Of a stretch of 64,000 nt of DNA, positions 1 to 64,000 are shown piece by piece. The notes beneath the pieces were generated by a model, which did not search any database, had not been told where the DNA came from, and was given only the letters and a program-made list of their open reading frames with translations. Every line of letters begins with the position of its first letter. Within the stretch, counting starts at the first letter, position 1. The DNA comes from Bacteroidia bacterium. Its GTDB lineage: Bacteria > Bacteroidota > Bacteroidia > Cytophagales > JAAEPT01. Position numbers and translations under genes: made by a program. The DNA is taken from contig JAUIJC010000014.1 of NCBI GenBank assembly GCA_030431525.1, positions 5,330 to 69,329 on the forward strand, read 5' to 3'.

Positions 1-450
1 TTGAAGGTTCACCAATGGTCAAATCGAGAGTTACGATAGAGTCGCACCCTTGTGAGTTAGTTAGAGTAACAGTTGGTCCGAAAGTGGACTCGGAGTATGT
101 GTTTCCGTCAATCCACGTGTAGCTTTCGCAGGCCGACTGTTCGTCCGTAAATGTTGATGGTTCGCCAATGGTCAAATCAAGTGTTACGATGGAGTCGCAT
201 CCTTGCACATTTGTGAGTGTTACTGTTGGGGAGTTTGTGCTTTCGCTGTAGGTGTTTCCATCCACCCAAGTAAAACTTTCACAGGCTGATTGAACATCAG
301 TGTATTGGGTACTTTCATTGATTGTTAACTCAAGTGTGATTACGGAGTCACAATCCTCTGCGGTTTTAAGCGTGAAAGTGGGGGTGTCAGTAGATTCAGT
401 GTAGGTAATGCCATTAATCCACGTGTAGCTATCACAGGCGGTTTGTGTGT
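1..450 (-). repeat. Intragenic tandem repeat, 153-nt (51-aa) period, about 3 copies visible
   Basis: ggttcaccaatggtcaaatc at 6 recurs as ggttcgccaatggtcaaatc at 159; atccacgtgtagct recurs near 111 and 417. Confidence 0.85.
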
Positions 451-1273
451 CTCTGGCATAGACCACACATTTGCTTGGGGTAATGATAATCATGCCGTCG
501 CCTTCACGCCAACCAGCCTCTTTTCTCGGGTTTTCTACTCCGCCAGTATAGGATGACCCACCAGCGCCACTGCACCAAGGGTGGCCACCTCCGCCACCAT
601 AGTATCCACCTCCGCCACCGCCACCATAGCGTTTGTTGTTTCCGTCATAGAATGCATTGGAGCCTCCGCGACCAAAGGTTCCGTTCTCACCCCAATAGTT
701 TTCAGTCCAGCCTGATTTCCCGCCTTCCTCTTCTGTCCCTGCGGTAGGAAGATTTGGCAATCCCTTTCCGCTACCATTGTTTTCATCACCACCGCCAAAA
801 CCACCATTGTAGGTTTCTCTACCAGGCTTACCTTGGCATCCACCACCACCACCGGCAACAATCACTCGGTCAGCCAGTTCTTTTCCTCCTTGCCTAACAT
901 CGGATGCTCCGCCTCCCGATGAGCCGTATACTCCACTTCCACCGTTTCCTCCACCGTTCCAACCACCCTCAGAGCCCTGACTGAAGGTTTCTTCATTGTT
1001 TCCTTGTCCTCCAACATAGATATAGAGGACCTCGCCAGGGGTAACTTTTAGCTCGCCGGAAACATAGGCTCCTTTGCCTCCGTACTGGGTGCCTCCTTGG
1101 GCGCCATAGGCTTCGATGGTTATCCGCTCTATATTTTCGGGGACGGTGTAGGTTTGTTCCTCGCCAGTGAAGTCAAAGGTTTCTTGAGCTATCGCAAATG
1201 AGCTCAGCATTATCAAAAGAAGGGTAAGCGATGCAGATTTCCTTCTTGATTGTAGGGAATAGCAGTGTGGCAT
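1..1273 (-). CDS. Secreted glycine-rich-domain protein with 51-aa Cys-containing tandem repeats (partial, runs off window start; probable T9SS cargo)
   Basis: Translated by hand from ATG at 1273: signal-peptide-like LTLLLIMLSSFAIAQ, then ETFDFTGEEQTYTVP..IEAYGAQGG..GGGASDVR..VAGGGGG..GGGGGGYYGGGGG..GAGGSSY (glycine-rich domain), then repeats CDSYTWI(N/D)GxTY..GCDSIVTLDLTI. No stop before position 1. Not in the ORF track. Confidence 0.85.
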   Translation of the reverse strand, partial: MPHCYSLQSRRKSASLTLLLIMLSSFAIAQETFDFTGEEQTYTVPENIERITIEAYGAQGGTQYGGKGAYVSGELKVTPGEVLYIYVGGQGNNEETFSQGSEGGWNGGGNGGSGVYGSSGGGASDVRQGGKELADRVIVAGGGGGCQGKPGRETYNGGFGGGDENNGSGKGLPNLPTAGTEEEGGKSGWTENYWGENGTFGRGGSNAFYDGNNKRYGGGGGGGYYGGGGGHPWCSGAGGSSYTGGVENPRKEAGWREGDGMIIITPSKCVVYARDTQTACDSYTWINGITYTESTDTPTFTLKTAEDCDSVITLELTINESTQYTDVQSACESFTWVDGNTYSESTNSPTVTLTNVQGCDSIVTLDLTIGEPSTFTDEQSACESYTWIDGNTYSESTFGPTVTLTNSQGCDSIVTLDLTIGEPS

Positions 1274-1395
1274 AAATGCTTTTAGCTAGTGAAGTTGGTT
1301 TCCCGTGAGTTTAATAGGGGTACCAAGCTGTTTTATGGGAATACAGCTTTATTGTGCATTTACGTTGTTTATTTCTCTTGGTTTGGGAAAAAGAA

Positions 1396-1425
1396 AAGCC
1401 AGCAGGATGGGTTTCCTGCTGGCTT
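1396..1425 (-). terminator. Intrinsic terminator downstream of the choice-of-anchor L gene
   Basis: aagccagcagga-tgggtt-tcctgctggctt hairpin with an A-tract on the left (U-tract on the minus strand). Confidence 0.75.
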
Positions 1426-1451
1426 GTAAAAGGAGAGGGTAATTACTCAGC

Positions 1452-2564
1452 TTATTCTGTATAGATTTTTTTGCTTCGACCTTCCTTGTCAAGTTGGATA
1501 ATCATCTCACCACGGTGGTTTATGTGAACTTCTCGGCCCATGATGTCATAAGCTTTCACTGGAATAAATGGGGTAGTGGCTTCATCATCTACAGCTGTTG
1601 GCTTTTCGGCTTCGCAGGATTCCTTGGTGGTGAGGATGACACTTTCATTGGTGGTGGCAATACGCAAATTGTTGTTCTTTGAGTTTGACAAGCTCCAAAG
1701 ATTAGCTCTTTGGTCGTCCGTTTGGGGAGCTTCCACTATTTCTTGTGTGTTTTCCTCCTCAGGAATTGAAGCCACTTTTTCGCTGGGCGTGTAGGAGGAG
1801 AAACTTCCAAATTCAAGGAAAATTCCAGAATCAAAGAGCCCATCCCCAACATCTGAAATGGCGATTTTCAGGTGGTATTCATTGTTCGGGATAATGGCTG
1901 TCTCAGCAATAAGTGGCTTCGTGTAGCCATCATATTGGATTAGAGAATCCTCCTGAGGAGTAGTTCCAGTGCCATTATCGACATAGTAGCTAGCGTTGAG
2001 GTTGGCATTAATCCTATCGATAGAAACCCCCTGGTCCGTTCCGGGGACAAGCGCCAAGTTTTTTGTGATGGTGGTATCGTTGCCAAAGTCACCAGTGATG
2101 AAAAATCCAAAGACGTCATTATAGCCATAATTGACGTATTCAGGGTATTCTTCTGAACCAAAGACATATTTGAAGGAGATATTCCCTTTATCAGCGGAAA
2201 AATCAAATTCGAGGATACAGGCGTCATGCAATTCATCAGACACCAAATAGCTTAAATCCGTATCGGAGGAGGGGTTGAAGTTATCCTGTCCTGTGTTTTG
2301 AGAATCATTGGGGCCAAAGGCGTTACAGGCCGAACCAGTGGTCAGGAGTATGCCTGATTCAAGCCCTATGGCTTTTCTGGAGTCCTCGAAATACCCGATT
2401 GGATTTTTTTGTGTCGAAGGACAGTCCAACTCAATGTTGGAAACCACAATTCCTTTTCCAATGAATTTCTCAACGGCTTCCTCGATGGGGTACTCAATGG
2501 CTTGTCCAAATCCAATATGGGAAGTGAGCAAGGCAAGGGCGGTAAAAACCTTAGAATAGTTCAT
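1452..2564 (-). CDS. Choice-of-anchor L domain secreted protein
   Basis: Signal peptide; GILLTTG, LEFDF, FKYVFGSEEYPEYV..NDVFGFFI, NLALVPGT, YDGYT, HLKIAISDVGD..FDSGIFLE motifs; short tail YDIMGREV..G..KKI resembling a reduced T9SS CTD. Confidence 0.8.
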   Translation of the reverse strand: MNYSKVFTALALLTSHIGFGQAIEYPIEEAVEKFIGKGIVVSNIELDCPSTQKNPIGYFEDSRKAIGLESGILLTTGSACNAFGPNDSQNTGQDNFNPSSDTDLSYLVSDELHDACILEFDFSADKGNISFKYVFGSEEYPEYVNYGYNDVFGFFITGDFGNDTTITKNLALVPGTDQGVSIDRINANLNASYYVDNGTGTTPQEDSLIQYDGYTKPLIAETAIIPNNEYHLKIAISDVGDGLFDSGIFLEFGSFSSYTPSEKVASIPEEENTQEIVEAPQTDDQRANLWSLSNSKNNNLRIATTNESVILTTKESCEAEKPTAVDDEATTPFIPVKAYDIMGREVHINHRGEMIIQLDKEGRSKKIYTE

Positions 2565-2674
2565 TATAGAAAAGGGGTAAAAGAATCAAAGATTATAAAG
2601 TTACGGAAATCTCTAAACTGAGAAGCCCTTGACCATTTGGTCAAAGGCTTTATCAGGTCAATGCTCATCATTGT

Positions 2675-3562
2675 TTAATCATCGCCACCGACAGGGAATA
2701 CCCTTAAGAATTCATCAAGACTATCCACTTCTTCAAAGTCGCCATCTGGAAAGGAGAAGTGGGAAGGTTTAAGTGGCTCTGAGCTCACTTTTGAGAGGAC
2801 ATTTGTGCATTCGGTATAGATGTCGAGGCCTTTTTTCAAGGCCATAAGGCTTAAGTCCACCACCTTGTGTTTGGTACTTTTAGGGCTATGGTAGGAGGTG
2901 TCCAAGAATTGAATGACGGTATCGTTTTGGATTTTTTGCTCGTAGTTTCGGGAGAGTAGGGAAGACACAGGAAAGTGGCATTCTTTGGGGATTTTGGGGA
3001 AGAGTATCTCCAACGCTTTGCGCTTAATTTTTATGTCTTTGGAATGGAAAATTTCTTGGAATTCCTCCTTGTCAGAAAACTTGGAGTAATCGCAAAGCAA
3101 GCCTTGGATATTGGCCGAGTCGCTTACACGCTTTTCATTGGCGTAACCATCCAGCTGGCAGAAAGTGTAGTCCACAATATCAAGCTGACTGAGAGGCGTT
3201 CCCCATTCTTTGATTTGTTCGGTGAATTCGTCAATGGAAAGGTGGAGTTTCTTTTTGGTGAGCAGGTCGGAGTAATAGGCGGTGACACTGTCCTTTTCGA
3301 AGTCGATGATGGTGCCCGATTTGTATTGGAAAGCAAGGTTAATTCCTCCCAAGGTTTTCTCGCGCTTCACCATTTTGTCGGAAATCCAATAGCGGGTATG
3401 GCTCTTGGCGATATTTCCCTCAATGCCTCTCGTTTCGGTGAATTCTAAGGTTCCCTCAAAATTGGATTCCGAGTTGATGCGATCTTCTTCTTTTTTGAGA
3501 AAATCACATCCTTGAAGGGTGCATAGGCTTAGGAGAAAGAGAAAAATCTTGTGGGTTTTCAT
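2675..3562 (-). CDS. Hypothetical lipoprotein
   Basis: Lipobox LQGC after MKTHKIFLFLLSLCT. Start placed at 3562 because the ORF-track start abuts the terminator at 3614-3641. Confidence 0.7.
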   Translation of the reverse strand: MKTHKIFLFLLSLCTLQGCDFLKKEEDRINSESNFEGTLEFTETRGIEGNIAKSHTRYWISDKMVKREKTLGGINLAFQYKSGTIIDFEKDSVTAYYSDLLTKKKLHLSIDEFTEQIKEWGTPLSQLDIVDYTFCQLDGYANEKRVSDSANIQGLLCDYSKFSDKEEFQEIFHSKDIKIKRKALEILFPKIPKECHFPVSSLLSRNYEQKIQNDTVIQFLDTSYHSPKSTKHKVVDLSLMALKKGLDIYTECTNVLSKVSSEPLKPSHFSFPDGDFEEVDSLDEFLRVFPVGGDD

Positions 3563-3613
3563 GTTGGGGATTGAAAAAGTTGAGTAAATAAAATGCGTTT
3601 TGACCAAAAAAAT

Positions 3614-3641
3614 AGCCCATCAGCAATGACACTGATGGGCT
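3614..3641 (-). terminator. Intrinsic terminator of the alpha-2-macroglobulin gene (possibly bidirectional)
   Basis: agcccatcag-caatgaca-ctgatgggct flanked by A- and T-tracts. Confidence 0.75.
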
Positions 3642-3658
3642 GTTTTTAAGCGTTGGGT

Positions 3659-6600
3659 TTATGGCTTAATCTCCACCCAATTGCCGTGCTGGCGGGCATT
3701 GATTTTCTTGTCATACATGGCCTCACAGGTTACCGTAGGCATGTAGAACTCGCCTTGGTAGCTGGAGTTGAGTAGTGTGACAAATTTCTTGCTCTTGTTC
3801 GGACCAAGGTCAAAGAAGATGTTTACACGGTCATCTCGAACGTCCTTGTACGTTGGGCGGTCGCCCTTGGCGCTGAGGCTTTGGCCGTCCATGCGTGAGT
3901 TGTGGATTTCCCAGCCCGATGGGAAGATTTGCGTCAAGGCCATTTCCTTGTACTGTCTTCCTGTTGGGTTGGTGATGACGGCTTCCACCATAAAGTCACG
4001 GCCCTGTTGCATGGTTTTCGGGTTGATGATTTTACCGTCCATATCGCGGTAAACCAGCTCCAATTGAAGGCCATTGCTGGCATTGGTTTCATCGCCTTTT
4101 AGCGGAATGCCTTGGCAAACGAGGCGAGGGTAGAGGATGGTGCCCTCGTTTTTCACCTCGAACTTTCCGCTTTCCGGAATCGGGATTTGGAAGAGTGGCA
4201 TGTCGGAAGTGACGTTTTGCCACTGGCCCTCGTCGATGCGGTAGGCGAATTTGAATTCCTTCTTGGAGCTACCACCCGAAATGTTCGCGAATTTGGCCAT
4301 GGCCACCAAGGAGTAGGCTGTGGCCTGCGTGGAATACCAACGGCCACTGCTCAATCCTTCGGCCACTGTTTTGGCAACTTCCGAAGCTTTGCTGTGTTCC
4401 TTCATAATGGTTAATGATTGAAGGATAATGGCTTGGTCACGCAAGGTAGAGCCATAGCTGTAGGACAGTTCACGGTAGTCGGCCACCTCGGTGGAAAGTC
4501 CTTCGATAAGCTGTTTGGCCACCTGTGGCTGGCCTGTCAGTTGATAGGCCGAAGCCAAGTACCATTTGGTCATGTCACTTTCGAAGGTGCCTTGGTTGCG
4601 GAGGCGGTTCATTGCGCCAGTCTCTGGGGTGCCGTTAAGCGCCAAGAGGTAAAGGCGATAAGCCTGAGCAATTTCGCTGTTGTACCAACGGTCGCCGGAG
4701 CGCCAGAGCTGGGCCTTACGCTTTTGGAAGTTCTCCCAATTTTTGAGGAAGGTTTCCGGCACGTGATAGCCCGCCTTTTTGGCTTCCACCAAGAAGTGGC
4801 CAGCGTAGTTGGTGCCCCAATAGTTGGCGTCATAACCACTCGGCCAGTAGGACAGTCCACCATCGGCGGTTTGGAAGGAGCGCAAGCGCTCGATGCCGGC
4901 GTTTACATTCTTTTCGATGCGAGCTTTTTCCTCAGGTTTCAAATCCAAAAGGTTGCCCAAGTAGAGTTGTGGGAATACCGAAGAGGTGGTTTGCTCCACG
5001 CAACCATAAGGGTAGCGGATAAGGTATTCCAAACGCTTCTCCAAGTTGATTGGAGGGAGGGCCGAAACCTCAAGCACAGCCTTGTTGGTGCCCGTCATGC
5101 CCACGGCCGTGTAGTTGGTGTCCCAAGTGGTGTTCGGCATCATGTTTTTGGCATAAACATCAGTTACCATTGGGTTTGGGTTGCGGACATTCAGCTCCAC
5201 ATCATAGTGGGCCTTTTTATTTCCGCTGGAAGCGGTCACGTTTACCTTGCCGATACCCACGGTTGGCTTCATTCGGAGCTTGAAGGTGACAATCTTGTCG
5301 CCAGGCTGGTCGAAGGATACAGACTTGGAGGTCTTTCCGTCTACTACCGTGAAGAGGGAATTAGTCTTCAAGTTCACCTTCACGTTTTTTACCTTGTCCT
5401 CCATGGCGAAGACGGTTACAGGGAAGTCCACTGTTTCTTCAGGTCCAAGCACTCGAGGCAGGGTGCCGAGAATCATCAATGGCTTTTTCACTGGTGTGGT
5501 CTTCTCCGAAGAGCCATATGCGAAGCCATTGCCCGCCACGACCATGGTGCGCACCGAACCAACGTAGTTCGGCATTTTGAAGGAGTGAGTCTGTGTCTGA
5601 TGCGCCTCCAAGTAGAATGGGCCGATGAATTTGACCATCGGTTTGAAACGACGGGCTTTCTGTCCGCCTTTCTTTTGGGCACCAGCCTCGCCGTCACCAC
5701 CAATGCCCAAGAGGCTTTTAATGACATCTGCCTCGGCGCCAGCCACATCATTGAATAGGTCAAAGTTTTTGATGGTCAATGCCTGTTTTTTGTAGAAGGC
5801 TTTCCAAAGGTCTGGGGTGCGGAAGCGTGTCAAATCCAACAAGCCTTCGTCCACTACAGCCAACGTATAAGTCATTGGCTGACCTTTTTCCTCCTTGACC
5901 TTGATGGTCACTTTTTCCTCTGGGCGGAGCACATCTGGCATGTCCACCACAGGGTTGATTTGGGTTTTCGGGTCGGTGACTTTGATTGGCAATACGCCGT
6001 ACATGCGTATCGGCAAGTCATTTTTGGTCTGGGCGTGTGGCTGAAGGAGGCTGATGGAGGCGTAACAATACGGCGCCATGTTGGCCTTGGCAGGGAAGCT
6101 GAAGTTCACCATGCCTTTTTCCACCTTATCCACTTTCATCCAGTAATGCTCCAACACGTTGGTTCCGCTCTCGATGGTGATGAGTGCACGGGTGCCTTCG
6201 CTGGCTGGAATGCTCAGTTTTACTTCGTCGCCAACGGTGTATTCTGCTTTGTCGGCTTGGAAATTCAACATCGTAGCGCCGTCCTTTTGGACCATGTCAG
6301 GCGTTCCGTACCAGCTTGGCCATTCAGGATAGATGACCTTACCTGTGCAGTGGCCATCTGGGAGACAGGCGCGCATCACGAAACGACCCCAAGAGCGGTC
6401 GTCTGGGAATTTGAATTTCCACACGGCGCGTCCGTTGGCATCGGTTTTAATTTTGGCGTTGGATACGCGACGACGGGATTGGCGACTGTTGTAGCCTGTG
6501 AGATCATCGTCGTCGGAATCCCACCACCAGCTCCAGCGCACGCGGTAGAGTTCCACCTCGATTTCCTTGTTGGCCACAGGTTTTCCATCTCGGTCCAAAA

Positions 6601-9196
6601 CCACCAATGGAATGTCGTGCTGTTCGTTTACCAACAGTTCCTCATAGCCCCAGCGTCCTTTCTTTTGGGCGATACCCACATAGTTTTCATAAGGGTGGTA
6701 AGGGACAGAGAAGTTGTCCTTGCTGAAGTTTCCGCCAGGCTCAAAGGCTTTCACCTTGATGTGGGCGTTCAACATGCCTGGGGCTGAGCCACGAGCGGAA
6801 AGGTTGGCGGTAACATTGGCCTTACCGTTGGCGTCTGTTTTGCCTTCGAAAAGCGTTTTTTCCTGTCCTTCAAACTTGCGGAAAGGGTCGTCAAAGGCAT
6901 AGCCCTCAAAGCCCTCGAACATGGTTTTCTTTTCGGTAAGTGTGGCCGTAACATCGGCCTTGAGATTAGCGCCGACAGCGCCATGAAGCCATTTTACGTC
7001 CAAGGTTCCTTTGTTTGAGGCGTCAGAGGAAAGGTAATCCTTGTCGAATTCAAGATTGATTTTCAATCGGTTCGGGCGGATGGTTTCCACCTTCAAGGAT
7101 TTGTTAAAGGTTGTTCCTCCCACATGCGCCTTCACCAAATAACTTCCCGTTGGGTCGTCCATGTCGGTATGGAGGTCCAAGCGGTAGAATCCACGAACGG
7201 ATTTCTTCAAGGTCTGTGTGGTCACCAAGTCGCCTTGTGGGTTGTAGAACTCAAAGGTGACAGGGTGGTTTGGAGGAAGTGTTTTTTTCTTGTCCTCCAA
7301 TACGAAGGTGGTGTAGATGGTATCGCCTGGGCGCCATACGCCACGCTCGGTGTAGAAGTGGCCTTTGATGCCTTTGAAGTAACGCTCACCGCTGATGTTG
7401 AAGGTGCTGAGTGAGAGGGCATCGCCGTCATCCAAACGGAGGTAGCTACGCTCTTTGCCTCGGCGGGCAACTACGAGGTAAGGCTTTTTGTCTAACTGTA
7501 CATCCACCACGCCTTGTTGGCCTGTGGAAACCTTTTTGAGGGAATATTGCTGGAAGTCGAAGAATTCCAGTTCAACATTCGCCAAAGGCGCTGTGGTGAT
7601 AAGGTCGGTTACGGCTACAAAGTACTTGTTGTTTTCCTGCTTCTTGGCCAACAATCCAAGGTTGGAAGCCAAGACATTTTGTTTGGCGACGCGGTTGCTG
7701 TTGTAATAAGCCGTTTTACAGGCGTTATCTGCTTCGTGGTAGGAACCCTCGCGGTAGTAGTGGTAGTAATAGCGACCGTTGCTGTTCCAAGAATCCTCGT
7801 TCACCTTGAGCATGTGGCCTTCTCTTAGCTTAGGCACGGAGTCGGAACAGGTGAAAAGTGAGTATTCTGGGCGGAAGCCCAAGGCGATTTCATAGATGGC
7901 GCCTGGCTCGGTTTTCACCAAGTCGTTGAGGTCGAGCACGTGTTTGTTGTAATCGCTAAGGTCCAAGGTCTTGTCCTTGTCCAAGGCGATTTTCTTTTCC
8001 ATCACCACTTGTCCAACGCGCTTGAGTTCTTGGTCGCCACTGAGGCGGTTGACTTGGAGGAATTGAGGAATGTTCTGCTCTGAGATTTTGATGACACGCA
8101 CGTCCACGGCATTCAGGCTGACCGCCTTAAAAATGAAAGGGACTGTTTTTCCCTTCGGGATGATGGTGCCGTCGTGCACGATTTCCACCTTAGGTTCAAT
8201 GTCTGAGAAGGTGGCGGACACTGAAAAGCTTTTGTCGTTCTTGGCATCCAAAACGTTCACAAGACCTGGGAACACATTCACCTTGACGGTGCCATGGATG
8301 CGTCTGCGTGGGAAGATTTTGACTTGGTTGCCCTCGATGGCGAAGGTGGCTTCACGGTTGTCATCGAGCTTAATCAATCCCTCCAAGTTTTGGGAAGGTT
8401 TGAGTGGGTCGGAGAATTCCAGTACGATTTGCTGTGGGTCGTCGTAGGAATAAGTGGCCGTGTGCGTGAAGTCGCCAATGGCTTTGATGGTTGCCTCCAC
8501 TTCGCCTTCGCTGTCCACGCCGATGTCGTCGCCGTCCCATTCAATCACCAAGTCTTGCTCTTTCTTTTTGCGTTCGAGCTTCTCAATGGTGAAAGTATGT
8601 TGGCTTCCATCGTGGAACCAAATGATAGGCACCTCATCGCCGTCCAGCTCTGCCGAGAGGATTTTTTCGATGTTTTCCTCTGGTTCAAAGTCGTTGGTTT
8701 CAACGTGGCCCTTTACCTGCTGGAACTTTAGGTTGTCGCCGTCCATGGTGCTCACCTCGTCGATGCTGACCCCGAAGGATTGGGGCTTGGTCTGGAAGGT
8801 GAATTGGAAGGTTTCCAAGGAGTCTGGCACACCGTCAATCAAGTCATCCAAATCGATGCTTGCGGTGAATAACTCGTCGGAAGGAAGAAGGGTGTCAGGC
8901 TCAAAAAGTAGGGTGTTGGAAGTTTCCCATTTTGCCTTTCCGTCTATGCTTGGGGAAAAACTGATCGGACTTTTGTCCAGCGTGTTGCCAGTTTCCTTGT
9001 AGTCAACCACTTTATCACGGAAGACGATGCGGATGTCCGCCTTTCGTGAGATTTGTTCAGGCGTGTAGGCCGAAATGTACTTTTCGAAGGCCACGCTGGG
9101 TTGGATGTGGTCGCCTTTTTTCTTTTTGTTGCATCCCCATAGGGTTGCCATCAACGTGCCTACAAGGAGGAGTCCGAGGCGGGATTTCCAAGTCAT
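3659..9196 (-). CDS. Bacterial alpha-2-macroglobulin family lipoprotein (YfhM-like)
   Basis: Lipobox LWGC; YTERGVWRPGD (MG2 domain); LAVVDEGLL; bait-region GIGGDG; intact thioester motif YPYGCVEQ; C-terminal DVRDDRV..EAMYD. About 1845 aa. Confidence 0.95.
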   Translation of the reverse strand: MTWKSRLGLLLVGTLMATLWGCNKKKKGDHIQPSVAFEKYISAYTPEQISRKADIRIVFRDKVVDYKETGNTLDKSPISFSPSIDGKAKWETSNTLLFEPDTLLPSDELFTASIDLDDLIDGVPDSLETFQFTFQTKPQSFGVSIDEVSTMDGDNLKFQQVKGHVETNDFEPEENIEKILSAELDGDEVPIIWFHDGSQHTFTIEKLERKKKEQDLVIEWDGDDIGVDSEGEVEATIKAIGDFTHTATYSYDDPQQIVLEFSDPLKPSQNLEGLIKLDDNREATFAIEGNQVKIFPRRRIHGTVKVNVFPGLVNVLDAKNDKSFSVSATFSDIEPKVEIVHDGTIIPKGKTVPFIFKAVSLNAVDVRVIKISEQNIPQFLQVNRLSGDQELKRVGQVVMEKKIALDKDKTLDLSDYNKHVLDLNDLVKTEPGAIYEIALGFRPEYSLFTCSDSVPKLREGHMLKVNEDSWNSNGRYYYHYYREGSYHEADNACKTAYYNSNRVAKQNVLASNLGLLAKKQENNKYFVAVTDLITTAPLANVELEFFDFQQYSLKKVSTGQQGVVDVQLDKKPYLVVARRGKERSYLRLDDGDALSLSTFNISGERYFKGIKGHFYTERGVWRPGDTIYTTFVLEDKKKTLPPNHPVTFEFYNPQGDLVTTQTLKKSVRGFYRLDLHTDMDDPTGSYLVKAHVGGTTFNKSLKVETIRPNRLKINLEFDKDYLSSDASNKGTLDVKWLHGAVGANLKADVTATLTEKKTMFEGFEGYAFDDPFRKFEGQEKTLFEGKTDANGKANVTANLSARGSAPGMLNAHIKVKAFEPGGNFSKDNFSVPYHPYENYVGIAQKKGRWGYEELLVNEQHDIPLVVLDRDGKPVANKEIEVELYRVRWSWWWDSDDDDLTGYNSRQSRRRVSNAKIKTDANGRAVWKFKFPDDRSWGRFVMRACLPDGHCTGKVIYPEWPSWYGTPDMVQKDGATMLNFQADKAEYTVGDEVKLSIPASEGTRALITIESGTNVLEHYWMKVDKVEKGMVNFSFPAKANMAPYCYASISLLQPHAQTKNDLPIRMYGVLPIKVTDPKTQINPVVDMPDVLRPEEKVTIKVKEEKGQPMTYTLAVVDEGLLDLTRFRTPDLWKAFYKKQALTIKNFDLFNDVAGAEADVIKSLLGIGGDGEAGAQKKGGQKARRFKPMVKFIGPFYLEAHQTQTHSFKMPNYVGSVRTMVVAGNGFAYGSSEKTTPVKKPLMILGTLPRVLGPEETVDFPVTVFAMEDKVKNVKVNLKTNSLFTVVDGKTSKSVSFDQPGDKIVTFKLRMKPTVGIGKVNVTASSGNKKAHYDVELNVRNPNPMVTDVYAKNMMPNTTWDTNYTAVGMTGTNKAVLEVSALPPINLEKRLEYLIRYPYGCVEQTTSSVFPQLYLGNLLDLKPEEKARIEKNVNAGIERLRSFQTADGGLSYWPSGYDANYWGTNYAGHFLVEAKKAGYHVPETFLKNWENFQKRKAQLWRSGDRWYNSEIAQAYRLYLLALNGTPETGAMNRLRNQGTFESDMTKWYLASAYQLTGQPQVAKQLIEGLSTEVADYRELSYSYGSTLRDQAIILQSLTIMKEHSKASEVAKTVAEGLSSGRWYSTQATAYSLVAMAKFANISGGSSKKEFKFAYRIDEGQWQNVTSDMPLFQIPIPESGKFEVKNEGTILYPRLVCQGIPLKGDETNASNGLQLELVYRDMDGKIINPKTMQQGRDFMVEAVITNPTGRQYKEMALTQIFPSGWEIHNSRMDGQSLSAKGDRPTYKDVRDDRVNIFFDLGPNKSKKFVTLLNSSYQGEFYMPTVTCEAMYDKKINARQHGNWVEIKP

Positions 9197-9306
9197 TAGG
9201 AAAATGGGTAAAAGGGTTAGAGGAAAATGTGTTAAGGGAAGGAGCTGAATGCGGTTTAAAATCGGATACAAGTATCAAGACACAAGATTTTCCTCACTTT
9301 TGAAGT

Positions 9307-9327
9307 CGTAGGGCACAAGGCCCTACG
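9307..9327. repeat. REP-like palindrome cgtagggcacaaggccctacg, copy 1
   Basis: GTAG-start hairpin; identical 21-mer at 10213-10233. Confidence 0.75.
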
Positions 9328-9355
9328 CAACGGAACAGCATATGTAAGGCCCATA

Positions 9356-9386
9356 CTGTCCATAACGGTAGGTTTTATACCTACCG
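9356..9386. repeat. REP-like palindrome cggtaggttttatacctaccg, copy 1
   Basis: Near-identical copy with the same ctgtc..aacggtagg prefix at 50056-50086. Confidence 0.7.
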
Positions 9387-9508
9387 AAACTTGGAAATCT
9401 TTCTCTTAATACCTGTGTCAAAAACTCACCGAAGGTCGTTTCCGTCACTTAATTAGAGGACATATTTAATAAAAATTGGCCCGAATACAAGTAATACCTG
9501 TAGTTGCC

Positions 9509-10237
9509 ATGAAGTTTTTTGAAAAGCTCTTAAAAGTGTTGAATCCCGTGGATTATTCTTTGTTCGAAAAAGCGCATTTCAATCAAGCATTGCCTTGCCG
9601 TCTATTGCGTCCCCAAACGATTGAGGAAGGCAAGAAATACCCGCTTGTGTTATTGCTTCACGGGTCTGGAGAACGAGGTTCGGATAATGAAAAACAACTT
9701 AGGCATGGAGCGAGTTATTTCCTCGATGAAAAGCGAAGAAATGAAAACCCCTGTTTTGTGTTGGTGCCCCAATGTCCAGATGATGAGGCTTGGTGTAATA
9801 TTCAGGAGAAAGGGAATGGACGGTTTGAATTTCCCTTTTCAGACCAGCCACGGGAACCGATGCGCTTGGTGTTGAATCTCTTGGATGAGCTGTTGAAAAA
9901 TGAGCCGATTGATACCGAACAACTTTCAGTCATTGGGATTTCAATGGGAGGGATGGGACTGTTCGATTTGCTCCTGCGAAGACCCAGCATGTTCAAAAAT
10001 GCAGTGGCCATTTGTGGTGGTGGAAATCCTGAGTTGGTCCATCGCTACGCCACAGGCACTTCATTCCAATTGTTTCATGGAAGCAAGGACAGTGTAGTGG
10101 CGCCAAGCCATTCACGGGAAATGGCTGAGGCCTTGAAATCAGCGGGAGCGAAGGTGGATTTTGTGGAGTATCCCGAGGAGGGGCATGATTGCTGGGAGAG
10201 GGTGTTTGGGGGCGTAGGGCACAAGGCCCTACGTTAA
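9509..10237 (+). CDS. Alpha/beta-hydrolase (phospholipase/carboxylesterase or predicted peptidase family)
   Basis: YPLVLLLHGSGERGSDN, VLVPQCP, nucleophile elbow GISMGG, FHGSKDSVV (Asp), GHDCW (His). Confidence 0.9.
   Translation: MKFFEKLLKVLNPVDYSLFEKAHFNQALPCRLLRPQTIEEGKKYPLVLLLHGSGERGSDNEKQLRHGASYFLDEKRRNENPCFVLVPQCPDDEAWCNIQEKGNGRFEFPFSDQPREPMRLVLNLLDELLKNEPIDTEQLSVIGISMGGMGLFDLLLRRPSMFKNAVAICGGGNPELVHRYATGTSFQLFHGSKDSVVAPSHSREMAEALKSAGAKVDFVEYPEEGHDCWERVFGGVGHKALR
10213..10233. repeat. REP-like palindrome cgtagggcacaaggccctacg, copy 2, inside the last codons of the hydrolase
   Basis: Identical to 9307-9327; encodes VGHKALR just before the stop. Confidence 0.75.
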
Positions 10238-10284
10238 GGATGGAGGGGTATGATTGCTGAAGGAGGGTGTTTGGGAAGTTGGTG

Positions 10285-10891
10285 TTATAAGGCTTTTAGT
10301 TTCCCTAAGAGATCATCAGGCAACAACTTCAAATCCTCTTCAGTCATCCGTTCCCCAAACTGAATGTAACTAAATTTGTCCTTTGCTAGACAACCCAGTT
10401 CATCGGACGTCTTGAAGGTATTGTAATCAACTTCTATTGTAGAACCATGATGAGCGAAATAGATGTTTTTGTCATCCTTGGCGTAGCAAGAATTCAAGAC
10501 TTGGAGAACGTTTGGTCGGTCTGAGAAAATATGTAGATATCCACCATCACACATATCATAGTGGTGATAGATATGTGAATTGTCTCGATAGAATCCTGAT
10601 CCAAGTAATTGGAATGAGTTGGTGTCAATTACATCAATTAGTATCTGTCCCGCCAAATGTGGTGATGAATGTGTTGGGGCATTCGAAATTTTTACTTTCA
10701 AGGTCATTCAGATCAGGTGCTGAAGGAAAACCAAGCTCCCCTTTGCTGTTAAGGTAAAGTCCACAAGAAAGTGGTCTCCATTCTCTTGGCTTCTTTGGAG
10801 TTGTGGTTTCCTGTGGCTTTTTTTCCTGACAGGAAATAAGGAATAGGCCAAGGATAAAAACGGCAATGGTTCCAGAGAGCAAGTCTTTCAT
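10285..10891 (-). pseudogene. Frameshifted lipoprotein with DKNYY-like repeats (two overlapping ORFs)
   Basis: ORF 10634-10891 has lipobox LISC and stops at GGTDTN*. The +1 frame continues LIDVIDTNSFQLLGSGFYRDNSHIY..YAKDDKNIYF..LAKDKFSY. Could be an assembly error. Confidence 0.6.
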
Positions 10892-10911
10892 GCCATCAAA
10901 TTTCAGAAAAA

Positions 10912-10941
10912 AAGCCGTGACCCTTTCGAGGCACGGCTTTC
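10912..10941 (-). terminator. Intrinsic terminator of the large adhesin gene
   Basis: aaagccgtg-accctttcgagg-cacggcttt flanked by A/T tracts. Confidence 0.7.
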
Positions 10942-10960
10942 ACTTTTTCAGTTCGGAAGT

Positions 10961-13900
10961 TTAACGGATGATTTCAATCCAACCGTTGAAGTCACCGATT
11001 TTGGTTTCGAGGTCGTAGTAGTAAACGCCATCGTCCACACCGTCAGCATCCCAAGTGTTATCGTAGCTGTCGTGCTGATAGACGCGTACTCCCCAGCGGT
11101 CATAAACGCGGAAACGAGAACCTTCTGGCAAGGAGTGGATGAAGAACACATCGTTTACGCCATCGCCGTTCGGGCTGAAGGTGTTCGGCACGTAGAACTT
11201 GGTGCCAACTTCCACGCCGAAGCGGTTGATACAACCTTTCTGGTCACGCACATAAACGATATGCTGTCCGCGTGGCACTTCAGTGAAGCGGTTAATCAAG
11301 GTGTCGATGCCTTGCTCGTAGCTGAAGAAGTTCGTACTGTCGTCCAAGGCCATCTCGAAGATGCCGTTACCACCAGTGATGGTGTGGGCGAACACGATGC
11401 CATCTGGCACTTCAACCTTACTTGGAAGTCCAAGGATTTCAGCGTTGATGGTGTCCGGCTCCCAAACGTAGATGGAATCTGTCCAAATGCTGTCTTGGGT
11501 GATGCCGTTGTACATGAGTTCACGGTCTGGGTAGATACAGCTTGTGCTGTCCGACAAACGCGTTTGCTCAATCCACAACACATTGTTTCCTCCTGAAAGT
11601 CCAGTGTATAGGGAATCCGTTCCCAACTGGGTGGAGTCGTTCAGGTTGAAGCGGTATCCGAACTCAACCACGTTGGCGTTCTGCAAGCGGATGATTTCAA
11701 TCATGCCGTCGGCAGAGTCGCGACAAGTTACGTCCGTGATGTTCAACAAAGCGTTTGCAGTCAAGTCGCCAACAGTAAGTGTGTCTTGAATAACACAAGC
11801 CTCGTCGCTGGCGTCCGTGATGGTCATGGCATACACGCCAGTGGTCAAGCTGTCCACCATGATGCTGTCCGTCGCAATGACGTGGGTCAGGCTATCCATC
11901 TCACTTTTTAGGGTGATGGTGTAGTCCATTTTTCCACCAGAAATATTCAAGGCGATGTAGCCGTTGTCGGCGCCACAGCTTGCAGGTGCAACGGTGTTGG
12001 TTACCTCGAACGGAATCGTGTTTGGAACGACTGCGTCAAAGGTGTATTCACAATCCTTCACGTCTTTCACAATGGCGATGTAGTTGCCACCGTAAACCGT
12101 GTCGCCATTTACGCTACCAGCCAAGAGTGAATCGGCTTGGAAGTCGATAATCATGGTCGAGTCTTGCTTCAACGCGAAGGTGTAAGGAGCGTTGCCGATG
12201 AGGTTGCTCAATTGTACTTGTCCGTCAACCTCCAAACAAGATGGAGCTTTCACGGTCACTTTTACGCTGTCAATCAACAAGCCGTCTTTGTTCTGGATGC
12301 TGAAGGAAGCAGTATCGGTACAGCCTGAAACTTCGTCTTGTACCAACAAGGTGTACTTTCCGCTGGCCAAGCTGTCCATTTGGGTTTCGATGTCGGTTTG
12401 CGAATCGTAGTTCACGCCGTTGTCCAAGCTGAAGAGGTAGAGTCCAGAGCCGTTTTTCACGGAGTCAATGACTGCCGTACCGTTGGCCTCCTTACAATCC
12501 TCAGCCAAGGTGGTTTGTGTGATGAACACCTCGATGGCTTCAGGAGCTGTGATTTCCACAGGAAGCTCAACCGTACAACCCAAGTTGTCCATGGCTACCA
12601 AGGTATCGCTGAAGGCTGGCAAGTTGTCGAAGCTAAATGTGCTGTCGCTGTTGTAGCTGTTGCCCAACAAGTCAACTTGATAAGGAGCAATGCCACCTTT
12701 CACTTCGATGGTCAAGTCGCCAGCATCAACACCCAAACAGTTGATGTGTTGCTCGTCCAAAACAAGGACTTGCAAGGAATCAGGCTGGTCGAGTTTCAAG
12801 TTGAGCGTCACCATACATCCTGAGGCATCCTTCGCATAAATCGTATGGTTGCCAGCGCTCAAGTTGTTGAATACGGAGTCAGGACCGAATGAAGTAGAAT
12901 CGTTCAAGCTGAATTCGTAAGGAGCAACACCGCCTTCGAAGTTGGCGATGGTGATGCTACCGTTGGCATCGCCATAACAAGTAGGGTCAACCAAAACGCT
13001 ATCGAAGTTGAAGGCCTGTAAGAGGTTGGCGGTTTCCTCGATGTAACAACCGTAGCTGTCCTTGAGAGTTACCGGATACAAGCCTGGCAACAAACCAGAG
13101 TAAGTCGTGTCAGAAACTTCGAAGAAGTTGCCATCATCCAAAGCCACCCAGTAGGAGCCTGTTCCACCTTGGAAATTGTTGGCGGTGAACTCACCTGGTG
13201 TAGAACAGTCTGGGGTAGTGATAACCGTCAAGTCCATGCTCAAGGAGTCAAGTACTTTCAAGTTCACGGTATCAGCCGGAGTGGACAAACAACCGAAGTT
13301 GTCGCGGAAGCGAACCACCAAAGTCGTGTCTTGGCTGAAGTCAATCGCGTTGATGCCAGAGAAGGACTGGCCATTATCGAAGGTGAAGCTACCGTTGGTG
13401 TTCGGGAAGAATCCGCTGTCCATGGACAAGCTCAAGGTAGCAGTCTCGCCATAACACAAAGTGTCTTGGTCGAACATTGCAGTACCCGTTGGGATTGTTC
13501 TCAAAGTCACTTCCACAGAAGCCGTATTGGTACAGCCGTTAGTGTCGGTGATTTCCACGGTGTAGGTGCCACCAGTAGTTGGGATGATAGTCGTTACATC
13601 GCTGTTTGGAGAAACAACGCCATCGCCAGTCCAGAGATAAGACGTACCGCCTTGAGCAACCAATTGGATGGTGTCTCCGAAACAGATAGTTGTGTCATTG
13701 GAAACTGCAATGTTCGGGTTGCTGAACACTTCTACCTCCACGCTGTCGTAACCCATACATCCGTTGATGTCCGTTACGGAAACGATGTAGTTAGTTGTAG
13801 AGGAAGGCTTAGCAGTTACAGTGTCTTTGTCGCTCACATTCAAGCTTGAAGCAGGCGTCCAAGTGTAAGGGTTGGCAATCAAAGCGCCAGTTCCTTGGGC

Positions 13901-16900
13901 AGTCAACTGCACGCTGTCGCCAGCGCAAATCATTCCTGCTGGAGCAGTCGCGGTTACCGTTGGAAGTGGGTTCACGTTCACCGTTACCGAATCACTGTTT
14001 TCACAGCCGTTGGCGTCCATGCCCGTCACCACATAAGTCGTGGTGTTGCTTGGCGAAGCCAATACGGTATCGCTGTCGCTAACATTCAAATCAGTAGTAG
14101 GCGTCCAAGCGTACATCAATCCGCCTTGAGCGGTCAATGTAGCCTCATCACCCAAACAGATGGTGGCATCGTTAGAGGCGGTGATAGTTGGAAGGCCGTT
14201 CACCGTTACAGTCACTTGGGCGGTATCAGTACATCCACCAGCATTGTCCGTCACCACAGTGTAAGTGGTCGTGGTGGATGGTGTAGCAATCACCGTGTCG
14301 CCAGTCGTGGTGTTCAATCCAGTGGCTGGTGACCAAGTGTAATCCGTTCCGCCAGTGGCAACCAATACGGCGCTGTCATCCATACACAAGATGGTGTCGC
14401 TGGTGACAGACAAGTTTGGAATTGGAAGCACCTCAACGTGTACGCTGTCGGTATTGGTACAACCTGTGGCGTTTGTTCCAGAAACCACAAAGGTGGTAGA
14501 GGTGGTTGGCCTTGCCAATGTCGTAGCGCTGTTCGGTGACATTACCTCTCCAGCTGGGGACCAAGCGTAGTTTGAAACGTTGGTGCCCAAAGCAGAAAGG
14601 GTTACGGTGTCACCCGCACAGATGGTGTCACGGCTTGCTGTAGCTGATGATAGTACTGGGTCAACCGTGATGGTTGTGCTTGCGCTATCCTCACAGCCAT
14701 TGCCCGTGGTTACCACAACAGTGTAAGTGGTGGTAGTCGTTGGCGAAGCCACTGGGTTAGCGATGTTATCCGCAGAAAGGCCAGTGCTCGGTGTCCATTT
14801 GTAGGTGCCACCGCCTGTAGCCACAAGCTGTTTTGAGTCACCCAAACAGATGCTGTCCGAAGGCGTTACAGTAACATTTGGCAATGGGTTAACCGTTACC
14901 GTCACAGACTCGCTGGCCTGACAGCCCGCAGGGCTGGTAGCCGTCAATGTATAAGTGGTAGTCGTGGTTGGGTAAGCCAATGTCAAGCTGTCCATTGGGG
15001 TAGCAAGGCCAGTGGCTGGTGTCCACTCGTAAGTGTCCAAAGGCTGACATGCGCCCACCAAGGTAATGGTGTCTCCCTCACAAATGGTTGGGTCTGGAGA
15101 GATGGTCATGTTTGGCTCTGGCTCCACATAGATGAAGATGGAGCTGGTGTCCGAACAGCCGTTGGCATCCGTGCCAGTGACAATGTAAGTAGTGCTTGTG
15201 CTTGGCGTTGCGGAAACGCTTTGGCCAGTAGTGGCAGACAAGCCCGTGCTTGGCGACCAAGTGTAAGTCAAGTTCGGGTCGCTGGCAATCAAAATTGCCG
15301 AGATGCCAGTACAAATCGTGTCTTTAGTTGCCGTGATATTAAAGGCAGGCTTTGGATTGACATTCACTGTAACCGTGGTGGAATCCACACAACCCAAACC
15401 GTCGGTTCCAATCACCGTGTAAGTGGTGTTGGTTGTTGGGAAAGCCTGAACGCTTGTTCCGTTGTCAGCACTCAAAGTGGCGCTTGGTTTCCAAGTATAG
15501 CTGGTAGCACCTGAGGCAGTCAATGTAACAGAGTCACCCTCACAAATGGTTTGGTCACCGTTTGTGGTGATGCTTGGCAAAGCCTGAATGTTGACCATCA
15601 TGCTGTCGGTGTCCTTACAGCCATTCGCATCCGTTACCTCTACCAAATACTTGGTAGAAGTGGAAGGGGAGGCGGTAGGGTTGGAAACAGCAGGATTGTC
15701 CAAGGTCGCCGATGGCGTCCAAGCATAGCTCACGCCACCAGTTGCGGACAATGGAGTGCTTGTGCCGAAACAGATGGTGGTGTCATTGCCAGCTTGTGCC
15801 GTTGGCAAATCGTGAACGGTTACCGTTACGGTATCACGAGCAGTACAGCCGTTGCCGTCCTGAGCGGTCACCACATATTCCGTGGTAGTGCTTGGGAAAG
15901 CAATAGGGTCGCTAATCGTTGTGTTTGAAAGTCCAGTGCTTGGCGACCATGAGTAGTTGATGCCTCCCGTGGCGCCAATTTGTACGCTATCGCCAATACA
16001 AATCTCAGGGTTCTTGGAAGGTGTGATGGTCAACATTGGGTTCACCAATACCGTCAAGGAATCTGAATTTGTACAGCCGTTGGCATCCGTTCCTGTAACT
16101 ACATAAGTGGTTGTCGTAGTTGGGGAAGCCAATGGGTTGGCTATGTTTGGATTGTCCAAGCCAGCTGATGGAGACCATACGTAGGAAACACTGCTTCCAG
16201 AAGCCAACAACTGAGCGTCATCCCCTTGACAGAAGCTTTGGTCGCCATTGGTGGAGATGCTTGGCAATGGGTTTACAGTAATGGTCACTTGAGCTGTGTT
16301 TGAACAGCCAGCTGTGGTTCCTGTTACCGTGTAAGTAGTAGTTGTTGTAGGCGTAGCCGTAGGGTTCGCCACGTTCGGGTCATCCAAACCAGCGCTTGGA
16401 GACCAGCTGTAGGTAGTGGCTCCTGAAGCATTGAGTTGTACGCTTACGCCCTCACAAATGGTTGTGTCATTATTGGTCACTACGGTTGGCAATGGCTGAA
16501 CCGTAATGGTCGAAGTCGCATTGTCTGTACAGCCGTTCGCATCGGTTCCTATCACGGTGTAAGTGGTGGTGGATGATGGAGAGGCCACAGGGTTAGCGAT
16601 GTTGGCGTTGTTCAAATCAGTAATTGGCGTCCACTCATAAGTGGTAGCACCAAAGGCTTCCAACTGAACGTCTTCGCCAGCACATGAGAAATGGTCACCA
16701 TTGGTGGTCACCGTTGGATGTGGGTTGACAGTAATGGTGGTCGTAGCCGTTGCCGAACAACCAATGCCATTTGTACCAGTTACGGTATAAGTTGTAGTGG
16801 TCGTAGGGGATGCGATTGGGTTGGCGATGTTTGGGTCGCTTAGGCCAGTGGCTGGGCTCCATACATAATTGGTAGCGCCAGAAGCAATCAACTGTCGGCT

Positions 16901-17167
16901 TTCGCCTTCACAATAGGCAGTATCCGCAGAAACCGTTAACACAGGAAGTGGATTGACGGTAACGGTCAAGCTCGTTGTATCAGCACAGCCATCTCCTGTG
17001 GTTCCAATCACTTGGTAGGTGGTGGTTGTACTTGGGGAAGCCATTGGGTTGGCAATGTTCGGGTTGTCCAAACCAGTAGCAGGGGACCAAACATAGCTGG
17101 TGGCTCCACTTGCGGTGAGCTGAACATTGTCCGTCTCACAAATGGTTTGGTCGCCGTTGGTGGTCAA
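10961..17167 (-). CDS. SprB-like giant adhesin, C-terminal part: about 16 Ig-like repeats, SprB-type repeats, gliding-motility-associated (T9SS type B) C-terminal domain
   Basis: Repeats TICxGxSVQLxASGxxxYxWSPxTGL..ANPxASPxxTTTYTVTGTxxxGC; PTCYGDANGSITI..GGVAPYEFSL; CTD FYVPNTFSPNGDGVNDVF..YDRWG..GVYYY..GWIEIIR. No signal peptide of its own; joined to 17136-18209 by a frameshift. Confidence 0.9.
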   Translation of the reverse strand: MTTNGDQTICETDNVQLTASGATSYVWSPATGLDNPNIANPMASPSTTTTYQVIGTTGDGCADTTSLTVTVNPLPVLTVSADTAYCEGESRQLIASGATNYVWSPATGLSDPNIANPIASPTTTTTYTVTGTNGIGCSATATTTITVNPHPTVTTNGDHFSCAGEDVQLEAFGATTYEWTPITDLNNANIANPVASPSSTTTYTVIGTDANGCTDNATSTITVQPLPTVVTNNDTTICEGVSVQLNASGATTYSWSPSAGLDDPNVANPTATPTTTTTYTVTGTTAGCSNTAQVTITVNPLPSISTNGDQSFCQGDDAQLLASGSSVSYVWSPSAGLDNPNIANPLASPTTTTTYVVTGTDANGCTNSDSLTVLVNPMLTITPSKNPEICIGDSVQIGATGGINYSWSPSTGLSNTTISDPIAFPSTTTEYVVTAQDGNGCTARDTVTVTVHDLPTAQAGNDTTICFGTSTPLSATGGVSYAWTPSATLDNPAVSNPTASPSTSTKYLVEVTDANGCKDTDSMMVNIQALPSITTNGDQTICEGDSVTLTASGATSYTWKPSATLSADNGTSVQAFPTTNTTYTVIGTDGLGCVDSTTVTVNVNPKPAFNITATKDTICTGISAILIASDPNLTYTWSPSTGLSATTGQSVSATPSTSTTYIVTGTDANGCSDTSSIFIYVEPEPNMTISPDPTICEGDTITLVGACQPLDTYEWTPATGLATPMDSLTLAYPTTTTTYTLTATSPAGCQASESVTVTVNPLPNVTVTPSDSICLGDSKQLVATGGGTYKWTPSTGLSADNIANPVASPTTTTTYTVVVTTGNGCEDSASTTITVDPVLSSATASRDTICAGDTVTLSALGTNVSNYAWSPAGEVMSPNSATTLARPTTSTTFVVSGTNATGCTNTDSVHVEVLPIPNLSVTSDTILCMDDSAVLVATGGTDYTWSPATGLNTTTGDTVIATPSTTTTYTVVTDNAGGCTDTAQVTVTVNGLPTITASNDATICLGDEATLTAQGGLMYAWTPTTDLNVSDSDTVLASPSNTTTYVVTGMDANGCENSDSVTVNVNPLPTVTATAPAGMICAGDSVQLTAQGTGALIANPYTWTPASSLNVSDKDTVTAKPSSTTNYIVSVTDINGCMGYDSVEVEVFSNPNIAVSNDTTICFGDTIQLVAQGGTSYLWTGDGVVSPNSDVTTIIPTTGGTYTVEITDTNGCTNTASVEVTLRTIPTGTAMFDQDTLCYGETATLSLSMDSGFFPNTNGSFTFDNGQSFSGINAIDFSQDTTLVVRFRDNFGCLSTPADTVNLKVLDSLSMDLTVITTPDCSTPGEFTANNFQGGTGSYWVALDDGNFFEVSDTTYSGLLPGLYPVTLKDSYGCYIEETANLLQAFNFDSVLVDPTCYGDANGSITIANFEGGVAPYEFSLNDSTSFGPDSVFNNLSAGNHTIYAKDASGCMVTLNLKLDQPDSLQVLVLDEQHINCLGVDAGDLTIEVKGGIAPYQVDLLGNSYNSDSTFSFDNLPAFSDTLVAMDNLGCTVELPVEITAPEAIEVFITQTTLAEDCKEANGTAVIDSVKNGSGLYLFSLDNGVNYDSQTDIETQMDSLASGKYTLLVQDEVSGCTDTASFSIQNKDGLLIDSVKVTVKAPSCLEVDGQVQLSNLIGNAPYTFALKQDSTMIIDFQADSLLAGSVNGDTVYGGNYIAIVKDVKDCEYTFDAVVPNTIPFEVTNTVAPASCGADNGYIALNISGGKMDYTITLKSEMDSLTHVIATDSIMVDSLTTGVYAMTITDASDEACVIQDTLTVGDLTANALLNITDVTCRDSADGMIEIIRLQNANVVEFGYRFNLNDSTQLGTDSLYTGLSGGNNVLWIEQTRLSDSTSCIYPDRELMYNGITQDSIWTDSIYVWEPDTINAEILGLPSKVEVPDGIVFAHTITGGNGIFEMALDDSTNFFSYEQGIDTLINRFTEVPRGQHIVYVRDQKGCINRFGVEVGTKFYVPNTFSPNGDGVNDVFFIHSLPEGSRFRVYDRWGVRVYQHDSYDNTWDADGVDDGVYYYDLETKIGDFNGWIEIIR

Positions 17168-17410
17168 TACAGGGATTTGGATTAACCGTTACGGTTACTT
17201 GTTCGGTGCCTGAACAGCCATTGGCGTCGGTTCCAGTTACCGTGTAAGTCGTAGTAGAAGTTGGGGAGGCTACAGGGTTAGCGATGTTCGGGTCATCCAA
17301 GCCAGTTGCTGGGCTCCAAACAAAGCTCAATCCAGCTCCTGAAGCAGTAAGCTGGGTATCGTTACCTTCACAAATCGCAACATCAGGAGAAACCGTGATG
17401 GTTGGTTGTG
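13500..17410 (-). repeat. Intragenic array of about 17 diverged ~76-aa Ig-like repeats
   Basis: Recurrent WSPATGL / NIANP / TTTY / GC motifs counted across the two translated ORFs. Boundaries approximate. Confidence 0.85.
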
Positions 17411-18209
17411 GGTTGACGGTAATCGTTTCGGTGATTGTGCTTGAACAAGAACCGTTGTCAATGGTAAGTGTAATCGTCTTTGTACCTGCAGACCCGTAGG
17501 TGATGTTGTGTGGTCCTGCGGTGTTGGCCGTTGGGCTGGAAGCGTCCGCACCAAAATTCCAAGTGTAAGTGGTGGAGCCATCCACACCAGAGGAGGTATC
17601 TGTGAAGACTACCGGCTGACCCATACAGTTTGGGGTGGCGGTAAATCCTGCTCGGAAGTCAGTTCCAGGATTTACGGTAAAGGTCTCGGAGTACACACAG
17701 CCGTTGTCGTCGGTCACATCCACGGAGTAATCGCCAGGCGCTAAGCCTGAAATGGAAGTGCCGGTGGCTCCTGTGCTCCACAAATAGGAATACCCTCCGG
17801 TTCCTCCAGAGGGGCTAATAGAAATACTGCCGTTGTTTTGTCCCAAACATAACTCGTGGGAAACGGTAGAATTCATTGAAAAAGTTGGGGGTTCATCCAA
17901 AAAAACAGATCGGACGTCATCTACAATTAGTCCTTTACCCGCAGCAATAAAGTAGGAGCCAGCAGGTAAGTTGGAGAAAGTATGGGTCGAATCGTTTGTC
18001 GTAATCACAATATTCGTGAATACGATTTGGATCGTGTAAGGCGCCGGACCGCTTAGATGCACTGTAAAGGCACCAGAACTGTCTCCCGGGCAGGTAACCT
18101 CTTGATCAACAACTACACTGTCGATACTAATACCTTGAGCCCACGCCGAGCTGGACATGGACAGAAGGAGCAGAAGGGGTAAGAAATAGCGAGTAAAGCG
18201 TTTATCCAT
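17136..18209 (-). CDS. SprB-like giant adhesin, N-terminal part (signal peptide, SprB repeats, PKD domain, first Ig-like repeat)
   Basis: Signal peptide ..SSSAWAQ; HELCLGQNNGSISISPSGGTGGYSYLWSTG (SprB repeat); FTDTSS..YTWNFG..ITY..GTKTITLTI (PKD). Reading frame is lost after TVTVNP near 17175. Confidence 0.88.
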   Translation of the reverse strand: MDKRFTRYFLPLLLLLSMSSSAWAQGISIDSVVVDQEVTCPGDSSGAFTVHLSGPAPYTIQIVFTNIVITTNDSTHTFSNLPAGSYFIAAGKGLIVDDVRSVFLDEPPTFSMNSTVSHELCLGQNNGSISISPSGGTGGYSYLWSTGATGTSISGLAPGDYSVDVTDDNGCVYSETFTVNPGTDFRAGFTATPNCMGQPVVFTDTSSGVDGSTTYTWNFGADASSPTANTAGPHNITYGSAGTKTITLTIDNGSCSSTITETITVNPQPTITVSPDVAICEGNDTQLTASGAGLSFVWSPATGLDDPNIANPVASPTSTTTYTVTGTDANGCSGTEQVTVTVNPNPCIDHQRRPNHL

Positions 18210-18258
18210 ATTTGTAGATAAAAGTTCGATAAATACCTATTGACATGATTTTTCGGCC

Positions 18259-18266
18259 CAAAGTTA
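18259..18266 (-). promoter_or_regulatory. Bacteroidota -7 promoter element (TAACTTTG) for the adhesin gene
   Basis: caaagtta on the + strand, about 50 nt upstream of the ATG at 18209; matches TAnnTTTG. Confidence 0.6.
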
Positions 18267-18784
18267 ACACATGGTTAACAGAACTGGCGCGCGCAGAAGC
18301 ATGTAAGTCAATAAGCAGTTATCGAAATTTTTAGCAACGATTGTACCACTTTGGACGCCTCATCCAATGTGGTTCATTATCAGCTCTCTAAGTCCTGATG
18401 TGCGATTCAGTCGAAGAGAAGTGGGTTACCAGCTTTAGAAATGAAGTTTTTTAAAAGAAGGTTCCTACAGGTCAAAAAATATGTTGCGAAGTAATTTAGA
18501 ATTTTTCAAAAGGCACAGCTAAATGGAATTTATTCGTGCATTTTTTGGTACAGAGATGTAAAAAAACCTGAAAAAGCATGCTGGTAATGTAAGGAACGTA
18601 CAATTCTTCTCTCAATTTGCTATTTTTACGCCCAATTCCGTTCAATCTGCCTTTTATGCCAAAAAGTGGCTGTGCGACTGATGGTTAGGAAGATTGCTCT
18701 CCAAATGGAATTTCTTCCAAATAGGAAGGTGGGAGGGAACAAAGTAGCCGTGTTAACGACTTTACATTGAAAAGACTTCTAATT

Positions 18785-21562
18785 ATGAATACTTACAACG
18801 ATTACCTCAAGGAGATCGAGGAGCGTAAAGCTCAGGGACTTCACCCGAAGCCAATCGATGGTGCCGAGTTGCTAAGCGAAATCATTGCCCAGATTAAAGA
18901 AGCTGGTAATGCTAATCGCGAAGACTCCCTAAAATTCTTCATTTATAACACCTTGCCGGGCACCACTGCTGCCGCTGGCGTAAAGGCGAAATTCTTGAAG
19001 GAGATCATCCTTGGTGAATCTGTTGTTGAGGAAATCACTCCAGCCTTCGCTTTCGAGTTGTTGTCGCACATGAAGGGTGGACCTTCTATCGAAGTGTTGC
19101 TTGACTTGGCATTGGGCGCTGACGCTGGCATCGCCGCAGAAGCTGCGAAGGTATTGAAAACTCAGGTTTTCCTTTACGACGCCGACATGGAGCGTTTGGA
19201 GGAGGCTTTCAAAGCGGGTAACGCTGTTGCCAAAGAGCTTTTGGAAAGCTACGCCAAGGCTGAGTTCTTCACGGAGCTTCCAGAGGTAGAGGAAAAAATT
19301 GAAATCGTTACGTTCATCGCTGGTGAGGGTGACATTTCCACTGACTTGTTGTCTCCAGGTGCTGATGCACACTCTCGTTCTGACCGTGAGTTGCACGGCC
19401 AGTGTATTTTTGAGCACAACAAGGAAATGCAGAAGGAACTTTCTGCCCTTAAAGAGCAACACCCTGACAAGCGTGTCATGTTGATCGCTGAGAAAGGCAC
19501 CATGGGTGTAGGTTCTTCTCGTATGTCAGGTGTGAACAACGTAGCGTTGTGGACAGGTATCCAAGCCAGCCCATACGTTCCGTTCATCAACATCGCTCCA
19601 ATCATCGCAGGTACTAACGGTATCTCCCCAATCTTCTTGACTACTGTTGGTGTAACTGGCGGTATCGGTGTCGACCTCAAGAACTGGGTGAAGAAGAAGG
19701 ATGCTGAAGGCAACACTGTTCTTGACGAAGCTGGCGAGCCAGTTTTGGAGCAAACTTACTCTGTTGAGACGGGCACTGTCTTGACCATCAACACCAAAGA
19801 GAAAAAGCTTTACAACGGCGACAAGGAATTGATGGACATCTCAGCTTCATTGACCCCACAAAAAGTGGAGTTCATTAAGGCTGGAGGTTCTTATGCTGTT
19901 GTATTCGGTAAGAAACTACAAACCTTTGCTGCCAAGACATTGGGCGTTGAGGCTCCTGTAGTATTCGCTCCTTCTAAAGAGGTTTCTGTAGAAAACCAAG
20001 GTCTTACTGCTGTTGAGAAAATCTTCAACAAGAACGCAGTTGGTACCACTCCAGGAAAAACATTGCACGCCGGTTCTGACGTTCGTGTAGAGGTGAACAT
20101 CGTAGGATCTCAGGATACTACTGGTTTGATGACCTCTCAGGAATTGGAGGCCATGGCTGCTACAACGATTTCTCCAATCGTTGACGGTGCTTATCAGTCT
20201 GGTTGCCACACGGCATCTGTTTGGGATTCCAAAGCGCAAGCGAACATCCCTAAGTTGATGAAGTTCATGAACGACTTCGGTTTGATCACGGCTCGTGACC
20301 CGAAAGGCGTTTATCACTCCATGACTGACGTTATTCACAAAGTGTTGAATGACATCACCGTAAGTGACTGGGACATCATCATCGGTGGTGACTCCCACAC
20401 ACGTATGTCCAAAGGCGTTGCCTTCGGTGCTGACTCCGGTACTGTTGCACTTGCGTTGGCTACTGGTGAGGCGACCATGCCGATTCCTGACTCTGTGAAA
20501 GTTACTTTCAAGGGCGAGATGAAAGGCTACATGGACTTCCGTGACGTGGTTCACGCTACGCAACAACAAATGTTGAAGCAATTCAGTGGTGAGAACGTCT
20601 TCCAAGGTCGCGTAATCGAGGTACACATCGGTACATTGACTGCTGACCAAGCCTTCACCTTCACTGACTGGACTGCTGAGATGAAAGCCAAGGCTTCCAT
20701 CTGTATCTCCGAGGACGAGACCTTGATCGAATCCCTTGAGATCGCTAAGAGCCGTATCCAAATCATGATTGAGAAGGGTATGGACAACGAGAAGCAAGTT
20801 CTTCAAGGATTGATCGATAAAGCGGACAAGCGTATCGCCGAGATCAGATCTGGTGAGAAGCCTGCTTTGACCCCTGACGCAAACGCTAAGTACTACGCTG
20901 AGGTTGTTGTTGATTTGGACGAAATCGTCGAGCCAATGATCGCTGACCCAGACGTATATAACGACGACGTATCTAAGCGTTACACGCACGATACCATCCG
21001 TCCGCTTTCTTACTATGGTGGCGACCGCAAGGTTGACCTTGGTTTCGTAGGTTCTTGCATGGTTCACAAAGGTGACATGAAGATCCTCGCTCAGATGTTG
21101 AAAAACATCGAGTCACAACAAGGTAAGGTTGAGTTCAACGCTCCATTGGTTGTTGCTCCTCCAACCTACAACATCGTTGACGAGTTGAAGGCTGAAGGCG
21201 ACTGGGAAGTGTTGCAGAAATACTCTGGTTTCGAGTTCGACGACAACGCTCCTAAAGGTGCGGCTCGTACGAAGTACGAAAACATGCTTTACCTCGAGCG
21301 TCCAGGCTGTAACCTCTGTATGGGTAACCAAGAGAAAGCCGAGCCAGGTGACACTGTAATGGCGACTTCTACGCGTCTCTTCCAAGGCCGTGTCGTAAAA
21401 GACACTGCTGAGAAGAAAGGTGAGTCTTTGCTCTCTTCCACGCCAGTAGTAGTGCTTTCTACCATCTTGGGTAGAACGCCAAACATCGAAGAATACACAG
21501 CAGCTGTTGAAGGCATCGACTTGACCAAGTTCAAGCCTTCTGGCAAGTTATTGGTGAAGTAA
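18785..21562 (+). CDS. acnB: Bifunctional aconitate hydratase 2 / 2-methylisocitrate dehydratase
   Basis: HEAT-like N-terminus, DISTDLLSPG, GVGSSR, GSQDTTGLMT, QSGCHT, GGDSHTR, GSCM, PGCNLCMGNQ, STRLF. Confidence 0.97.
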   Translation: MNTYNDYLKEIEERKAQGLHPKPIDGAELLSEIIAQIKEAGNANREDSLKFFIYNTLPGTTAAAGVKAKFLKEIILGESVVEEITPAFAFELLSHMKGGPSIEVLLDLALGADAGIAAEAAKVLKTQVFLYDADMERLEEAFKAGNAVAKELLESYAKAEFFTELPEVEEKIEIVTFIAGEGDISTDLLSPGADAHSRSDRELHGQCIFEHNKEMQKELSALKEQHPDKRVMLIAEKGTMGVGSSRMSGVNNVALWTGIQASPYVPFINIAPIIAGTNGISPIFLTTVGVTGGIGVDLKNWVKKKDAEGNTVLDEAGEPVLEQTYSVETGTVLTINTKEKKLYNGDKELMDISASLTPQKVEFIKAGGSYAVVFGKKLQTFAAKTLGVEAPVVFAPSKEVSVENQGLTAVEKIFNKNAVGTTPGKTLHAGSDVRVEVNIVGSQDTTGLMTSQELEAMAATTISPIVDGAYQSGCHTASVWDSKAQANIPKLMKFMNDFGLITARDPKGVYHSMTDVIHKVLNDITVSDWDIIIGGDSHTRMSKGVAFGADSGTVALALATGEATMPIPDSVKVTFKGEMKGYMDFRDVVHATQQQMLKQFSGENVFQGRVIEVHIGTLTADQAFTFTDWTAEMKAKASICISEDETLIESLEIAKSRIQIMIEKGMDNEKQVLQGLIDKADKRIAEIRSGEKPALTPDANAKYYAEVVVDLDEIVEPMIADPDVYNDDVSKRYTHDTIRPLSYYGGDRKVDLGFVGSCMVHKGDMKILAQMLKNIESQQGKVEFNAPLVVAPPTYNIVDELKAEGDWEVLQKYSGFEFDDNAPKGAARTKYENMLYLERPGCNLCMGNQEKAEPGDTVMATSTRLFQGRVVKDTAEKKGESLLSSTPVVVLSTILGRTPNIEEYTAAVEGIDLTKFKPSGKLLVK

Positions 21563-21587
21563 TCAGTTGATTACATAGGATAATGAA

Positions 21588-21619
21588 GAACCCCGAGTTG
21601 AGAGACTCGGGGTTTTTTT
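21588..21619 (+). terminator. acnB intrinsic terminator
   Basis: gaaccccgagt-tgagag-actcggggttttttt. Confidence 0.85.
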
Positions 21620-21847
21620 GGGGATTAGAAGAGTTAAAGAAGTTTTTTATTAAGCTTGCCTTTGGATACTTATTACTTCTGTCGAATTTTATCCTTAAGA
21701 GCTATGATTTGAGGTTCTATAACAAGGAGGTATAGGCTTTCTGAATGGGCTACTTTTATTGCTAAGGAATGAAGAGTAGGTGACTAATTCCATCTTATAC
21801 TATGTCAAAAGATGACATGTATTTATTTTTATTATGGTGTATTTTGT

Positions 21848-22381
21848 ATGGTAAAAAAAGAAATAATTTTCGTTGGAGGTATTCATGGGGTTGGTAAGGG
21901 GAGGTTTTGTGAAGAAATGTCTGAATTTCTCTCTTTTGAACACTTGTCGGCTAGTGAGATATTGAAATGGTCAGAAATAAGTAAACCAACGAATAAGAAA
22001 GTAGAGAGTATCCGCGATACTCAGGAGCGTTTAATTGATGGGATTACTAAGCTTCCTAGTATATCAATCCCATATGTGATTGATGGCCATTTTACCTTGT
22101 TTAACAGGAAGGGTAAAGTAAGTTTGGTGCCAAAGGATGTGTTTGTTAAAATGGGTCCTAAATCTCTAATTGTTTTAACCTATAGTCCCGAGGTGATTTG
22201 CGAGAGGCTGAGGTTAAGAGATGGTGAAAATTATAGTTTGAAGCTTTTAAGTGAAATGCAGGAAGTTGAGGTTAATTATGCTAGGGAAATTAGTGAAGAG
22301 CTTAAAATTCCATTGTTAGAGATGGATAGTCAAAACATTTTAATTCACAAAAAATCTATTATTCAATTATGCGAGTTCTGA
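21848..22381 (+). CDS. Nucleoside-monophosphate-kinase-like P-loop protein (AAA_17/AAA_18, adenylate kinase-like)
   Basis: N-terminal P-loop IIFVGGIHGVGKG, HLSASEIL, YVIDGHF, LID-like ICERLRLRD. Likely start at MVKKE (21848). Overlaps the next gene by 13 nt. Confidence 0.8.
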   Translation: MVKKEIIFVGGIHGVGKGRFCEEMSEFLSFEHLSASEILKWSEISKPTNKKVESIRDTQERLIDGITKLPSISIPYVIDGHFTLFNRKGKVSLVPKDVFVKMGPKSLIVLTYSPEVICERLRLRDGENYSLKLLSEMQEVEVNYAREISEELKIPLLEMDSQNILIHKKSIIQLCEF

Positions 22382-23871
22382 TTGATACTAATATAATTAT
22401 CCATAGGGAGGCTAGTCAAGTGATTAACCAGGATATAGGTTTGCTTTTTAACTGGTTAGATAAACTTGGGTGTGAAAAGTGCTATCATCCCCTTTCTCTC
22501 TCTGAAATCCAGCAGCATAGCAATCCTAAAGTTGTTGCAACTATGGAGGCTAAAATTAAAAATTATAATGTCTTAAAGACTTTAGCTCCAGAAAGCGAAG
22601 AAATAGCTGAAATTCGAAAAAGTGATAAGACGGTTAACGATACTATAGATACCACAATTGTTAATGAGGTTTTTAAAAATAGAGTGGATTATCTTATTAC
22701 TGAGGACCGTGGTATTCATAATAAGGCGAAGAAGTTAAATGTGTCACATAAAATTTTTAATATTGATGATTTTATAGATAAATGTAGGTCTGAGAATCCA
22801 GGTTTAACGAGTTATAAGGTCCTTGCTGTTGAGAAAGAATACTTTGGGAATATTTCAATTGATGATGATTTTTTTGATTCATTTAAAGAAGATTATGTAG
22901 AGTTTCCTTCGTGGTTTTTGAAGAAGTCAGATAATGTGTCTTATATCTGTCAAACCGATGGGAAAATTCGAGCTTTTCTTTATCTAAAGGTGGAGGGTGA
23001 ATCTGAGAAGTATGATGATATCGAGCCAAGGTTTAAGAGTAAGAAGAGATTGAAAATAGGGACGTTTAAGGTTACTTCTACAGGGTTTAGGTTGGGGGAA
23101 AGATTCTTGAAGATAATTATTGATAATGCTTTGGTGAATTCTGTAGATGAGATATATGTTACAGTTTTTGATAAAAGAGAAGATCAGCAAAGGCTTATTG
23201 ATCTCTTAAAAGACTGGGGATTTCAGTACCACGGAATAAAGTCTACAGATAATGGTGTTGAGCAAGTATTTATTAAACCTTTTTTTAATGTTAATGCTTT
23301 AGAATCACCACGTTTTTCGTATCCTTTTATTTCTAGGGGTACTAATAAGTGGGTAGTGCCAATATATCCTAGTTACCATACTGAGTTGTTTCCAGATTCA
23401 ATTCTGAATAATGAGTCTTCACAAGATTTCCAAGAAAATGAACCACACAGAAATGCTATAAGAAAAGTTTATATCTCTCGTTCGATTAATAGAAGTATGA
23501 AGTCTGGAGATCTTGTGCTTTTTTATAGGACTGGTGGCCATTACCATGGGGTTATTTCAACCATTGGAGTTGTAGAGAGTTGTGTAGATAATATCCCCAA
23601 TTTGGAGGCCTTTATCGATCTTTGTCGAAAAAGAAGTGTTTTCAGTGATGAAGAATTGGCAGAACATTGGAATTACAATCCTCTAAATCGTCCCTTTGTA
23701 GTGAATTTTCTTTATGTAGGAACCTTTCCTAAACCTAAAGTGAATTTGATGAAGTTGAGGGAGGATAGAATAATTCAAAATGCTCCTAGAGGTTTTGAAC
23801 TTCTTAGTGATTCTAAATTTGATCAAATAATTAAATTAGGAAGATTAGATGAAAGTTATTTTGTCGATTAA
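22369..23871 (+). CDS. PIN ribonuclease - GNAT acetyltransferase - PUA/ASCH(EVE)-like fusion protein
   Basis: PIN: VLIDTNII (D6), E46, D94, LITED (D113). GNAT: AFLYLK, LKIGTFKV..GFRLGERFL..IYVTVF..LLKDWGF. C-terminal VPIYPSYHTELF..IRKVYIS..GDLVLFYRT..APRGF. Confidence 0.8.
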   Translation: MRVLIDTNIIIHREASQVINQDIGLLFNWLDKLGCEKCYHPLSLSEIQQHSNPKVVATMEAKIKNYNVLKTLAPESEEIAEIRKSDKTVNDTIDTTIVNEVFKNRVDYLITEDRGIHNKAKKLNVSHKIFNIDDFIDKCRSENPGLTSYKVLAVEKEYFGNISIDDDFFDSFKEDYVEFPSWFLKKSDNVSYICQTDGKIRAFLYLKVEGESEKYDDIEPRFKSKKRLKIGTFKVTSTGFRLGERFLKIIIDNALVNSVDEIYVTVFDKREDQQRLIDLLKDWGFQYHGIKSTDNGVEQVFIKPFFNVNALESPRFSYPFISRGTNKWVVPIYPSYHTELFPDSILNNESSQDFQENEPHRNAIRKVYISRSINRSMKSGDLVLFYRTGGHYHGVISTIGVVESCVDNIPNLEAFIDLCRKRSVFSDEELAEHWNYNPLNRPFVVNFLYVGTFPKPKVNLMKLREDRIIQNAPRGFELLSDSKFDQIIKLGRLDESYFVD

Positions 23872-24220
23872 ACCCGAATTTGCTAAAAAGATTTTCCAAG
23901 GTTCAAAAAAATTTGAATTTCGAAGAACCCTTTTCAAAAATAAGGAGGTGGTGAAGATTGTAGTATATGCCTCTGCCCCAATTAGTAAAGTAATAGGTGA
24001 GTTTGAAATTGATTCTATTCTTTATGACGAAATAGATCCCCTTTGGGAAATAACTTCTAGACATTCTGGAATAACAGAGGAATATTATAATGATTACTTT
24101 GTTGGTAAAGACAAGGGGTATGCAATTAAAGTCAAAAACCCAATAAAATACGATGAATATCTTTGTATAAGGGAAACTTATGGTATACGTCCGCCACAGT
24201 CATTTGCTTATTTGAGGTGA
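23849..24220 (+). CDS. ASCH domain protein
   Basis: ILSIKPEFAKKIFQGSKKFEFRR (GxKxxExR signature), VVYASAP..VIGEF, SGIT..Y..YF, PPQSFAYL. Overlaps the previous gene by 23 nt. Confidence 0.9.
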   Translation: MKVILSIKPEFAKKIFQGSKKFEFRRTLFKNKEVVKIVVYASAPISKVIGEFEIDSILYDEIDPLWEITSRHSGITEEYYNDYFVGKDKGYAIKVKNPIKYDEYLCIRETYGIRPPQSFAYLR

Positions 24221-24244
24221 AGATAAAGGATATTCCACCCTCCA

Positions 24245-24309
24245 TAGCGCAAGTCTGAGCGAAAGCGGAGACTTGTACTTACTATTATCCGCTGAGGTCT
24301 CCTGACCTC
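24245..24309. repeat. REP-like palindromes at the right end of the AT-rich operon
   Basis: tagcgcaagtct-gagcgaaagcgg-agacttgtact and gaggtc-tcct-gacctc; the first resembles the gcgcaag/cttgcgc pair at 48872-48955. Confidence 0.5.
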
Positions 24310-24406
24310 TTACTCAAACACCCCCCCCCCAATCTTCCAGGCAAGGAGCCTGTGGATTGGGGGTTTGTTTGGTTAATAGAAGTTGGTTACTGTCAGAGGC
24401 TCCGGT

Positions 24407-26104
24407 CTATTCTTCTTCCCGAACCAACTTCACCAACACCTCCTTCCCGTCAAAGGCGATTCCATATCGGAAAATGTCGGTCTTGCCCTGGGCTTTCAGC
24501 TCGGAAACGTATTTCTTGTCTTCAATCTGCTGAAGGGCGTTTTTGGTGGCGATTTCCAAGTCCTCGCCCTTGTGCTTGGCGACTGTTTTCAGCTCCATGA
24601 CATAAGCCCTTTTGTCATTTTCGGACTTGGGGGAGATGAGCACGTCGGCCCTGCCGAAGCCTGACTCCCTGTTGGACCGGACATGGTGGCTTGTGGAGAG
24701 CTGGGCCAAAAGCCCGAGGATAAAGGAGTGGTACATCTTTTCGGGCTCCCTGTTGTCGAAATCAAAATAGCTGAAGGCCGTTTCGACATATTCCGACAGG
24801 AGGAGCTGAAAGTCTTCCAGGTTTCCTTCCAGCAAAAATTCCAATAAGTAATTGGTGCGTTCGGTGGAAAGTCCGGCCCCCAGCCATTCGGCCATAAAGT
24901 CCTCGTACAAGGTCTTGACCTCCTCATTGGGGATGCTGATGTTGAAGAACCGCTTCCGACCATCCTGATGGTCGAACTGCGCCTTCAGGTAGCCAGCAAA
25001 AACCAATAGACAATAAAGGGCTTCCTCATTGAATTCGTTGAGCGCATCAAAGGAAGTATACTCCTGTAAGGTGCGTCGGACGGGAACGCCGTTCATCATG
25101 TCGGCGAAGTCCCGTTTTACGCCCAAGGAGGCAAAACGCATCTGGTCCTTGATCAGGGTGTTCTGGGCAGTGTTCACCCAGTGGATTTTGAAGCCCTCCT
25201 CGTGGGTGGAAACGTAATTGAGCAAGGACCACGGGTTGTAGATGGTGGTCTGGCCAAAGGTGTAGCCGTTGTACCAATGGGCGACATCCGTGTAATGGCT
25301 CTCCAGTCCGTAATCTGCCAACAGTTTGTGAACCTCTTGGTCGGTCAAGCCGAACTTGTCCGAAAAGGCGTGGCTCAGCACCGTGGAAATAACGGGGTTG
25401 TTCAATCCCGAGAAGATGGACTCCTTGGCGACCCTGAGAATTCCCGTCACAACTCCCTTTTTCAAATGCTCGTTGTCCTTGAGTCCCGCCGACAGGAAGT
25501 TGCGGTAGAAGCCCATGAAGTCGTTGAAAAATCCTTCGGAATGTGCGGAATGGACAGGCGTGTCGTACTCGTCTAGCAGCAGGACGACCTTCTCGCCATG
25601 GTGCGCCTCAAGCATGCGACAGAGAAGCAGCAAGGATTTTTCGAGCTTGGTCTGTTCGGATGTATTTTGAAGCAGTGCTTGGAGTTCTTGTTTGTCGAAA
25701 GGCTCTACCTCCTCGCTCTCCAAAAGGTACTTGTGTCTGACACACTCTCCGTGGACGATATCCAAGATTTTCTTTACGGTCGTTGCCGCAGTCTTTTCCT
25801 TTACGTCCTTAAAGGTCAGGAACACCACCGGATGCCTCCCCTGATGCTTCCATACCTCGGATTGTTGGATGGTCAATCCCTTAAAAAGTGTGGCGTTCTT
25901 CTCGGCGTTCTGCCGCTCGAAAAAATAGCGGAGCATGGAGAGGTTCATCGTCTTGCCGAAGCGCCGTGGACGGGGCAGGAGAATGATTTCTCCAGATGAT
26001 TTTAATACCTCTTCCGCTAAGAGGGTTTTGTCGATATAGTAACGGTCGTCTTCCCGAAGTTTTTTGAAATCCGAGATGCCGATGGGTAATGGTTTGCGCT
26101 CCAT
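24407..26104 (-). CDS. AAA-ATPase-like protein with C-terminal PD-(D/E)XK nuclease domain
   Basis: LPIGISDF..YYIDKT, Walker A RPRRFGKT, Walker B LLLDEYD, TGILR..SIFSGLNN, WYNGY..YNPWS; C-terminal SNRESGFGRADV..VMELK..ALQQI..KKY. Confidence 0.92.
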   Translation of the reverse strand: MERKPLPIGISDFKKLREDDRYYIDKTLLAEEVLKSSGEIILLPRPRRFGKTMNLSMLRYFFERQNAEKNATLFKGLTIQQSEVWKHQGRHPVVFLTFKDVKEKTAATTVKKILDIVHGECVRHKYLLESEEVEPFDKQELQALLQNTSEQTKLEKSLLLLCRMLEAHHGEKVVLLLDEYDTPVHSAHSEGFFNDFMGFYRNFLSAGLKDNEHLKKGVVTGILRVAKESIFSGLNNPVISTVLSHAFSDKFGLTDQEVHKLLADYGLESHYTDVAHWYNGYTFGQTTIYNPWSLLNYVSTHEEGFKIHWVNTAQNTLIKDQMRFASLGVKRDFADMMNGVPVRRTLQEYTSFDALNEFNEEALYCLLVFAGYLKAQFDHQDGRKRFFNISIPNEEVKTLYEDFMAEWLGAGLSTERTNYLLEFLLEGNLEDFQLLLSEYVETAFSYFDFDNREPEKMYHSFILGLLAQLSTSHHVRSNRESGFGRADVLISPKSENDKRAYVMELKTVAKHKGEDLEIATKNALQQIEDKKYVSELKAQGKTDIFRYGIAFDGKEVLVKLVREEE

Positions 26105-26407
26105 GGAGTAAAGATAGGGAAAAGGGCGGGGGAGGTTTCAAAACAAAGCTGAGGGGTTTCATCATTAGTCCTTATTTGAAGGATTAACAGCCCAGCAATT
26201 TTGGGTGAAATTGTATAGCGTTCGAAACTGAGAATCTCATTTCAAATGTGCCAAGGGTGGGGATGTCGCGGTCCGTGTTGGCTTTCAATCAATTTCAAGG
26301 TAAATTGTTTCCCCAAGGGATAGGGGACTACTTTTAGTGTATCCTCTATTGGGTTGGCGGTCAGCTGATATGCCTCATTAGGAATCATCATTCGAAAAAA
26401 TAAGATT

Positions 26408-26785
26408 ATGACTGATAAAGAAAAACTGTACGAAACACTAGGTGAGTTACTTTTTGTAATTGCGAAGGCAGATGGAATCATTCAAAATGAGGAGAGGGAA
26501 GCTTTAGATAAGCTTTTGCAAAAACATTCATGGGCTTCTGAGATTAAATGGTCCTTCAATTATGAGGAGTCGGCTGATTCATCTGCGGAAGCAACTTATA
26601 ACAAGGTGATTAATTTCTGTCATAGCTATGGCCCAACGCCTGAGTATAATGAATTCATAGATGCTATGAGTTTCATTGCTGAGTCATCACAAGGTATTGA
26701 TCAAAATGAGTCTCGAGTAATCAGCTCATTTTCTAAGGACCTTATTGAAAGGTTTCAAAAGGATCTAGATAGACTTAATAATTAA
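26408..26785 (+). CDS. TerB-like (tellurite resistance B fold) protein
   Basis: LLFVIAKADGIIQNEERE and the repeated IAESSQGIDQNE motif typical of TerB; AT-rich. Confidence 0.75.
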   Translation: MTDKEKLYETLGELLFVIAKADGIIQNEEREALDKLLQKHSWASEIKWSFNYEESADSSAEATYNKVINFCHSYGPTPEYNEFIDAMSFIAESSQGIDQNESRVISSFSKDLIERFQKDLDRLNN

Positions 26786-26832
26786 GGCGCTATCGAACAG
26801 CTTCGGTCGCTTTTCATAAAGTACCCAAGTGA

Positions 26833-26877
26833 ATAACCCCAAGAGCATCCCAAATGCTCTTGGGGTTATTTTTTTTG
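26833..26877 (+). terminator. Intrinsic terminator after the terB-like gene
   Basis: ataaccccaagagcat-cccaa-atgctcttggggttattttttttg. Confidence 0.8.
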
Positions 26878-26984
26878 TTCTTACAACACTCATTCAACCC
26901 CTCCACACCCCAAAAAATAATTAAGCCCCACAATTCTCGTTGATAGTTAATAACTTAAGTCTGGACGTAAACCATTCATATTTT

Positions 26985-29252
26985 ATGGCATTTGACATCG
27001 AAATGATTAAAAGCCTCTACGCGAAGTATCCGGAAAGGGTGGAGGCGGCCCGAAAGGTGACGGGGAAGCCCTTGACCTTGGCGGAGAAAATCCTCTACAC
27101 GCACCTTTGGGAAGGAAACGCGACGGAGGCTTATCAGAGAGGTAATGCTTATGTTGATTTTGCTCCAGATCGGATTGCTTGTCAGGATGCGACGGCCCAG
27201 ATGGCTTTGCTTCAGTTTATGCAGGCTGGAAAGTCCAAGGTGGCGGTGCCAACTACGGTGCACTGTGACCACCTGATTCAGGCGAAGGATGGCGCGAGTA
27301 AGGATTTGCAGCATGCGATCAACACCTCTTCCGAGGTCTTCAATTTTTTGGATTCCGTTTCCAACAAATACGGGATTGGCTTTTGGAAACCAGGCGCTGG
27401 TATCATTCACCAAGTCGTGTTGGAAAACTACGCTTTTCCTGGTGGCATGATGATCGGTACGGACTCCCATACGGTGAACGCTGGTGGCCTTGGAATGGTC
27501 GCCGTGGGTGTGGGTGGCGCTGATGCCGTGGACGTGATGGCCGGTATGGCGTGGGAGTTGAAGTTTCCGAAGCTTATCGGGGTGAAATTGACGGGTAAAC
27601 TGAACGGTTGGACATCGGCGAAGGATGTTATCCTGAAGGTTGCTGGTATCCTGACCGTGAAAGGTGGTACGGGCTGTATCGTGGAATACTTTGGCGAAGG
27701 CGCCAAGTCCATGTCCTGTACGGGTAAGGGCACCATTTGTAACATGGGTGCTGAGATTGGTGCGACCACTTCTACTTTTGGTTACGATGAGTCCATGGAG
27801 CGTTACCTGCGTTCCACGGGTCGTGATGATGTGGCGGATGCGGCCAATGGCATCAAGGAGCACCTGACGGGTGATGCTGAGGTGTATGCCAACCCTGAGC
27901 AATACTTTGATCAATTGATCGAAATCAACCTTGATGAGTTGACACCGCATTTGAACGGTCCGTTCACGCCTGACAGGGCTACGCCTGTGGCGAATATGAA
28001 GGATGAGGCTGTTAAAAACGGCTGGCCCTTGGAGATTGAGTGGGCCTTGATTGGTTCCTGTACAAACTCCTCTTATGAGGATTTGACACGCGCCGCTTCT
28101 ATTGTTGAGGATGCTGTGGCGAAAGGAGTGAAGCCGAAGGCGATTTTGGGTATCAACCCTGGGTCCGAGCAGGTGCGTTTCACCGCTGAGCGTGATGGCT
28201 TGTTTACGACCTTCAACAAATTCGATACGACCAAGATTTTCACTAATGCCTGTGGTCCGTGTATTGGGCAGTGGGCACGTCCGGGCGCTGAGAAGCAGGA
28301 GAAGAACTCCATTGTCCATTCCTTTAACCGAAACTTTGCGAAACGGGCCGATGGCAACCCGAATACACATGCCTTTGTAACGTCTCCGGAAATGGTGGCA
28401 GCCATTGCCATTGCTGGTCGTCTGGATTTCAACCCGATTACCGATACCTTGACCAATGAGTCTGGCCAAGAAGTGAAGCTTTCCGAGCCTTCAGGCATAG
28501 AATTGCCATCTGCAGGTTTTGCGGTGGAGGACAACGGTTATCAAGCGCCTGCGGCCGATGGTTCAGGCATTGAGGTGGTCGTGAAACCCGATTCGGAGCG
28601 CCTTCAGTTGTTGTCGCCATTCCCTGCCTACGATGGTAAGGAAATCCAAGGCATGAAGTTGCTCATCAAGGCCAAGGGAAAATGTACGACTGACCACATC
28701 TCGATGGCTGGTCCTTGGTTGCGCTACCGAGGGCACTTGGACAACATTTCGAACAACTGTTTGATTGGTGCGGTGAACTATTTCGGTGAGGCGACCAACA
28801 AGGTGAAGAATCAGTTGGACGGGTCATTCGGCGAGGTGCCTGCCGTTGCCCGTGCGTACAAAGCAGCTGGTGTTCCTACCATTGTTGTCGGTGACGAGAA
28901 CTATGGCGAGGGCTCTTCCCGTGAGCACGCCGCCATGGAGCCACGACATTTGGGTGTTTGCATTGTATTGGTGAAATCCTTCGCACGTATCCACGAGACG
29001 AACCTGAAAAAGCAGGGTATGCTCGGGTTGACCTTTGCTGATCCTGCGGACTACGACAAGATTCAGGAGGACGATACTTTCGATACCATCGATTTGACTT
29101 CTTTCGCGCCAAATAAGCCATTGACCTTAAAAGTCACGCACGCCGATGGTTCTACGGATGAGATTGTTTGTAACCATACCTATAACCACAGCCAGATTGA
29201 GTGGTTCAAAGCGGGATCTGCGCTGAATTTGATTAAGCAGCAGAATGCTTAA
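26985..29252 (+). CDS. acnA: Aconitate hydratase (mitochondrial-type, AcnA family)
   Basis: [82 protein letters not shown]. Confidence 0.95.
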
Positions 29253-29280
29253 ACTTCAATAAATTATTCGTTTCAAATTG

Positions 29281-29313
29281 AAAGCCACTCAAGTTTATCT
29301 GGGTGGCTTTTTC
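29281..29313 (+). terminator. Aconitase intrinsic terminator
   Basis: aaagccactca-agtttatc-tgggtggctttttct. Confidence 0.7.
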
Positions 29314-29381
29314 TCTTGTTGGAAAACATAAACCATAAGCTTTCATCGTTGAAAGGATAGCTAAACCATGCAATTCCAGCT

Positions 29382-30416
29382 ATGATGAATATATGTTTTC
29401 TCATGTACCCTTGGGACGAGGTGAAGCCAGAATTGGACAGCACCCTGCGTTTGATTCACGAGGCTGTAACAAGGGGACACCGCGTAGCGATACTGACTCC
29501 GAACCACCTGACCATTCGGAAAAGTGTGACTTCGGGATTTTGTAAAATTTTCCAACCCATGGACAAGGTGCCGACAAACACGGTCAACTTTTACAAGAAG
29601 GCCAGTTTTAGGACCCAGATGTTACCCTTGTCTGGTTTTGACGCCATCTTGGTGCGAACTAATCCGCCATTGGATCCTGTGATGCTCAATTTTTTGGATT
29701 CCGTGCGCCATGACACCTTTATCCTGAATGATTTGGATGGGCTCAGAAAGGCAAACAATAAGCTGTATCCCGCAGCTTTTGACGATCCAAACAATGAGGT
29801 AATTCCTGAAACCCACGTATCCAAGAACAAGGATTACTTGCTTCAGGTGATTGAGGAGTCACCCTCGGAGCAAATGATCTTGAAGCCTTTCGGTGGTTTT
29901 GGTGGACAAGGGGTGATTGTATTGGAAAAGGGAGCCTCCCAAAGCATTAAGTCCCTGCTCGATTTCTATGTGAGTGGACCGTCGGGAAATAACTATGTGA
30001 TTCTCCAAGAGTTCGTGCCCGGTGCCGAGGAGGGGGATATTCGTGTCTTGATGTTAAATGGTGAGCCCATTGGGGCAACCCGAAGGGTGCCAGCTGAAGG
30101 AGATATTCGTTCCAATGTGAGTGCCGGTGGTAGGTCGGAGAAGTATACCATGAACAAGGCCGAACGGGAGTTGTGCAAGAAGATTGGTCCCAAACTGGTG
30201 GAGGACGGGCTTTACTTCGTTGGTTTGGATATCATCGGGGGTAAACTGATTGAAATTAATGTGTGTAGTCCAGGTGGTATTACAAACATTAACAAGTTTA
30301 ATCGAGTGCGCCTACAAGAAAAGATAATTGGTTTTGTTGAAGAAGTTGTTCAACAACGAGAAGTGATGGCTGAGCGAAAACGTCAGTTCCGCCAAACTAT
30401 TGAAAGGGCTGCCTAA
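29382..30416 (+). CDS. gshB: Glutathione synthetase-like ATP-grasp ligase
   Basis: DSTLRLI.EA..RGH, RTNPP, ILKPFGGFGGQGV, QEFVP..GDIRV, RSNVSAGG, FVGLDIIG..LIEINVCSPGG. Confidence 0.85.
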   Translation: MMNICFLMYPWDEVKPELDSTLRLIHEAVTRGHRVAILTPNHLTIRKSVTSGFCKIFQPMDKVPTNTVNFYKKASFRTQMLPLSGFDAILVRTNPPLDPVMLNFLDSVRHDTFILNDLDGLRKANNKLYPAAFDDPNNEVIPETHVSKNKDYLLQVIEESPSEQMILKPFGGFGGQGVIVLEKGASQSIKSLLDFYVSGPSGNNYVILQEFVPGAEEGDIRVLMLNGEPIGATRRVPAEGDIRSNVSAGGRSEKYTMNKAERELCKKIGPKLVEDGLYFVGLDIIGGKLIEINVCSPGGITNINKFNRVRLQEKIIGFVEEVVQQREVMAERKRQFRQTIERAA

Positions 30417-30421
30417 TTGTC

Positions 30422-30449
30422 GTAGTAGACAAGGCATTGCCTTGTCTAC
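30422..30449. repeat. REP-like palindrome gtag(ta/a)gacaaggcantgccttgtct, copy 1
   Basis: Second copy at 57753-57781. Confidence 0.7.
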
Positions 30450-30471
30450 ATATAATCAAGGGCTGAACCAA

Positions 30472-31506
30472 CTATAATCGGTTCAGCCCTTTTTGTATGG
30501 GGTAGGCCAAACTGATGGCAAGTGTGGCAATCCAAAAGGCGGACATAACACTATAACCAATGCCCATTTCCTCCAAAAGCCTTCTTGATAGCTCCCAGAT
30601 CAGCATGTGGGTCAAGTATAAACCATAGGATACTTGGCCGACATAGAGGATGAATTTTTGAATGAAAGGCAGTTTTAGGTTGTAGAGAGTTATAGCCAGC
30701 AAGCCATAGCCAAACAATGCTGGAATATCATTGAAAACCTTTCCGGCTGGTCCGAAGAACAGCGCCAAGCCTGCATACGCTCCTGAAAAAAGCGTACCTG
30801 CTGTAAGGCTTTTTACCGTGGAACGACGCCAAAATTCAGTGCCGTGGGTATAGTAGATTTTGGCCATGGCCATGCCCAACACAAATTCCCACAGGTATTG
30901 TAGAAAGAAACTATTCCAGATTCTAAGTTCGGCTTTGCCAAGTACGACCACAAGGGTGCTCCATATCAGAGAAACAACAAGGCTCCCGATGTACACTAGC
31001 ATGGGATACTTGTCCCGCAATCGGGCCAAGAAGGGGAAAATCAAATAGAATTGAATGATGGTGGAGATGAACCACAGATGGTAGCCATAGCTTGTCATCC
31101 ACTGTTCATTGAACATCTTGAACAGGAAGATATGGCTTAGATAGGCCATCCAGCCTGATTGACCCTCATGCCCACCAGTGACATCACTTCCATACATGGG
31201 AATGATTAAGTTCACCAGAGCAATGACCGTCACTACGGCCACATAGGGCAGGTAGATTTTGGAAAGTCGTTTTCGGTAGAATCCCTTGATGCTACTTTTC
31301 CTCTTGAAATGAGAAAGGGCAAGTCCAAAGCCCGAAGCAAGGAAAAATAGGTGTAAGCCTGTTCCTCCGAATCGTACTAATGTTTGAGCAAAAGCGGGAA
31401 GACCAAGTTCAGATCGCTCCAAAAAATGCATCAGGACAATCGTCAAGATGGCGAGGCCCTTGATGAAGTCCATGAATTCAATCCGTTTTGATTGGGATTG
31501 GTGCAT
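30472..31506 (-). CDS. Acyltransferase family 3 (OafA-like) membrane protein
   Basis: RIEFMDFIKGLAIL..H, LFFLASGF, FYRKRLSKIYLPY, HLWFI..QFYLIFP, GQVSYGLYLTH. Confidence 0.9.
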   Translation of the reverse strand: MHQSQSKRIEFMDFIKGLAILTIVLMHFLERSELGLPAFAQTLVRFGGTGLHLFFLASGFGLALSHFKRKSSIKGFYRKRLSKIYLPYVAVVTVIALVNLIIPMYGSDVTGGHEGQSGWMAYLSHIFLFKMFNEQWMTSYGYHLWFISTIIQFYLIFPFLARLRDKYPMLVYIGSLVVSLIWSTLVVVLGKAELRIWNSFFLQYLWEFVLGMAMAKIYYTHGTEFWRRSTVKSLTAGTLFSGAYAGLALFFGPAGKVFNDIPALFGYGLLAITLYNLKLPFIQKFILYVGQVSYGLYLTHMLIWELSRRLLEEMGIGYSVMSAFWIATLAISLAYPIQKGLNRL

Positions 31507-31631
31507 TGTTCAGAGGTAGTAGTAATTACTTACTGATGTATTTAAGGTATGCCTGTACGGTTTTTTTACGCACTGCAAGTCAATTAGTTTTTATTCGATT
31601 TATACTTTCCCTGTTTGTTCGATTGATTCGT

Positions 31632-32471
31632 TCATTTCACCAATCGACGCACCTGAACATAGGTTGTTTCGACCAGAAAGCTCGCTAAACCGTAGGGGAC
31701 AATAAACGCCATGATTTTGTCTAAGCTGTAATAGCCCAAGCCAATATAAATCGCGATGCCGAGGTGTCTGGAGGCGTTTAGTAGAGAAACGGTGGTCTTT
31801 TCTCCTTCTGTTTTTCCACCCAAACAATGGCCCAATAAGAGCAGGGCTGTAACGAAAAAGATGAATTGGGGAATGCTTCGGGCTGGAGCCTCAAAAATGT
31901 AGTGGCGGAAAATCACTAACAGGGCAATGATGGTGGCAAGTAAGAGAAGGTTGGCCAGTCGAATAAGCTTCTTGCCGTATTTTTTGGCTGTTTTCGGGAA
32001 TCTCCAGCGCACAAACATCCCGAGCAACAAGGGAAGAAGCACAATTTTGAACAATTGCTTCCCGAGGTTTAACCAATGGATATCGACCTCGAAATCATAC
32101 CATTGATGGAAAAAGTAGAGTAATGCTGGTAAGGTGACCACAGAAATAATAACCACCGCCACTTGTAGCATGACCGCATAGAGGTAAATCCCGCCAGCCT
32201 TAAAAACCTTGATGGGCGATAGGGGTGCGCCGGGCGCAGAGGCCAACAAAATCAGGGTAATCATCACCCCTCTGCTCGGGTTAAACCAATAAATGCAGAA
32301 CAGCGCGACCAGCGGTGCCGTCAGCACGACCACAAGAATTGAGAACACAAGCCTCCACCAGCCATGCTTGAAGCGCCAAAATGACCTAAAGTTGGCATTC
32401 ACCCCAATGCTGAATTTTATGGTCAGGATGAGTATGCCCAGAAGATTCGAGGTAAATGAAAGGACATCCAC
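31632..32471 (-). CDS. Bile acid:sodium symporter family membrane protein
   Basis: Multiple TM segments, LLASAPGAP, VLLPLLLGMFVR, SRHLGIA. Start uncertain; GTG at 32471 chosen, the ORF extends to 32543. Confidence 0.75.
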   Translation of the reverse strand: MDVLSFTSNLLGILILTIKFSIGVNANFRSFWRFKHGWWRLVFSILVVVLTAPLVALFCIYWFNPSRGVMITLILLASAPGAPLSPIKVFKAGGIYLYAVMLQVAVVIISVVTLPALLYFFHQWYDFEVDIHWLNLGKQLFKIVLLPLLLGMFVRWRFPKTAKKYGKKLIRLANLLLLATIIALLVIFRHYIFEAPARSIPQFIFFVTALLLLGHCLGGKTEGEKTTVSLLNASRHLGIAIYIGLGYYSLDKIMAFIVPYGLASFLVETTYVQVRRLVK

Positions 32472-32528
32472 TACTAAAAGGTACGTGACTTCAGGAGCAA
32501 GGTGACATAAGATGCCTTGATTTAGCCC

Positions 32529-32536
32529 TAACTTTG
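32529..32536 (+). promoter_or_regulatory. -7 element TAACTTTG for the J-domain-like gene
   Basis: Exact TAnnTTTG 18 nt upstream of ATG 32555. Confidence 0.6.
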
Positions 32537-32554
32537 TGGTCAAATTCCCTTCCT

Positions 32555-33268
32555 ATGGATTCCTCAAACCTTATCCTTTCCCAAACCAACTTGGACGAGC
32601 TCAAGCATGAAATCCGTTTGCTGGAAGATGAGTTGAAACAGGTGGAGCAAAGGATTCAGGAATTTGAGCATACCCTTCGGACAGCCCTGATCAATGAATT
32701 GGTGGAGGAACGTGAGCTTTCTGTCCTTTACAAATCGCTGAAGCGGGCCAAAAAGGAAAAGCGACTGGAGCAGAAAAAGCGTGGCAAAAACTACAAGGAA
32801 CCAGTTGGATTAAAGCCTGTTTCAAAGCAGGCTGAGCCCATCAATCCAGAGGACCAAAAGGAACGGAAGCGACTTTACCGCGAGGCGATGTTCCATGTGC
32901 ATCCCGACAATTTTTCCATGCAGGATGCCGACCATGAGTTGGCCACAGAAACCACGGCCAAGTTGATTGAGGTGTATAACGCTGGAAGCCTAAGCGAATT
33001 GCAAGCTTTCCATGCTCATATTGTCAGCGGAATTGCATTGGGGGAGGCTTCATCATTTCCAAAACCAGCGCAAGGAACTGTCGCCCCAGACGCCTATCTG
33101 AAACAAGAAATTGCCCGTCTTGAAAAACAGCTTGCTCAAGCCAAAGCACGGCATATCTATTTTGTGCTGACGGAGTATGAAAACCCGTTGAGTTTTATTG
33201 ATGAGCTGAGGGCTTATTACAATGATAGGATTGCCAAGCTGAGGAAGAGGACGAGGAAGGGGAAATAA
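32555..33268 (+). CDS. Coiled-coil protein with an internal J-domain-like HPD motif
   Basis: N-terminal heptad coiled coil; RKRLYREAMFHVHPD..LIEVY resembles J-domain helix II-HPD-helix III. Confidence 0.7.
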   Translation: MDSSNLILSQTNLDELKHEIRLLEDELKQVEQRIQEFEHTLRTALINELVEERELSVLYKSLKRAKKEKRLEQKKRGKNYKEPVGLKPVSKQAEPINPEDQKERKRLYREAMFHVHPDNFSMQDADHELATETTAKLIEVYNAGSLSELQAFHAHIVSGIALGEASSFPKPAQGTVAPDAYLKQEIARLEKQLAQAKARHIYFVLTEYENPLSFIDELRAYYNDRIAKLRKRTRKGK

Positions 33269-33343
33269 AGGCTCAACTAATATGGAGCCTGTTAATAGCG
33301 GTCTGTCATCTTGACGAAGGAAGGATCTGATGAAAGGTTTGAA

Positions 33344-33694
33344 TTAAGGCGTTAGGATGAGATAGAAAATTCTGAGGAGTAGAAAACACCAAAGCCCTAA
33401 CACAGGGAATGTCATAGCCAAAGGCATAAGTTTTTCACTTTGTGTAGGCCATCTATCCCAATGTTTAATGACTTGATGTAAAACGATTAATGAGCAAGTG
33501 AAGGTCAATAGGTTGGCTGGAATGAAAAATAGGGCGTTGAAAGCAAAATTATGAGGGGCATATCCTGAAATAAGGCCGAACAGTTCCTTTCGGAAGAAGT
33601 TGATGGAAAGTGTACAAAGAAAAATACTCACGTTGATTAGAGCCAGCTTCTTTACCCATTGGGGTGGAAGGTGAGTATCTGAGGGGTTGACCAT
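33344..33694 (-). CDS. Hypothetical small membrane protein
   Basis: Three hydrophobic segments; lies downstream of the SMI1/KNR4 gene on the same strand. Confidence 0.55.
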   Translation of the reverse strand: MVNPSDTHLPPQWVKKLALINVSIFLCTLSINFFRKELFGLISGYAPHNFAFNALFFIPANLLTFTCSLIVLHQVIKHWDRWPTQSEKLMPLAMTFPVLGLWCFLLLRIFYLILTP

Positions 33695-33731
33695 AGTTGT
33701 TATTTCACTTTTGAAAGGAAGGTTCAGAGAC

Positions 33732-34340
33732 CTAAAAGTAATTGTCAAATTCGATTTTTAGGATTTCAGTGTCTAGCCATGCTTCATACCAATTTAGGAA
33801 GCTAATCCTATTTGATTTATCTGTTTGGGAATCGGGGTAAATACCTTGGCTATTACAACGACCATCAATCCAAAGATTTCCAAATTCTTTGCCGTTAACC
33901 ACCAAATTGATGGATGTTCCACATCCAGAATTTGATATTCTTAGAAGTCCATTAATCCACTGGTTATCAAAATACTCTTCCTCTGATTCCTCATTCATTT
34001 CCTCAAACTCCATGTTCCAAGCTTGGGTATGGGGAAAGGGTTTTGTAAGGTCTATTAAATCGTCATTTGATTTATAGTCCAAGTCAGCAAACTTTCCATT
34101 TTCTAAAGGTTCAAGGCCATAATTTGGTCCCGCCCCTCCATTTCCTATATTTTTTAGAAACTCACGATAATCGGTTGGAAGTTTAACCTGATGCAACTGC
34201 TCAAAATCAATGAGTTCCTGCTCTGTCTTTTTCTTATAGAGTTGATATTGATGTATTTCAGCACCAAAAACTTGAAGGGATGTATCCAGTGATTTGAGCT
34301 GGCTAAGCTTTTCCCTGATTCGATTTAATTGTGCTTCCAT
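33732..34340 (-). CDS. SMI1/KNR4 (SUKH) family protein
   Basis: FEQLHQVKLPTDYREFL..GNGGAGP.YGL, GCG..LVVNG.EFG.LW, SFLNWYEAWLD. Confidence 0.88.
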   Translation of the reverse strand: MEAQLNRIREKLSQLKSLDTSLQVFGAEIHQYQLYKKKTEQELIDFEQLHQVKLPTDYREFLKNIGNGGAGPNYGLEPLENGKFADLDYKSNDDLIDLTKPFPHTQAWNMEFEEMNEESEEEYFDNQWINGLLRISNSGCGTSINLVVNGKEFGNLWIDGRCNSQGIYPDSQTDKSNRISFLNWYEAWLDTEILKIEFDNYF

Positions 34341-34362
34341 TTTGAATTAAGTTGTCTGATAC

Positions 34363-34401
34363 AAAAAACGCCTTGCCATAAATCTATGACAAGGCGTTTT
34401 T
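34363..34401. terminator. Intrinsic terminator, bidirectional form
   Basis: aaaaaacgccttgccata-aatc-tatgacaaggcgttttt. Confidence 0.75.
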
Positions 34402-34420
34402 CATGAAAAGAGAAAAGTGC

Positions 34421-34882
34421 TTAGCGGATACGATCCATGGACTTCACCAAGTTCTCATCCTTCTGGATAAAGCGGTTGGCCAAGATGTTCATGATCACCG
34501 CGCCCACAGGCATAAAGAAACCAAAGCCGTAGCTTCCAACGTTTTCTGCCAAGTCCTCTGCGTTTGGCACTTCCAACATGGCGACCAAACCGACAAATCC
34601 GGCAATCAAGATGTTGTTCACAAAGCCGAGAATCATCTGAAGCTTACGCTTTTTGAAGCTGAAAATGGAGAACAGGGCGATGGCCATGCTCGCCAAGGCG
34701 ATGCCTGCAAGGTGAAATTTGTTGACGGTTTCCACTTGTTCGCCACTTATGTTCTCCAAAACCATTGCGTTCAGGACCACATCTTTACCTTCGCCGTGGT
34801 ACTCCCAGAGGGTGAGGGAAATGGCCAGCGCCATAAAAATGACTACGCCTAAAAGGAAGATGCTTTGAATCCGCTGTATCAT
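34421..34882 (-). CDS. DUF4293 family membrane protein
   Basis: MIQRIQSIFL start, IFSFKKRKLQM, ANRFIQKDENLVKSMDRIR end. Confidence 0.9.
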   Translation of the reverse strand: MIQRIQSIFLLGVVIFMALAISLTLWEYHGEGKDVVLNAMVLENISGEQVETVNKFHLAGIALASMAIALFSIFSFKKRKLQMILGFVNNILIAGFVGLVAMLEVPNAEDLAENVGSYGFGFFMPVGAVIMNILANRFIQKDENLVKSMDRIR

Positions 34883-34903
34883 AGTGTAGGGGTTTATTTT
34901 TCG

Positions 34904-34921
34904 TAATTTTGCACAAAACTA
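34904..34921. promoter_or_regulatory. Overlapping divergent -7 elements (TAATTTTG on +, TAGTTTTG on -) for truA and the DUF4293 gene
   Basis: taattttg-ca-caaaacta between divergent genes. Confidence 0.5.
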
Positions 34922-35003
34922 AGGGTCGGAGTATTATGGACAAAGTATTATCTGCCAATGTAAGTCATGGCGGGGAATACATTGTACATGATATAGAAAT
35001 ATC

Positions 35004-35780
35004 ATGCGTTACGTTGCGGAGGTTGTTTACAAGGGGACGAATTATCATGGATGGCAGATTCAGCCCAATGCCCTGACGGTGCAGGAGGTGGTGGAAGACC
35101 GTTTAGGGGTATTCCTGCGTCATCCGGTTTCCATTGTGGCCAGTGGACGCACGGATGCCGGAGTGCATGGTGAACAGCAGTTTGTCCATTTCGATAGTGA
35201 GGTGGAAATCAATCCAGAGCGTTTCCATCGGGCATTGAATGCTTTGCTCACCAAGGGAATTGCAATCAAGCAGGTCTTTCCTGTCAAGGATGATTTCCAT
35301 GCGCGTTTCAGCGCCTTGAGTCGAGGCTATCGCTACCAAATCCGCAACCAAAAGGACCCGTTCAACCGCGATTTGTTTTGGCAACGCTCCATCGATTTGG
35401 ACGTGGAGGCCATGAACCGTGTGGCGGAGAACCTCTTGGGTCGTCATGATTTCGAGTGTTTCAGCAAGGTGCGTACTGATGTACATACATTTTTCTGCGA
35501 TATTGAATATGCCTACTGGGAGCGGGTGCCTCACGGCCTCAATTTTCACATCAAGGCGAACCGTTTTCTGCGGGGAATGGTAAGGGCCATCGTCGGCACC
35601 TTGGTCGAAGTGGGCGAGGGGAAGTTGGACGAGGAAGGCTTCAAGGCGATTATTGCCAATAAGGATAGAAAACAGGCGGGCTATTCGGCCCCACCGCAAG
35701 GGCTTTTCCTCACCAAGATTGGGTATGAGTGGGAGAAGTGGCGATTGGAAAGCAAGGAGGAGGTATCAGGTATCAAGTAG
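35004..35780 (+). CDS. truA: tRNA pseudouridine(38-40) synthase
   Basis: YKGTNYHGWQIQPN, SGRTDAGVH, FHARFSA, FLRGMVRAIVG, APPQGLFL. Confidence 0.97.
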   Translation: MRYVAEVVYKGTNYHGWQIQPNALTVQEVVEDRLGVFLRHPVSIVASGRTDAGVHGEQQFVHFDSEVEINPERFHRALNALLTKGIAIKQVFPVKDDFHARFSALSRGYRYQIRNQKDPFNRDLFWQRSIDLDVEAMNRVAENLLGRHDFECFSKVRTDVHTFFCDIEYAYWERVPHGLNFHIKANRFLRGMVRAIVGTLVEVGEGKLDEEGFKAIIANKDRKQAGYSAPPQGLFLTKIGYEWEKWRLESKEEVSGIK

Positions 35781-35831
35781 TAAGTAGCAAGATTCAGAAG
35801 GTCTTGATACATGATACTTGCTACTTGTGTC
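35762..35831. repeat. Inverted pair of degenerate 7-bp tandem arrays overlapping the truA stop
   Basis: ggtatca ggtatca agtagta agtagca ag ... cttgata catgata cttgcta cttgtgt; a related arm gatacaa gtatcaa gacacaa is at 9265-9286. Confidence 0.65.
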
Positions 35832-35848
35832 CCCAAAAAATCATAACA

Positions 35849-37618
35849 ATGAACAAGGAACAACAGGCGGATTCCAAAGGCAATGCTTTTGACGTGAAAG
35901 TCTTCAAGCAACTGATGGCCTTTGTGATGCCTTACAAAGGGATATTTTTCTTGTTGGTGTTTATCTCCCTGAGCATGGCCGTTTTGGCGCCCGTGCTTCC
36001 GGTGCTGATTTCCAAAACCATTGAGGAATACATCAGCATGGGCGATGAGCAGGGCTTGTTGAACATGACCATTTTGATGGTGGTAGTGTTGGCAGGGCAG
36101 TCGCTATTGGCCTTTTTCAACACCTACCTTTCGGGTTGGTTGGGGCAGACGGTCATCAAGGACATCCGTGTAAAACTCTACCGCCATATCCTCAACTTGA
36201 GGCTTTCCTTCTTCGACAAAACGCCAATTGGCCGATTGGTCACTCGTAATGTTTCTGACATCGAAACCCTCTCCGAGGTCTTCAGCCAAGGCGTGGCTTC
36301 TATCTTGGCTGACTTGCTTCAATTGGTTGCCATACTTGGTGTGATGCTTTGGTGGAACTGGCGATTGACCTTGGTCAGCCTTTCCACTTTGCCGGTGCTG
36401 TTGATCAGCACTTACATTTTCAAGGAGAAGATCAAGGATTCCTTCGGCGCGGTGCGGACGGCTGTTTCCAACCTCAACACCTTTGTTCAGGAGCACGTGA
36501 CTGGCATGTCCATCGTCCAGATTTTTGGGACGGAGGACCGAGAATTGAAGAAGTTTAAGGAAATCAACGAGGAGCACCGTCGGGCACATTTGCGCTCTGT
36601 AAAGTATTACTCCATCTATTTCCCTGTGGCCGATGTGATTGGTGCTGTGGGTATTGGCTTGTTGGTGTGGTATGGCGCCAAGGGTATTTTTGCGGGCTGG
36701 GTCGATAACGTGGGCGTTTTGATTGCCTTCATCATGTTTATCGGCATGTTCCTGCGTCCGATTCGCATGATTGCTGACCGTTTCAACACCCTGCAAATGG
36801 GCTTGATCAGCACTGAGCGCATCATGCGATTGCTGGACAGCGATGAGATGGTGCAGGACCAAGGCAGTTTTGAGCCAGACACTTTGAAGGGGGAAATCAC
36901 CTTTGAAGATGTCTATTTCGCCTACAAGGACGAGGATTATGTGCTCAAGGACCTTTCCTTTAAGGTGGGACAAGGCCAGACGGTTGCTTTCGTAGGAGCG
37001 ACGGGTGCTGGTAAATCATCAACGATTGGACTGCTCAACCGTTTTTATCAACCACAAAAAGGACGTGTGTTGATTGACGGTGTGGAGATTTCAGAATACA
37101 GTTTGCCGGCCTTGCGCCGACATGTGGGCTTGGTGCTTCAGGATGTGTTCCTTTTCTCGGATTCCATCTTGGAAAACATCCGGTTGGGCAATCCAGACAT
37201 CACCGAGGAAATGGTCTGGAAAGCATCCGAGCAAGTTGGCGCCAAGGGTTTTATCGAAAGGCTTCCGAATAAATTGCACTATCAGGTGCAGGAGCGTGGA
37301 ATGACGCTTTCTGTGGGTCAGCGCCAGCTGATTTCCTTTGTGCGGGCGATGGTTTATGATCCAAAGATTTTGATTTTGGATGAAGCGACTTCCTCTGTGG
37401 ACAGCGAAACTGAGCAGATGATTCAGAACGCCATCGAGCGCATGATGGAAGGCCGTACGGCGGTGGTCATTGCGCACCGTTTGGCGACCATCCAAAAGGC
37501 GGACAAGATTGGGGTGTTGGACAAAGGGGAGTTGAAAGAAATGGGCAGTCACCAAGAACTGCTTCAGCAGGACGGCTACTACCGTCAGCTTTATCAAATG
37601 CAATACAAGAATTCATGA
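35849..37618 (+). CDS. ABC exporter, fused permease and ATPase (MsbA/MdlB-like)
   Basis: TM domain with FFDKTPIGRLVTR; GATGAGKS, LSVGQRQL, LILDEATSSVD, IAHRL. Confidence 0.93.
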   Translation: MNKEQQADSKGNAFDVKVFKQLMAFVMPYKGIFFLLVFISLSMAVLAPVLPVLISKTIEEYISMGDEQGLLNMTILMVVVLAGQSLLAFFNTYLSGWLGQTVIKDIRVKLYRHILNLRLSFFDKTPIGRLVTRNVSDIETLSEVFSQGVASILADLLQLVAILGVMLWWNWRLTLVSLSTLPVLLISTYIFKEKIKDSFGAVRTAVSNLNTFVQEHVTGMSIVQIFGTEDRELKKFKEINEEHRRAHLRSVKYYSIYFPVADVIGAVGIGLLVWYGAKGIFAGWVDNVGVLIAFIMFIGMFLRPIRMIADRFNTLQMGLISTERIMRLLDSDEMVQDQGSFEPDTLKGEITFEDVYFAYKDEDYVLKDLSFKVGQGQTVAFVGATGAGKSSTIGLLNRFYQPQKGRVLIDGVEISEYSLPALRRHVGLVLQDVFLFSDSILENIRLGNPDITEEMVWKASEQVGAKGFIERLPNKLHYQVQERGMTLSVGQRQLISFVRAMVYDPKILILDEATSSVDSETEQMIQNAIERMMEGRTAVVIAHRLATIQKADKIGVLDKGELKEMGSHQELLQQDGYYRQLYQMQYKNS

Positions 37619-38148
37619 GCAAGCATCAAGCATCTTCGATTTTCCGTGGGCTATTGTGGGCCGTATTTGTGATGGTCGGATTCTCTTCCTGTGGCCCTGA
37701 CCATTGGGAGGTGAATGACAAGGAAAACGCTACTTACATTTTGCACGGCTTGCCTTATGAAGGCTCATTCCGAAACAAGGAATTCGGCAACCTGATTATC
37801 CGCATGGAGGATTTGGCTAAGGCCAAAAAGGATTCTATCCCGACTGCCGTCTTTTACTACGAAGAGCTTCAGGAGGACGACCAAATCCGTTCTTTTGTGG
37901 GCTTGTTACTTGAGGATTCCACCACAGTTTTGGACGGCAGTTTTGAAACTCGTGTCTTCAAGTTTGACCGCATCGTTTCAGGTTTTGAGGTAGGGAATGA
38001 GCATCGCTCTGTGGTGTATAACAAGGTGCCGAGCTATATCCAGCAAAAGGGCTGGGAGCAGGATTCTCTCCAAAAAATTGAGATTTACCTACCAGAGAAC
38101 AAGGGGTTTTATTTGGATGTGCCGGTGGTGAAGAGGGATAGTTTGTAG
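37615..38148 (+). CDS. Hypothetical lipoprotein
   Basis: Lipobox FSSC; ATGA overlap with the ABC gene stop. Confidence 0.7.
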   Translation: MSKHQASSIFRGLLWAVFVMVGFSSCGPDHWEVNDKENATYILHGLPYEGSFRNKEFGNLIIRMEDLAKAKKDSIPTAVFYYEELQEDDQIRSFVGLLLEDSTTVLDGSFETRVFKFDRIVSGFEVGNEHRSVVYNKVPSYIQQKGWEQDSLQKIEIYLPENKGFYLDVPVVKRDSL

Positions 38149-38187
38149 GGGTTTTTCTACGCCCAAAATGACTGCCGTATTCCCGCT

Positions 38188-38245
38188 GTAGGGGCAGACC
38201 TGTGTGTCTGCCCAAACATTGCGGGCGGACACACAGGTCTGCCCC
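38188..38245. repeat. REP doublet gtaggggcagacctgtgtgtctgccc..gggcggacacacaggtctgcccc, copy 1
   Basis: Further copies at 56501-56562 and 63117-63177; half copies at 38448-38460 and 49952-49965. Confidence 0.85.
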
Positions 38246-38287
38246 AATACTGTTGCTTTACGGATGGAAATTCCCAAACTCTGGGTC

Positions 38288-38417
38288 AACCCCACCTCTG
38301 TCCTCCCCTTATCTAAGGGGAGGAGAAACCACCAGCCCATAGTCTGAAAACCATAATTGGCAGGAATTACCTGTAACATTCTCCTCCCTTTGGATAAGGG
38401 GAGGACAGAGGTGGGGT
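38288..38417. repeat. Inverted pair of acccc acctctgtcctcccctt..aaggggagga palindromes
   Basis: 38288-38324 and its inverse 38381-38417; third copy at 41089-41125. Confidence 0.75.
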
Positions 38418-38509
38418 CGAATTTTTGAGCTTAAAGCAACAGCATTGAGGTCCGCCCCTATGGGGATATGGTCGAAGAAAAAATAGCTATCCCATAAATA
38501 GAAACTCCT

Positions 38510-39319
38510 ATGAAATGGATTCTCCGTGTTCTTCTAATTTTTCTCACCTCAGGAATTTTTGCTCAGAAGGTTCAAGCTCAAACCTATGAGGTAATATTTT
38601 TAGGATTTTATGAAGACTCACTCACCTTTGATACCACTTTGAATTGGTATTGCTCGGTGATTGATCATAGAGAACGAGCTAATAATCATAGACAGAAGAT
38701 TTTAGAAATTGACCCGCAAAGTGATTTGATTCAAACCTTTGTTGAAAAGGATAGTGTGTATCAGCTATCCTATGCTAATGACTCCGTTTATTTTCAATTT
38801 ATAATAGGAACCTCGGATTCGTTGTACCAAAGGGAGTTTACTCCAGCAAGGGACTATCGAAACATTTATTATGTGCCTCTGGGGACATCATATGCTGTTA
38901 TTGAACCACCCGTTATTCGATCCTATAGCCCCTATATTAATTTATATGTAACGGGGACTTATACACTGAATAATGTATGGGGAGAGTTAGAATACTATTC
39001 CTTAAAAGTGGCTTGTGATTTTGATAGTTGGGCCTATTATAAGTACACAGAAATTAATGGCGAAAGGTTCGAGGAACGGAACAGTTTCGTCCAAGACCTA
39101 ACTCCCATGATGTTGAACCATATGATGATGGAATCATTCAAGCATGAGTTTAGTAATATCTATTTTGGATATGTGGATGGAGATGGGTTAAAGGATGTCA
39201 TTGTGGTCTATGGGAAAAAACATTTTCTATTTTTAACCTATAAATCAGACTTTAAGAACCATCATATTTATCACCTTGAAAAGGTTTGGTCTGACCCGAG
39301 GTGGAGCCCAGAGTTTTAA
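38510..39319 (+). CDS. Hypothetical secreted protein with one FG-GAP/VCBS-like motif
   Basis: Signal peptide ..VQAQ; YFGYVDGDGLKDVIV; AT-rich. Confidence 0.65.
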   Translation: MKWILRVLLIFLTSGIFAQKVQAQTYEVIFLGFYEDSLTFDTTLNWYCSVIDHRERANNHRQKILEIDPQSDLIQTFVEKDSVYQLSYANDSVYFQFIIGTSDSLYQREFTPARDYRNIYYVPLGTSYAVIEPPVIRSYSPYINLYVTGTYTLNNVWGELEYYSLKVACDFDSWAYYKYTEINGERFEERNSFVQDLTPMMLNHMMMESFKHEFSNIYFGYVDGDGLKDVIVVYGKKHFLFLTYKSDFKNHHIYHLEKVWSDPRWSPEF

Positions 39320-39331
39320 ATCCTCAATCCG

Positions 39332-40150
39332 CTACTCCCCCATAAACTGCATATTAATCCCCGAAAACAGCTGAATCTGTGGCTGGACACCGCTGTGGAG
39401 CATGGTGTACTGTGGTTCAATAAACAGGTTAAACACAGTATTTCCGACAGTCACCACTTTTCCGATGCCAAGCGCCATAGGCACCCCGTAGCTGTCATTT
39501 TCAAAGTCGAATACCCAAATGGGTGCGCCCCGCAAATAGACCCCTTTTCCCAATTGCCAAAAATAGAATGGTTGGATGGCGCCCAAGCTTGTTCCCGCAC
39601 GGTTGTTATCTCCAAACAAGGAGGCCTGATAGGTAATCAATGAGCCGAATTGTAGGACTGGCGAGTGGACGAAAAAAGCCACAAAGGCGAATCCTCCCTG
39701 CCATTTCCCTGAACCCAAGGCCGTTTCAGTGGCTGTGGGCAAGGCCACCAATGGGCCAATGCCAATGGTTTTGGTGGGTTTGGAAACGAGGCAATAGGCG
39801 AGGAAGGCGTTCAAATCACCCAAGCCGTTAATGGAGTTCACCTCATTGGTAGTTGGATTTGGCGTCCCGACCGTGCTTAAGGGCATTGAAATGCGCATCA
39901 AGAATTTCCCATTGGCAAATGGTTTGGCAAATCGAATCCAAGAGGTGTTGAGGTAGGCGTTGTCGGGGGAGTCTGTCAGTCTTGGAATGTAGTAGTTGTG
40001 GAAGTTGAGCGCCGTCATATTGGCCAAGGGGTTGTTGGCCTGTGCGGATTTGTCTGTTTTTGTAGAGTCTTTTGCCTCCTGAGCGATACAAAGCTGAGAG
40101 CCAATGCTGAAGCATAGGAGCAGTAAAAAGTATTTGATTGGTGTGGTCAT
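39332..40150 (-). CDS. Putative outer-membrane beta-barrel protein (ANNPLA family)
   Basis: Signal peptide; SAQANNPLAN, GLGDL, GIGP...PTAT...LGSGKWQGG; amphipathic strands ending GINMQF. Confidence 0.7.
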   Translation of the reverse strand: MTTPIKYFLLLLCFSIGSQLCIAQEAKDSTKTDKSAQANNPLANMTALNFHNYYIPRLTDSPDNAYLNTSWIRFAKPFANGKFLMRISMPLSTVGTPNPTTNEVNSINGLGDLNAFLAYCLVSKPTKTIGIGPLVALPTATETALGSGKWQGGFAFVAFFVHSPVLQFGSLITYQASLFGDNNRAGTSLGAIQPFYFWQLGKGVYLRGAPIWVFDFENDSYGVPMALGIGKVVTVGNTVFNLFIEPQYTMLHSGVQPQIQLFSGINMQFMGE

Positions 40151-40166
40151 ATGCTCAAGGTGATTT

Positions 40167-41036
40167 TTAAATAGCTGTAACATTCTTCCCGTCCGTCCAA
40201 TCATAAAACCCCATCCCAGTTTTTCGTCCCAACAAACCCGCATCCACCATTTTTATCAGCAGGGGAGAGGGCGCGTATTTGGGGTTGCCAAAGCCGTTTT
40301 GAAGGACGCGCAGGATGGAAAGGCAAGTGTCCAAGCCGATAAAATCGGCGAGCTTCAGTGGGCCCATGGGATGGCTCATGCCCAGTTGCATCACTTGGTC
40401 GATGGCCTTGGTGGTGCCCACACCCTCGAATTTGGCTTGGATGGCCTCGTTGATCATGGGCATCAAGATGCGGTTGGAGATAAAGCCTGCATAGTCCTCG
40501 GCCTCCACAGGGATTTTCCCCAATTTTTTGCTGAGCTCTATGATGGCGTTTGTGGTTTCCTTGGAGGTCAAATGCCCATTGATGACTTCCACCAAAGACA
40601 TCATCGGCACGGGATTCATAAAGTGCATGCCGATAAAACGTTCTTGACGGCTGGTGGCCGAAGCTAGTTTCGTGATGGAAATGGAGGAAGTGTTAGAGGC
40701 AAAAATGGTGGAGGCGGGAAACTGTTTGTCCAAGCTTTTGAACAGGTCAATTTTAAGGCTTTCTACCTCAGGAATTGCCTCAATGATAAGGTCTGGGGTT
40801 CCCATATCGCCAAAATGGGTATGACCTTCAAGTCGATACAGTGCTTCGGATTCCTCTTCCTTGGTGATTTTCCCTTTTTCTACCTGTCGGCTGAGGTTTT
40901 TCTCAATGGTGGTGATGCCTTTGTTCAGAGATTGTTCTGAGGAATCGACAAGGTAGGTTTCAAATCCACAGAGAGCAAAGACGTGGGCGATGCCATTCCC
41001 CATGGTTCCTGCGCCGACAACTGCAATTCGTTTCAT
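40167..41036 (-). CDS. hbd: 3-hydroxybutyryl-CoA dehydrogenase
   Basis: GAGTMGNGIA, IEAIPE, ASNTSSISIT, GMHFMNP, GFISNR, HPMGPLKLADFIGLD, LGRKTG.GFY. Confidence 0.93.
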   Translation of the reverse strand: MKRIAVVGAGTMGNGIAHVFALCGFETYLVDSSEQSLNKGITTIEKNLSRQVEKGKITKEEESEALYRLEGHTHFGDMGTPDLIIEAIPEVESLKIDLFKSLDKQFPASTIFASNTSSISITKLASATSRQERFIGMHFMNPVPMMSLVEVINGHLTSKETTNAIIELSKKLGKIPVEAEDYAGFISNRILMPMINEAIQAKFEGVGTTKAIDQVMQLGMSHPMGPLKLADFIGLDTCLSILRVLQNGFGNPKYAPSPLLIKMVDAGLLGRKTGMGFYDWTDGKNVTAI

Positions 41037-41088
41037 AGGAGAGGTAAAAGGTGTTAAAAAGGGTGTAAGGTGTTTTTAATATAGTGTT

Positions 41089-41125
41089 TCCTCCCCTTAG
41101 AAAGGGGAGGACAGAGGAGGGGTTG
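41089..41125. repeat. Third copy of the cctcccctt..aaggggaggacagagg palindrome
   Basis: Matches 38381-38417. Confidence 0.7.
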
Positions 41126-41181
41126 AACAAAAGCATACCTCTAAAAATACGATTCCCGATGCCTGAGGTTGGGACACAAAA

Positions 41182-41208
41182 AATCCCCGACCAAAATGGA
41201 CGGGGATT
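41182..41208 (-). terminator. Intrinsic terminator
   Basis: aatcccc-gacc-aaaat-ggac-ggggatt preceded by an A-tract. Confidence 0.6.
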
Positions 41209-41249
41209 AAGCATTCGCCTGTTCGGCTTTAAATCCTCAATTGGGACAG

Positions 41250-43100
41250 TTAATCTTCGTAGGCTGGTTCTGCTTCCTCCTCAACAGCAGGAGCTTCCTC
41301 CATTTCATACTCCTCAGTAGATTCCTCCTCAATGTAAATCTGCTCGGTATCCTCAGCCTCGGCGGCCATCACTGGGTTGCTCATGCGGTAGAGTTTGTCA
41401 GTGATTTCCAAGATGGTGAGCAAGCTCGACTGATTTTGCTCTTCCAGCTTGATGTTGCCTTGATATTCGAAAACGGTTTTGCTTACCATTTTTCCTTTCA
41501 AGGTTACGTGCTCAATCACGGCCATTTGCTCAAGTTCTTCCTTATCCTTGTTGGATAATGGGAAGTTCTCCTTCACAGTCTCTTCGATGGCGTTTGCATC
41601 AAAGTTCATGTAAATAGAGTTGTCAAGAATGGCTTGCTGCTGCTCTTTGGACACCGCCAAGTCTTGGTAGCCAGTTTCCAAACGGTTTTTTACCAATTCC
41701 TCATCATTGGTGAACAAAAGCGTCATGTCCTTGGTGAAAGCCAAGTACAATGGCAGTTTGCCCACTTCCTTGTTTTCTACGCGGTAGTAGCCTTTATCTT
41801 CCTTAATCAACTCAAAGGCCTTTAGGGCGTTCAGCACCAGTTGGATGTCCTTGCTGGTGTTCACGGCCAAGGTGAATACAGGCAACTTCTCCGTTTTTGT
41901 TTTTTCGACTTCGGTGAAGTTGTAGTTCTCGTCCATTTCGAAATCCGTGTAGGTCATTTCGAATTCACGGAGGTCGTTCACGGCCAAGATGGCGTCGCCT
42001 TTTAGCAAGGAACCGATGGCATCCTCGTCCACTACGATGTCCAAAAGGTCGAACACGCTCACCGCTTTCTCGCCATATTCTGGCACGGCGCTCATCAAGT
42101 CGCGGTAAAGGCTGGCGGTGCTTTTGAACAAGACTTTGTTGTCCAAGGCCAAGGCCACAACGCCGAGCAAATCATCGCCCTTGATGTAGTTGAACAGCTT
42201 AGGGTCAACTGAGGTGTGAACGCCTTCAGTCAGGTCAGCCAATTTCTCAGAGGAAACCTGCTTGCTGCGCAATGTGATTTCGTCCTCCTCAAAGTTGATC
42301 CAAGTGGCGTTGTAAGACCCCTTGTAATAGGTGAGCAAGCGCTCCTGAATGGCAGTGGTGATTTCCAAGTATTGGCGGTCGCTGCGCGAAACATAGCCGT
42401 CTTGGATAATATTGGCTTGGAAGGCCTGAATCTGTGGATAACCTTTCTCCACATTCACCCAAAGGGAGAGGTCGGCATCCTCCTTGACCACTTCGTCAAA
42501 GGTTTCATCCTTCAGGCCAAGGTTCTTTTTGTTAAGGCTGTAAGCGATGTATTTGTCGCGCTGAACTTTCAGGCGATCCGCTTTTTGCTCTTCCCATTGC
42601 TCATAAGTCAGCTCCTTGTTCTCCCGACGAGCGGTGTAGTAGCTGTCCTTTTCTGGCATAAAGCCCACCAATCGCAAGGATTTTTTGCTCAAGATGAGGA
42701 ACATCTCATCTTCCTTATCATAGAAAACCTTCTTGCCCTTTACTTTATCCGAAACCTCAAAAACACCTTCCAAGGCATCTTCCAAGGTTTTAGCATCCGT
42801 CACAGGAACAACCAATCCCATGGTGAGGGCGCTGTCCACAACTTCTACAAAAAGGTGGCTGTTGGCTTTGAGGTCGATGCCCGACTCTTCGCTGTTGAAA
42901 AGGATTTGAAGGGTGGAGTCGGCGTCCTTGAACATTTCCAGCTTGGTGAGTTTGTCCAAACCGATGTTTTCAGAAAGTTCTTTTCCGTTGGCGGAAATCA
43001 CCAATGGGGTGTTTTTTGGGAGCTCCTTGTTGAGGTTTTGCGCCATCAAAGGGGCGCTGGCGAGTAAAAGTCCCCCGAGGAGACCAGCACGGATGTTCAT
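41250..43100 (-). CDS. Exported protein, DUF4836-like
   Basis: Signal peptide ..PLMAQ; ESGIDL, DADLSLWVN, LLKGDAILAV, KTEKLPVF; acidic tail. Confidence 0.7.
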   Translation of the reverse strand: MNIRAGLLGGLLLASAPLMAQNLNKELPKNTPLVISANGKELSENIGLDKLTKLEMFKDADSTLQILFNSEESGIDLKANSHLFVEVVDSALTMGLVVPVTDAKTLEDALEGVFEVSDKVKGKKVFYDKEDEMFLILSKKSLRLVGFMPEKDSYYTARRENKELTYEQWEEQKADRLKVQRDKYIAYSLNKKNLGLKDETFDEVVKEDADLSLWVNVEKGYPQIQAFQANIIQDGYVSRSDRQYLEITTAIQERLLTYYKGSYNATWINFEEDEITLRSKQVSSEKLADLTEGVHTSVDPKLFNYIKGDDLLGVVALALDNKVLFKSTASLYRDLMSAVPEYGEKAVSVFDLLDIVVDEDAIGSLLKGDAILAVNDLREFEMTYTDFEMDENYNFTEVEKTKTEKLPVFTLAVNTSKDIQLVLNALKAFELIKEDKGYYRVENKEVGKLPLYLAFTKDMTLLFTNDEELVKNRLETGYQDLAVSKEQQQAILDNSIYMNFDANAIEETVKENFPLSNKDKEELEQMAVIEHVTLKGKMVSKTVFEYQGNIKLEEQNQSSLLTILEITDKLYRMSNPVMAAEAEDTEQIYIEEESTEEYEMEEAPAVEEEAEPAYED

Positions 43101-43115
43101 AAAAGAGGCTTCTAT

Positions 43116-43787
43116 TTAGAAGTAGATTGTATTGCTTAGTAGAGTCTTTTTGGTGAGCACATCGGCAATCGGTGTGCGCAAGATGACAATGGTGTTGTCC
43201 TTGGCCAAAGTGGCTTTGGTGTTGCTGACCTTGGTCACCTTTTTGTCGAGGCGGAAGACGCTGGTATAGCTGGCGCCGCCTAAGTTGGTATTTAGTTGGT
43301 CCTTTTGGCCTTTGGCAATCAAAGTGCTCAGGAAACTATGGAACAGTTCCTTTCGCTCCAATGAGTTGCCGTCATAGCTGTAGAGCGTTTTTGGAAGTGT
43401 GTACCGTTTCTTATTGTAGCTCTCCGACACATTGTGAAGCGCCTGATTCAGGCTGTTCATGTCTTTGAAGTCGAAGCTTATGGTAAGGATGTATTTGTCG
43501 AAATCCTTGTTCACCACCACATTCGAAATACCCGCCTGTTGAGCCATTCGGTCGCGGAATCGGTCGATATGCGCGCCAATCTCCGCTTTGGAGGGGACAG
43601 GTTGCCCGTTCAGGCTATCCAAGGAAAGGATGGTGTTGATGCGTGAGGCGCTCTGGCTGAGGTTGCCGATAAACTTGAATGAGCCCGAACCATTCTCATG
43701 AATCGTTACATCCTCAATCACATCAAAACAGCTCGTCAGGCTGAAGGAAAGAATCAGCAAAAGGAATGGGATAATTTTATTTCGCAT
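43116..43787 (-). CDS. Hypothetical lipoprotein
   Basis: Lipobox LTSC followed by FDVIEDVTIHENGSG; co-oriented with the DUF4836-like gene. Confidence 0.75.
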   Translation of the reverse strand: MRNKIIPFLLLILSFSLTSCFDVIEDVTIHENGSGSFKFIGNLSQSASRINTILSLDSLNGQPVPSKAEIGAHIDRFRDRMAQQAGISNVVVNKDFDKYILTISFDFKDMNSLNQALHNVSESYNKKRYTLPKTLYSYDGNSLERKELFHSFLSTLIAKGQKDQLNTNLGGASYTSVFRLDKKVTKVSNTKATLAKDNTIVILRTPIADVLTKKTLLSNTIYF

Positions 43788-43876
43788 GGCCAAAAATTTT
43801 ATTGGTGTCATCTCATTTATTGAAGGGCTTGAAAATCAGGCCAAAATTGCTCCTTTGCTGTCGTCATTTCGCTCCA

Positions 43877-43884
43877 CAAAGTTA
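43877..43884 (-). promoter_or_regulatory. -7 element TAACTTTG for the lipoprotein/DUF4836 operon
   Basis: caaagtta on the + strand. Confidence 0.5.
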
Positions 43885-43933
43885 GCTAATTCCACTGAAA
43901 GGTAAGAAAACAACAAAAAAACTCCCCTTAAGG

Positions 43934-43964
43934 TTTGCCTCATGTTAAAATCTCCTTACCTTTG
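43934..43964 (+). promoter_or_regulatory. Bacteroidota housekeeping promoter of tRNA-Glu (-33 TTTG, -7 TACCTTTG)
   Basis: tttg 43934-43937, 19-nt spacer, tacctttg 43957-43964. Confidence 0.75.
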
Positions 43965-43981
43965 TGTCATCAAAGCGCAAC

Positions 43982-44053
43982 GCTCCGTTCGTCTAGGGGT
44001 TAGGACGCCAGGTTTTCATCCTGGTAGCAGGGGTTCGATTCCCCTACGGAGTA
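43982..44053 (+). tRNA. tRNA-Glu (TTC)
   Basis: Acceptor stem GCTCCGT/ACGGAGT, D arm gtctaggggttaggac, anticodon arm ccagg-ttTTCat-cctgg, T arm agggg-ttcgatt-cccct; 72 nt; CCA not encoded. Confidence 0.97.
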
Positions 44054-44054
44054 C

Positions 44055-44087
44055 AAAAAGGTCTCGATTTTCGAGACCTTTTTTTTT
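44055..44087 (+). terminator. tRNA-Glu terminator
   Basis: aaaaaggtctcga-tt-ttcgagaccttttttttt. Confidence 0.85.
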
Positions 44088-44138
44088 GCCCTAAATTTGG
44101 GGTCAGTTATTCTTTCAGATATACCTATCAAATTGATT

Positions 44139-47100
44139 ATGAGGAAATATTTAATCCTTTTAGGCTTGGTGTTGGGAGTATTAGGAGCGAGGGCGCAGGA
44201 AGCGCAGTGGTCTATTTTAATGCAAAATATCCAAGCTAATTATTACGATGCTCCTTGTGAATCTGACTCATCATGGACTATTGGTGGAAAACGATACAGT
44301 TGTAAGGAAGATTATATTAGGGAGGAGTTTGTTAATATTCCTCTGAGTGGAGTTGTTGAAGGGAAATTTTGTTTTGAAAATGATGATTTGTCGGTTATTT
44401 CAGGACCATACTTTCTAAATAAACTTTCTCAAAGAGAAGGAACCCTTTTGTACTATGATAACATGGGGTTACCAGATATGGGGTTCCAGATGTTTAATGA
44501 TTTGGTACCAGATTCCAATAATGGTCTATGGATTGGGTCTGATGTTTATGGGCTAATCCATTATAAAGGAGAACATCAGATTTCAACTTATGGAAAGGGA
44601 AATTCTGAATTGAAATCAGATAATGTAAAATCCTTATTGAGTGATTCTCTTGGAGGTCTTTGGGTAGGGACTGATGCTAATGAGTTAGTAAATTTTTATC
44701 AAGGAAGTTGGAAATCATTTACAATCAATGCCCCTGCCAGTGATATTGTAGAAGGAAATGACGGTGATATTTGGATTAGCACTCAGGGTGATGGAGTCCA
44801 GCTATTGAAAAATGGAGATTTTACGGATTTCAATAAATCAAATTCAAATTTGTTGACTGATAGCATCCAATTTATGGCAGGTGACCGTAATGGAGGTGTT
44901 TGGTGTTGGCATGAGGGGGCTGGGTTAAGTCATTTTGATGGGGATTCTTGGGAGGTTTTAACACTTGAAAATTCAAGTCTTCCTACAAATTCAATTTCGG
45001 ATCTGATTGTAGATGCACAAGGGGTTTTATGGATCTCTTTGGCTGATGATGGTGTCGCCAGATATAATGGTACCGATTGGATGGTCTTCAAGGGGGCTGC
45101 GTTTTTATCTCCTAATTTTTCAACGAGGCCTCAATTGTTTTATCTAACCCGAGAAGGGGTGCTCTATGCGTCTTCATATGAAGGTCTTTTGCTTTGGGAT
45201 GGATTAAGTTGGAAGAGTAAATATCTAGGAGGTTCAGGAATTAGTGTAGGGCCTAAAGCTCCTATTATGTCGACTGGTGTTGTTGACCTAGATGGTAGTG
45301 TTTGGGTTGGAGGTGAGCAAGGAGTTTCCAGAAGATCTTTAGATGGGACGTGGGACTATTTTACCACTGATAATTCTGGTATTCCTGATAACATAATAGC
45401 TGAGGTAGCCATAGACTCCAAAGGTAATGTGTGGTGTGGTGCACACAGTTCAGATGGGGTTTCGAAATTTGATGGTCAAAATTGGGAGCTTTTCAGTCCA
45501 CAAAATTCGGGTTTTACCCAAGGTAGTGTGGGAGAAATGGTGATCGATCGTGATGATAATGTCTGGATAATTAGTTCTTCCTCACTCTTTAAGTATGATG
45601 GAGTTTCTTGGGTAGAGTACAATGAAAGTAATTCTGGGTATATCAAATATTATTATCGCAGTTTGGATATAGATACTGCAGGTTGTCTTTGGATGTTGTA
45701 TGGGAATGGGTTGGTGAAATATGATGGTGTGTTGTGGGATACTTTGACACCCTCAAATTCGATGATGCCTAGCTATGATTACCTGGACTTAAAGATTGAT
45801 AACCAAAACCAATTCTGGTTAGGCACCAAGGAAAACGGCTTAGTTCGTTTTAATGGTCAGGATTGGGAAGTGTTTGATACGTTGAACTCTAATTTGATTT
45901 CAAATCATGTGGATCATTTTGTTTTGGACAACCAAAACCTATGGATGTCTCATGAATGGAATGGTATTCAAGCGTTGACAAAAATTGATGGTAAGGATTT
46001 TATTTCTGACTCGGTGGGTCACTATCGTCATATGTTTGTGAATCCGATTTCGTCATTGAATCCTTTTCTAATAGATACCGAAGGACGAGTTTGGTGTGAA
46101 GATGGCTACGTTCGTTTAGTAATCTTCAACAACGGCGCCCCCGCCATTTCCCCTAAAAAATTGCACATCTCAGGAAGTATTGATTCTCCAGTTCCGCAAG
46201 ATGTGCTTTTGCTCCCAGATTCTGTTTTTGTACAAACTTCTGGCTCCTATTCTTTTCCTGTGGATACTGGGAAAACCTACACTGTGAAATGTCTTCCAAA
46301 GACATCATGGGAATTGGTGAAGGACACTACATATCAAGTTAAGCTTGGTGACAACTCCGTGACGGGTTTGGATTTCGTTGTAAGATCAACAGCCCCACAA
46401 CCAGCTATGAAGACAGTTTTGAGTGCAGGAATAAACCGTTGCTCCTTGACTGTTCCTTTCTGGTTGAATTACCGCAACCAAAGTGATGAGGAAATGTCTG
46501 GTCAGGTGGAGTTGGTATTGGACAGTAATGTGACTTATGCTCGTAGTAGCAAATCCTTGTCTGCACAGACGGATAAAATTCTGACTTGGGATTATTCAGG
46601 GTTACAACCAAATGAAGAGCGCCAGATTCAGGTGTGGTTGGAGATGCCAGACTTCAATCAGATGGGAGAGGATTTCCTGTATGTCGCTAAGGTTTCTGAT
46701 GGAAATGGGAATGCTTTTGCGGATACCTTGAGCGCGACATTGAGATGCTCCTATGATCCAAATGATAAGTTGGTAACTCCAGCGGGTGTTTGTGAGGGGA
46801 ATTATGTGGAAAAGGATGACTGGATTGATTACACCATTCGATTCCAAAATACGGGTAATGATACCGCCTTTAAGGTGCTTCTGTTGGATACTTTGAGTGC
46901 TTCTTTTGACTTAGAGACTTTTGAGGTCATTGCAAGTAGCCATACCCTTGAAACCAGTTTTGGAACCTCTGGAGAGGTACGTTTCCTATTTGAAGATATC
47001 CTACTTCCTGATAGCACTACCAATGAGTCCGAAAGTCACGGTTTTGTTCGTTATCGTATCAAACCAAAGGCTTTGGTGGCTGATAAGTCTGTGGTGAAAA

Positions 47101-47447
47101 ACACCGCTTACATTTATTTTGATTACAACCCTGCGGTGGTAACTAATACCACATCGAACACTTTGGTAGAGGACTTATCCAGCTACGATTGTAAGGCTTT
47201 GGGCTTTGAGCCGTTGGTCGAAAAGGAACACTATGTTTACCCTAACCCAAGCACTGGAGTTCTGAATGTGAAGGTAGAGGGAGTGCAGAAAATTGAGGTC
47301 CTTAACTTAAGCGGTCAGCATTTGTATTCTAAGGATGTTGTTGGGCAGGAGGAGATCCAAATCAATTTGGAAAGTGAGCACGGCATTTATTTAGTGAAGA
47401 TGCACCGAGCTGACAGTGTGATTGTTGAAAAAGTGCTGATTGATTAA
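44139..47447 (+). CDS. T9SS type A cargo: beta-propeller (two-component regulator propeller-like) repeats, SYDPNDK-type Ig domain, CTD
   Basis: Signal peptide ..ARAQ; repeated D..G.LWIG(S/T)..GL..(F/Y)DG..W..NS.L; CSYDPNDKLV..YTIRFQNTGNDTA..SHGFVRY..NTAYIYFDYNPAVVTN; CTD VYPNPSTG..NLSGQ..GIYLVK..KVLI. Confidence 0.9.
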   Translation: MRKYLILLGLVLGVLGARAQEAQWSILMQNIQANYYDAPCESDSSWTIGGKRYSCKEDYIREEFVNIPLSGVVEGKFCFENDDLSVISGPYFLNKLSQREGTLLYYDNMGLPDMGFQMFNDLVPDSNNGLWIGSDVYGLIHYKGEHQISTYGKGNSELKSDNVKSLLSDSLGGLWVGTDANELVNFYQGSWKSFTINAPASDIVEGNDGDIWISTQGDGVQLLKNGDFTDFNKSNSNLLTDSIQFMAGDRNGGVWCWHEGAGLSHFDGDSWEVLTLENSSLPTNSISDLIVDAQGVLWISLADDGVARYNGTDWMVFKGAAFLSPNFSTRPQLFYLTREGVLYASSYEGLLLWDGLSWKSKYLGGSGISVGPKAPIMSTGVVDLDGSVWVGGEQGVSRRSLDGTWDYFTTDNSGIPDNIIAEVAIDSKGNVWCGAHSSDGVSKFDGQNWELFSPQNSGFTQGSVGEMVIDRDDNVWIISSSSLFKYDGVSWVEYNESNSGYIKYYYRSLDIDTAGCLWMLYGNGLVKYDGVLWDTLTPSNSMMPSYDYLDLKIDNQNQFWLGTKENGLVRFNGQDWEVFDTLNSNLISNHVDHFVLDNQNLWMSHEWNGIQALTKIDGKDFISDSVGHYRHMFVNPISSLNPFLIDTEGRVWCEDGYVRLVIFNNGAPAISPKKLHISGSIDSPVPQDVLLLPDSVFVQTSGSYSFPVDTGKTYTVKCLPKTSWELVKDTTYQVKLGDNSVTGLDFVVRSTAPQPAMKTVLSAGINRCSLTVPFWLNYRNQSDEEMSGQVELVLDSNVTYARSSKSLSAQTDKILTWDYSGLQPNEERQIQVWLEMPDFNQMGEDFLYVAKVSDGNGNAFADTLSATLRCSYDPNDKLVTPAGVCEGNYVEKDDWIDYTIRFQNTGNDTAFKVLLLDTLSASFDLETFEVIASSHTLETSFGTSGEVRFLFEDILLPDSTTNESESHGFVRYRIKPKALVADKSVVKNTAYIYFDYNPAVVTNTTSNTLVEDLSSYDCKALGFEPLVEKEHYVYPNPSTGVLNVKVEGVQKIEVLNLSGQHLYSKDVVGQEEIQINLESEHGIYLVKMHRADSVIVEKVLID

Positions 47448-47463
47448 CTGAAATTATACCCAT

Positions 47464-47503
47464 AAAAAATGCCCTGCTAAGCATCCTTAGCAGGGCATTT
47501 TTT
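47464..47503. terminator. Bidirectional terminator between convergent genes
   Basis: aaaaaatgccctgctaag-catc-cttagcagggcatttttt. Confidence 0.85.
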
Positions 47504-47512
47504 GAATTATAA

Positions 47513-48376
47513 TCACCCCAAACAAAGCGCCTTCAAGCTCTTTGGGTGATTCCTCACTACCAATTTTTCAGCGCCAATCTCAGGCTCGCCGTCAATGTGG
47601 ATTGGAATTTTGGCAGGGTTATCAACCTCGATTTCTGAGACCGACTCAAAGTGATGGTAACGGGAGTTGTGGATGGTACCTCGGAAGAGTTTTGGGGCGA
47701 GGGAAAGTCCTGCCCAAAAGGAAAAGGGCTTAAGGGTACAGACCTCTAATTTCCCGTCAGAGATGTCGGAAAGGGGGGAAATCAAGGCGTTGTTGCCAAA
47801 CTGTTTGGCGTTGGCAAAGGTGATGGAGAACACCTCTACGGTTTCCGATTTTTCAGTTGTCCGAAGGGTGAATTTTTGTGGATGGAAATTGAGGAATTCG
47901 CGGAGTCCGCAACGGACATAGGTGGCCAAACCGCGTGAACCCGCATTGGCGAAGGCATGGCCTACAATGGCGTCAAATCCTACGCCAGCCGTGCAAAAGA
48001 ATGGCTTTCCGTTAAGCGAACAAGTATCAATGGTCTTGGCTTTGGCCGTCTTCAAAAAGCCAATGGCTTTCTCCAGTTTGAGCGGGATGTTCAAGTCTCT
48101 GGCCAGTCCATTGCCTGAGCCCATTGGGATAATGCCGAGGGCGGTATTGCTGTTCAATAGTCCCGTCGCCACCTCGTTCACGGTGCCATCGCCACCCACA
48201 GCAATGACTTTATCAACCCCGTTTTCCACCGCCTGTTGAGCGATTTCCGTGGCGTGACCCGCGCGTTCCGTGTACTTGATTTCAAAAGGGAACTCCTTGC
48301 CCAAAATGCCTTCAATCAGGCTTGGGATGTCCTTTTTGCTTCGGGTGCCAGCGATGGGGTTGATGATGAATAGCAT
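47513..48376 (-). CDS. Diacylglycerol kinase family lipid kinase (YegS/BmrU-like)
   Basis: IINPIAG, AVGGDGTVNEV, PMGSGNGLAR, AGVGFDA, ANAKQFG, HIDGE. Confidence 0.93.
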   Translation of the reverse strand: MLFIINPIAGTRSKKDIPSLIEGILGKEFPFEIKYTERAGHATEIAQQAVENGVDKVIAVGGDGTVNEVATGLLNSNTALGIIPMGSGNGLARDLNIPLKLEKAIGFLKTAKAKTIDTCSLNGKPFFCTAGVGFDAIVGHAFANAGSRGLATYVRCGLREFLNFHPQKFTLRTTEKSETVEVFSITFANAKQFGNNALISPLSDISDGKLEVCTLKPFSFWAGLSLAPKLFRGTIHNSRYHHFESVSEIEVDNPAKIPIHIDGEPEIGAEKLVVRNHPKSLKALCLG

Positions 48377-48379
48377 AGG

Positions 48380-48467
48380 GGTGCAGTGTTATAGTGTTGC
48401 AGTGTTGGGGTGTTGAAGTGTTATCTGTGCAAATTTCAACACCTTAACACTCCAGCACTTCAACACT
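48380..48467. repeat. Inverted pair of degenerate 8-bp tandem arrays (gtgttnna / tnnaacac)
   Basis: gtgttata gtgttgca gtgttggg gtgttgaa gtgtt ... caacac cttaacac tccagcac ttcaacac. Confidence 0.7.
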
Positions 48468-48472
48468 ATTTT

Positions 48473-48817
48473 TTAGCCCTCTCCGTTTTCCTTGCGCTCC
48501 TCCTCAATGTGCTTGACGAGTTCTTGGCAAAGCTGGTGGATTTTTTCGGACATCACGCCGTCGTTGGTGGCGTTCTTGATGGTGTCGCCGAGGCCACCGA
48601 TGGCGTTCACGGTGAAGCGCTTCATCTCATCGATGCTCATTTCCTTGGTCCAAAGGTCCATGCGCAAAGTGTTTTGCTGTTCATGGTCCCAGATGGAGAG
48701 CAATACGGCTTTGGTTTCTTCCTGTCCTGCTGTTGGCTTTTCGGTAGCGTCCCAATGGATTTTGTCGATGCCTTCGTCGCCGAGCTGGATGTTGAGTTTG
48801 ATTTCTGAGTTGCGCAT
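48473..48817 (-). CDS. gldC: Gliding motility protein GldC
   Basis: SEIK..I.L, I.WDA, KAVLLSIWD...NTLRMDLWTKEM.IDEMK.F, ATND. Confidence 0.9.
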   Translation of the reverse strand: MRNSEIKLNIQLGDEGIDKIHWDATEKPTAGQEETKAVLLSIWDHEQQNTLRMDLWTKEMSIDEMKRFTVNAIGGLGDTIKNATNDGVMSEKIHQLCQELVKHIEEERKENGEG

Positions 48818-48830
48818 GGTTTTTCGTTTG

Positions 48831-48988
48831 AGTAGTGAGTACTAAGTACGGAGTACAGAGTCCTCACAAAACTGGCGCAAGCGTCTGCTTGTGCCCAATA
48901 TTTTTAAACCTCAATGAAGAGGCTGGTTGTTGGCACAAGCGGACGCTTGCGCCAGAAGTAGTGCTCCGTACTTTATTCAGTACTTCTC
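48831..48988. repeat. 7-bp tandem arms (agtacnn) enclosing an inverted REP-like pair
   Basis: agtagtg agtacta agtacgg agtacag ... ctggcgcaagcgtctgcttgtgcc / ggcacaagcggacgcttgcgccag (48872-48955) ... gtgctccgtact..cagtact. Confidence 0.65.
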
Positions 48989-49914
48989 ACCAATATTTTC
49001 AAAGCCTCCACTTTGTCATTGTGGAGTTGTTCAATCAATGCTTCCAAAGAGGGAAATTTCTGTTCGTTGCGAATCCTTCCGATAAAGGCCACGGTGATTT
49101 CCTCGTCGTAGAGTTTTTCACGGCAGTCGAACAGGTGGGCCTCAATGCTGATATGCTTCTCGTTGTCCACGGTTGGGCGCATGCCGATGTTGAGCATTCC
49201 GCCGTAAGGCTTCTTTCCGATAAGCGCTTGGATGGCGTACACGCCAATGGCTGGAACCAGCTTTTCAGAGATTTCAGGCTGAATATTGGCCGTCGGGAAA
49301 CCGATGGTTCGCCCGAGTTGCTTGCCTTTTACCACCGTTCCTGAAAGGCTGTATGGCCGTCCCAGATACTTGGTGGCCTGTTCCACCTGACCCTCTTCCA
49401 GCGCCTTTCGGATTTTGGTGGAGCTGATGCCTACGTTATCCACATCATGGCGTGGAATCTCCTCAATGGCAAAAGGGAAAAGGTCTTGGTTGGCTTTGAG
49501 GTAATCAAATCCACCCTCGCGGTTGCGTCCAAAACGGTGGTCGTAGCCAATCACCAGTTTGTGGGTATGCAGGCCATCCACGATGACCTCCTGAATAAAC
49601 TCTTGAGAGGTTTTCTTGGAGAACTCCTTGGTGAAGGGAAGGATGACCAAATGGTCAATGCCGTATGCTTTTAACAATTGAATTTTCTCCTGCAAGGTGG
49701 ACAACAGCTTGAGCTCACAGGCGTCGCCTTGCAACACAAAGCGGGGGTGAGGCCAAAAGCTGAGCACAACGGTTTCCCCATCGCATGCTTTTGCGATTTC
49801 CTTGAGGCGATCAAGGATGGTCACGTGGCCGAGGTGAACACCGTCGAAGGTGCCACTGGTCACGACCGGACGTTGGATGGATGGGATGGATGCTAAACCG
49901 TGGTGGACTTGCAT
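48973..49914 (-). CDS. ribF: Bifunctional riboflavin kinase / FAD synthetase
   Basis: GTFDGVHLGH, GYDHRFG, ISSTKIR, GRTIGFPTAN, NIGMRPTV, IEAHLFD, RIRNEQKF. Confidence 0.97.
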   Translation of the reverse strand: MQVHHGLASIPSIQRPVVTSGTFDGVHLGHVTILDRLKEIAKACDGETVVLSFWPHPRFVLQGDACELKLLSTLQEKIQLLKAYGIDHLVILPFTKEFSKKTSQEFIQEVIVDGLHTHKLVIGYDHRFGRNREGGFDYLKANQDLFPFAIEEIPRHDVDNVGISSTKIRKALEEGQVEQATKYLGRPYSLSGTVVKGKQLGRTIGFPTANIQPEISEKLVPAIGVYAIQALIGKKPYGGMLNIGMRPTVDNEKHISIEAHLFDCREKLYDEEITVAFIGRIRNEQKFPSLEALIEQLHNDKVEALKILVRSTE

Positions 49915-49918
49915 GGCG

Positions 49919-49926
49919 CAAAGTTA
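49919..49926 (-). promoter_or_regulatory. -7 element TAACTTTG only 4 nt upstream of the ribF ATG
   Basis: Minus strand reads TAACTTTG-CGCC-ATG. Confidence 0.55.
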
Positions 49927-49951
49927 GTCAACAAGTGTCAAAAGCATAATG

Positions 49952-50086
49952 GTAGGGGCAGACCTCAACGCGGTTGCACTAAAAACGTTCGAAAACGTTC
50001 GAAAACGTCGGGTGTAAAACCCGACGCTACGGAGACAGCCTATGCGAACTACACGCTGTCACTAACGGTAGGTTTCATACCTACCG
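49952..50086. repeat. Composite repeat cluster between truB and ribF
   Basis: Half REP gtaggggcagacct (49952), tandem aaaacgttcg about x2.5, palindrome cgtcgggt-gtaaa-acccgacg (50006-50026), and ctgtc..cggtaggtttcatacctaccg (50056-50086). Confidence 0.65.
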
Positions 50087-50096
50087 TACCCAACGA

Positions 50097-50792
50097 TTAT
50101 TGCTCAACCTTTTCTTGCTGTTGCTCCTTGATGGTTTCCACGAATTTAGGGAGCTCCCAAGCGTCCTCCAGCTTGAACTCCCCGATGCGGGTACGCACCA
50201 GTTTGGACATGTAGGCGCCAGAGTCCAAGGCCTTACCGAAGTCACGCACCAAACTACGAATGTAGGTGCCCTTGGAGCACACTACTCGGAACTCCACACG
50301 CGGGAAGTCGATATTGGTGATTTCAAACTCGGAGATGGTGATGTCGCGAGGCTTGATTTCAACCTCCTTGCCTTTACGCGCCACCTTGTACATGCGTTGG
50401 CCGTCCACCTTGATGGCCGAGTGCATAGGCGGGACTTGGGAAACAAGTCCTGTGAATTTCTCGGTGGTTGCGTGGATCATCTCCTCGGTGATGTGGGAGA
50501 CTTCAAAAGTGGCATCCACTTCGGTTTCCATATCGATGGAAGGGCGGGTTTCGCCCAACACCAACTCACCTGTATATTCCTTTTCTTGGGCCTGATAACC
50601 CTCGATGGATTTCGTCTTTTTGCCGGTGCAGAGAATCAAAAGGCCTGTGGCCAAAGGATCCAAGGTGCCAGCGTGCCCCACTTTTTTCACCCGAACGGTG
50701 TTTCGTACCTTCTTGACCACGTCAAAGGAGGTCCATTCCAACGGCTTATCAAACAACAAAACTTCTCCTTCGGCGAAATTATAGTCTTTCAT
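50097..50792 (-). CDS. truB: tRNA pseudouridine(55) synthase
   Basis: DKPLEWTSFDVV, KVGHAGTLDPLATGLL, QVPPMHSAIKVDG, CSKGTYIRSL, RTRIG. Confidence 0.97.
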   Translation of the reverse strand: MKDYNFAEGEVLLFDKPLEWTSFDVVKKVRNTVRVKKVGHAGTLDPLATGLLILCTGKKTKSIEGYQAQEKEYTGELVLGETRPSIDMETEVDATFEVSHITEEMIHATTEKFTGLVSQVPPMHSAIKVDGQRMYKVARKGKEVEIKPRDITISEFEITNIDFPRVEFRVVCSKGTYIRSLVRDFGKALDSGAYMSKLVRTRIGEFKLEDAWELPKFVETIKEQQQEKVEQ

Positions 50793-50912
50793 GGGTAGTG
50801 GGCTAAAGCGTCAAAACGTCTGATGATGGGCCGAGTGCCTCAAAACGACGTTTTTGTGGGTAACAGCAAACAACGGAAAATCGCTCGCGCCACATCCAGT
50901 TTTTTGCAGGCG

Positions 50913-50920
50913 CAAAAATA
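50913..50920 (-). promoter_or_regulatory. -7 element TATTTTTG for truB
   Basis: caaaaata on the + strand, about 120 nt upstream of the truB start. Confidence 0.45.
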
Positions 50921-51107
50921 CGATGATTGGCTGTAAGCTGAAAGGGGAGAGGGGGACTCAGGGGTTTTTAACCACGGAGGTTGGGAGAAAGGGAGCGGGA
51001 CGGAAAAGCTCAGGTTTGCCTACCCACACATATCATAATAGACCCAATAAAGTTTTAAATTGGTATCTAGAATGTCAAAATTAATATGGTAGGAATTAAT
51101 AGATAAT

Positions 51108-51527
51108 ATGAAGTGCACGAATTGTAAAACAACTTTTGAGTTATCAAATTTTCAAAAGAATCTTTTAGAGCAAATGAGGGAGTGTAATTCTCAAATGGCA
51201 ATGTTGGAATGTCCAAATTGTGGTTTTGGATTTGGAGTTAACCCTTTTACTGAACAGGAAGATGAATTAAAGGAGATTAAAGTGTTTTTAAGGTCTCCTA
51301 TTAGTGGGAGTCATGGTGTAGTTGTGAGTTTAGGTAATGGGAAATTTGGAGATGGAGAAAGCGGTGTCTTTTGGGAGAATAAAGAAGAGTTATATCAAGA
51401 TATTCTTAAAATCAGAAAAATGTGTTCTCATCGAAAAGGGCTTTATGTCAAGAAAGGAGAAGATTGGGTGCCTGTGGATGTTGAACCCGATAATATTGAT
51501 AATTTAATTGATAATGAAGATATATAA
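51108..51527 (+). CDS. Hypothetical protein with an N-terminal CxxC...CxxC zinc-ribbon
   Basis: CTNC and CPNC; strongly AT-rich. Confidence 0.75.
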   Translation: MKCTNCKTTFELSNFQKNLLEQMRECNSQMAMLECPNCGFGFGVNPFTEQEDELKEIKVFLRSPISGSHGVVVSLGNGKFGDGESGVFWENKEELYQDILKIRKMCSHRKGLYVKKGEDWVPVDVEPDNIDNLIDNEDI

Positions 51528-51546
51528 AATAGCCTAAGTTTCAATT

Positions 51547-51981
51547 ATGGATGTTTCTTTAGAATTCAAAAAAGTTAACAGCTACATAGAAGAAGGAGAG
51601 TATGAGTTAGCCTTTTCTGTTTTAGAGGAAATTATCAGCAATAATTCAAGTTCTAATAAACAAATAGCTGAGGCTTTTAATTTAAAGGGTGTGATTGTGT
51701 CAGGATTTGCGCCATACTTAGGGTCAGGTGATGAGACTGGTATAAGTTTCTACAAAAGATCTATTAAGTATGATGAAAAGTGTGTTGGGGCTTTACTTAA
51801 TATTGTTAGTGGATATTCATCAGATGAATATTGTGATTCTTCAATGCATTCAGATAGAGTAATGTATGTTGAAGCGTTTAATCTACTGAGTAGTTTGCCA
51901 AATGATGCTGTAAGTAACGATCAAAAAGAATTTTTAAATAAAGAAAAAACGCGATTTTATGAAGAAATAAAGAAATCATGA
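51547..51981 (+). CDS. Hypothetical TPR-like helical protein
   Basis: GEYELAF..LEEII, AEAFNLKG, FYKRSIKYD..ALLNI; strongly AT-rich. Confidence 0.7.
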   Translation: MDVSLEFKKVNSYIEEGEYELAFSVLEEIISNNSSSNKQIAEAFNLKGVIVSGFAPYLGSGDETGISFYKRSIKYDEKCVGALLNIVSGYSSDEYCDSSMHSDRVMYVEAFNLLSSLPNDAVSNDQKEFLNKEKTRFYEEIKKS

Positions 51982-52031
51982 GAATTATTCTATTGACTCT
52001 ATTTTCTGTATTGAGACCCTAAGTACTGAAC

Positions 52032-53279
52032 TCACTCCACAATCAATCCATACAACTCCTCCCAATAATCCTCCGCCATCATCTTTTTCCCCATCTTTTC
52101 AGCATTCGCCTTATAGGTCTTGTTGTTTACCAAATCCAAGAGTTTCGGTTCAAGGCTTTTGGTGGATAGCGCTCCGATTTTTGGGCCTTTTGGGCCAACC
52201 TGATGCTCCTCGATTAGCCCGTTCCACACAAACTGGTCAATGATGTGGGGGACAATCATGGAGGCGCAACCGTATTTGATGGCCATGTGCGTGGTGCCCG
52301 AACCGCCGTGGTGGATAACGCCATACATCTTTGGGAAAATCCATTCGTAGGGGATGTTCGATACAAAATGCAGGAGGTTTTTGTCGTATTGTTCAGGCTC
52401 GACCAATCCGCCTTCGGCCGTGTTGATAATGGCTGGGGTGTTGTTCCGTTGCAGGATGTCCAGTATGATGCGCGTCTTTTTCTCCGGTTCGGGATTGGTC
52501 ATGCTCCCGAAGGTGATAAAGATGAGCTTGGGATGGCGCTCCAAAAAGGATAACAGCTCAGGGCTTGGCGACCAGTTGATGGCGCGGTCACGTTCGTAAT
52601 AACCCAATACACGCTGATTCTTGGGCCAATAGTCGGGCTGTTCGAACAGCTGTGGCGAGATGGTGTAAACGACCTTATGTTCCTTGTGCGCCTTTTCGAT
52701 TTCCTTCTTGTTGATGTCCGTGATGCCGAGCCATTTCATGGAAGTCATGATGGTCTTGATCAATCCCCATGACCCGATTTTATAGGTCAGTTTGTTCAGC
52801 CATTCCCCGTAGTCGCTGTGGAAGGCCAGATGCGTGTGCCCCTTGACGTAATGCAAAAAGGGGACGGGGCTGAGGAATACCGTTTTTCCTGCATTTTTCA
52901 CCTCCCAAATCACGGGGTACATGGCCTTTCCGTTGTGGAGAATGCGGTCGGGTTTTTCCTCCTCAATGAACTGTTGTTGGAGCTCAATCAGTTTGCGGTT
53001 GGTCTTTTGTTGTAGGCGCCACAGCTTGGCGTAGAGCATGATTTTTTGCCAGCCAGTCACTCCGCCACCAAGCACCTTTTTGCCCAAGTCACTTTCCAGC
53101 ATCTCCAAGAATTCCGGCCCAAGAGAGACGAAGCGCATGTCTGTGTCCTCCACTAATTTCCTGAACTGCTCGGGGAACTGGCAGATGACCTCATGGCCTT
53201 TTTGCTTAAGCAATGCGCCGATGGCGATGAAGGGTTCCATGTCGCCACGGGAGCCGATGGAGGTGAGGAGGATTTTCAT
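52032..53279 (-). CDS. GT-B glycosyltransferase (sterol glucosyltransferase-like, GT1)
   Basis: SIGSRGDMEPF, FITFGSM, IPYEWIFP, IHHGGSGTT, VPHIIDQFVW. Confidence 0.9.
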   Translation of the reverse strand: MKILLTSIGSRGDMEPFIAIGALLKQKGHEVICQFPEQFRKLVEDTDMRFVSLGPEFLEMLESDLGKKVLGGGVTGWQKIMLYAKLWRLQQKTNRKLIELQQQFIEEEKPDRILHNGKAMYPVIWEVKNAGKTVFLSPVPFLHYVKGHTHLAFHSDYGEWLNKLTYKIGSWGLIKTIMTSMKWLGITDINKKEIEKAHKEHKVVYTISPQLFEQPDYWPKNQRVLGYYERDRAINWSPSPELLSFLERHPKLIFITFGSMTNPEPEKKTRIILDILQRNNTPAIINTAEGGLVEPEQYDKNLLHFVSNIPYEWIFPKMYGVIHHGGSGTTHMAIKYGCASMIVPHIIDQFVWNGLIEEHQVGPKGPKIGALSTKSLEPKLLDLVNNKTYKANAEKMGKKMMAEDYWEELYGLIVE

Positions 53280-53354
53280 GGGATGGTGTGAAGGATGGAC
53301 ATCAATTCACTAATAATGGTTCTTGTGGAAAATTTGAGGGTGGGATACAAAACA

Positions 53355-53375
53355 GGCTGTCCTTTGGAGACAGCC
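53355..53375 (-). terminator. Probable terminator after the DinB-like gene
   Basis: ggctgtc-ctttgga-gacagcc with aaaa on the left. Confidence 0.5.
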
Positions 53376-53377
53376 CA

Positions 53378-53824
53378 TCAACAATCCAACAACCGCCTGT
53401 GGTAATTGATTTGGCCCAAATGATAAGCCAAATGGGTGCTTAGGTGGACCAAGAAAAAGTAGGTGGAAGGGTTTTCTGGAAACATAGTGATTGGGAAATC
53501 GCTTTCAAGCTGGTCAGCGGTGATGTTATCGAGCGTGCCCTGAATGATGACCTCTGTTTTTTCGATCTCTGCAAGCAGTTCTGCTTTGGGGATATCTTTA
53601 GACGAAAACTCAAGTTCACGTTCCCTGATGTATCCTGTGTTTCCGAGTTGGGCGCCAATAAACCAGTTCAGGTTGCCGATAAGATGGAGGCAAAGGTTTC
53701 CCGCAGAATTGCTGATTTCCTTGTCCGTCTTCCAAAGGCTTGCTTCGGATTTATAGGCGTTAATTTCAGCTTTGAGTTTGTTTAAGTCCCTTTTAAAAAG
53801 GGACTTTAGCGTTTCCGTCAGCAT
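53378..53824 (-). CDS. DinB superfamily (DUF1572-like) protein
   Basis: NSAGNLCLHLIGNL, YIRERELEF, HLAYHLGQINYHRR. Confidence 0.88.
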   Translation of the reverse strand: MLTETLKSLFKRDLNKLKAEINAYKSEASLWKTDKEISNSAGNLCLHLIGNLNWFIGAQLGNTGYIRERELEFSSKDIPKAELLAEIEKTEVIIQGTLDNITADQLESDFPITMFPENPSTYFFLVHLSTHLAYHLGQINYHRRLLDC

Positions 53825-53856
53825 TTTTTGTGGTTAGCGTTTTAGGTGGTTGGGAA

Positions 53857-54303
53857 TCACATATACCTCAACTTAATCTCCACCTTTTTCCCTTCAGCAC
53901 CGCCAGCATTGAACTTGAAATCCTCAAACTTCGGCATGCTCATGCCCGAGTGGTAGTAGTTGGAGAAGCCGAAGCCTTCCTTTGGGAGCATGATGCCGTA
54001 GTCCATTTCTTGGTTTTCGTTCTCGTCGTCGAGCAGGGCGATGCCACATTCGCCGTTGGGCAGTTCAATTTTGACGGTCAATTTCCCATCCTTGACGGTG
54101 GCCTTGGAGTAGCTCTTTTTCATCAATGGTTTCTCGTCCTTAAAGCTCTGCTGGTTTCTGTACACGGCGAGGACAACCTTGCCGTCCTTATTCCGTAGGT
54201 CTTTGATGGTCACCTCCACGGTGCTTTTGTCAGAAAGGGGAGTGGCGCTGATGCCGATCAGGAGAAGCAATGCGCTTAGGGCGAAAACAATGGTCTTTTT
54301 CAT
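53857..54303 (-). CDS. DUF2141 family exported protein
   Basis: LRNKDGKV, GIALLDDENEN..MD, PKEGFGFSN, PKFEDFKF. Confidence 0.88.
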   Translation of the reverse strand: MKKTIVFALSALLLLIGISATPLSDKSTVEVTIKDLRNKDGKVVLAVYRNQQSFKDEKPLMKKSYSKATVKDGKLTVKIELPNGECGIALLDDENENQEMDYGIMLPKEGFGFSNYYHSGMSMPKFEDFKFNAGGAEGKKVEIKLRYM

Positions 54304-54330
54304 GGTGTTGGTGTTCTATTGAATTAGTGT

Positions 54331-54762
54331 TTACCACTCTCTGGTGGCGATAAGTTCTTCGATGTCCGCATTCTTAAATCCATAAGCGTGCGCAATGAAC
54401 TCAAAGTCAACGGCTAGACATTCTCGGGCACCTGTCTCAATTTCACTGCCATTTTCGTTGAAGTCGTCCTCGAGGTCATTGATTTTGTCCGTGGCAGAGT
54501 GGGTCAAAGCATAAAGCTCCTCCAAGCTTTGCGGATTTTTTTGCTCGATGTTTTGGCAGAGTTCTAAAAGGACGGCCTTGCATTTATCCACCAAAAAATC
54601 TGGGAAATAGGAGTCCTGATACATGGAGGATAGGAACTCATGGTTTTTGATGGTGTCGTTGTTGAGTGAGGATTGTGAGATCATTGGGCTTGTGTTCCTT
54701 TGACTGTTAGAGTGACATGCAGAGAGCATTATGGTTAGCAGGGCAATCGCAAGATATTTCAT
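54331..54762 (-). CDS. DUF5713-like lipoprotein
   Basis: Lipobox LSAC; FL..MYQDSYFPDFLVDK, LYALTH.AT..IN.L...F.ENGSEIET.ARE, EELIATREW. Confidence 0.8.
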   Translation of the reverse strand: MKYLAIALLTIMLSACHSNSQRNTSPMISQSSLNNDTIKNHEFLSSMYQDSYFPDFLVDKCKAVLLELCQNIEQKNPQSLEELYALTHSATDKINDLEDDFNENGSEIETGARECLAVDFEFIAHAYGFKNADIEELIATREW

Positions 54763-55622
54763 GAATTGATCTGAAGGGAGTGCTCTAATGTTGTATCTCT
54801 TTCTTTTGGGGAAAGGATGTAGTCGCACTTATTGAGGTCGGAGTGAATTCCAAATGACTCAATTTTTTCGATGTGTTCAAATTCACCTTGGGGTTTTACG
54901 ATTCTGAAAAAGGAATAATCACATTCGCTTAGGAGGTCTTGGATTAGGTCCTGTCTGCTTATCCTCTTGATGTTCTCAGCGTTATAGGCTGGAAGAATTT
55001 CAATGAGTACGAATGGTCTTTGCGATTTTAGATGTTGCTTTATGCCACTAAGGACTTCTACTTCAGCACCTTCAACATCGATTTTTATTACGCCAATGTT
55101 TGATGCTTTTTCAATAGAAATATCCTCAAACTTGAACACAGGAACGTTGATGGACTTTTTGATGCTTGTGGAACCTCGAAAATCCTCGATGATTGATGCA
55201 GAACTGTCATGCTCGTCATCAGAGAATAGGTTGAGGTTTAGTACAGAAGAGGAGTCACTGATGCCAACGGGGTAAATGGCGGTGTCTTGAAATGAATTGG
55301 CACTGACAAGGTTATTGATGTAGTTAACACAGGTTGGGTTGGGTTCAAATCCGATGTAGGGAATGGACTTATCCACAGCTTTAACCTTGAGTAAAGTCTG
55401 TCCCAAGTTTACTCCAATATCGAGGAAGGTGGTTTCAGGGCTTAGGAGTTTTGAGAGGATGAATTGCATCCAACTCTCACTGAGGTGTAAATAGTTGTTA
55501 ATGCCTGTTTCATTGATGATTGGAATGTGAAAAGGATGGTCGTTAATGGTCACTTTAGGGTAGATCGAAATTCTTTTAAGAATCCCAAACTTTCGGAGTC
55601 CTCGGATAAAAAGCTTCTTCAT
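54759..55622 (-). CDS. FkbM family SAM-dependent methyltransferase
   Basis: FLDIGVNLGQ, GFEPNP, IKIDVEGAEVEVLSG. Confidence 0.9.
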   Translation of the reverse strand: MKKLFIRGLRKFGILKRISIYPKVTINDHPFHIPIINETGINNYLHLSESWMQFILSKLLSPETTFLDIGVNLGQTLLKVKAVDKSIPYIGFEPNPTCVNYINNLVSANSFQDTAIYPVGISDSSSVLNLNLFSDDEHDSSASIIEDFRGSTSIKKSINVPVFKFEDISIEKASNIGVIKIDVEGAEVEVLSGIKQHLKSQRPFVLIEILPAYNAENIKRISRQDLIQDLLSECDYSFFRIVKPQGEFEHIEKIESFGIHSDLNKCDYILSPKERDTTLEHSLQINS

Positions 55623-55792
55623 AAAAAAGAGTGAAAAGGGGTGAAAAATTGTCTGACAAAGTCATTAATCAAGATAGACTCTTAGTGAGTTAAAAACAAT
55701 TAAGTCTTTCTGGATAGGTGTGGATTATGAGTTGGGTTGGAGGGATGAAAAAATCCTGTTATTGATAGGATCGAAGAATGGTCTTTTCACCG

Positions 55793-55800
55793 TACTTTTG
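55793..55800 (+). promoter_or_regulatory. -7 element TACTTTTG for the 2OG-Fe(II) oxygenase gene
   Basis: 19 nt upstream of ATG 55820; argues against the 55778 start. Confidence 0.55.
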
Positions 55801-55819
55801 CGAGCTTTTTGAAATCAAA

Positions 55820-56449
55820 ATGTCGGTGGAAATCACACAGGATCAGTGGGTCGAGCGCTTCGACCAGCTGGCCGAAAAGGACTACGTCATGATTGACGGG
55901 TTCTTGGACGAGGCGACTGTTCGGTCGCTTCGTGAGCAGATTATCGCTGAGGAAGAGGAGGACCGATTGAAGACGGCGGGCATTGGTGCCAATGACGGTT
56001 TTCAGGTGGTCCGCGCTATTCGCAACGACAAAATCCGTTGGCTAAAACGGGATGAGGAAAATCCTTCCGCAGGTCTTTTCTTTGAGAAGATGGAGGAGGT
56101 GAAGGCCTTGCTGAATCGCTTTTGCTTTTTGAGCCTAAGTGATTTTGAGTTTCATTTTGCCCATTACCCACAGGGCAGTTTCTACAAGCGCCATTTGGAT
56201 CAGTTCAAGGAGAACGACAACCGTTTGATTACGGCGATTCTCTACCTGAATGATGGTTGGCATGAAGAGGATGGTGGCTTGCTAAGAATTTATGCCGAGG
56301 AGGGTCCTAAGGATATTTATCCCTTGGGCGGGCGTTTGTTGTTATTCCGTAGCGACAAGCTGGAGCATGAGGTGTTGCCTACCGAGCGTGATCGTTACAG
56401 CATCACGGGTTGGCTTCTTCACAAGCCTGCGGGCTTGGGTTTCCTTTAA
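55820..56449 (+). CDS. 2OG-Fe(II) oxygenase, PHD/EGLN (SM-20)-like
   Basis: IRNDKIRWL, FYKRHLD (HxD), ITAILYLN..W, GGLLRIY, HEVLP, RYSITGW. Confidence 0.9.
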   Translation: MSVEITQDQWVERFDQLAEKDYVMIDGFLDEATVRSLREQIIAEEEEDRLKTAGIGANDGFQVVRAIRNDKIRWLKRDEENPSAGLFFEKMEEVKALLNRFCFLSLSDFEFHFAHYPQGSFYKRHLDQFKENDNRLITAILYLNDGWHEEDGGLLRIYAEEGPKDIYPLGGRLLLFRSDKLEHEVLPTERDRYSITGWLLHKPAGLGFL

Positions 56450-56451
56450 AG

Positions 56452-56488
56452 AAATCCCTTTCCTGACTGAGGAAAGGGAATTTTTTTT
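56452..56488 (+). terminator. Intrinsic terminator
   Basis: tccctttcct-gactg-aggaaaggga followed by a T8 tract. Confidence 0.8.
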
Positions 56489-56500
56489 GTGGGTTTCGGT

Positions 56501-56562
56501 GTAGGGACGGATCTGTGTGCCCGCCCACAGGATTTCGGGCAGACACACAGGTCTGCCCCTAC
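56501..56562. repeat. REP doublet, copy 2
   Basis: gtagggacggatctgtgtgcccgccc..gggcagacacacaggtctgcccctac. Confidence 0.85.
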
Positions 56563-56576
56563 GGCAGATCAAAAGT

Positions 56577-57749
56577 TCACTTTTTAGATTTCCCTTTCAA
56601 AGCAATCAATCCCAATATCGGTCCCAAGGCCAACAAGGTGAACAGGTAGTTGGGGTTCATCACTTCCCGCAGGTGTGTCAGCAGTTGGATGCTCACAATG
56701 GTGATGGCGAAGCCAATGCAATTGACAATGGTCAAGGCTGTCCCTCGTGCCTCGGCAGGCGCCTTCTGGGCAACAATGGTGGAGAATAATGGGGAGTCTG
56801 CAATGACAAGCATACTCCACAAGAGGAGTGTTCCAATGAAGAGAATCGGGGAATTGAAATGGAAAAACAGTGGTGAGGCCAGACAACAGAGGCAGGAAAG
56901 CAATAGCGCACTGGTTGCCGTTTTTTTTGGTCCAAATTGCATGGATAGATAACCTCCAATTACGCAGGCTGGTCCGCCAATGCCAATAATGATAAAGGAC
57001 CACAATGGAATATTGATGACAAATTCACTGTGGTTTTCAGCGTACATGCTCAATAGGAATGGCACAAAAGCCCAAAAGGCGTACAACTCCCACATGTGGC
57101 CGAAATAGCCGAAGGAGGCCGACCGAAATTCCGAGTCCTTGAACACCTTGGCCACCGCTGATGGATTGAAGCTGGCGCTCGGTTTTCGGAAAGGACCGTT
57201 CGGCACCAAAAGCAACATAAGCGTTCCACCAAGCGTGGCTAATCCAGAGATAATCAGGATGACCGTTCGCCATGGAAGCAATTGGGTGAAGCCTTTGAGC
57301 AGGTGCGGAAAGGCAGTTCCAAGGACCAATGCCCCGACCAAGAAGCCCAGTGATTTGCCCAAACCTTTGTCGTAATAATCGGAGGCTATTTTCATCCCAA
57401 CGGGATAGATGCCAGCAAGGAAAAAGCCTGTGAGGAACCGCAAGACGACCATACTTACCAAACCGTTGCCTTCCCATAACAGTCCCAAGTTGAACATCGC
57501 GCCAATCAATCCGCAGGCGAAAAACACCTTCGATGGGGAAATCCTGTCGGCGATGGTGAAGAGGGCAAAGAGCAGGGTGCCCAGAATAAAGCCGAACTGC
57601 ACGGCCGAGGTTAAATGGCCCAAGGCGCTATCGGGCAGTTGAAAGTTTCGGACCAAATCGTTCATCACCCCGTTGCTGGCAAACCACAGCGAGGTGCAAC
57701 AGAATTGGGAAATGACTATGACAGGAAGGATGTGTTTTGAAATGCGCAT
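56577..57749 (-). CDS. MFS transporter
   Basis: SLWF, LTSAVQFGFILG, IADR, RFLTGFFLAGIYPVGMK, GYFGHMWELYAFW, ADSPLFS; about 12 TM segments. Confidence 0.92.
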   Translation of the reverse strand: MRISKHILPVIVISQFCCTSLWFASNGVMNDLVRNFQLPDSALGHLTSAVQFGFILGTLLFALFTIADRISPSKVFFACGLIGAMFNLGLLWEGNGLVSMVVLRFLTGFFLAGIYPVGMKIASDYYDKGLGKSLGFLVGALVLGTAFPHLLKGFTQLLPWRTVILIISGLATLGGTLMLLLVPNGPFRKPSASFNPSAVAKVFKDSEFRSASFGYFGHMWELYAFWAFVPFLLSMYAENHSEFVINIPLWSFIIIGIGGPACVIGGYLSMQFGPKKTATSALLLSCLCCLASPLFFHFNSPILFIGTLLLWSMLVIADSPLFSTIVAQKAPAEARGTALTIVNCIGFAITIVSIQLLTHLREVMNPNYLFTLLALGPILGLIALKGKSKK

Positions 57750-57752
57750 GGG

Positions 57753-57781
57753 GTAGAGACAAGGCACTGCCTTGTCTGTAC
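57753..57781. repeat. REP-like palindrome gtagagacaaggcactgccttgtctgtac, copy 2
   Basis: Matches 30422-30449. Confidence 0.7.
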
Positions 57782-57840
57782 GGTGAATTCAAGTGTAGAG
57801 AGATTTCCCGTCCAAAGCAAAGTGGAATGAGAGTAAGAGT

Positions 57841-58134
57841 CTAATTGTCATTTTGGTGACTCGTTTCAGGCTTAAAAATCAATTTCCCCAATCCATAAAC
57901 CACCAACCATCCCGCCAAACCATACATCAGTTTAATGGCCGTTGGAGTAAAACCACAACGGAATCCCACCCAAGAGTTTTCATCCTCAGCTTTGTCTTCC
58001 CAAAAGTCAGCGAAAGAGGGTGCGTCGCCGATGTCGAATCCACATTCAAAGAAATTTTCTACGCTACTGAAATAGGCTACAGCGCAGATGAAGCCAGCCC
58101 AGACCAAGAAGTTGATTGCTTTGAGGTAGCGCAT
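57841..58134 (-). CDS. Hypothetical small membrane protein
   Basis: Two TM segments around an acidic loop with two Cys. Confidence 0.5.
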   Translation of the reverse strand: MRYLKAINFLVWAGFICAVAYFSSVENFFECGFDIGDAPSFADFWEDKAEDENSWVGFRCGFTPTAIKLMYGLAGWLVVYGLGKLIFKPETSHQNDN

Positions 58135-58167
58135 AGGGAGTAGAGGTTTTGGAGAAAAATATAAAAA

Positions 58168-58251
58168 AACCACAGAGTACACAGAGGAAAAGAGGGAAGG
58201 AGGCTTGTTCTATGGTTTTCTCCTTTTCTCTCTTCCTCTGTGTACTCTGTG
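58168..58251. repeat. Inverted 9-bp-period arms ccacagagtacacagagg / cctctgtgtactctgtgg
   Basis: Perfect 18-bp inverted arms, extended by aaaagag..ctttt-like pairing, downstream of the ABC-F stop. Confidence 0.75.
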
Positions 58252-58261
58252 GAAAACAATC

Positions 58262-60193
58262 TTACAACTGCTCCTCGATTTCCTCAACCTCCATCATCAA
58301 ACCCTCCCAAGCTTCATTGGCTTCTTCCAATTCACCATTGAGCTTGTCAAAGGCTTGGGTTTTTTCCGCCAAGAGGTCCGGGTTGCCATAGACGGAAGGC
58401 TTGGCCATTTCATCTTCCAAAACGGCTTTTTTCCCTTCTAATTCCTCCACGGATTGCTCGGCCTTTTGCAGTTCGTTTTTCAGCTTTTTCAACTGGTTTT
58501 CCAACTGTCGGCGGGCATTGCGCTCGGCATCGGTTTCAGGCTTTTTCTTTTCCTGTTTAACAGGCTTTGGGGCCTCCACAGGTTTTGTTGCTTGGGCCTC
58601 ACGGTTTTTCATCCAAATGAGGTATTCCTCGTAGGTGCCAGGGTATTCCTTGATCTGGTGGTCTTCGATGAACCAGATTTTGTTGGCCACCTGACGGATG
58701 AAATGACGGTCGTGCGATACGATGACGCAAGTGCCTTGATACTGCTGGATGGCTTGAACGAGCATGTTCACCGATGGGATGTCAAGGTGGTTTGTGGGTT
58801 CGTCAAGCAATAGGAAGTTGGCCTCCGAGAGCAGGGTTTTGGCCAGCGCTACACGGGATTTTTCTCCACCCGACAGGACTTTAATCTTCTTGAAGATGTC
58901 GTCGTCGGAGAAGAGGAAGCAACCCAATAGGCCTCGCAATTCGGTTTCGGTGTGCTCGGAGTTGACGGACTGTAGCTCTTGGAGCAAGTCGTTTTCGATA
59001 TGAAGGGCTTCGAGCTGGTGTTGTGCGAAGAAGGTTTCCTGTACGTGGTAGCCTTCCTTGCGCTCGCCCTCGATTTCCTCGTTCCCAGAAATGATGCGGA
59101 GCAGGGTGGATTTACCCTTACCGTTGGCACCAATCAAGGCGATTTTATCACCACGAATGATTTGGGCTGTGGCCTTTTCCAAAATGGTTTTTGGGCCGTA
59201 AGCCTTCGATACGTCGTTGAGCTCAAGGATGATTTTTCCAGGCTGTTTGGCTGGCGGAAAGTTGAAGTGCATGGTGGCGTTTTCGTCGCGCACTTCCTCC
59301 ACTTTTTCCATGCGTTCCAAGGCTTTCACACGCGATTGCACTTGGCGGGCCTTGGTGGCCTTGGCCTTGAATCGGGTGATGAATCGCTCGGTGTCCTTGA
59401 TTTGCTTTTGCTGGTTCTCGAAGGCGTTTTGCTGGATTTCGTCTTGGAGCTGTTTTTCCTCCATGTAGAAATCGTAGTTGCCCGAGAAGCTACGAATGTT
59501 TTGACGAGAGACCTCAACGATGCGGTTGGCGGTGTTGTTGAGGAACTGGCGGTCGTGCGATACGATGATGACGGCGCCCTCGTAGTTGTTGATGTAGTTT
59601 TCCATCCACTCGATGGACGGAAGGTCGAGGTGGTTGGTAGGCTCGTCAAGAAGCAACAAAGCGGGTTTTGCCAACAGGATTTTGGCAAGCATCACGCGCA
59701 TTCGCCATCCACCGGAGAATTCCTTGAGTGGTTGGGTGAGCTCCTCGGTTTTGAAGCCAAGTCCTTCCAAGATTTCCTCGGCTTTGGATTGGAGGCTGTA
59801 GCCGTCCAAGGCTTCGAACTCTTCCTGACGTTTTGCCAGTCGGTTGATGATTTCGTCGGAATAATCCGTCTCCATCTTCTTGAGCAGGATGTTGATTTCG
59901 TGCAACAGTTGGTTTTGTCGCTCGAAGGCCTGCATAGCTACCTCCAAGATGCTGTCCTCACTTTGGTAGGAAAGCAGGTCTTGGTTCAGGAAGCCCAGTG
60001 AACAATCCTTGGCTTTCGAAATGTCTCCTTCGTCTGGTTGCAAATCCCCGTTGATGAGCTTGAGCAGGGTGGATTTACCCGCGCCGTTGACCCCGATGAG
60101 GCCGATGCGCTCCTTGGGTTTGATGTGCAACGAGATGTTTTCATATAGGGCGCGCTGGCCGAAGAAGAAGGAGAGGTTATTAATCGAAAGCAT
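58262..60193 (-). CDS. ABC-F family ribosome-associated ATPase
   Basis: Two ABC domains (GVNGAGKST/FSGGWRMR/LLLDEPTNHLD and GANGKGKST/LSGGEKSR/LLLDEPTNHLD), linker, C-terminal coiled coil, no TM segments. Confidence 0.95.
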   Translation of the reverse strand: MLSINNLSFFFGQRALYENISLHIKPKERIGLIGVNGAGKSTLLKLINGDLQPDEGDISKAKDCSLGFLNQDLLSYQSEDSILEVAMQAFERQNQLLHEINILLKKMETDYSDEIINRLAKRQEEFEALDGYSLQSKAEEILEGLGFKTEELTQPLKEFSGGWRMRVMLAKILLAKPALLLLDEPTNHLDLPSIEWMENYINNYEGAVIIVSHDRQFLNNTANRIVEVSRQNIRSFSGNYDFYMEEKQLQDEIQQNAFENQQKQIKDTERFITRFKAKATKARQVQSRVKALERMEKVEEVRDENATMHFNFPPAKQPGKIILELNDVSKAYGPKTILEKATAQIIRGDKIALIGANGKGKSTLLRIISGNEEIEGERKEGYHVQETFFAQHQLEALHIENDLLQELQSVNSEHTETELRGLLGCFLFSDDDIFKKIKVLSGGEKSRVALAKTLLSEANFLLLDEPTNHLDIPSVNMLVQAIQQYQGTCVIVSHDRHFIRQVANKIWFIEDHQIKEYPGTYEEYLIWMKNREAQATKPVEAPKPVKQEKKKPETDAERNARRQLENQLKKLKNELQKAEQSVEELEGKKAVLEDEMAKPSVYGNPDLLAEKTQAFDKLNGELEEANEAWEGLMMEVEEIEEQL

Positions 60194-60204
60194 GAGCAGT
60201 TGGT

Positions 60205-60448
60205 CAGTTAACGGTTATCAGTTAACAGTTATCAACAGGAATGTATCTGATTCAGTGATCAGTTAACCCATAACAACGGGCGCTGGCCGTTGGGTTCGGA
60301 ATAAGTACGCAAGTTAGGGCTATCTTTACAGTTAACAGTTATCAGTTAACAGTTATCAACAGCGGATGGTGGGAAAACCGTTTTTGTTCAATAGCGAACA
60401 GATAGGTTTGCACTGCTGTTAACTGATAACCGCTAACTGTTACCTGTT
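60205..60448. repeat. 7-bp tandem arrays (cagttaa/cagttat), two direct blocks and one inverted block
   Basis: cagttaacggttatcagttaacagttatcaacag near 60205, near-identical block near 60328, inverted ctgttaactgataaccgctaactgtt near 60416. Confidence 0.75.
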
Positions 60449-60697
60449 ATGAAGCGTTTAGCCATTCTTCCCGTCCGTTTTTACCAATTGGTGATTTCAC
60501 CATTATTGCCTCCGGCTTGTCGGCACACGCCGACCTGCTCGAATTATACCATCGAGGCGATTCAGGAATGGGGTGCTTTGAAGGGAATTTGGCTAGGGAT
60601 GAAGCGGATTGCGCGTTGTAATCCGTGGGGGACGAGTGGGTATGATCCGGTGCCGAAAAAGTGTTGTGGGGGGGATGACGGGTGTGGGCATAAATAG
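60449..60697 (+). CDS. yidD: Membrane protein insertion efficiency factor
   Basis: [33 protein letters not shown]...[15 protein letters not shown]. Confidence 0.95.
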
Positions 60698-60709
60698 GTT
60701 TAATCCCCA

Positions 60710-63094
60710 TCAATCCACCACCACAAACCTCTCCGAAACCCTCTCCCCGAATTCATCCACCAACACCAACTTGTGTTTTCCGCCTTTTGGCGCCAAAGGC
60801 ATTTGGTGGATATGTCGCGTGGAGCCGAGGAATACCCCGTCCAAATGCCAATAAATGGTGGCGCTATTGGTGCGATGGCTGGCCTCGAAAACGGCCTTTC
60901 CCTTTTCGCCATTCAGCTCGGTGGGGATAAGGATGCGGGTGTTTGGCTTAGGGTAAATCAACTCGATATTTCCCTTGTTGGCTGAGGTGACAGCCAAGCA
61001 TTCCTCGCTGAAGGTTGGAGGCTCCTCATAGGATGGATGCTTTTTCTTGTAGAACCAAGCCATTGCCGGAGGCAGGATAAACCAACTTTTATGCACCATA
61101 TCATTGGGTGATGCGCAGGCGCTGTTGACCTGATACCTTTCCGTTTTGTCCAAATGCAGGAGCTGATGATAGGGGCAAAGCCTACTCCGTGAGCCCGTTT
61201 CAGGCACCCATGATTTCTTCTTTTCTGGGCAAAATGGCGAGGCCAAATGCCCACTGATAGCGCAGGTTTCCACTTCGGCCATATTGGACCAAGGCTGTAC
61301 AAACCAGCTTTGGTCAGCGCGCAGATAGTCAAACACTTCAAAAAGGAGTGGTGCAGCGGAGCGGATACCCGTCAAACCTGGGCGACCTTCGCCATCGGCG
61401 TTGCCCACCCAAACGGCTACCACGTATTTTTTGGAGATGCCTACCGCCCAAGCATCGCGGTAGCCAAAGCTGGTTCCTGTTTTCCAAGCGACTTTTCCCG
61501 AAGAGGAGAACTCCTGCCAGTGACTTTCTTCCTCAGGGCGTTCCACGGCAATCATGGCCTCCAAGGTATTCCACACCGCTCCAGGGGAAAGAGGCAAGGT
61601 GTTGATGGTTTGTAGCTTTTTGTCCGAGTTTGCTAAATCCAGTTTTTCCAGTTTGAGTGGTCGGTAGCAGTCCTTTTCGTAACGGCCGTTGAGTTCTGAG
61701 TGGTTCAGCAGGCTTCTTCCCATTGAGGAGTAAATACCGCCCAAGTCCCAAAGCGTCGTTTCGGCCCCACCCAAAATGAGAGAAAGTCCATAATGCTGGG
61801 CAGGCTGATGTAGGGTGTTGATTCCCAGATTTTTCAGTTTGTCATAAAACTTGGGTTGCCCGTAATCCTCCAGCATCCGTACGGCTGGAACATTTAAGGA
61901 GCGGGAAAGGGCACGTTGGGCTTGAACGGCTCCATCGTAATCCAAGTTGAAATTCCGTGGTGAATAGGTCCCGTATTTTGTGGGGATGTCCGCCAACAGG
62001 CTGTTGGGTAGAATCATGCCTTCGTCCAGCGCCGAGGCGTAAAGGAAAGGCTTCAGGATGCTTCCCGAGCTTCGTTCAGCATGAATCAGATCCACCCGAC
62101 ACCCTTCGTCTGCATCAAAGCATTGCGCGTTTCCCGTATAGGCAATGACCTCTCCCGTCCTGATGTCAGCCACCAAACAGGCGGCGTTGTGGATGCCATT
62201 TTCCCTGAGCTGGTGCACATGGCGATTGAGCAGTTGGTTGACCTGCTGTTGGGTAGGCAGGTTGATGGTGGACTGGAAAATGCTACGGCGGTAGCGCCCC
62301 TCTTTGATGACTTTGTCCATCAAATGGGGAGTTAAGGAAGGCAATGCCAACGGCCGTTGTGGCAAAGGTTCGTGCTTGGCCAAATGCAATTCCAAGCTGT
62401 CGATAACCTTGTTTTCAAAAAGGGTGGTCAGAAGTCTGTTGCGCTTTTCCCGAAGGGCGTCTCGGTTTCGGCCTGGGTGGATGACCGAAGGGTTGTTAGG
62501 CAAGACGGCCAAGGTGGCGGTCTCCGCCCAAGTCAGGTCAAATGGGTTTCGACCGTAATATTTCCACGATGCGGCGTCCAATCCCACCACATTTCCTCCG
62601 AAGGGTGCGTTAGAGGCGTAGTAGGCCAAAATCTCCTTTTTGGAGAAGCTGATTTCCATGCGGGTGGCCATCAGGGCTTCCAAGATTTTCTCGAAAATTG
62701 TTCGGTCTTGCCCTTTTCTCGACAGCCGAATGGTTTGCATGGAAAGCGTGCTGGCGCCACTCACCACACGACCGTTGTTCAGATTTTGTTTGATGGCCCG
62801 TCCCACAGCCAAAGGGTCTACGCCCCAGTGCTCATCGAAGCGCTTGTCCTCGTAGGTGGTGATGCAGGCTTTGAATTTCTCGGGTACGGAAATATTGTGG
62901 GGGAAACGCCACTGGCCGTCGTCGGCGATATGGGCGCCGAGCAAGCGACCTTCGCGGTCGGTGATGACTGCAGAAATGGGGGAACGGAAAAGTGGTTCAG
63001 GCAAACACTGGTAGTACCAAATGCTGAAAATAAGGAAAAGTGGAGCGCTGTATTTGAGGAGTTTTAAGAGCTTGGGGCGGAGCTTCTTGAGCAT
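60710..63094 (-). CDS. pbpC: Penicillin-binding protein 1C
   Basis: DDGQWRF, EDKRF..HWGVD, SGASTLSMQ, APFGGNVVG, GSILKPF (SxxK), SLNVP (SxN), KTGTSFG, BiPBP_C-like tail. The longer ORF start reads through a REP. Confidence 0.95.
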   Translation of the reverse strand: MLKKLRPKLLKLLKYSAPLFLIFSIWYYQCLPEPLFRSPISAVITDREGRLLGAHIADDGQWRFPHNISVPEKFKACITTYEDKRFDEHWGVDPLAVGRAIKQNLNNGRVVSGASTLSMQTIRLSRKGQDRTIFEKILEALMATRMEISFSKKEILAYYASNAPFGGNVVGLDAASWKYYGRNPFDLTWAETATLAVLPNNPSVIHPGRNRDALREKRNRLLTTLFENKVIDSLELHLAKHEPLPQRPLALPSLTPHLMDKVIKEGRYRRSIFQSTINLPTQQQVNQLLNRHVHQLRENGIHNAACLVADIRTGEVIAYTGNAQCFDADEGCRVDLIHAERSSGSILKPFLYASALDEGMILPNSLLADIPTKYGTYSPRNFNLDYDGAVQAQRALSRSLNVPAVRMLEDYGQPKFYDKLKNLGINTLHQPAQHYGLSLILGGAETTLWDLGGIYSSMGRSLLNHSELNGRYEKDCYRPLKLEKLDLANSDKKLQTINTLPLSPGAVWNTLEAMIAVERPEEESHWQEFSSSGKVAWKTGTSFGYRDAWAVGISKKYVVAVWVGNADGEGRPGLTGIRSAAPLLFEVFDYLRADQSWFVQPWSNMAEVETCAISGHLASPFCPEKKKSWVPETGSRSRLCPYHQLLHLDKTERYQVNSACASPNDMVHKSWFILPPAMAWFYKKKHPSYEEPPTFSEECLAVTSANKGNIELIYPKPNTRILIPTELNGEKGKAVFEASHRTNSATIYWHLDGVFLGSTRHIHQMPLAPKGGKHKLVLVDEFGERVSERFVVVD

Positions 63095-63116
63095 CGGGAA
63101 GGTCGTCGTAATTCCT

Positions 63117-63177
63117 GTAGGGGCGGACCTGTGTGTCCGCCAAAAATCTGCAGGCAGACACACAGGTCTGCCCCTAC
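63117..63177. repeat. REP doublet, copy 3
   Basis: gtaggggcggacctgtgtgtccgcc..ggcagacacacaggtctgcccctac. Confidence 0.85.
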
Positions 63178-63201
63178 ATAAAAATAGGACGAACAAATAA
63201 G

Positions 63202-63236
63202 AAAACCCCAAGGAGCATTGCGCTTCTTGGGGTTTT
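63202..63236 (-). terminator. Terminator of the cold-shock gene
   Basis: aaaaccccaaggagc-attgc-gcttcttggggtttt. Confidence 0.75.
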
Positions 63237-63265
63237 CCTTGCCTTTTGGGGCTATAATATGAGGC

Positions 63266-63712
63266 TTAGGCTTTTTTCACCTGTACGGCGTTCAAACCTT
63301 TCATGCCTTTTTCAAGTTCGTAGGTGACCGTATCGCCTTCCACCACTTCTTCAAGAGTTCCATTCACGTGGAAGAAATACTTTTCGCGGGTCTTGTTCTC
63401 GATGATGAACCCAAAGCCTTTCTGGTCATTGTAGTAATCGACCTTGCCTTTGTGTTCCACTTCCTCTCCATCATCTTCCTTTTTAGGAATGCCAAGTTCG
63501 ATGCTTTCCGCATCCACCTCCTTCTTTTTGGTTGGATCTGGTGGAGTGTCGGTGAAGTTACCGTTCTCGTCGATGTAGACCATCATGCTGTCCAAGTCAC
63601 TGCTTTGTGGATTCTGCTTGCGCTCCTCCATCTTCTTTTGCTTGTCTTGGCGCTTTTTGAGGCGTTTCTTTTCTTTCTCTTTCTTGCTAAAACTCTGTTG
63701 GGATCTGGCCAT
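63266..63712 (-). CDS. Cold-shock domain protein with a basic N-terminal extension
   Basis: Lys/Arg-rich N-terminus, YIDENGN..TPPDP, C-terminal GKVDYYNDQKGFGFI..YFFHV..KGLNAVQV. Confidence 0.92.
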   Translation of the reverse strand: MARSQQSFSKKEKEKKRLKKRQDKQKKMEERKQNPQSSDLDSMMVYIDENGNFTDTPPDPTKKKEVDAESIELGIPKKEDDGEEVEHKGKVDYYNDQKGFGFIIENKTREKYFFHVNGTLEEVVEGDTVTYELEKGMKGLNAVQVKKA

Positions 63713-63818
63713 TAAATAGGGTTCAAAGGGAAGGTGGGCAATGCTTGGTTTAAGACTGAATTTGCCCTGTCATATATGTAAAGTTACGATATCTAAAGGA
63801 GAATTGGTTGAAAATCGT

Positions 63819-64000
63819 TCAAGAGTCCTCATCGTCAGACACAAAGAAACTGTCCAAAAGCTCCCCCTCAGGGTCATGCCAGATGCCTTTTGACTTTTTA
63901 AACGTGTCCAAAAAATGGATGGATTTCACCTTCAGGAAAATGGTGGTGAGGATGCTATAAAAGATAGGGGCGATGATGCCAGCGACTACCCTTGAATCCA
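63819..64000 (-). CDS. 3' end of a hypothetical membrane protein (partial)
   Basis: Open frame from the window edge: ..VVAGIIAPIFYSILTTIFLKVK..DDEDS*. Confidence 0.45.
   Translation of the reverse strand, partial: DSRVVAGIIAPIFYSILTTIFLKVKSIHFLDTFKKSKGIWHDPEGELLDSFFVSDDEDS

Follow-up and report, generated by a model that had tools for sequence, protein, structure and literature searches.

A horizontally acquired copy of the candidate defence cassette PDC-M11, with an adenylate/UMP-CMP kinase-like gene, between acnB and acnA of a Bacteroidia bacterium

Results

Three overlapping genes of low GC content between acnB and acnA

We analysed a window of 64,000 nucleotides from a Bacteroidia bacterium (contig JAUIJC010000014.1). 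Downstream of acnB, three genes lie on the forward strand. The features of the locus are as follows (positions of the window).

18767-21562: acnB
21589-21619, forward strand: intrinsic-terminator-like hairpin (21589-21614) and T-run of acnB, read from the sequence
21563-26939: interval between acnB and acnA, about 5.4 kb, missing in two relatives
21848-22381, forward strand: gene 1, 177 amino acids from the ATG at 21848, the start that fits the homologues (189 amino acids from 21812)
22369-23871, forward strand: gene 2, 500 amino acids, PIN-GNAT-PUA-like (EVE) fusion
22369-22803, forward strand: PIN domain of gene 2, residues 1-145
22825-23313, forward strand: GNAT acetyltransferase domain of gene 2, residues 153-315, with the acetyl-CoA loop G239-F246
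23326-23868, forward strand: PUA-like (EVE/ASCH-fold) domain of gene 2, residues 320-500
23849-24220, forward strand: gene 3, 123 amino acids, ASCH protein
24407-26104, minus strand: AAA-ATPase_like/PDDEXK_9 gene within the acnB-acnA interval
26408-26785: TerB-like gene within the same interval

Genes 1 and 2 overlap by 13 nt (22369-22381) and genes 2 and 3 by 23 nt (23849-23871), as had been described in the original prediction from the sequence. That prediction also noted a GC content below that of acnB. In 400-nt windows, the GC content is 0.31-0.35 over 21600-24199, compared with 0.45-0.51 in acnB and 0.49-0.53 from 24200 onward. The value drops from 0.48 to 0.34 at the acnB terminator, which is the upstream limit of the low-GC segment. 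The genes had been placed right after this terminator: the hairpin and T-run are indeed present, but the placement is approximate, since gene 1 starts about 230 nt 3′ of them.

In two relatives (G006 and G008), acnA is located within about 200 nt of acnB. Because acnB is directly followed by acnA in these relatives, about 5.4 kb has been inserted in the genome studied here. The island DNA was absent from all 30 relatives searched, and the intergenic DNA of the relatives is too diverged for alignment of the island boundaries. Around the interval there are no direct or inverted repeats of note, and the listed ORFs of the window include no integrase. A sigma-70 promoter scan gave 10 sites, where 10.2 were expected. 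An Rfam scan of 21400-27000 yielded sub-threshold matches only (MicC, 28 bits versus 90; cobalamin, 21 versus 31.5), which we took as chance. The cassette is flanked here by two housekeeping genes and lies outside any defence island; no restriction gene is found nearby in the window.

Gene 2 has PIN, GNAT and PUA-like folds

Gene 2 starts at the ATG at 22369, and residues 1-17 are conserved in 36/36 homologues. In a database copy of 483 amino acids (P0001), the start lies 17 residues later and D6 is lost. In this way, automatic gene calling can remove the first PIN catalytic residue.

The AF2 model of the whole protein has a mean pLDDT of 90.2, and the PIN domain modelled separately has a pLDDT of 87.5. 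Foldseek searches with these models recovered the PIN, GNAT and PUA-like folds that had been called from the letters. The PIN model matched VapC15 best (4chg, TM 0.65); next came HARP RNase P, Utp24/Fcf1, other VapC chains and Nob1, and Utp23 was also among the matches. With Pfam PIN_3, gene 2 itself reaches only E 0.02, and 22 of the 58 family members are matched. The acidic set proposed for this domain (D6, E46, D94 and D113) is present and is invariant in 36/36 close homologues. Among 58 diverse homologues, D6 is found in 50, E46 in 50 (as E or D), D94 in 49 and D113 in 51. At least one of these acidic residues is replaced in 8-9 of the 58, so PIN activity is probably not universal in the family.

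The loop G239-F-R-L-G243-E244-R-F, which had been picked out as an acetyl-CoA loop, is well kept among the diverse homologues (G239, 54/58; G243, 54/58; E244, 56/58). Foldseek matches of the GNAT domain were Naa60, PaiA, Naa50 and many other GNATs, with TM values of 0.5-0.63 on the target. Pfam detects no GNAT in gene 2 itself, and Acetyltransf_1 matches 9/58 family members. When the gene 2 profile was searched against PDB sequences, only marginal matches were obtained (Naa50, E 0.033; 2ar1, E 0.21), and this search revealed no solved structure of a close relative.

The best Foldseek matches of the whole gene 2 model were ZmASCH chains (TM 0.72-0.78 on the target). The C-terminal domain has a clear PUA-like fold, for which the nearest solved fold is ZmASCH and not an EVE protein; the model places it in the PUA-like superfamily. 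Pfam EVE matches this protein with E 0.0034, below the gathering score, and matches 19/58 relatives. Despite the similar fold, a profile-profile comparison (hhalign) of the C-terminal domain with gene 3 gave a probability of 1.3, and thus no sequence-level homology was detected. The complex prediction for genes 2 and 3 gave a score of 0.00, the mark being 0.32, which we take to speak neither for nor against a complex. We regard gene 2 as the predicted effector of the cassette.

Gene 3 resembles ZmASCH and gene 1 resembles adenylate/UMP-CMP kinases

ASCH proteins have the motif G-x-K-x-x-E-x-R, and YqfB is an N4-acetylcytidine amidohydrolase. The motif is present in gene 3 and is invariant in 37/37 sequences, as are the individual residues G18, K20, E23, R25, Y40 and S118. 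Thus, K20 and E23, which the original prediction had named, belong to the invariant set G18/K20/E23/R25. Gene 3 matches ZmASCH (PDB 5gus/5guq) with E 8.5e-17 over residues 3-123, and its score with Pfam ASCH (PF04266) is 17.7, below the cut-off of 21.2. A further match (E 7.7e-13) is to the additional domain in a model for an L22 ribosomal-protein fusion. Judged by its sequence, gene 3 is a member of the ASCH family.

The equivalents of Tyr47 and Ser128 of ZmASCH (ZMO0922; PDB 5GUQ, 5GUS, 5Y6B and 5Y6C) are kept in gene 3 as Y40 and S118. In contrast, the position of Lys53 is occupied by Ser, with a Lys one residue later. According to the accessible part of Kim 2017, ZmASCH bound nucleic acids in vitro and cleaved only ssRNA, not ssDNA or dsDNA; this RNase activity was described as weak, and the enzyme was in 100-fold excess when it was observed. 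The PIN fold neighbours, which are RNases, the ssRNA cleavage by ZmASCH and the match of gene 3 to the L22-fusion model all lean towards RNA.

Gene 1 matches Pfam AAA_17 with E 2.4e-15. A profile built from 36 homologues matches chains of AK1, AK5 and UMP-CMP kinases (E about 1e-8), in agreement with the earlier description of the gene as NMP-kinase-like, and matches AK6 more weakly (E about 2e-3). In the homologue alignment, G11, H13, G16, K17, D79-G80-H81 and R124 are invariant, and R120 and D125 are nearly so; the P-loop Lys and the LID arginines are kept. No PADLOC model matches gene 1. It also falls short of every NCBIfam kinase equivalog and subfamily cut-off (best, 24.3 bits versus 207.6). 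We predict that gene 1 encodes a P-loop kinase that resembles adenylate/UMP-CMP (NMP) kinases and serves as an accessory gene of the cassette. By the NCBIfam cut-offs it is probably not a housekeeping adenylate/UMP-CMP kinase, although the fold class and the catalytic motifs are in common. We also considered an analogy of gene 1 and the PIN domain with the Fap7/AK6-Nob1 pair; this analogy is weakened by the preference of the gene 1 profile for AK1 and UMP-CMP kinases.

The three genes occur together and are scattered widely

We surveyed 80 related loci. A gene 3 homologue adjoins the gene 2 homologue in 76 of them, and the frames overlap in 55 of these 76. This arrangement is far beyond chance. 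A gene 1 homologue is present in 52/80 loci and is directly upstream in 48 of the 52. No further neighbour is common to more than 6/80 loci. In 301 genomes of the phylum, gene 2 was found in 11, with gene 3 adjacent in 11/11; the gene 1 family was found in 6, beside the system in 6/6. The gene 1 kinase family is specific to the system. Moreover, there are natural fusions: PIN-GNAT-EVE-ASCH in a single protein (P0128) and ASCH-kinase in an ORF of 325 amino acids (locus L098). Because these fusions exist, the three proteins are tied together.

Relatives with 53-66% identity are found across many bacterial phyla and in two archaeal MAGs, and there are copies in phages and on plasmids. In some genomes (G091, G252 and G178), there are copies with internal stop codons. 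An HsdM-like ORF is present in the flanks of 6/80 loci and absent within the examined flanks of the other 74. In one genome (G203), hsdS is directly upstream of the cassette. In another (G213), a gene 3-type ASCH gene without gene 2 lies between hsdM and hsdS of a type I restriction operon. Among 140 nearest-neighbour ORFs scanned, restriction-related genes are a minority; this census covers the 25 commonest families, its PADLOC matches are crowded with overlapping models for type I specificity subunits, and it has no baseline, so that no enrichment is claimed. A mobile or conflict-related character of the cassette is indicated by its foreign GC content, its insertion between acnB and acnA, its wide spread and its phage and plasmid copies, with some copies beside type I restriction genes.

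The locus corresponds to PDC-M11

Gene 2 matches the PADLOC model PDC-M11A (PDLC04422) with E 1.8e-212, residues 1-499 aligning with model positions 1-500 of 501. Gene 3, adjacent to gene 2 on the same strand, matches PDC-M11B (PDLC04425) with E 1.7e-48. The locus is therefore not new: it almost certainly belongs, as far as sequence models can tell, to PDC-M11, an already catalogued candidate phage-defence/toxin-antitoxin system. The alignments are full-length, which makes it very unlikely that the matches to the PADLOC models and to the phage proteins are false. The own-genome scan found PDC-M11 as a single copy, and the other neighbours of the cassette in the window have no PADLOC match. PDC-M11 is defined by two genes, whereas this locus adds a kinase that has no PADLOC model. 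In the part of the Payne 2024 preprint available, the 145 PDC systems are untested candidates, recognised by their location inside RM, BREX or DISARM systems. Two papers name PDC-M11, in their accessible text only as PADLOC output.

The neighbourhood of PIN-GNAT-EVE, ASCH and AAA_17 genes that the original prediction mentioned is a published one. In the accessible part of Bell et al. 2020 (Bell, Wolf & Koonin), a (PIN)-GNAT-EVE gene forms an operon with an ASCH gene, often with AAA_17, and a TA or defence role is proposed. The domain order, the ASCH partner and the optional AAA_17 gene of the operons of Bell et al. and Iyer et al. 2013, as far as these texts describe them, are as in this locus: an N-terminal PIN, a central GNAT, an ASCH gene and an AAA_17 gene are all present. 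There are three differences from the accessible account of Bell et al. First, the AAA_17 protein is an AAA+ ATPase in their description, whereas gene 1 here can be aligned, LID arginines included, with adenylate/UMP-CMP kinases. Second, they name an EVE domain, whereas the solved structure closest in fold to the C-terminal domain here is ZmASCH. Third, type I RM is a frequent neighbour in their account, whereas this copy is not beside a restriction system. Thus, the domains, the operon and the published neighbourhood of the original prediction stood, whereas its novelty was lost because of the Bell et al. operon and the PADLOC name PDC-M11. Its "writer/reader/cutter" mechanism is essentially the published hypothesis. 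What is added here is that the kinase is NMP-kinase-like and system-specific, and that ASCH-kinase and effector-ASCH fusions exist.

The lambdoid record of Escherichia phage PhiR47_2 (GenBank PV340567.1) labels a PIN-less pair as GevT toxin and GevA antitoxin. Residues 153-499 of gene 2 match GevT with 39% identity (E 1e-64), and gene 3 matches GevA with 49% identity (E 1e-45). The pair has the same order as genes 2 and 3 and, like them, overlaps by 23 nt. However, GevT has no PIN domain, and the phage pair has no kinase. The pair lies directly after cI, whereas the copy studied here is on the chromosome, between acnB and acnA. The toxin and antitoxin labels go back to a single GenBank annotation, and the literature search found no paper that introduces these names. 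Likewise, no experimental study of PIN-GNAT-EVE, PDC-M11 or GevTA was found in the literature, most subscription journals being outside the search.

Type II VapBC and GNAT-RHH pairs have a small upstream gene for a DNA-binding antitoxin, and TacT and AtaT are GNAT toxins. A PIN fold with four acidic residues, a GNAT fold and a small coupled partner, as in classical VapBC and GNAT-toxin (TacAT/AtaRT-type) pairs, are also present in this locus. Unlike VapBC and GNAT-RHH pairs, the locus has no upstream DNA-binding antitoxin, and the partner is a downstream ASCH protein. Pfam and NCBIfam scans found no HTH or RHH family in genes 1 or 3, the upstream gene being the kinase of 177 amino acids. Furthermore, unlike in classical TA pairs, PIN, GNAT and a PUA-like domain here share one polypeptide, and a kinase accompanies it.

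Discussion

At this locus, a known three-gene cassette is present as an intact copy that was acquired horizontally. A conflict or TA-like role of this cassette is probable. In its full form, the proposal to which we give a slight preference is that the cassette is a self-contained TA-like conflict or abortive-infection module, in which the three proteins work as one unit through acetylation and RNA cutting. The choice of RNA as the target is, taken by itself, close to an even call. We infer the following steps. Gene 2 would be a putatively toxic effector that docks on nucleic acid through its PUA-like domain; the likeliest partner is RNA, for example tRNA or rRNA. The GNAT domain would take an acetyl group from acetyl-CoA and transfer it, and RNA would be cut by the PIN domain. 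The ASCH protein, which is translationally coupled to gene 2, may hold the effector in check or, as part of the same complex, may undo or complete what it does. The kinase would be an ATP-dependent accessory acting on a presumptive substrate, and the outcome may be phage defence.

A simple reading in which ASCH and kinase detoxify fits less well with the fusions of ASCH, kinase and gene 2 and with the stand-alone ASCH of G213. Neither the ASCH domain that is joined in cis to the effector nor the gene 3-type ASCH that stands without gene 2 fits a classical labile antitoxin. The PIN-GNAT-EVE-ASCH and ASCH-kinase fusions suggest one machine of three proteins, which would consume acetyl-CoA and ATP while first marking and then cutting nucleic acid; we hold this version only tentatively and consider it rather doubtful. 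If it were true, acetylation of nucleic acid or aminoacyl-tRNA would be a defence chemistry in which a dedicated ASCH protein is the "eraser or second nuclease" and a protein like a nucleotide kinase is the switch. The literature searched contained no experimentally characterised precedent for such an acetylation machine in prokaryotic immunity.

A restriction-modification-like DNA system is an unlikely alternative. In such a system, which the accessible text of Bell et al. credits to Iyer et al. 2013, GNAT would acetylate a DNA base, EVE and ASCH would read the modified DNA, and PIN (or ASCH) would be a nuclease on DNA in the wrong state, in cooperation with type I restriction. The same text reports, besides the frequent type I RM linkage, an ASCH-HsdS fusion and HTH-ASCH fusions, and the PDC systems are themselves defined through RM, BREX or DISARM. 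The HsdM-like ORF at 6/80 loci, the upstream hsdS of G203 and the ASCH gene between hsdM and hsdS of G213 agree with this idea. However, the other 74 loci have no HsdM-like gene in the examined flanks and the cassette of the window has no restriction gene near it, the structural neighbours of PIN are RNases, ZmASCH left ssDNA and dsDNA uncut in the accessible data of Kim 2017, and GevT, which lacks PIN, is itself annotated as a toxin. A further point in favour comes from the Brig3/BapA preprint of 2026. In the part available, BapA is an ASCH-like enzyme that its authors compare with ZmASCH, and it is an accessory in an anti-phage operon acting on modified phage DNA. BapA differs, as a two-barrel glucosyl hydrolase with a DNA glycosylase as partner, and is set beside gene 3 by description only.

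It is quite unlikely that the cassette is a purely selfish addiction (TA) element, which would stabilise itself or its carrier DNA without protecting against phages. It is small, self-contained and translationally coupled, it has spread horizontally to places that have nothing in common, among them housekeeping surroundings like acnB/acnA, and plasmid copies and copies with internal stop codons (G091, G252 and G178) exist. In lambda, the exclusion genes rexAB are located directly after cI. The lambdoid GevT/GevA pair occupies the position directly after cI and argues against pure selfishness, as do the restriction-gene linkage at some loci and the guilt-by-embedding origin of the PADLOC entry, as the accessible preprint gives it. 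A host housekeeping module for RNA modification or ribosome maturation, by analogy with the PIN nucleases, GNAT RNA acetyltransferases and AK-like ATPases of ribosome biogenesis, would suit the Utp24/Fcf1, Utp23 and Nob1 matches and the L22-fusion match, but is highly improbable in view of the presence of gene 2 in only 11/301 phylum genomes, the island DNA in 0/30 relatives with an insertion relative to two, the foreign GC and a gene 1 profile that reaches E about 1e-8 with AK1/UMP-CMP kinases but only about 2e-3 with AK6.

The chemistry of the cassette would show whether acetylation of nucleic acid or charged tRNA serves microbial conflicts, and what ASCH proteins do. For this question the present locus offers nothing unique, and any of the thousands of copies is equivalent. 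The family is very large and extends over bacteria, archaea, phages and plasmids: among 8000 candidates scored, at least 5972 proteins belong to it at E <= 0.001, and the family counts 1900 clusters at 50% identity.

The cassette lies in an insertion between acnB and acnA

The three genes of the cassette lie in the window between the housekeeping genes acnB and acnA. Coordinates of g1, g2 and g3 were taken from the ORF list.

21562, end of acnB; a hairpin (21589-21614) and then a T-run come next
21848-22381, plus strand, g1, small kinase, 177 aa (an alternative, longer frame begins at 21812)
22369-23871, plus strand, g2, PIN-GNAT-EVE fusion (predicted effector), 500 aa
23849-24220, plus strand, g3, ASCH protein, 123 aa
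24407-26104, minus strand, AAA-ATPase_like and PDDEXK_9 gene, 565 aa, normal GC
26408-26785, plus strand, TerB-like gene just 5' of acnA, 125 aa, GC 0.37-0.40 (Pfam E 1.7e-4, below the cut-off)

By these coordinates, g1 and g2 overlap by 13 nt and g2 and g3 by 23 nt. The GC content is 0.31-0.35 across 21600-24199, as compared with 0.45-0.51 in acnB and 0.49-0.53 downstream. The original prediction had described three overlapping genes of low GC behind an acnB terminator, and each of these points was borne out.

In the relatives G006 and G008, acnA lies within approximately 200 nt of acnB, whereas the two genes are approximately 5.4 kb apart in the window. The interval contains the cassette, the minus-strand AAA-ATPase_like/PDDEXK_9 gene and the TerB-like gene, and this island DNA was not detected in any of the 30 relatives searched. 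Among the matches listed, the best protein matches were from Flavobacteriaceae-type organisms, in agreement with the low GC. A repeat search and the window ORF list gave neither repeats nor an integrase around the island.

The AAA-ATPase_like/PDDEXK_9 protein had no match in PADLOC, and a copy of its gene with approximately 70% DNA identity is present on another contig (L009) of the same genome. The TerB-like stretch is possibly another foreign piece. A stretch of 27-30 nt located 3' of g3 (24282-24311) has matches of 93-100% identity on two further contigs of this genome and possibly belongs to a small element, either a repeat or a terminator. Elsewhere in the window, the minus strand at 10961-18209 encodes two large surface proteins rich in repeats, of 2068 and 357 aa. 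The 2068-aa protein has at its C-terminus a motif typical of Bacteroidota gliding/T9SS-sorted proteins.

The cassette corresponds to a catalogued system

g2 matched PDC-M11A, a component of the PADLOC phage defence candidate PDC-M11, over its full length (E 1.8e-212), and g3 matched PDC-M11B (E 1.7e-48); PADLOC has no model for g1. PDC systems are described as 145 candidates derived from genes embedded within known defence systems (Payne 2024). The text of Bell, Wolf and Koonin (2020), which credits Iyer et al. (2013) for the operon, describes the same arrangement: (PIN)-GNAT-EVE accompanied nearly always by ASCH and often by AAA_17, with links to type I restriction systems. According to its authors, no module had been characterised. 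The PIN-GNAT-EVE, ASCH and AAA_17 neighbourhood that the original prediction had mentioned is exactly this operon. The cassette in the window is real, but the system has already been catalogued and named and is not new.

Predicted folds and conserved residues of the three proteins

Direct Pfam matches of g2 were weak (EVE, E 0.0034; PIN_3, E 0.02), and among 58 g2-family proteins PIN_3 was detected in 22, EVE in 19 and Acetyltransf_1 in 9. The AlphaFold2 model of g2, built on an alignment of 58 homologues, was confident (mean pLDDT 90.2). Residues 1-148 were modelled separately (pLDDT 87.5), and the best Foldseek neighbour was VapC15, followed by HARP RNase P, Utp24/Fcf1, other VapC toxins and Nob1. 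The neighbours of the middle domain were GNAT acetyltransferases (for example, Naa60, PaiA and Naa50), and those nearest to the C-terminal domain were crystal structures of ZmASCH, the Zymomonas mobilis ASCH protein (TM 0.72-0.78 on the target). Both the PIN and the GNAT fold proposed for g2 were recovered. The predicted PIN acidic set was also upheld: D6, E46, D94 and D113 are invariant in 36/36 homologues with at least 48% identity to g2. In the wider set, with identity down to 28%, they are kept in 50/58, 50/58 (E or D), 49/58 and 51/58, respectively. In the proposed acetyl-CoA loop, G239 and G243 are each conserved in 54/58 homologues and E244 in 56/58.

The database copy of g2 (P0001, 483 aa) begins at GTG 22420, 17 residues late. 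Because residues 1-17 are conserved across homologues, the true start is ATG 22369; the late start removes these residues, including the catalytic PIN D6. The AGGGAGG ahead of GTG 22420 consists of conserved His-Arg-Glu codons of g2 (window 22369-22420).

g3 matched ZMO0922 of Z. mobilis (5GUS, 5GUQ) over residues 3-123 (E 8.5e-17). As reported by Kim (2017), ZmASCH binds nucleic acids and shows weak Mg-dependent cleavage of ssRNA only, observed with 300 nM enzyme and 3 nM RNA, to which Tyr47, Lys53 and Ser128 contribute. The counterparts of Tyr47 and Ser128 in g3 (Y40 and S118) are invariant in 37/37 homologues, as are G18, K20, E23 and R25, whereas Lys53 aligns with Ser46, which Lys47 adjoins. 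g3 also matched the extra domain of the NCBIfam "L22/unknown domain fusion" model (E 7.7e-13).

g1 matched Pfam AAA_17 (E 2.4e-15) and scored far below all NCBIfam kinase cut-offs. A g1-family profile of 36 homologues matched AK1, AK5 and UMP-CMP kinases at approximately 1e-8 and AK6 more weakly (approximately 2e-3). Invariant residues are G11, H13, G16 and K17 of the P-loop, D79-G80-H81 and R124; R120 and D125 are almost invariant. By these profile matches and motif residues, g1 resembles an active NMP-kinase-type enzyme rather than an AAA+ ATPase.

Co-occurrence and natural fusions

From genomes that each represent a species, we collected 80 loci whose g2 homologues are 53-66% identical to g2; they span many bacterial phyla and include two archaeal MAGs. 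A g3 homologue was present in 76/80, and in 55 of these 76 its frame overlaps that of the g2 homologue. In three of the four loci without g3 (L072, L075 and L092), the sequence ends at most approximately 800 nt past g2. A g1 homologue was found in 52/80 loci, directly upstream in 48 and 3' of g2 in three; six of the 28 loci without g1 have less than 650 nt of upstream sequence. No other gene family was common to more than 6 of the 80 loci. We also surveyed 301 evenly drawn genomes of the phylum, among them the one that contains the window. g2 was found in 11, and g3 in 17, including all 11 with g2 and adjacent to it in each. g1 was found in six, all among these 11 and each adjacent, four of the six being kin from one family and not independent. 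The trio predicted from the window co-occurs in other genomes.

Fusions were also found. P0128 is a PIN-GNAT-EVE-ASCH protein, the ASCH part of which is 41% identical to g3, and P0204 and P0231 are ASCH-GNAT-EVE proteins. An N-terminal extension of 116-123 residues is present in 14 among the 150 representatives listed; in the two of these that were scanned (P0143 and P0146), it contains a Pfam ASCH that differs in type from g3 and is DUF3850-like. ASCH and kinase are joined in one frame of 317-329 aa directly after PIN-GNAT-EVE in four genomes (G203, G299, G060 and G112), which was confirmed in the G203 locus L098:

L098 1378-2355, minus strand, ASCH-kinase ORF, 325 aa, Pfam AAA_17 at residues 159-273, overlapping the end of the g2 homologue

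Such fusions of ASCH, kinase and PIN-GNAT-EVE speak for joint action of the three proteins.

Several loci vary in arrangement. An HsdS-like gene lies 5' of the L098 cassette. An ORF of approximately 310 aa (no Pfam family in the L090 copy scanned) separates the g2 and g3 homologues in L063, L087 and L090, and its cluster occurs in six loci in all; L062 and L064 have a similar gap of approximately 980 nt with a different ORF. In L035 (6945-8023), two ORFs of 140 and 215 aa without Pfam family lie between kinase and effector. In G091, G252 and G178, g2 or g3 is interrupted by stop codons, so that the cassette is apparently in decay in some genomes. The g2 homologues on the archaeal MAG contigs L078 and L091 (labelled Altiarchaeales and ainarchaeum) are 54-56% identical to the g2 of the window, which suggests cross-domain transfer or mis-binning.

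Phages and plasmids carry related genes

A protein search of phage genomes gave 16 records with PIN-less GNAT-EVE and ASCH pairs, from lambdoid and other phages. The PhiR47_2 record annotates its pair, immediately 3' of cI, as "GevT toxin" and "GevA antitoxin". GevT is 39% identical to residues 153-499 of g2 and GevA 49% identical to g3; GevT lacks the PIN domain, whereas g2 possesses it. In the archaeal prophage psiM100, ORFD is a full PIN-GNAT-EVE and ORF5 a g3-type ASCH (39% identity), and they overlap by 23 nt, as do g2 and g3. In this stretch (L101 3001-4846), ORFD lies mostly within the annotated "inserted fragment IFa", and ORF5 is also present in phage psiM2. Matching plasmid records numbered 32.

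Proposed action of the cassette

The folds, the conserved catalytic residues, gene coupling, fusions and mobility were observed; the mechanism is inferred, and in the favoured one the cassette would act as a toxin-antitoxin-like or abortive-infection module. g2 would act on RNA, g3 would be its restraining or completing partner, and g1 would be an ATP-dependent accessory. We favour this reading because the fold neighbours of the g2 PIN domain are RNases, because ZmASCH cuts ssRNA only, and because GNAT toxins acetylate aminoacyl-tRNA, as stated by Bell et al. (2020). The main rival, attributed to Iyer et al., is a restriction-like system based on DNA acetylation, which draws support from the type I restriction-modification links and from BapA, reported as a recent example of an ASCH-like enzyme that acts on phage DNA. 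When the 140 ORFs nearest to the cassette in the 80 loci were scanned, restriction-type domains were a minority (raw counts: ResIII 5, Methylase_S 4, HSDR_N 2, N6_N4_Mtase 2) and housekeeping genes were common; an HsdM-like ORF was in the flanks of 6/80 loci (raw count). The copy in the window is not within a defence island.

A simple antitoxin role for g3 is disfavoured by the ASCH fusions in cis. An orphan g3-type ASCH in genome G213 (E 2.1e-57 to the profile), which lies between hsdM and hsdS, also counts against it; a search of G213 at E <= 1e-20 gave no g2. At this locus (L100 3413-7975), hsdM, a KilA-N gene, the g3-type ASCH (5877-6284) and hsdS stand in a row; the ASCH is thus an orphan lying inside a type I restriction operon.
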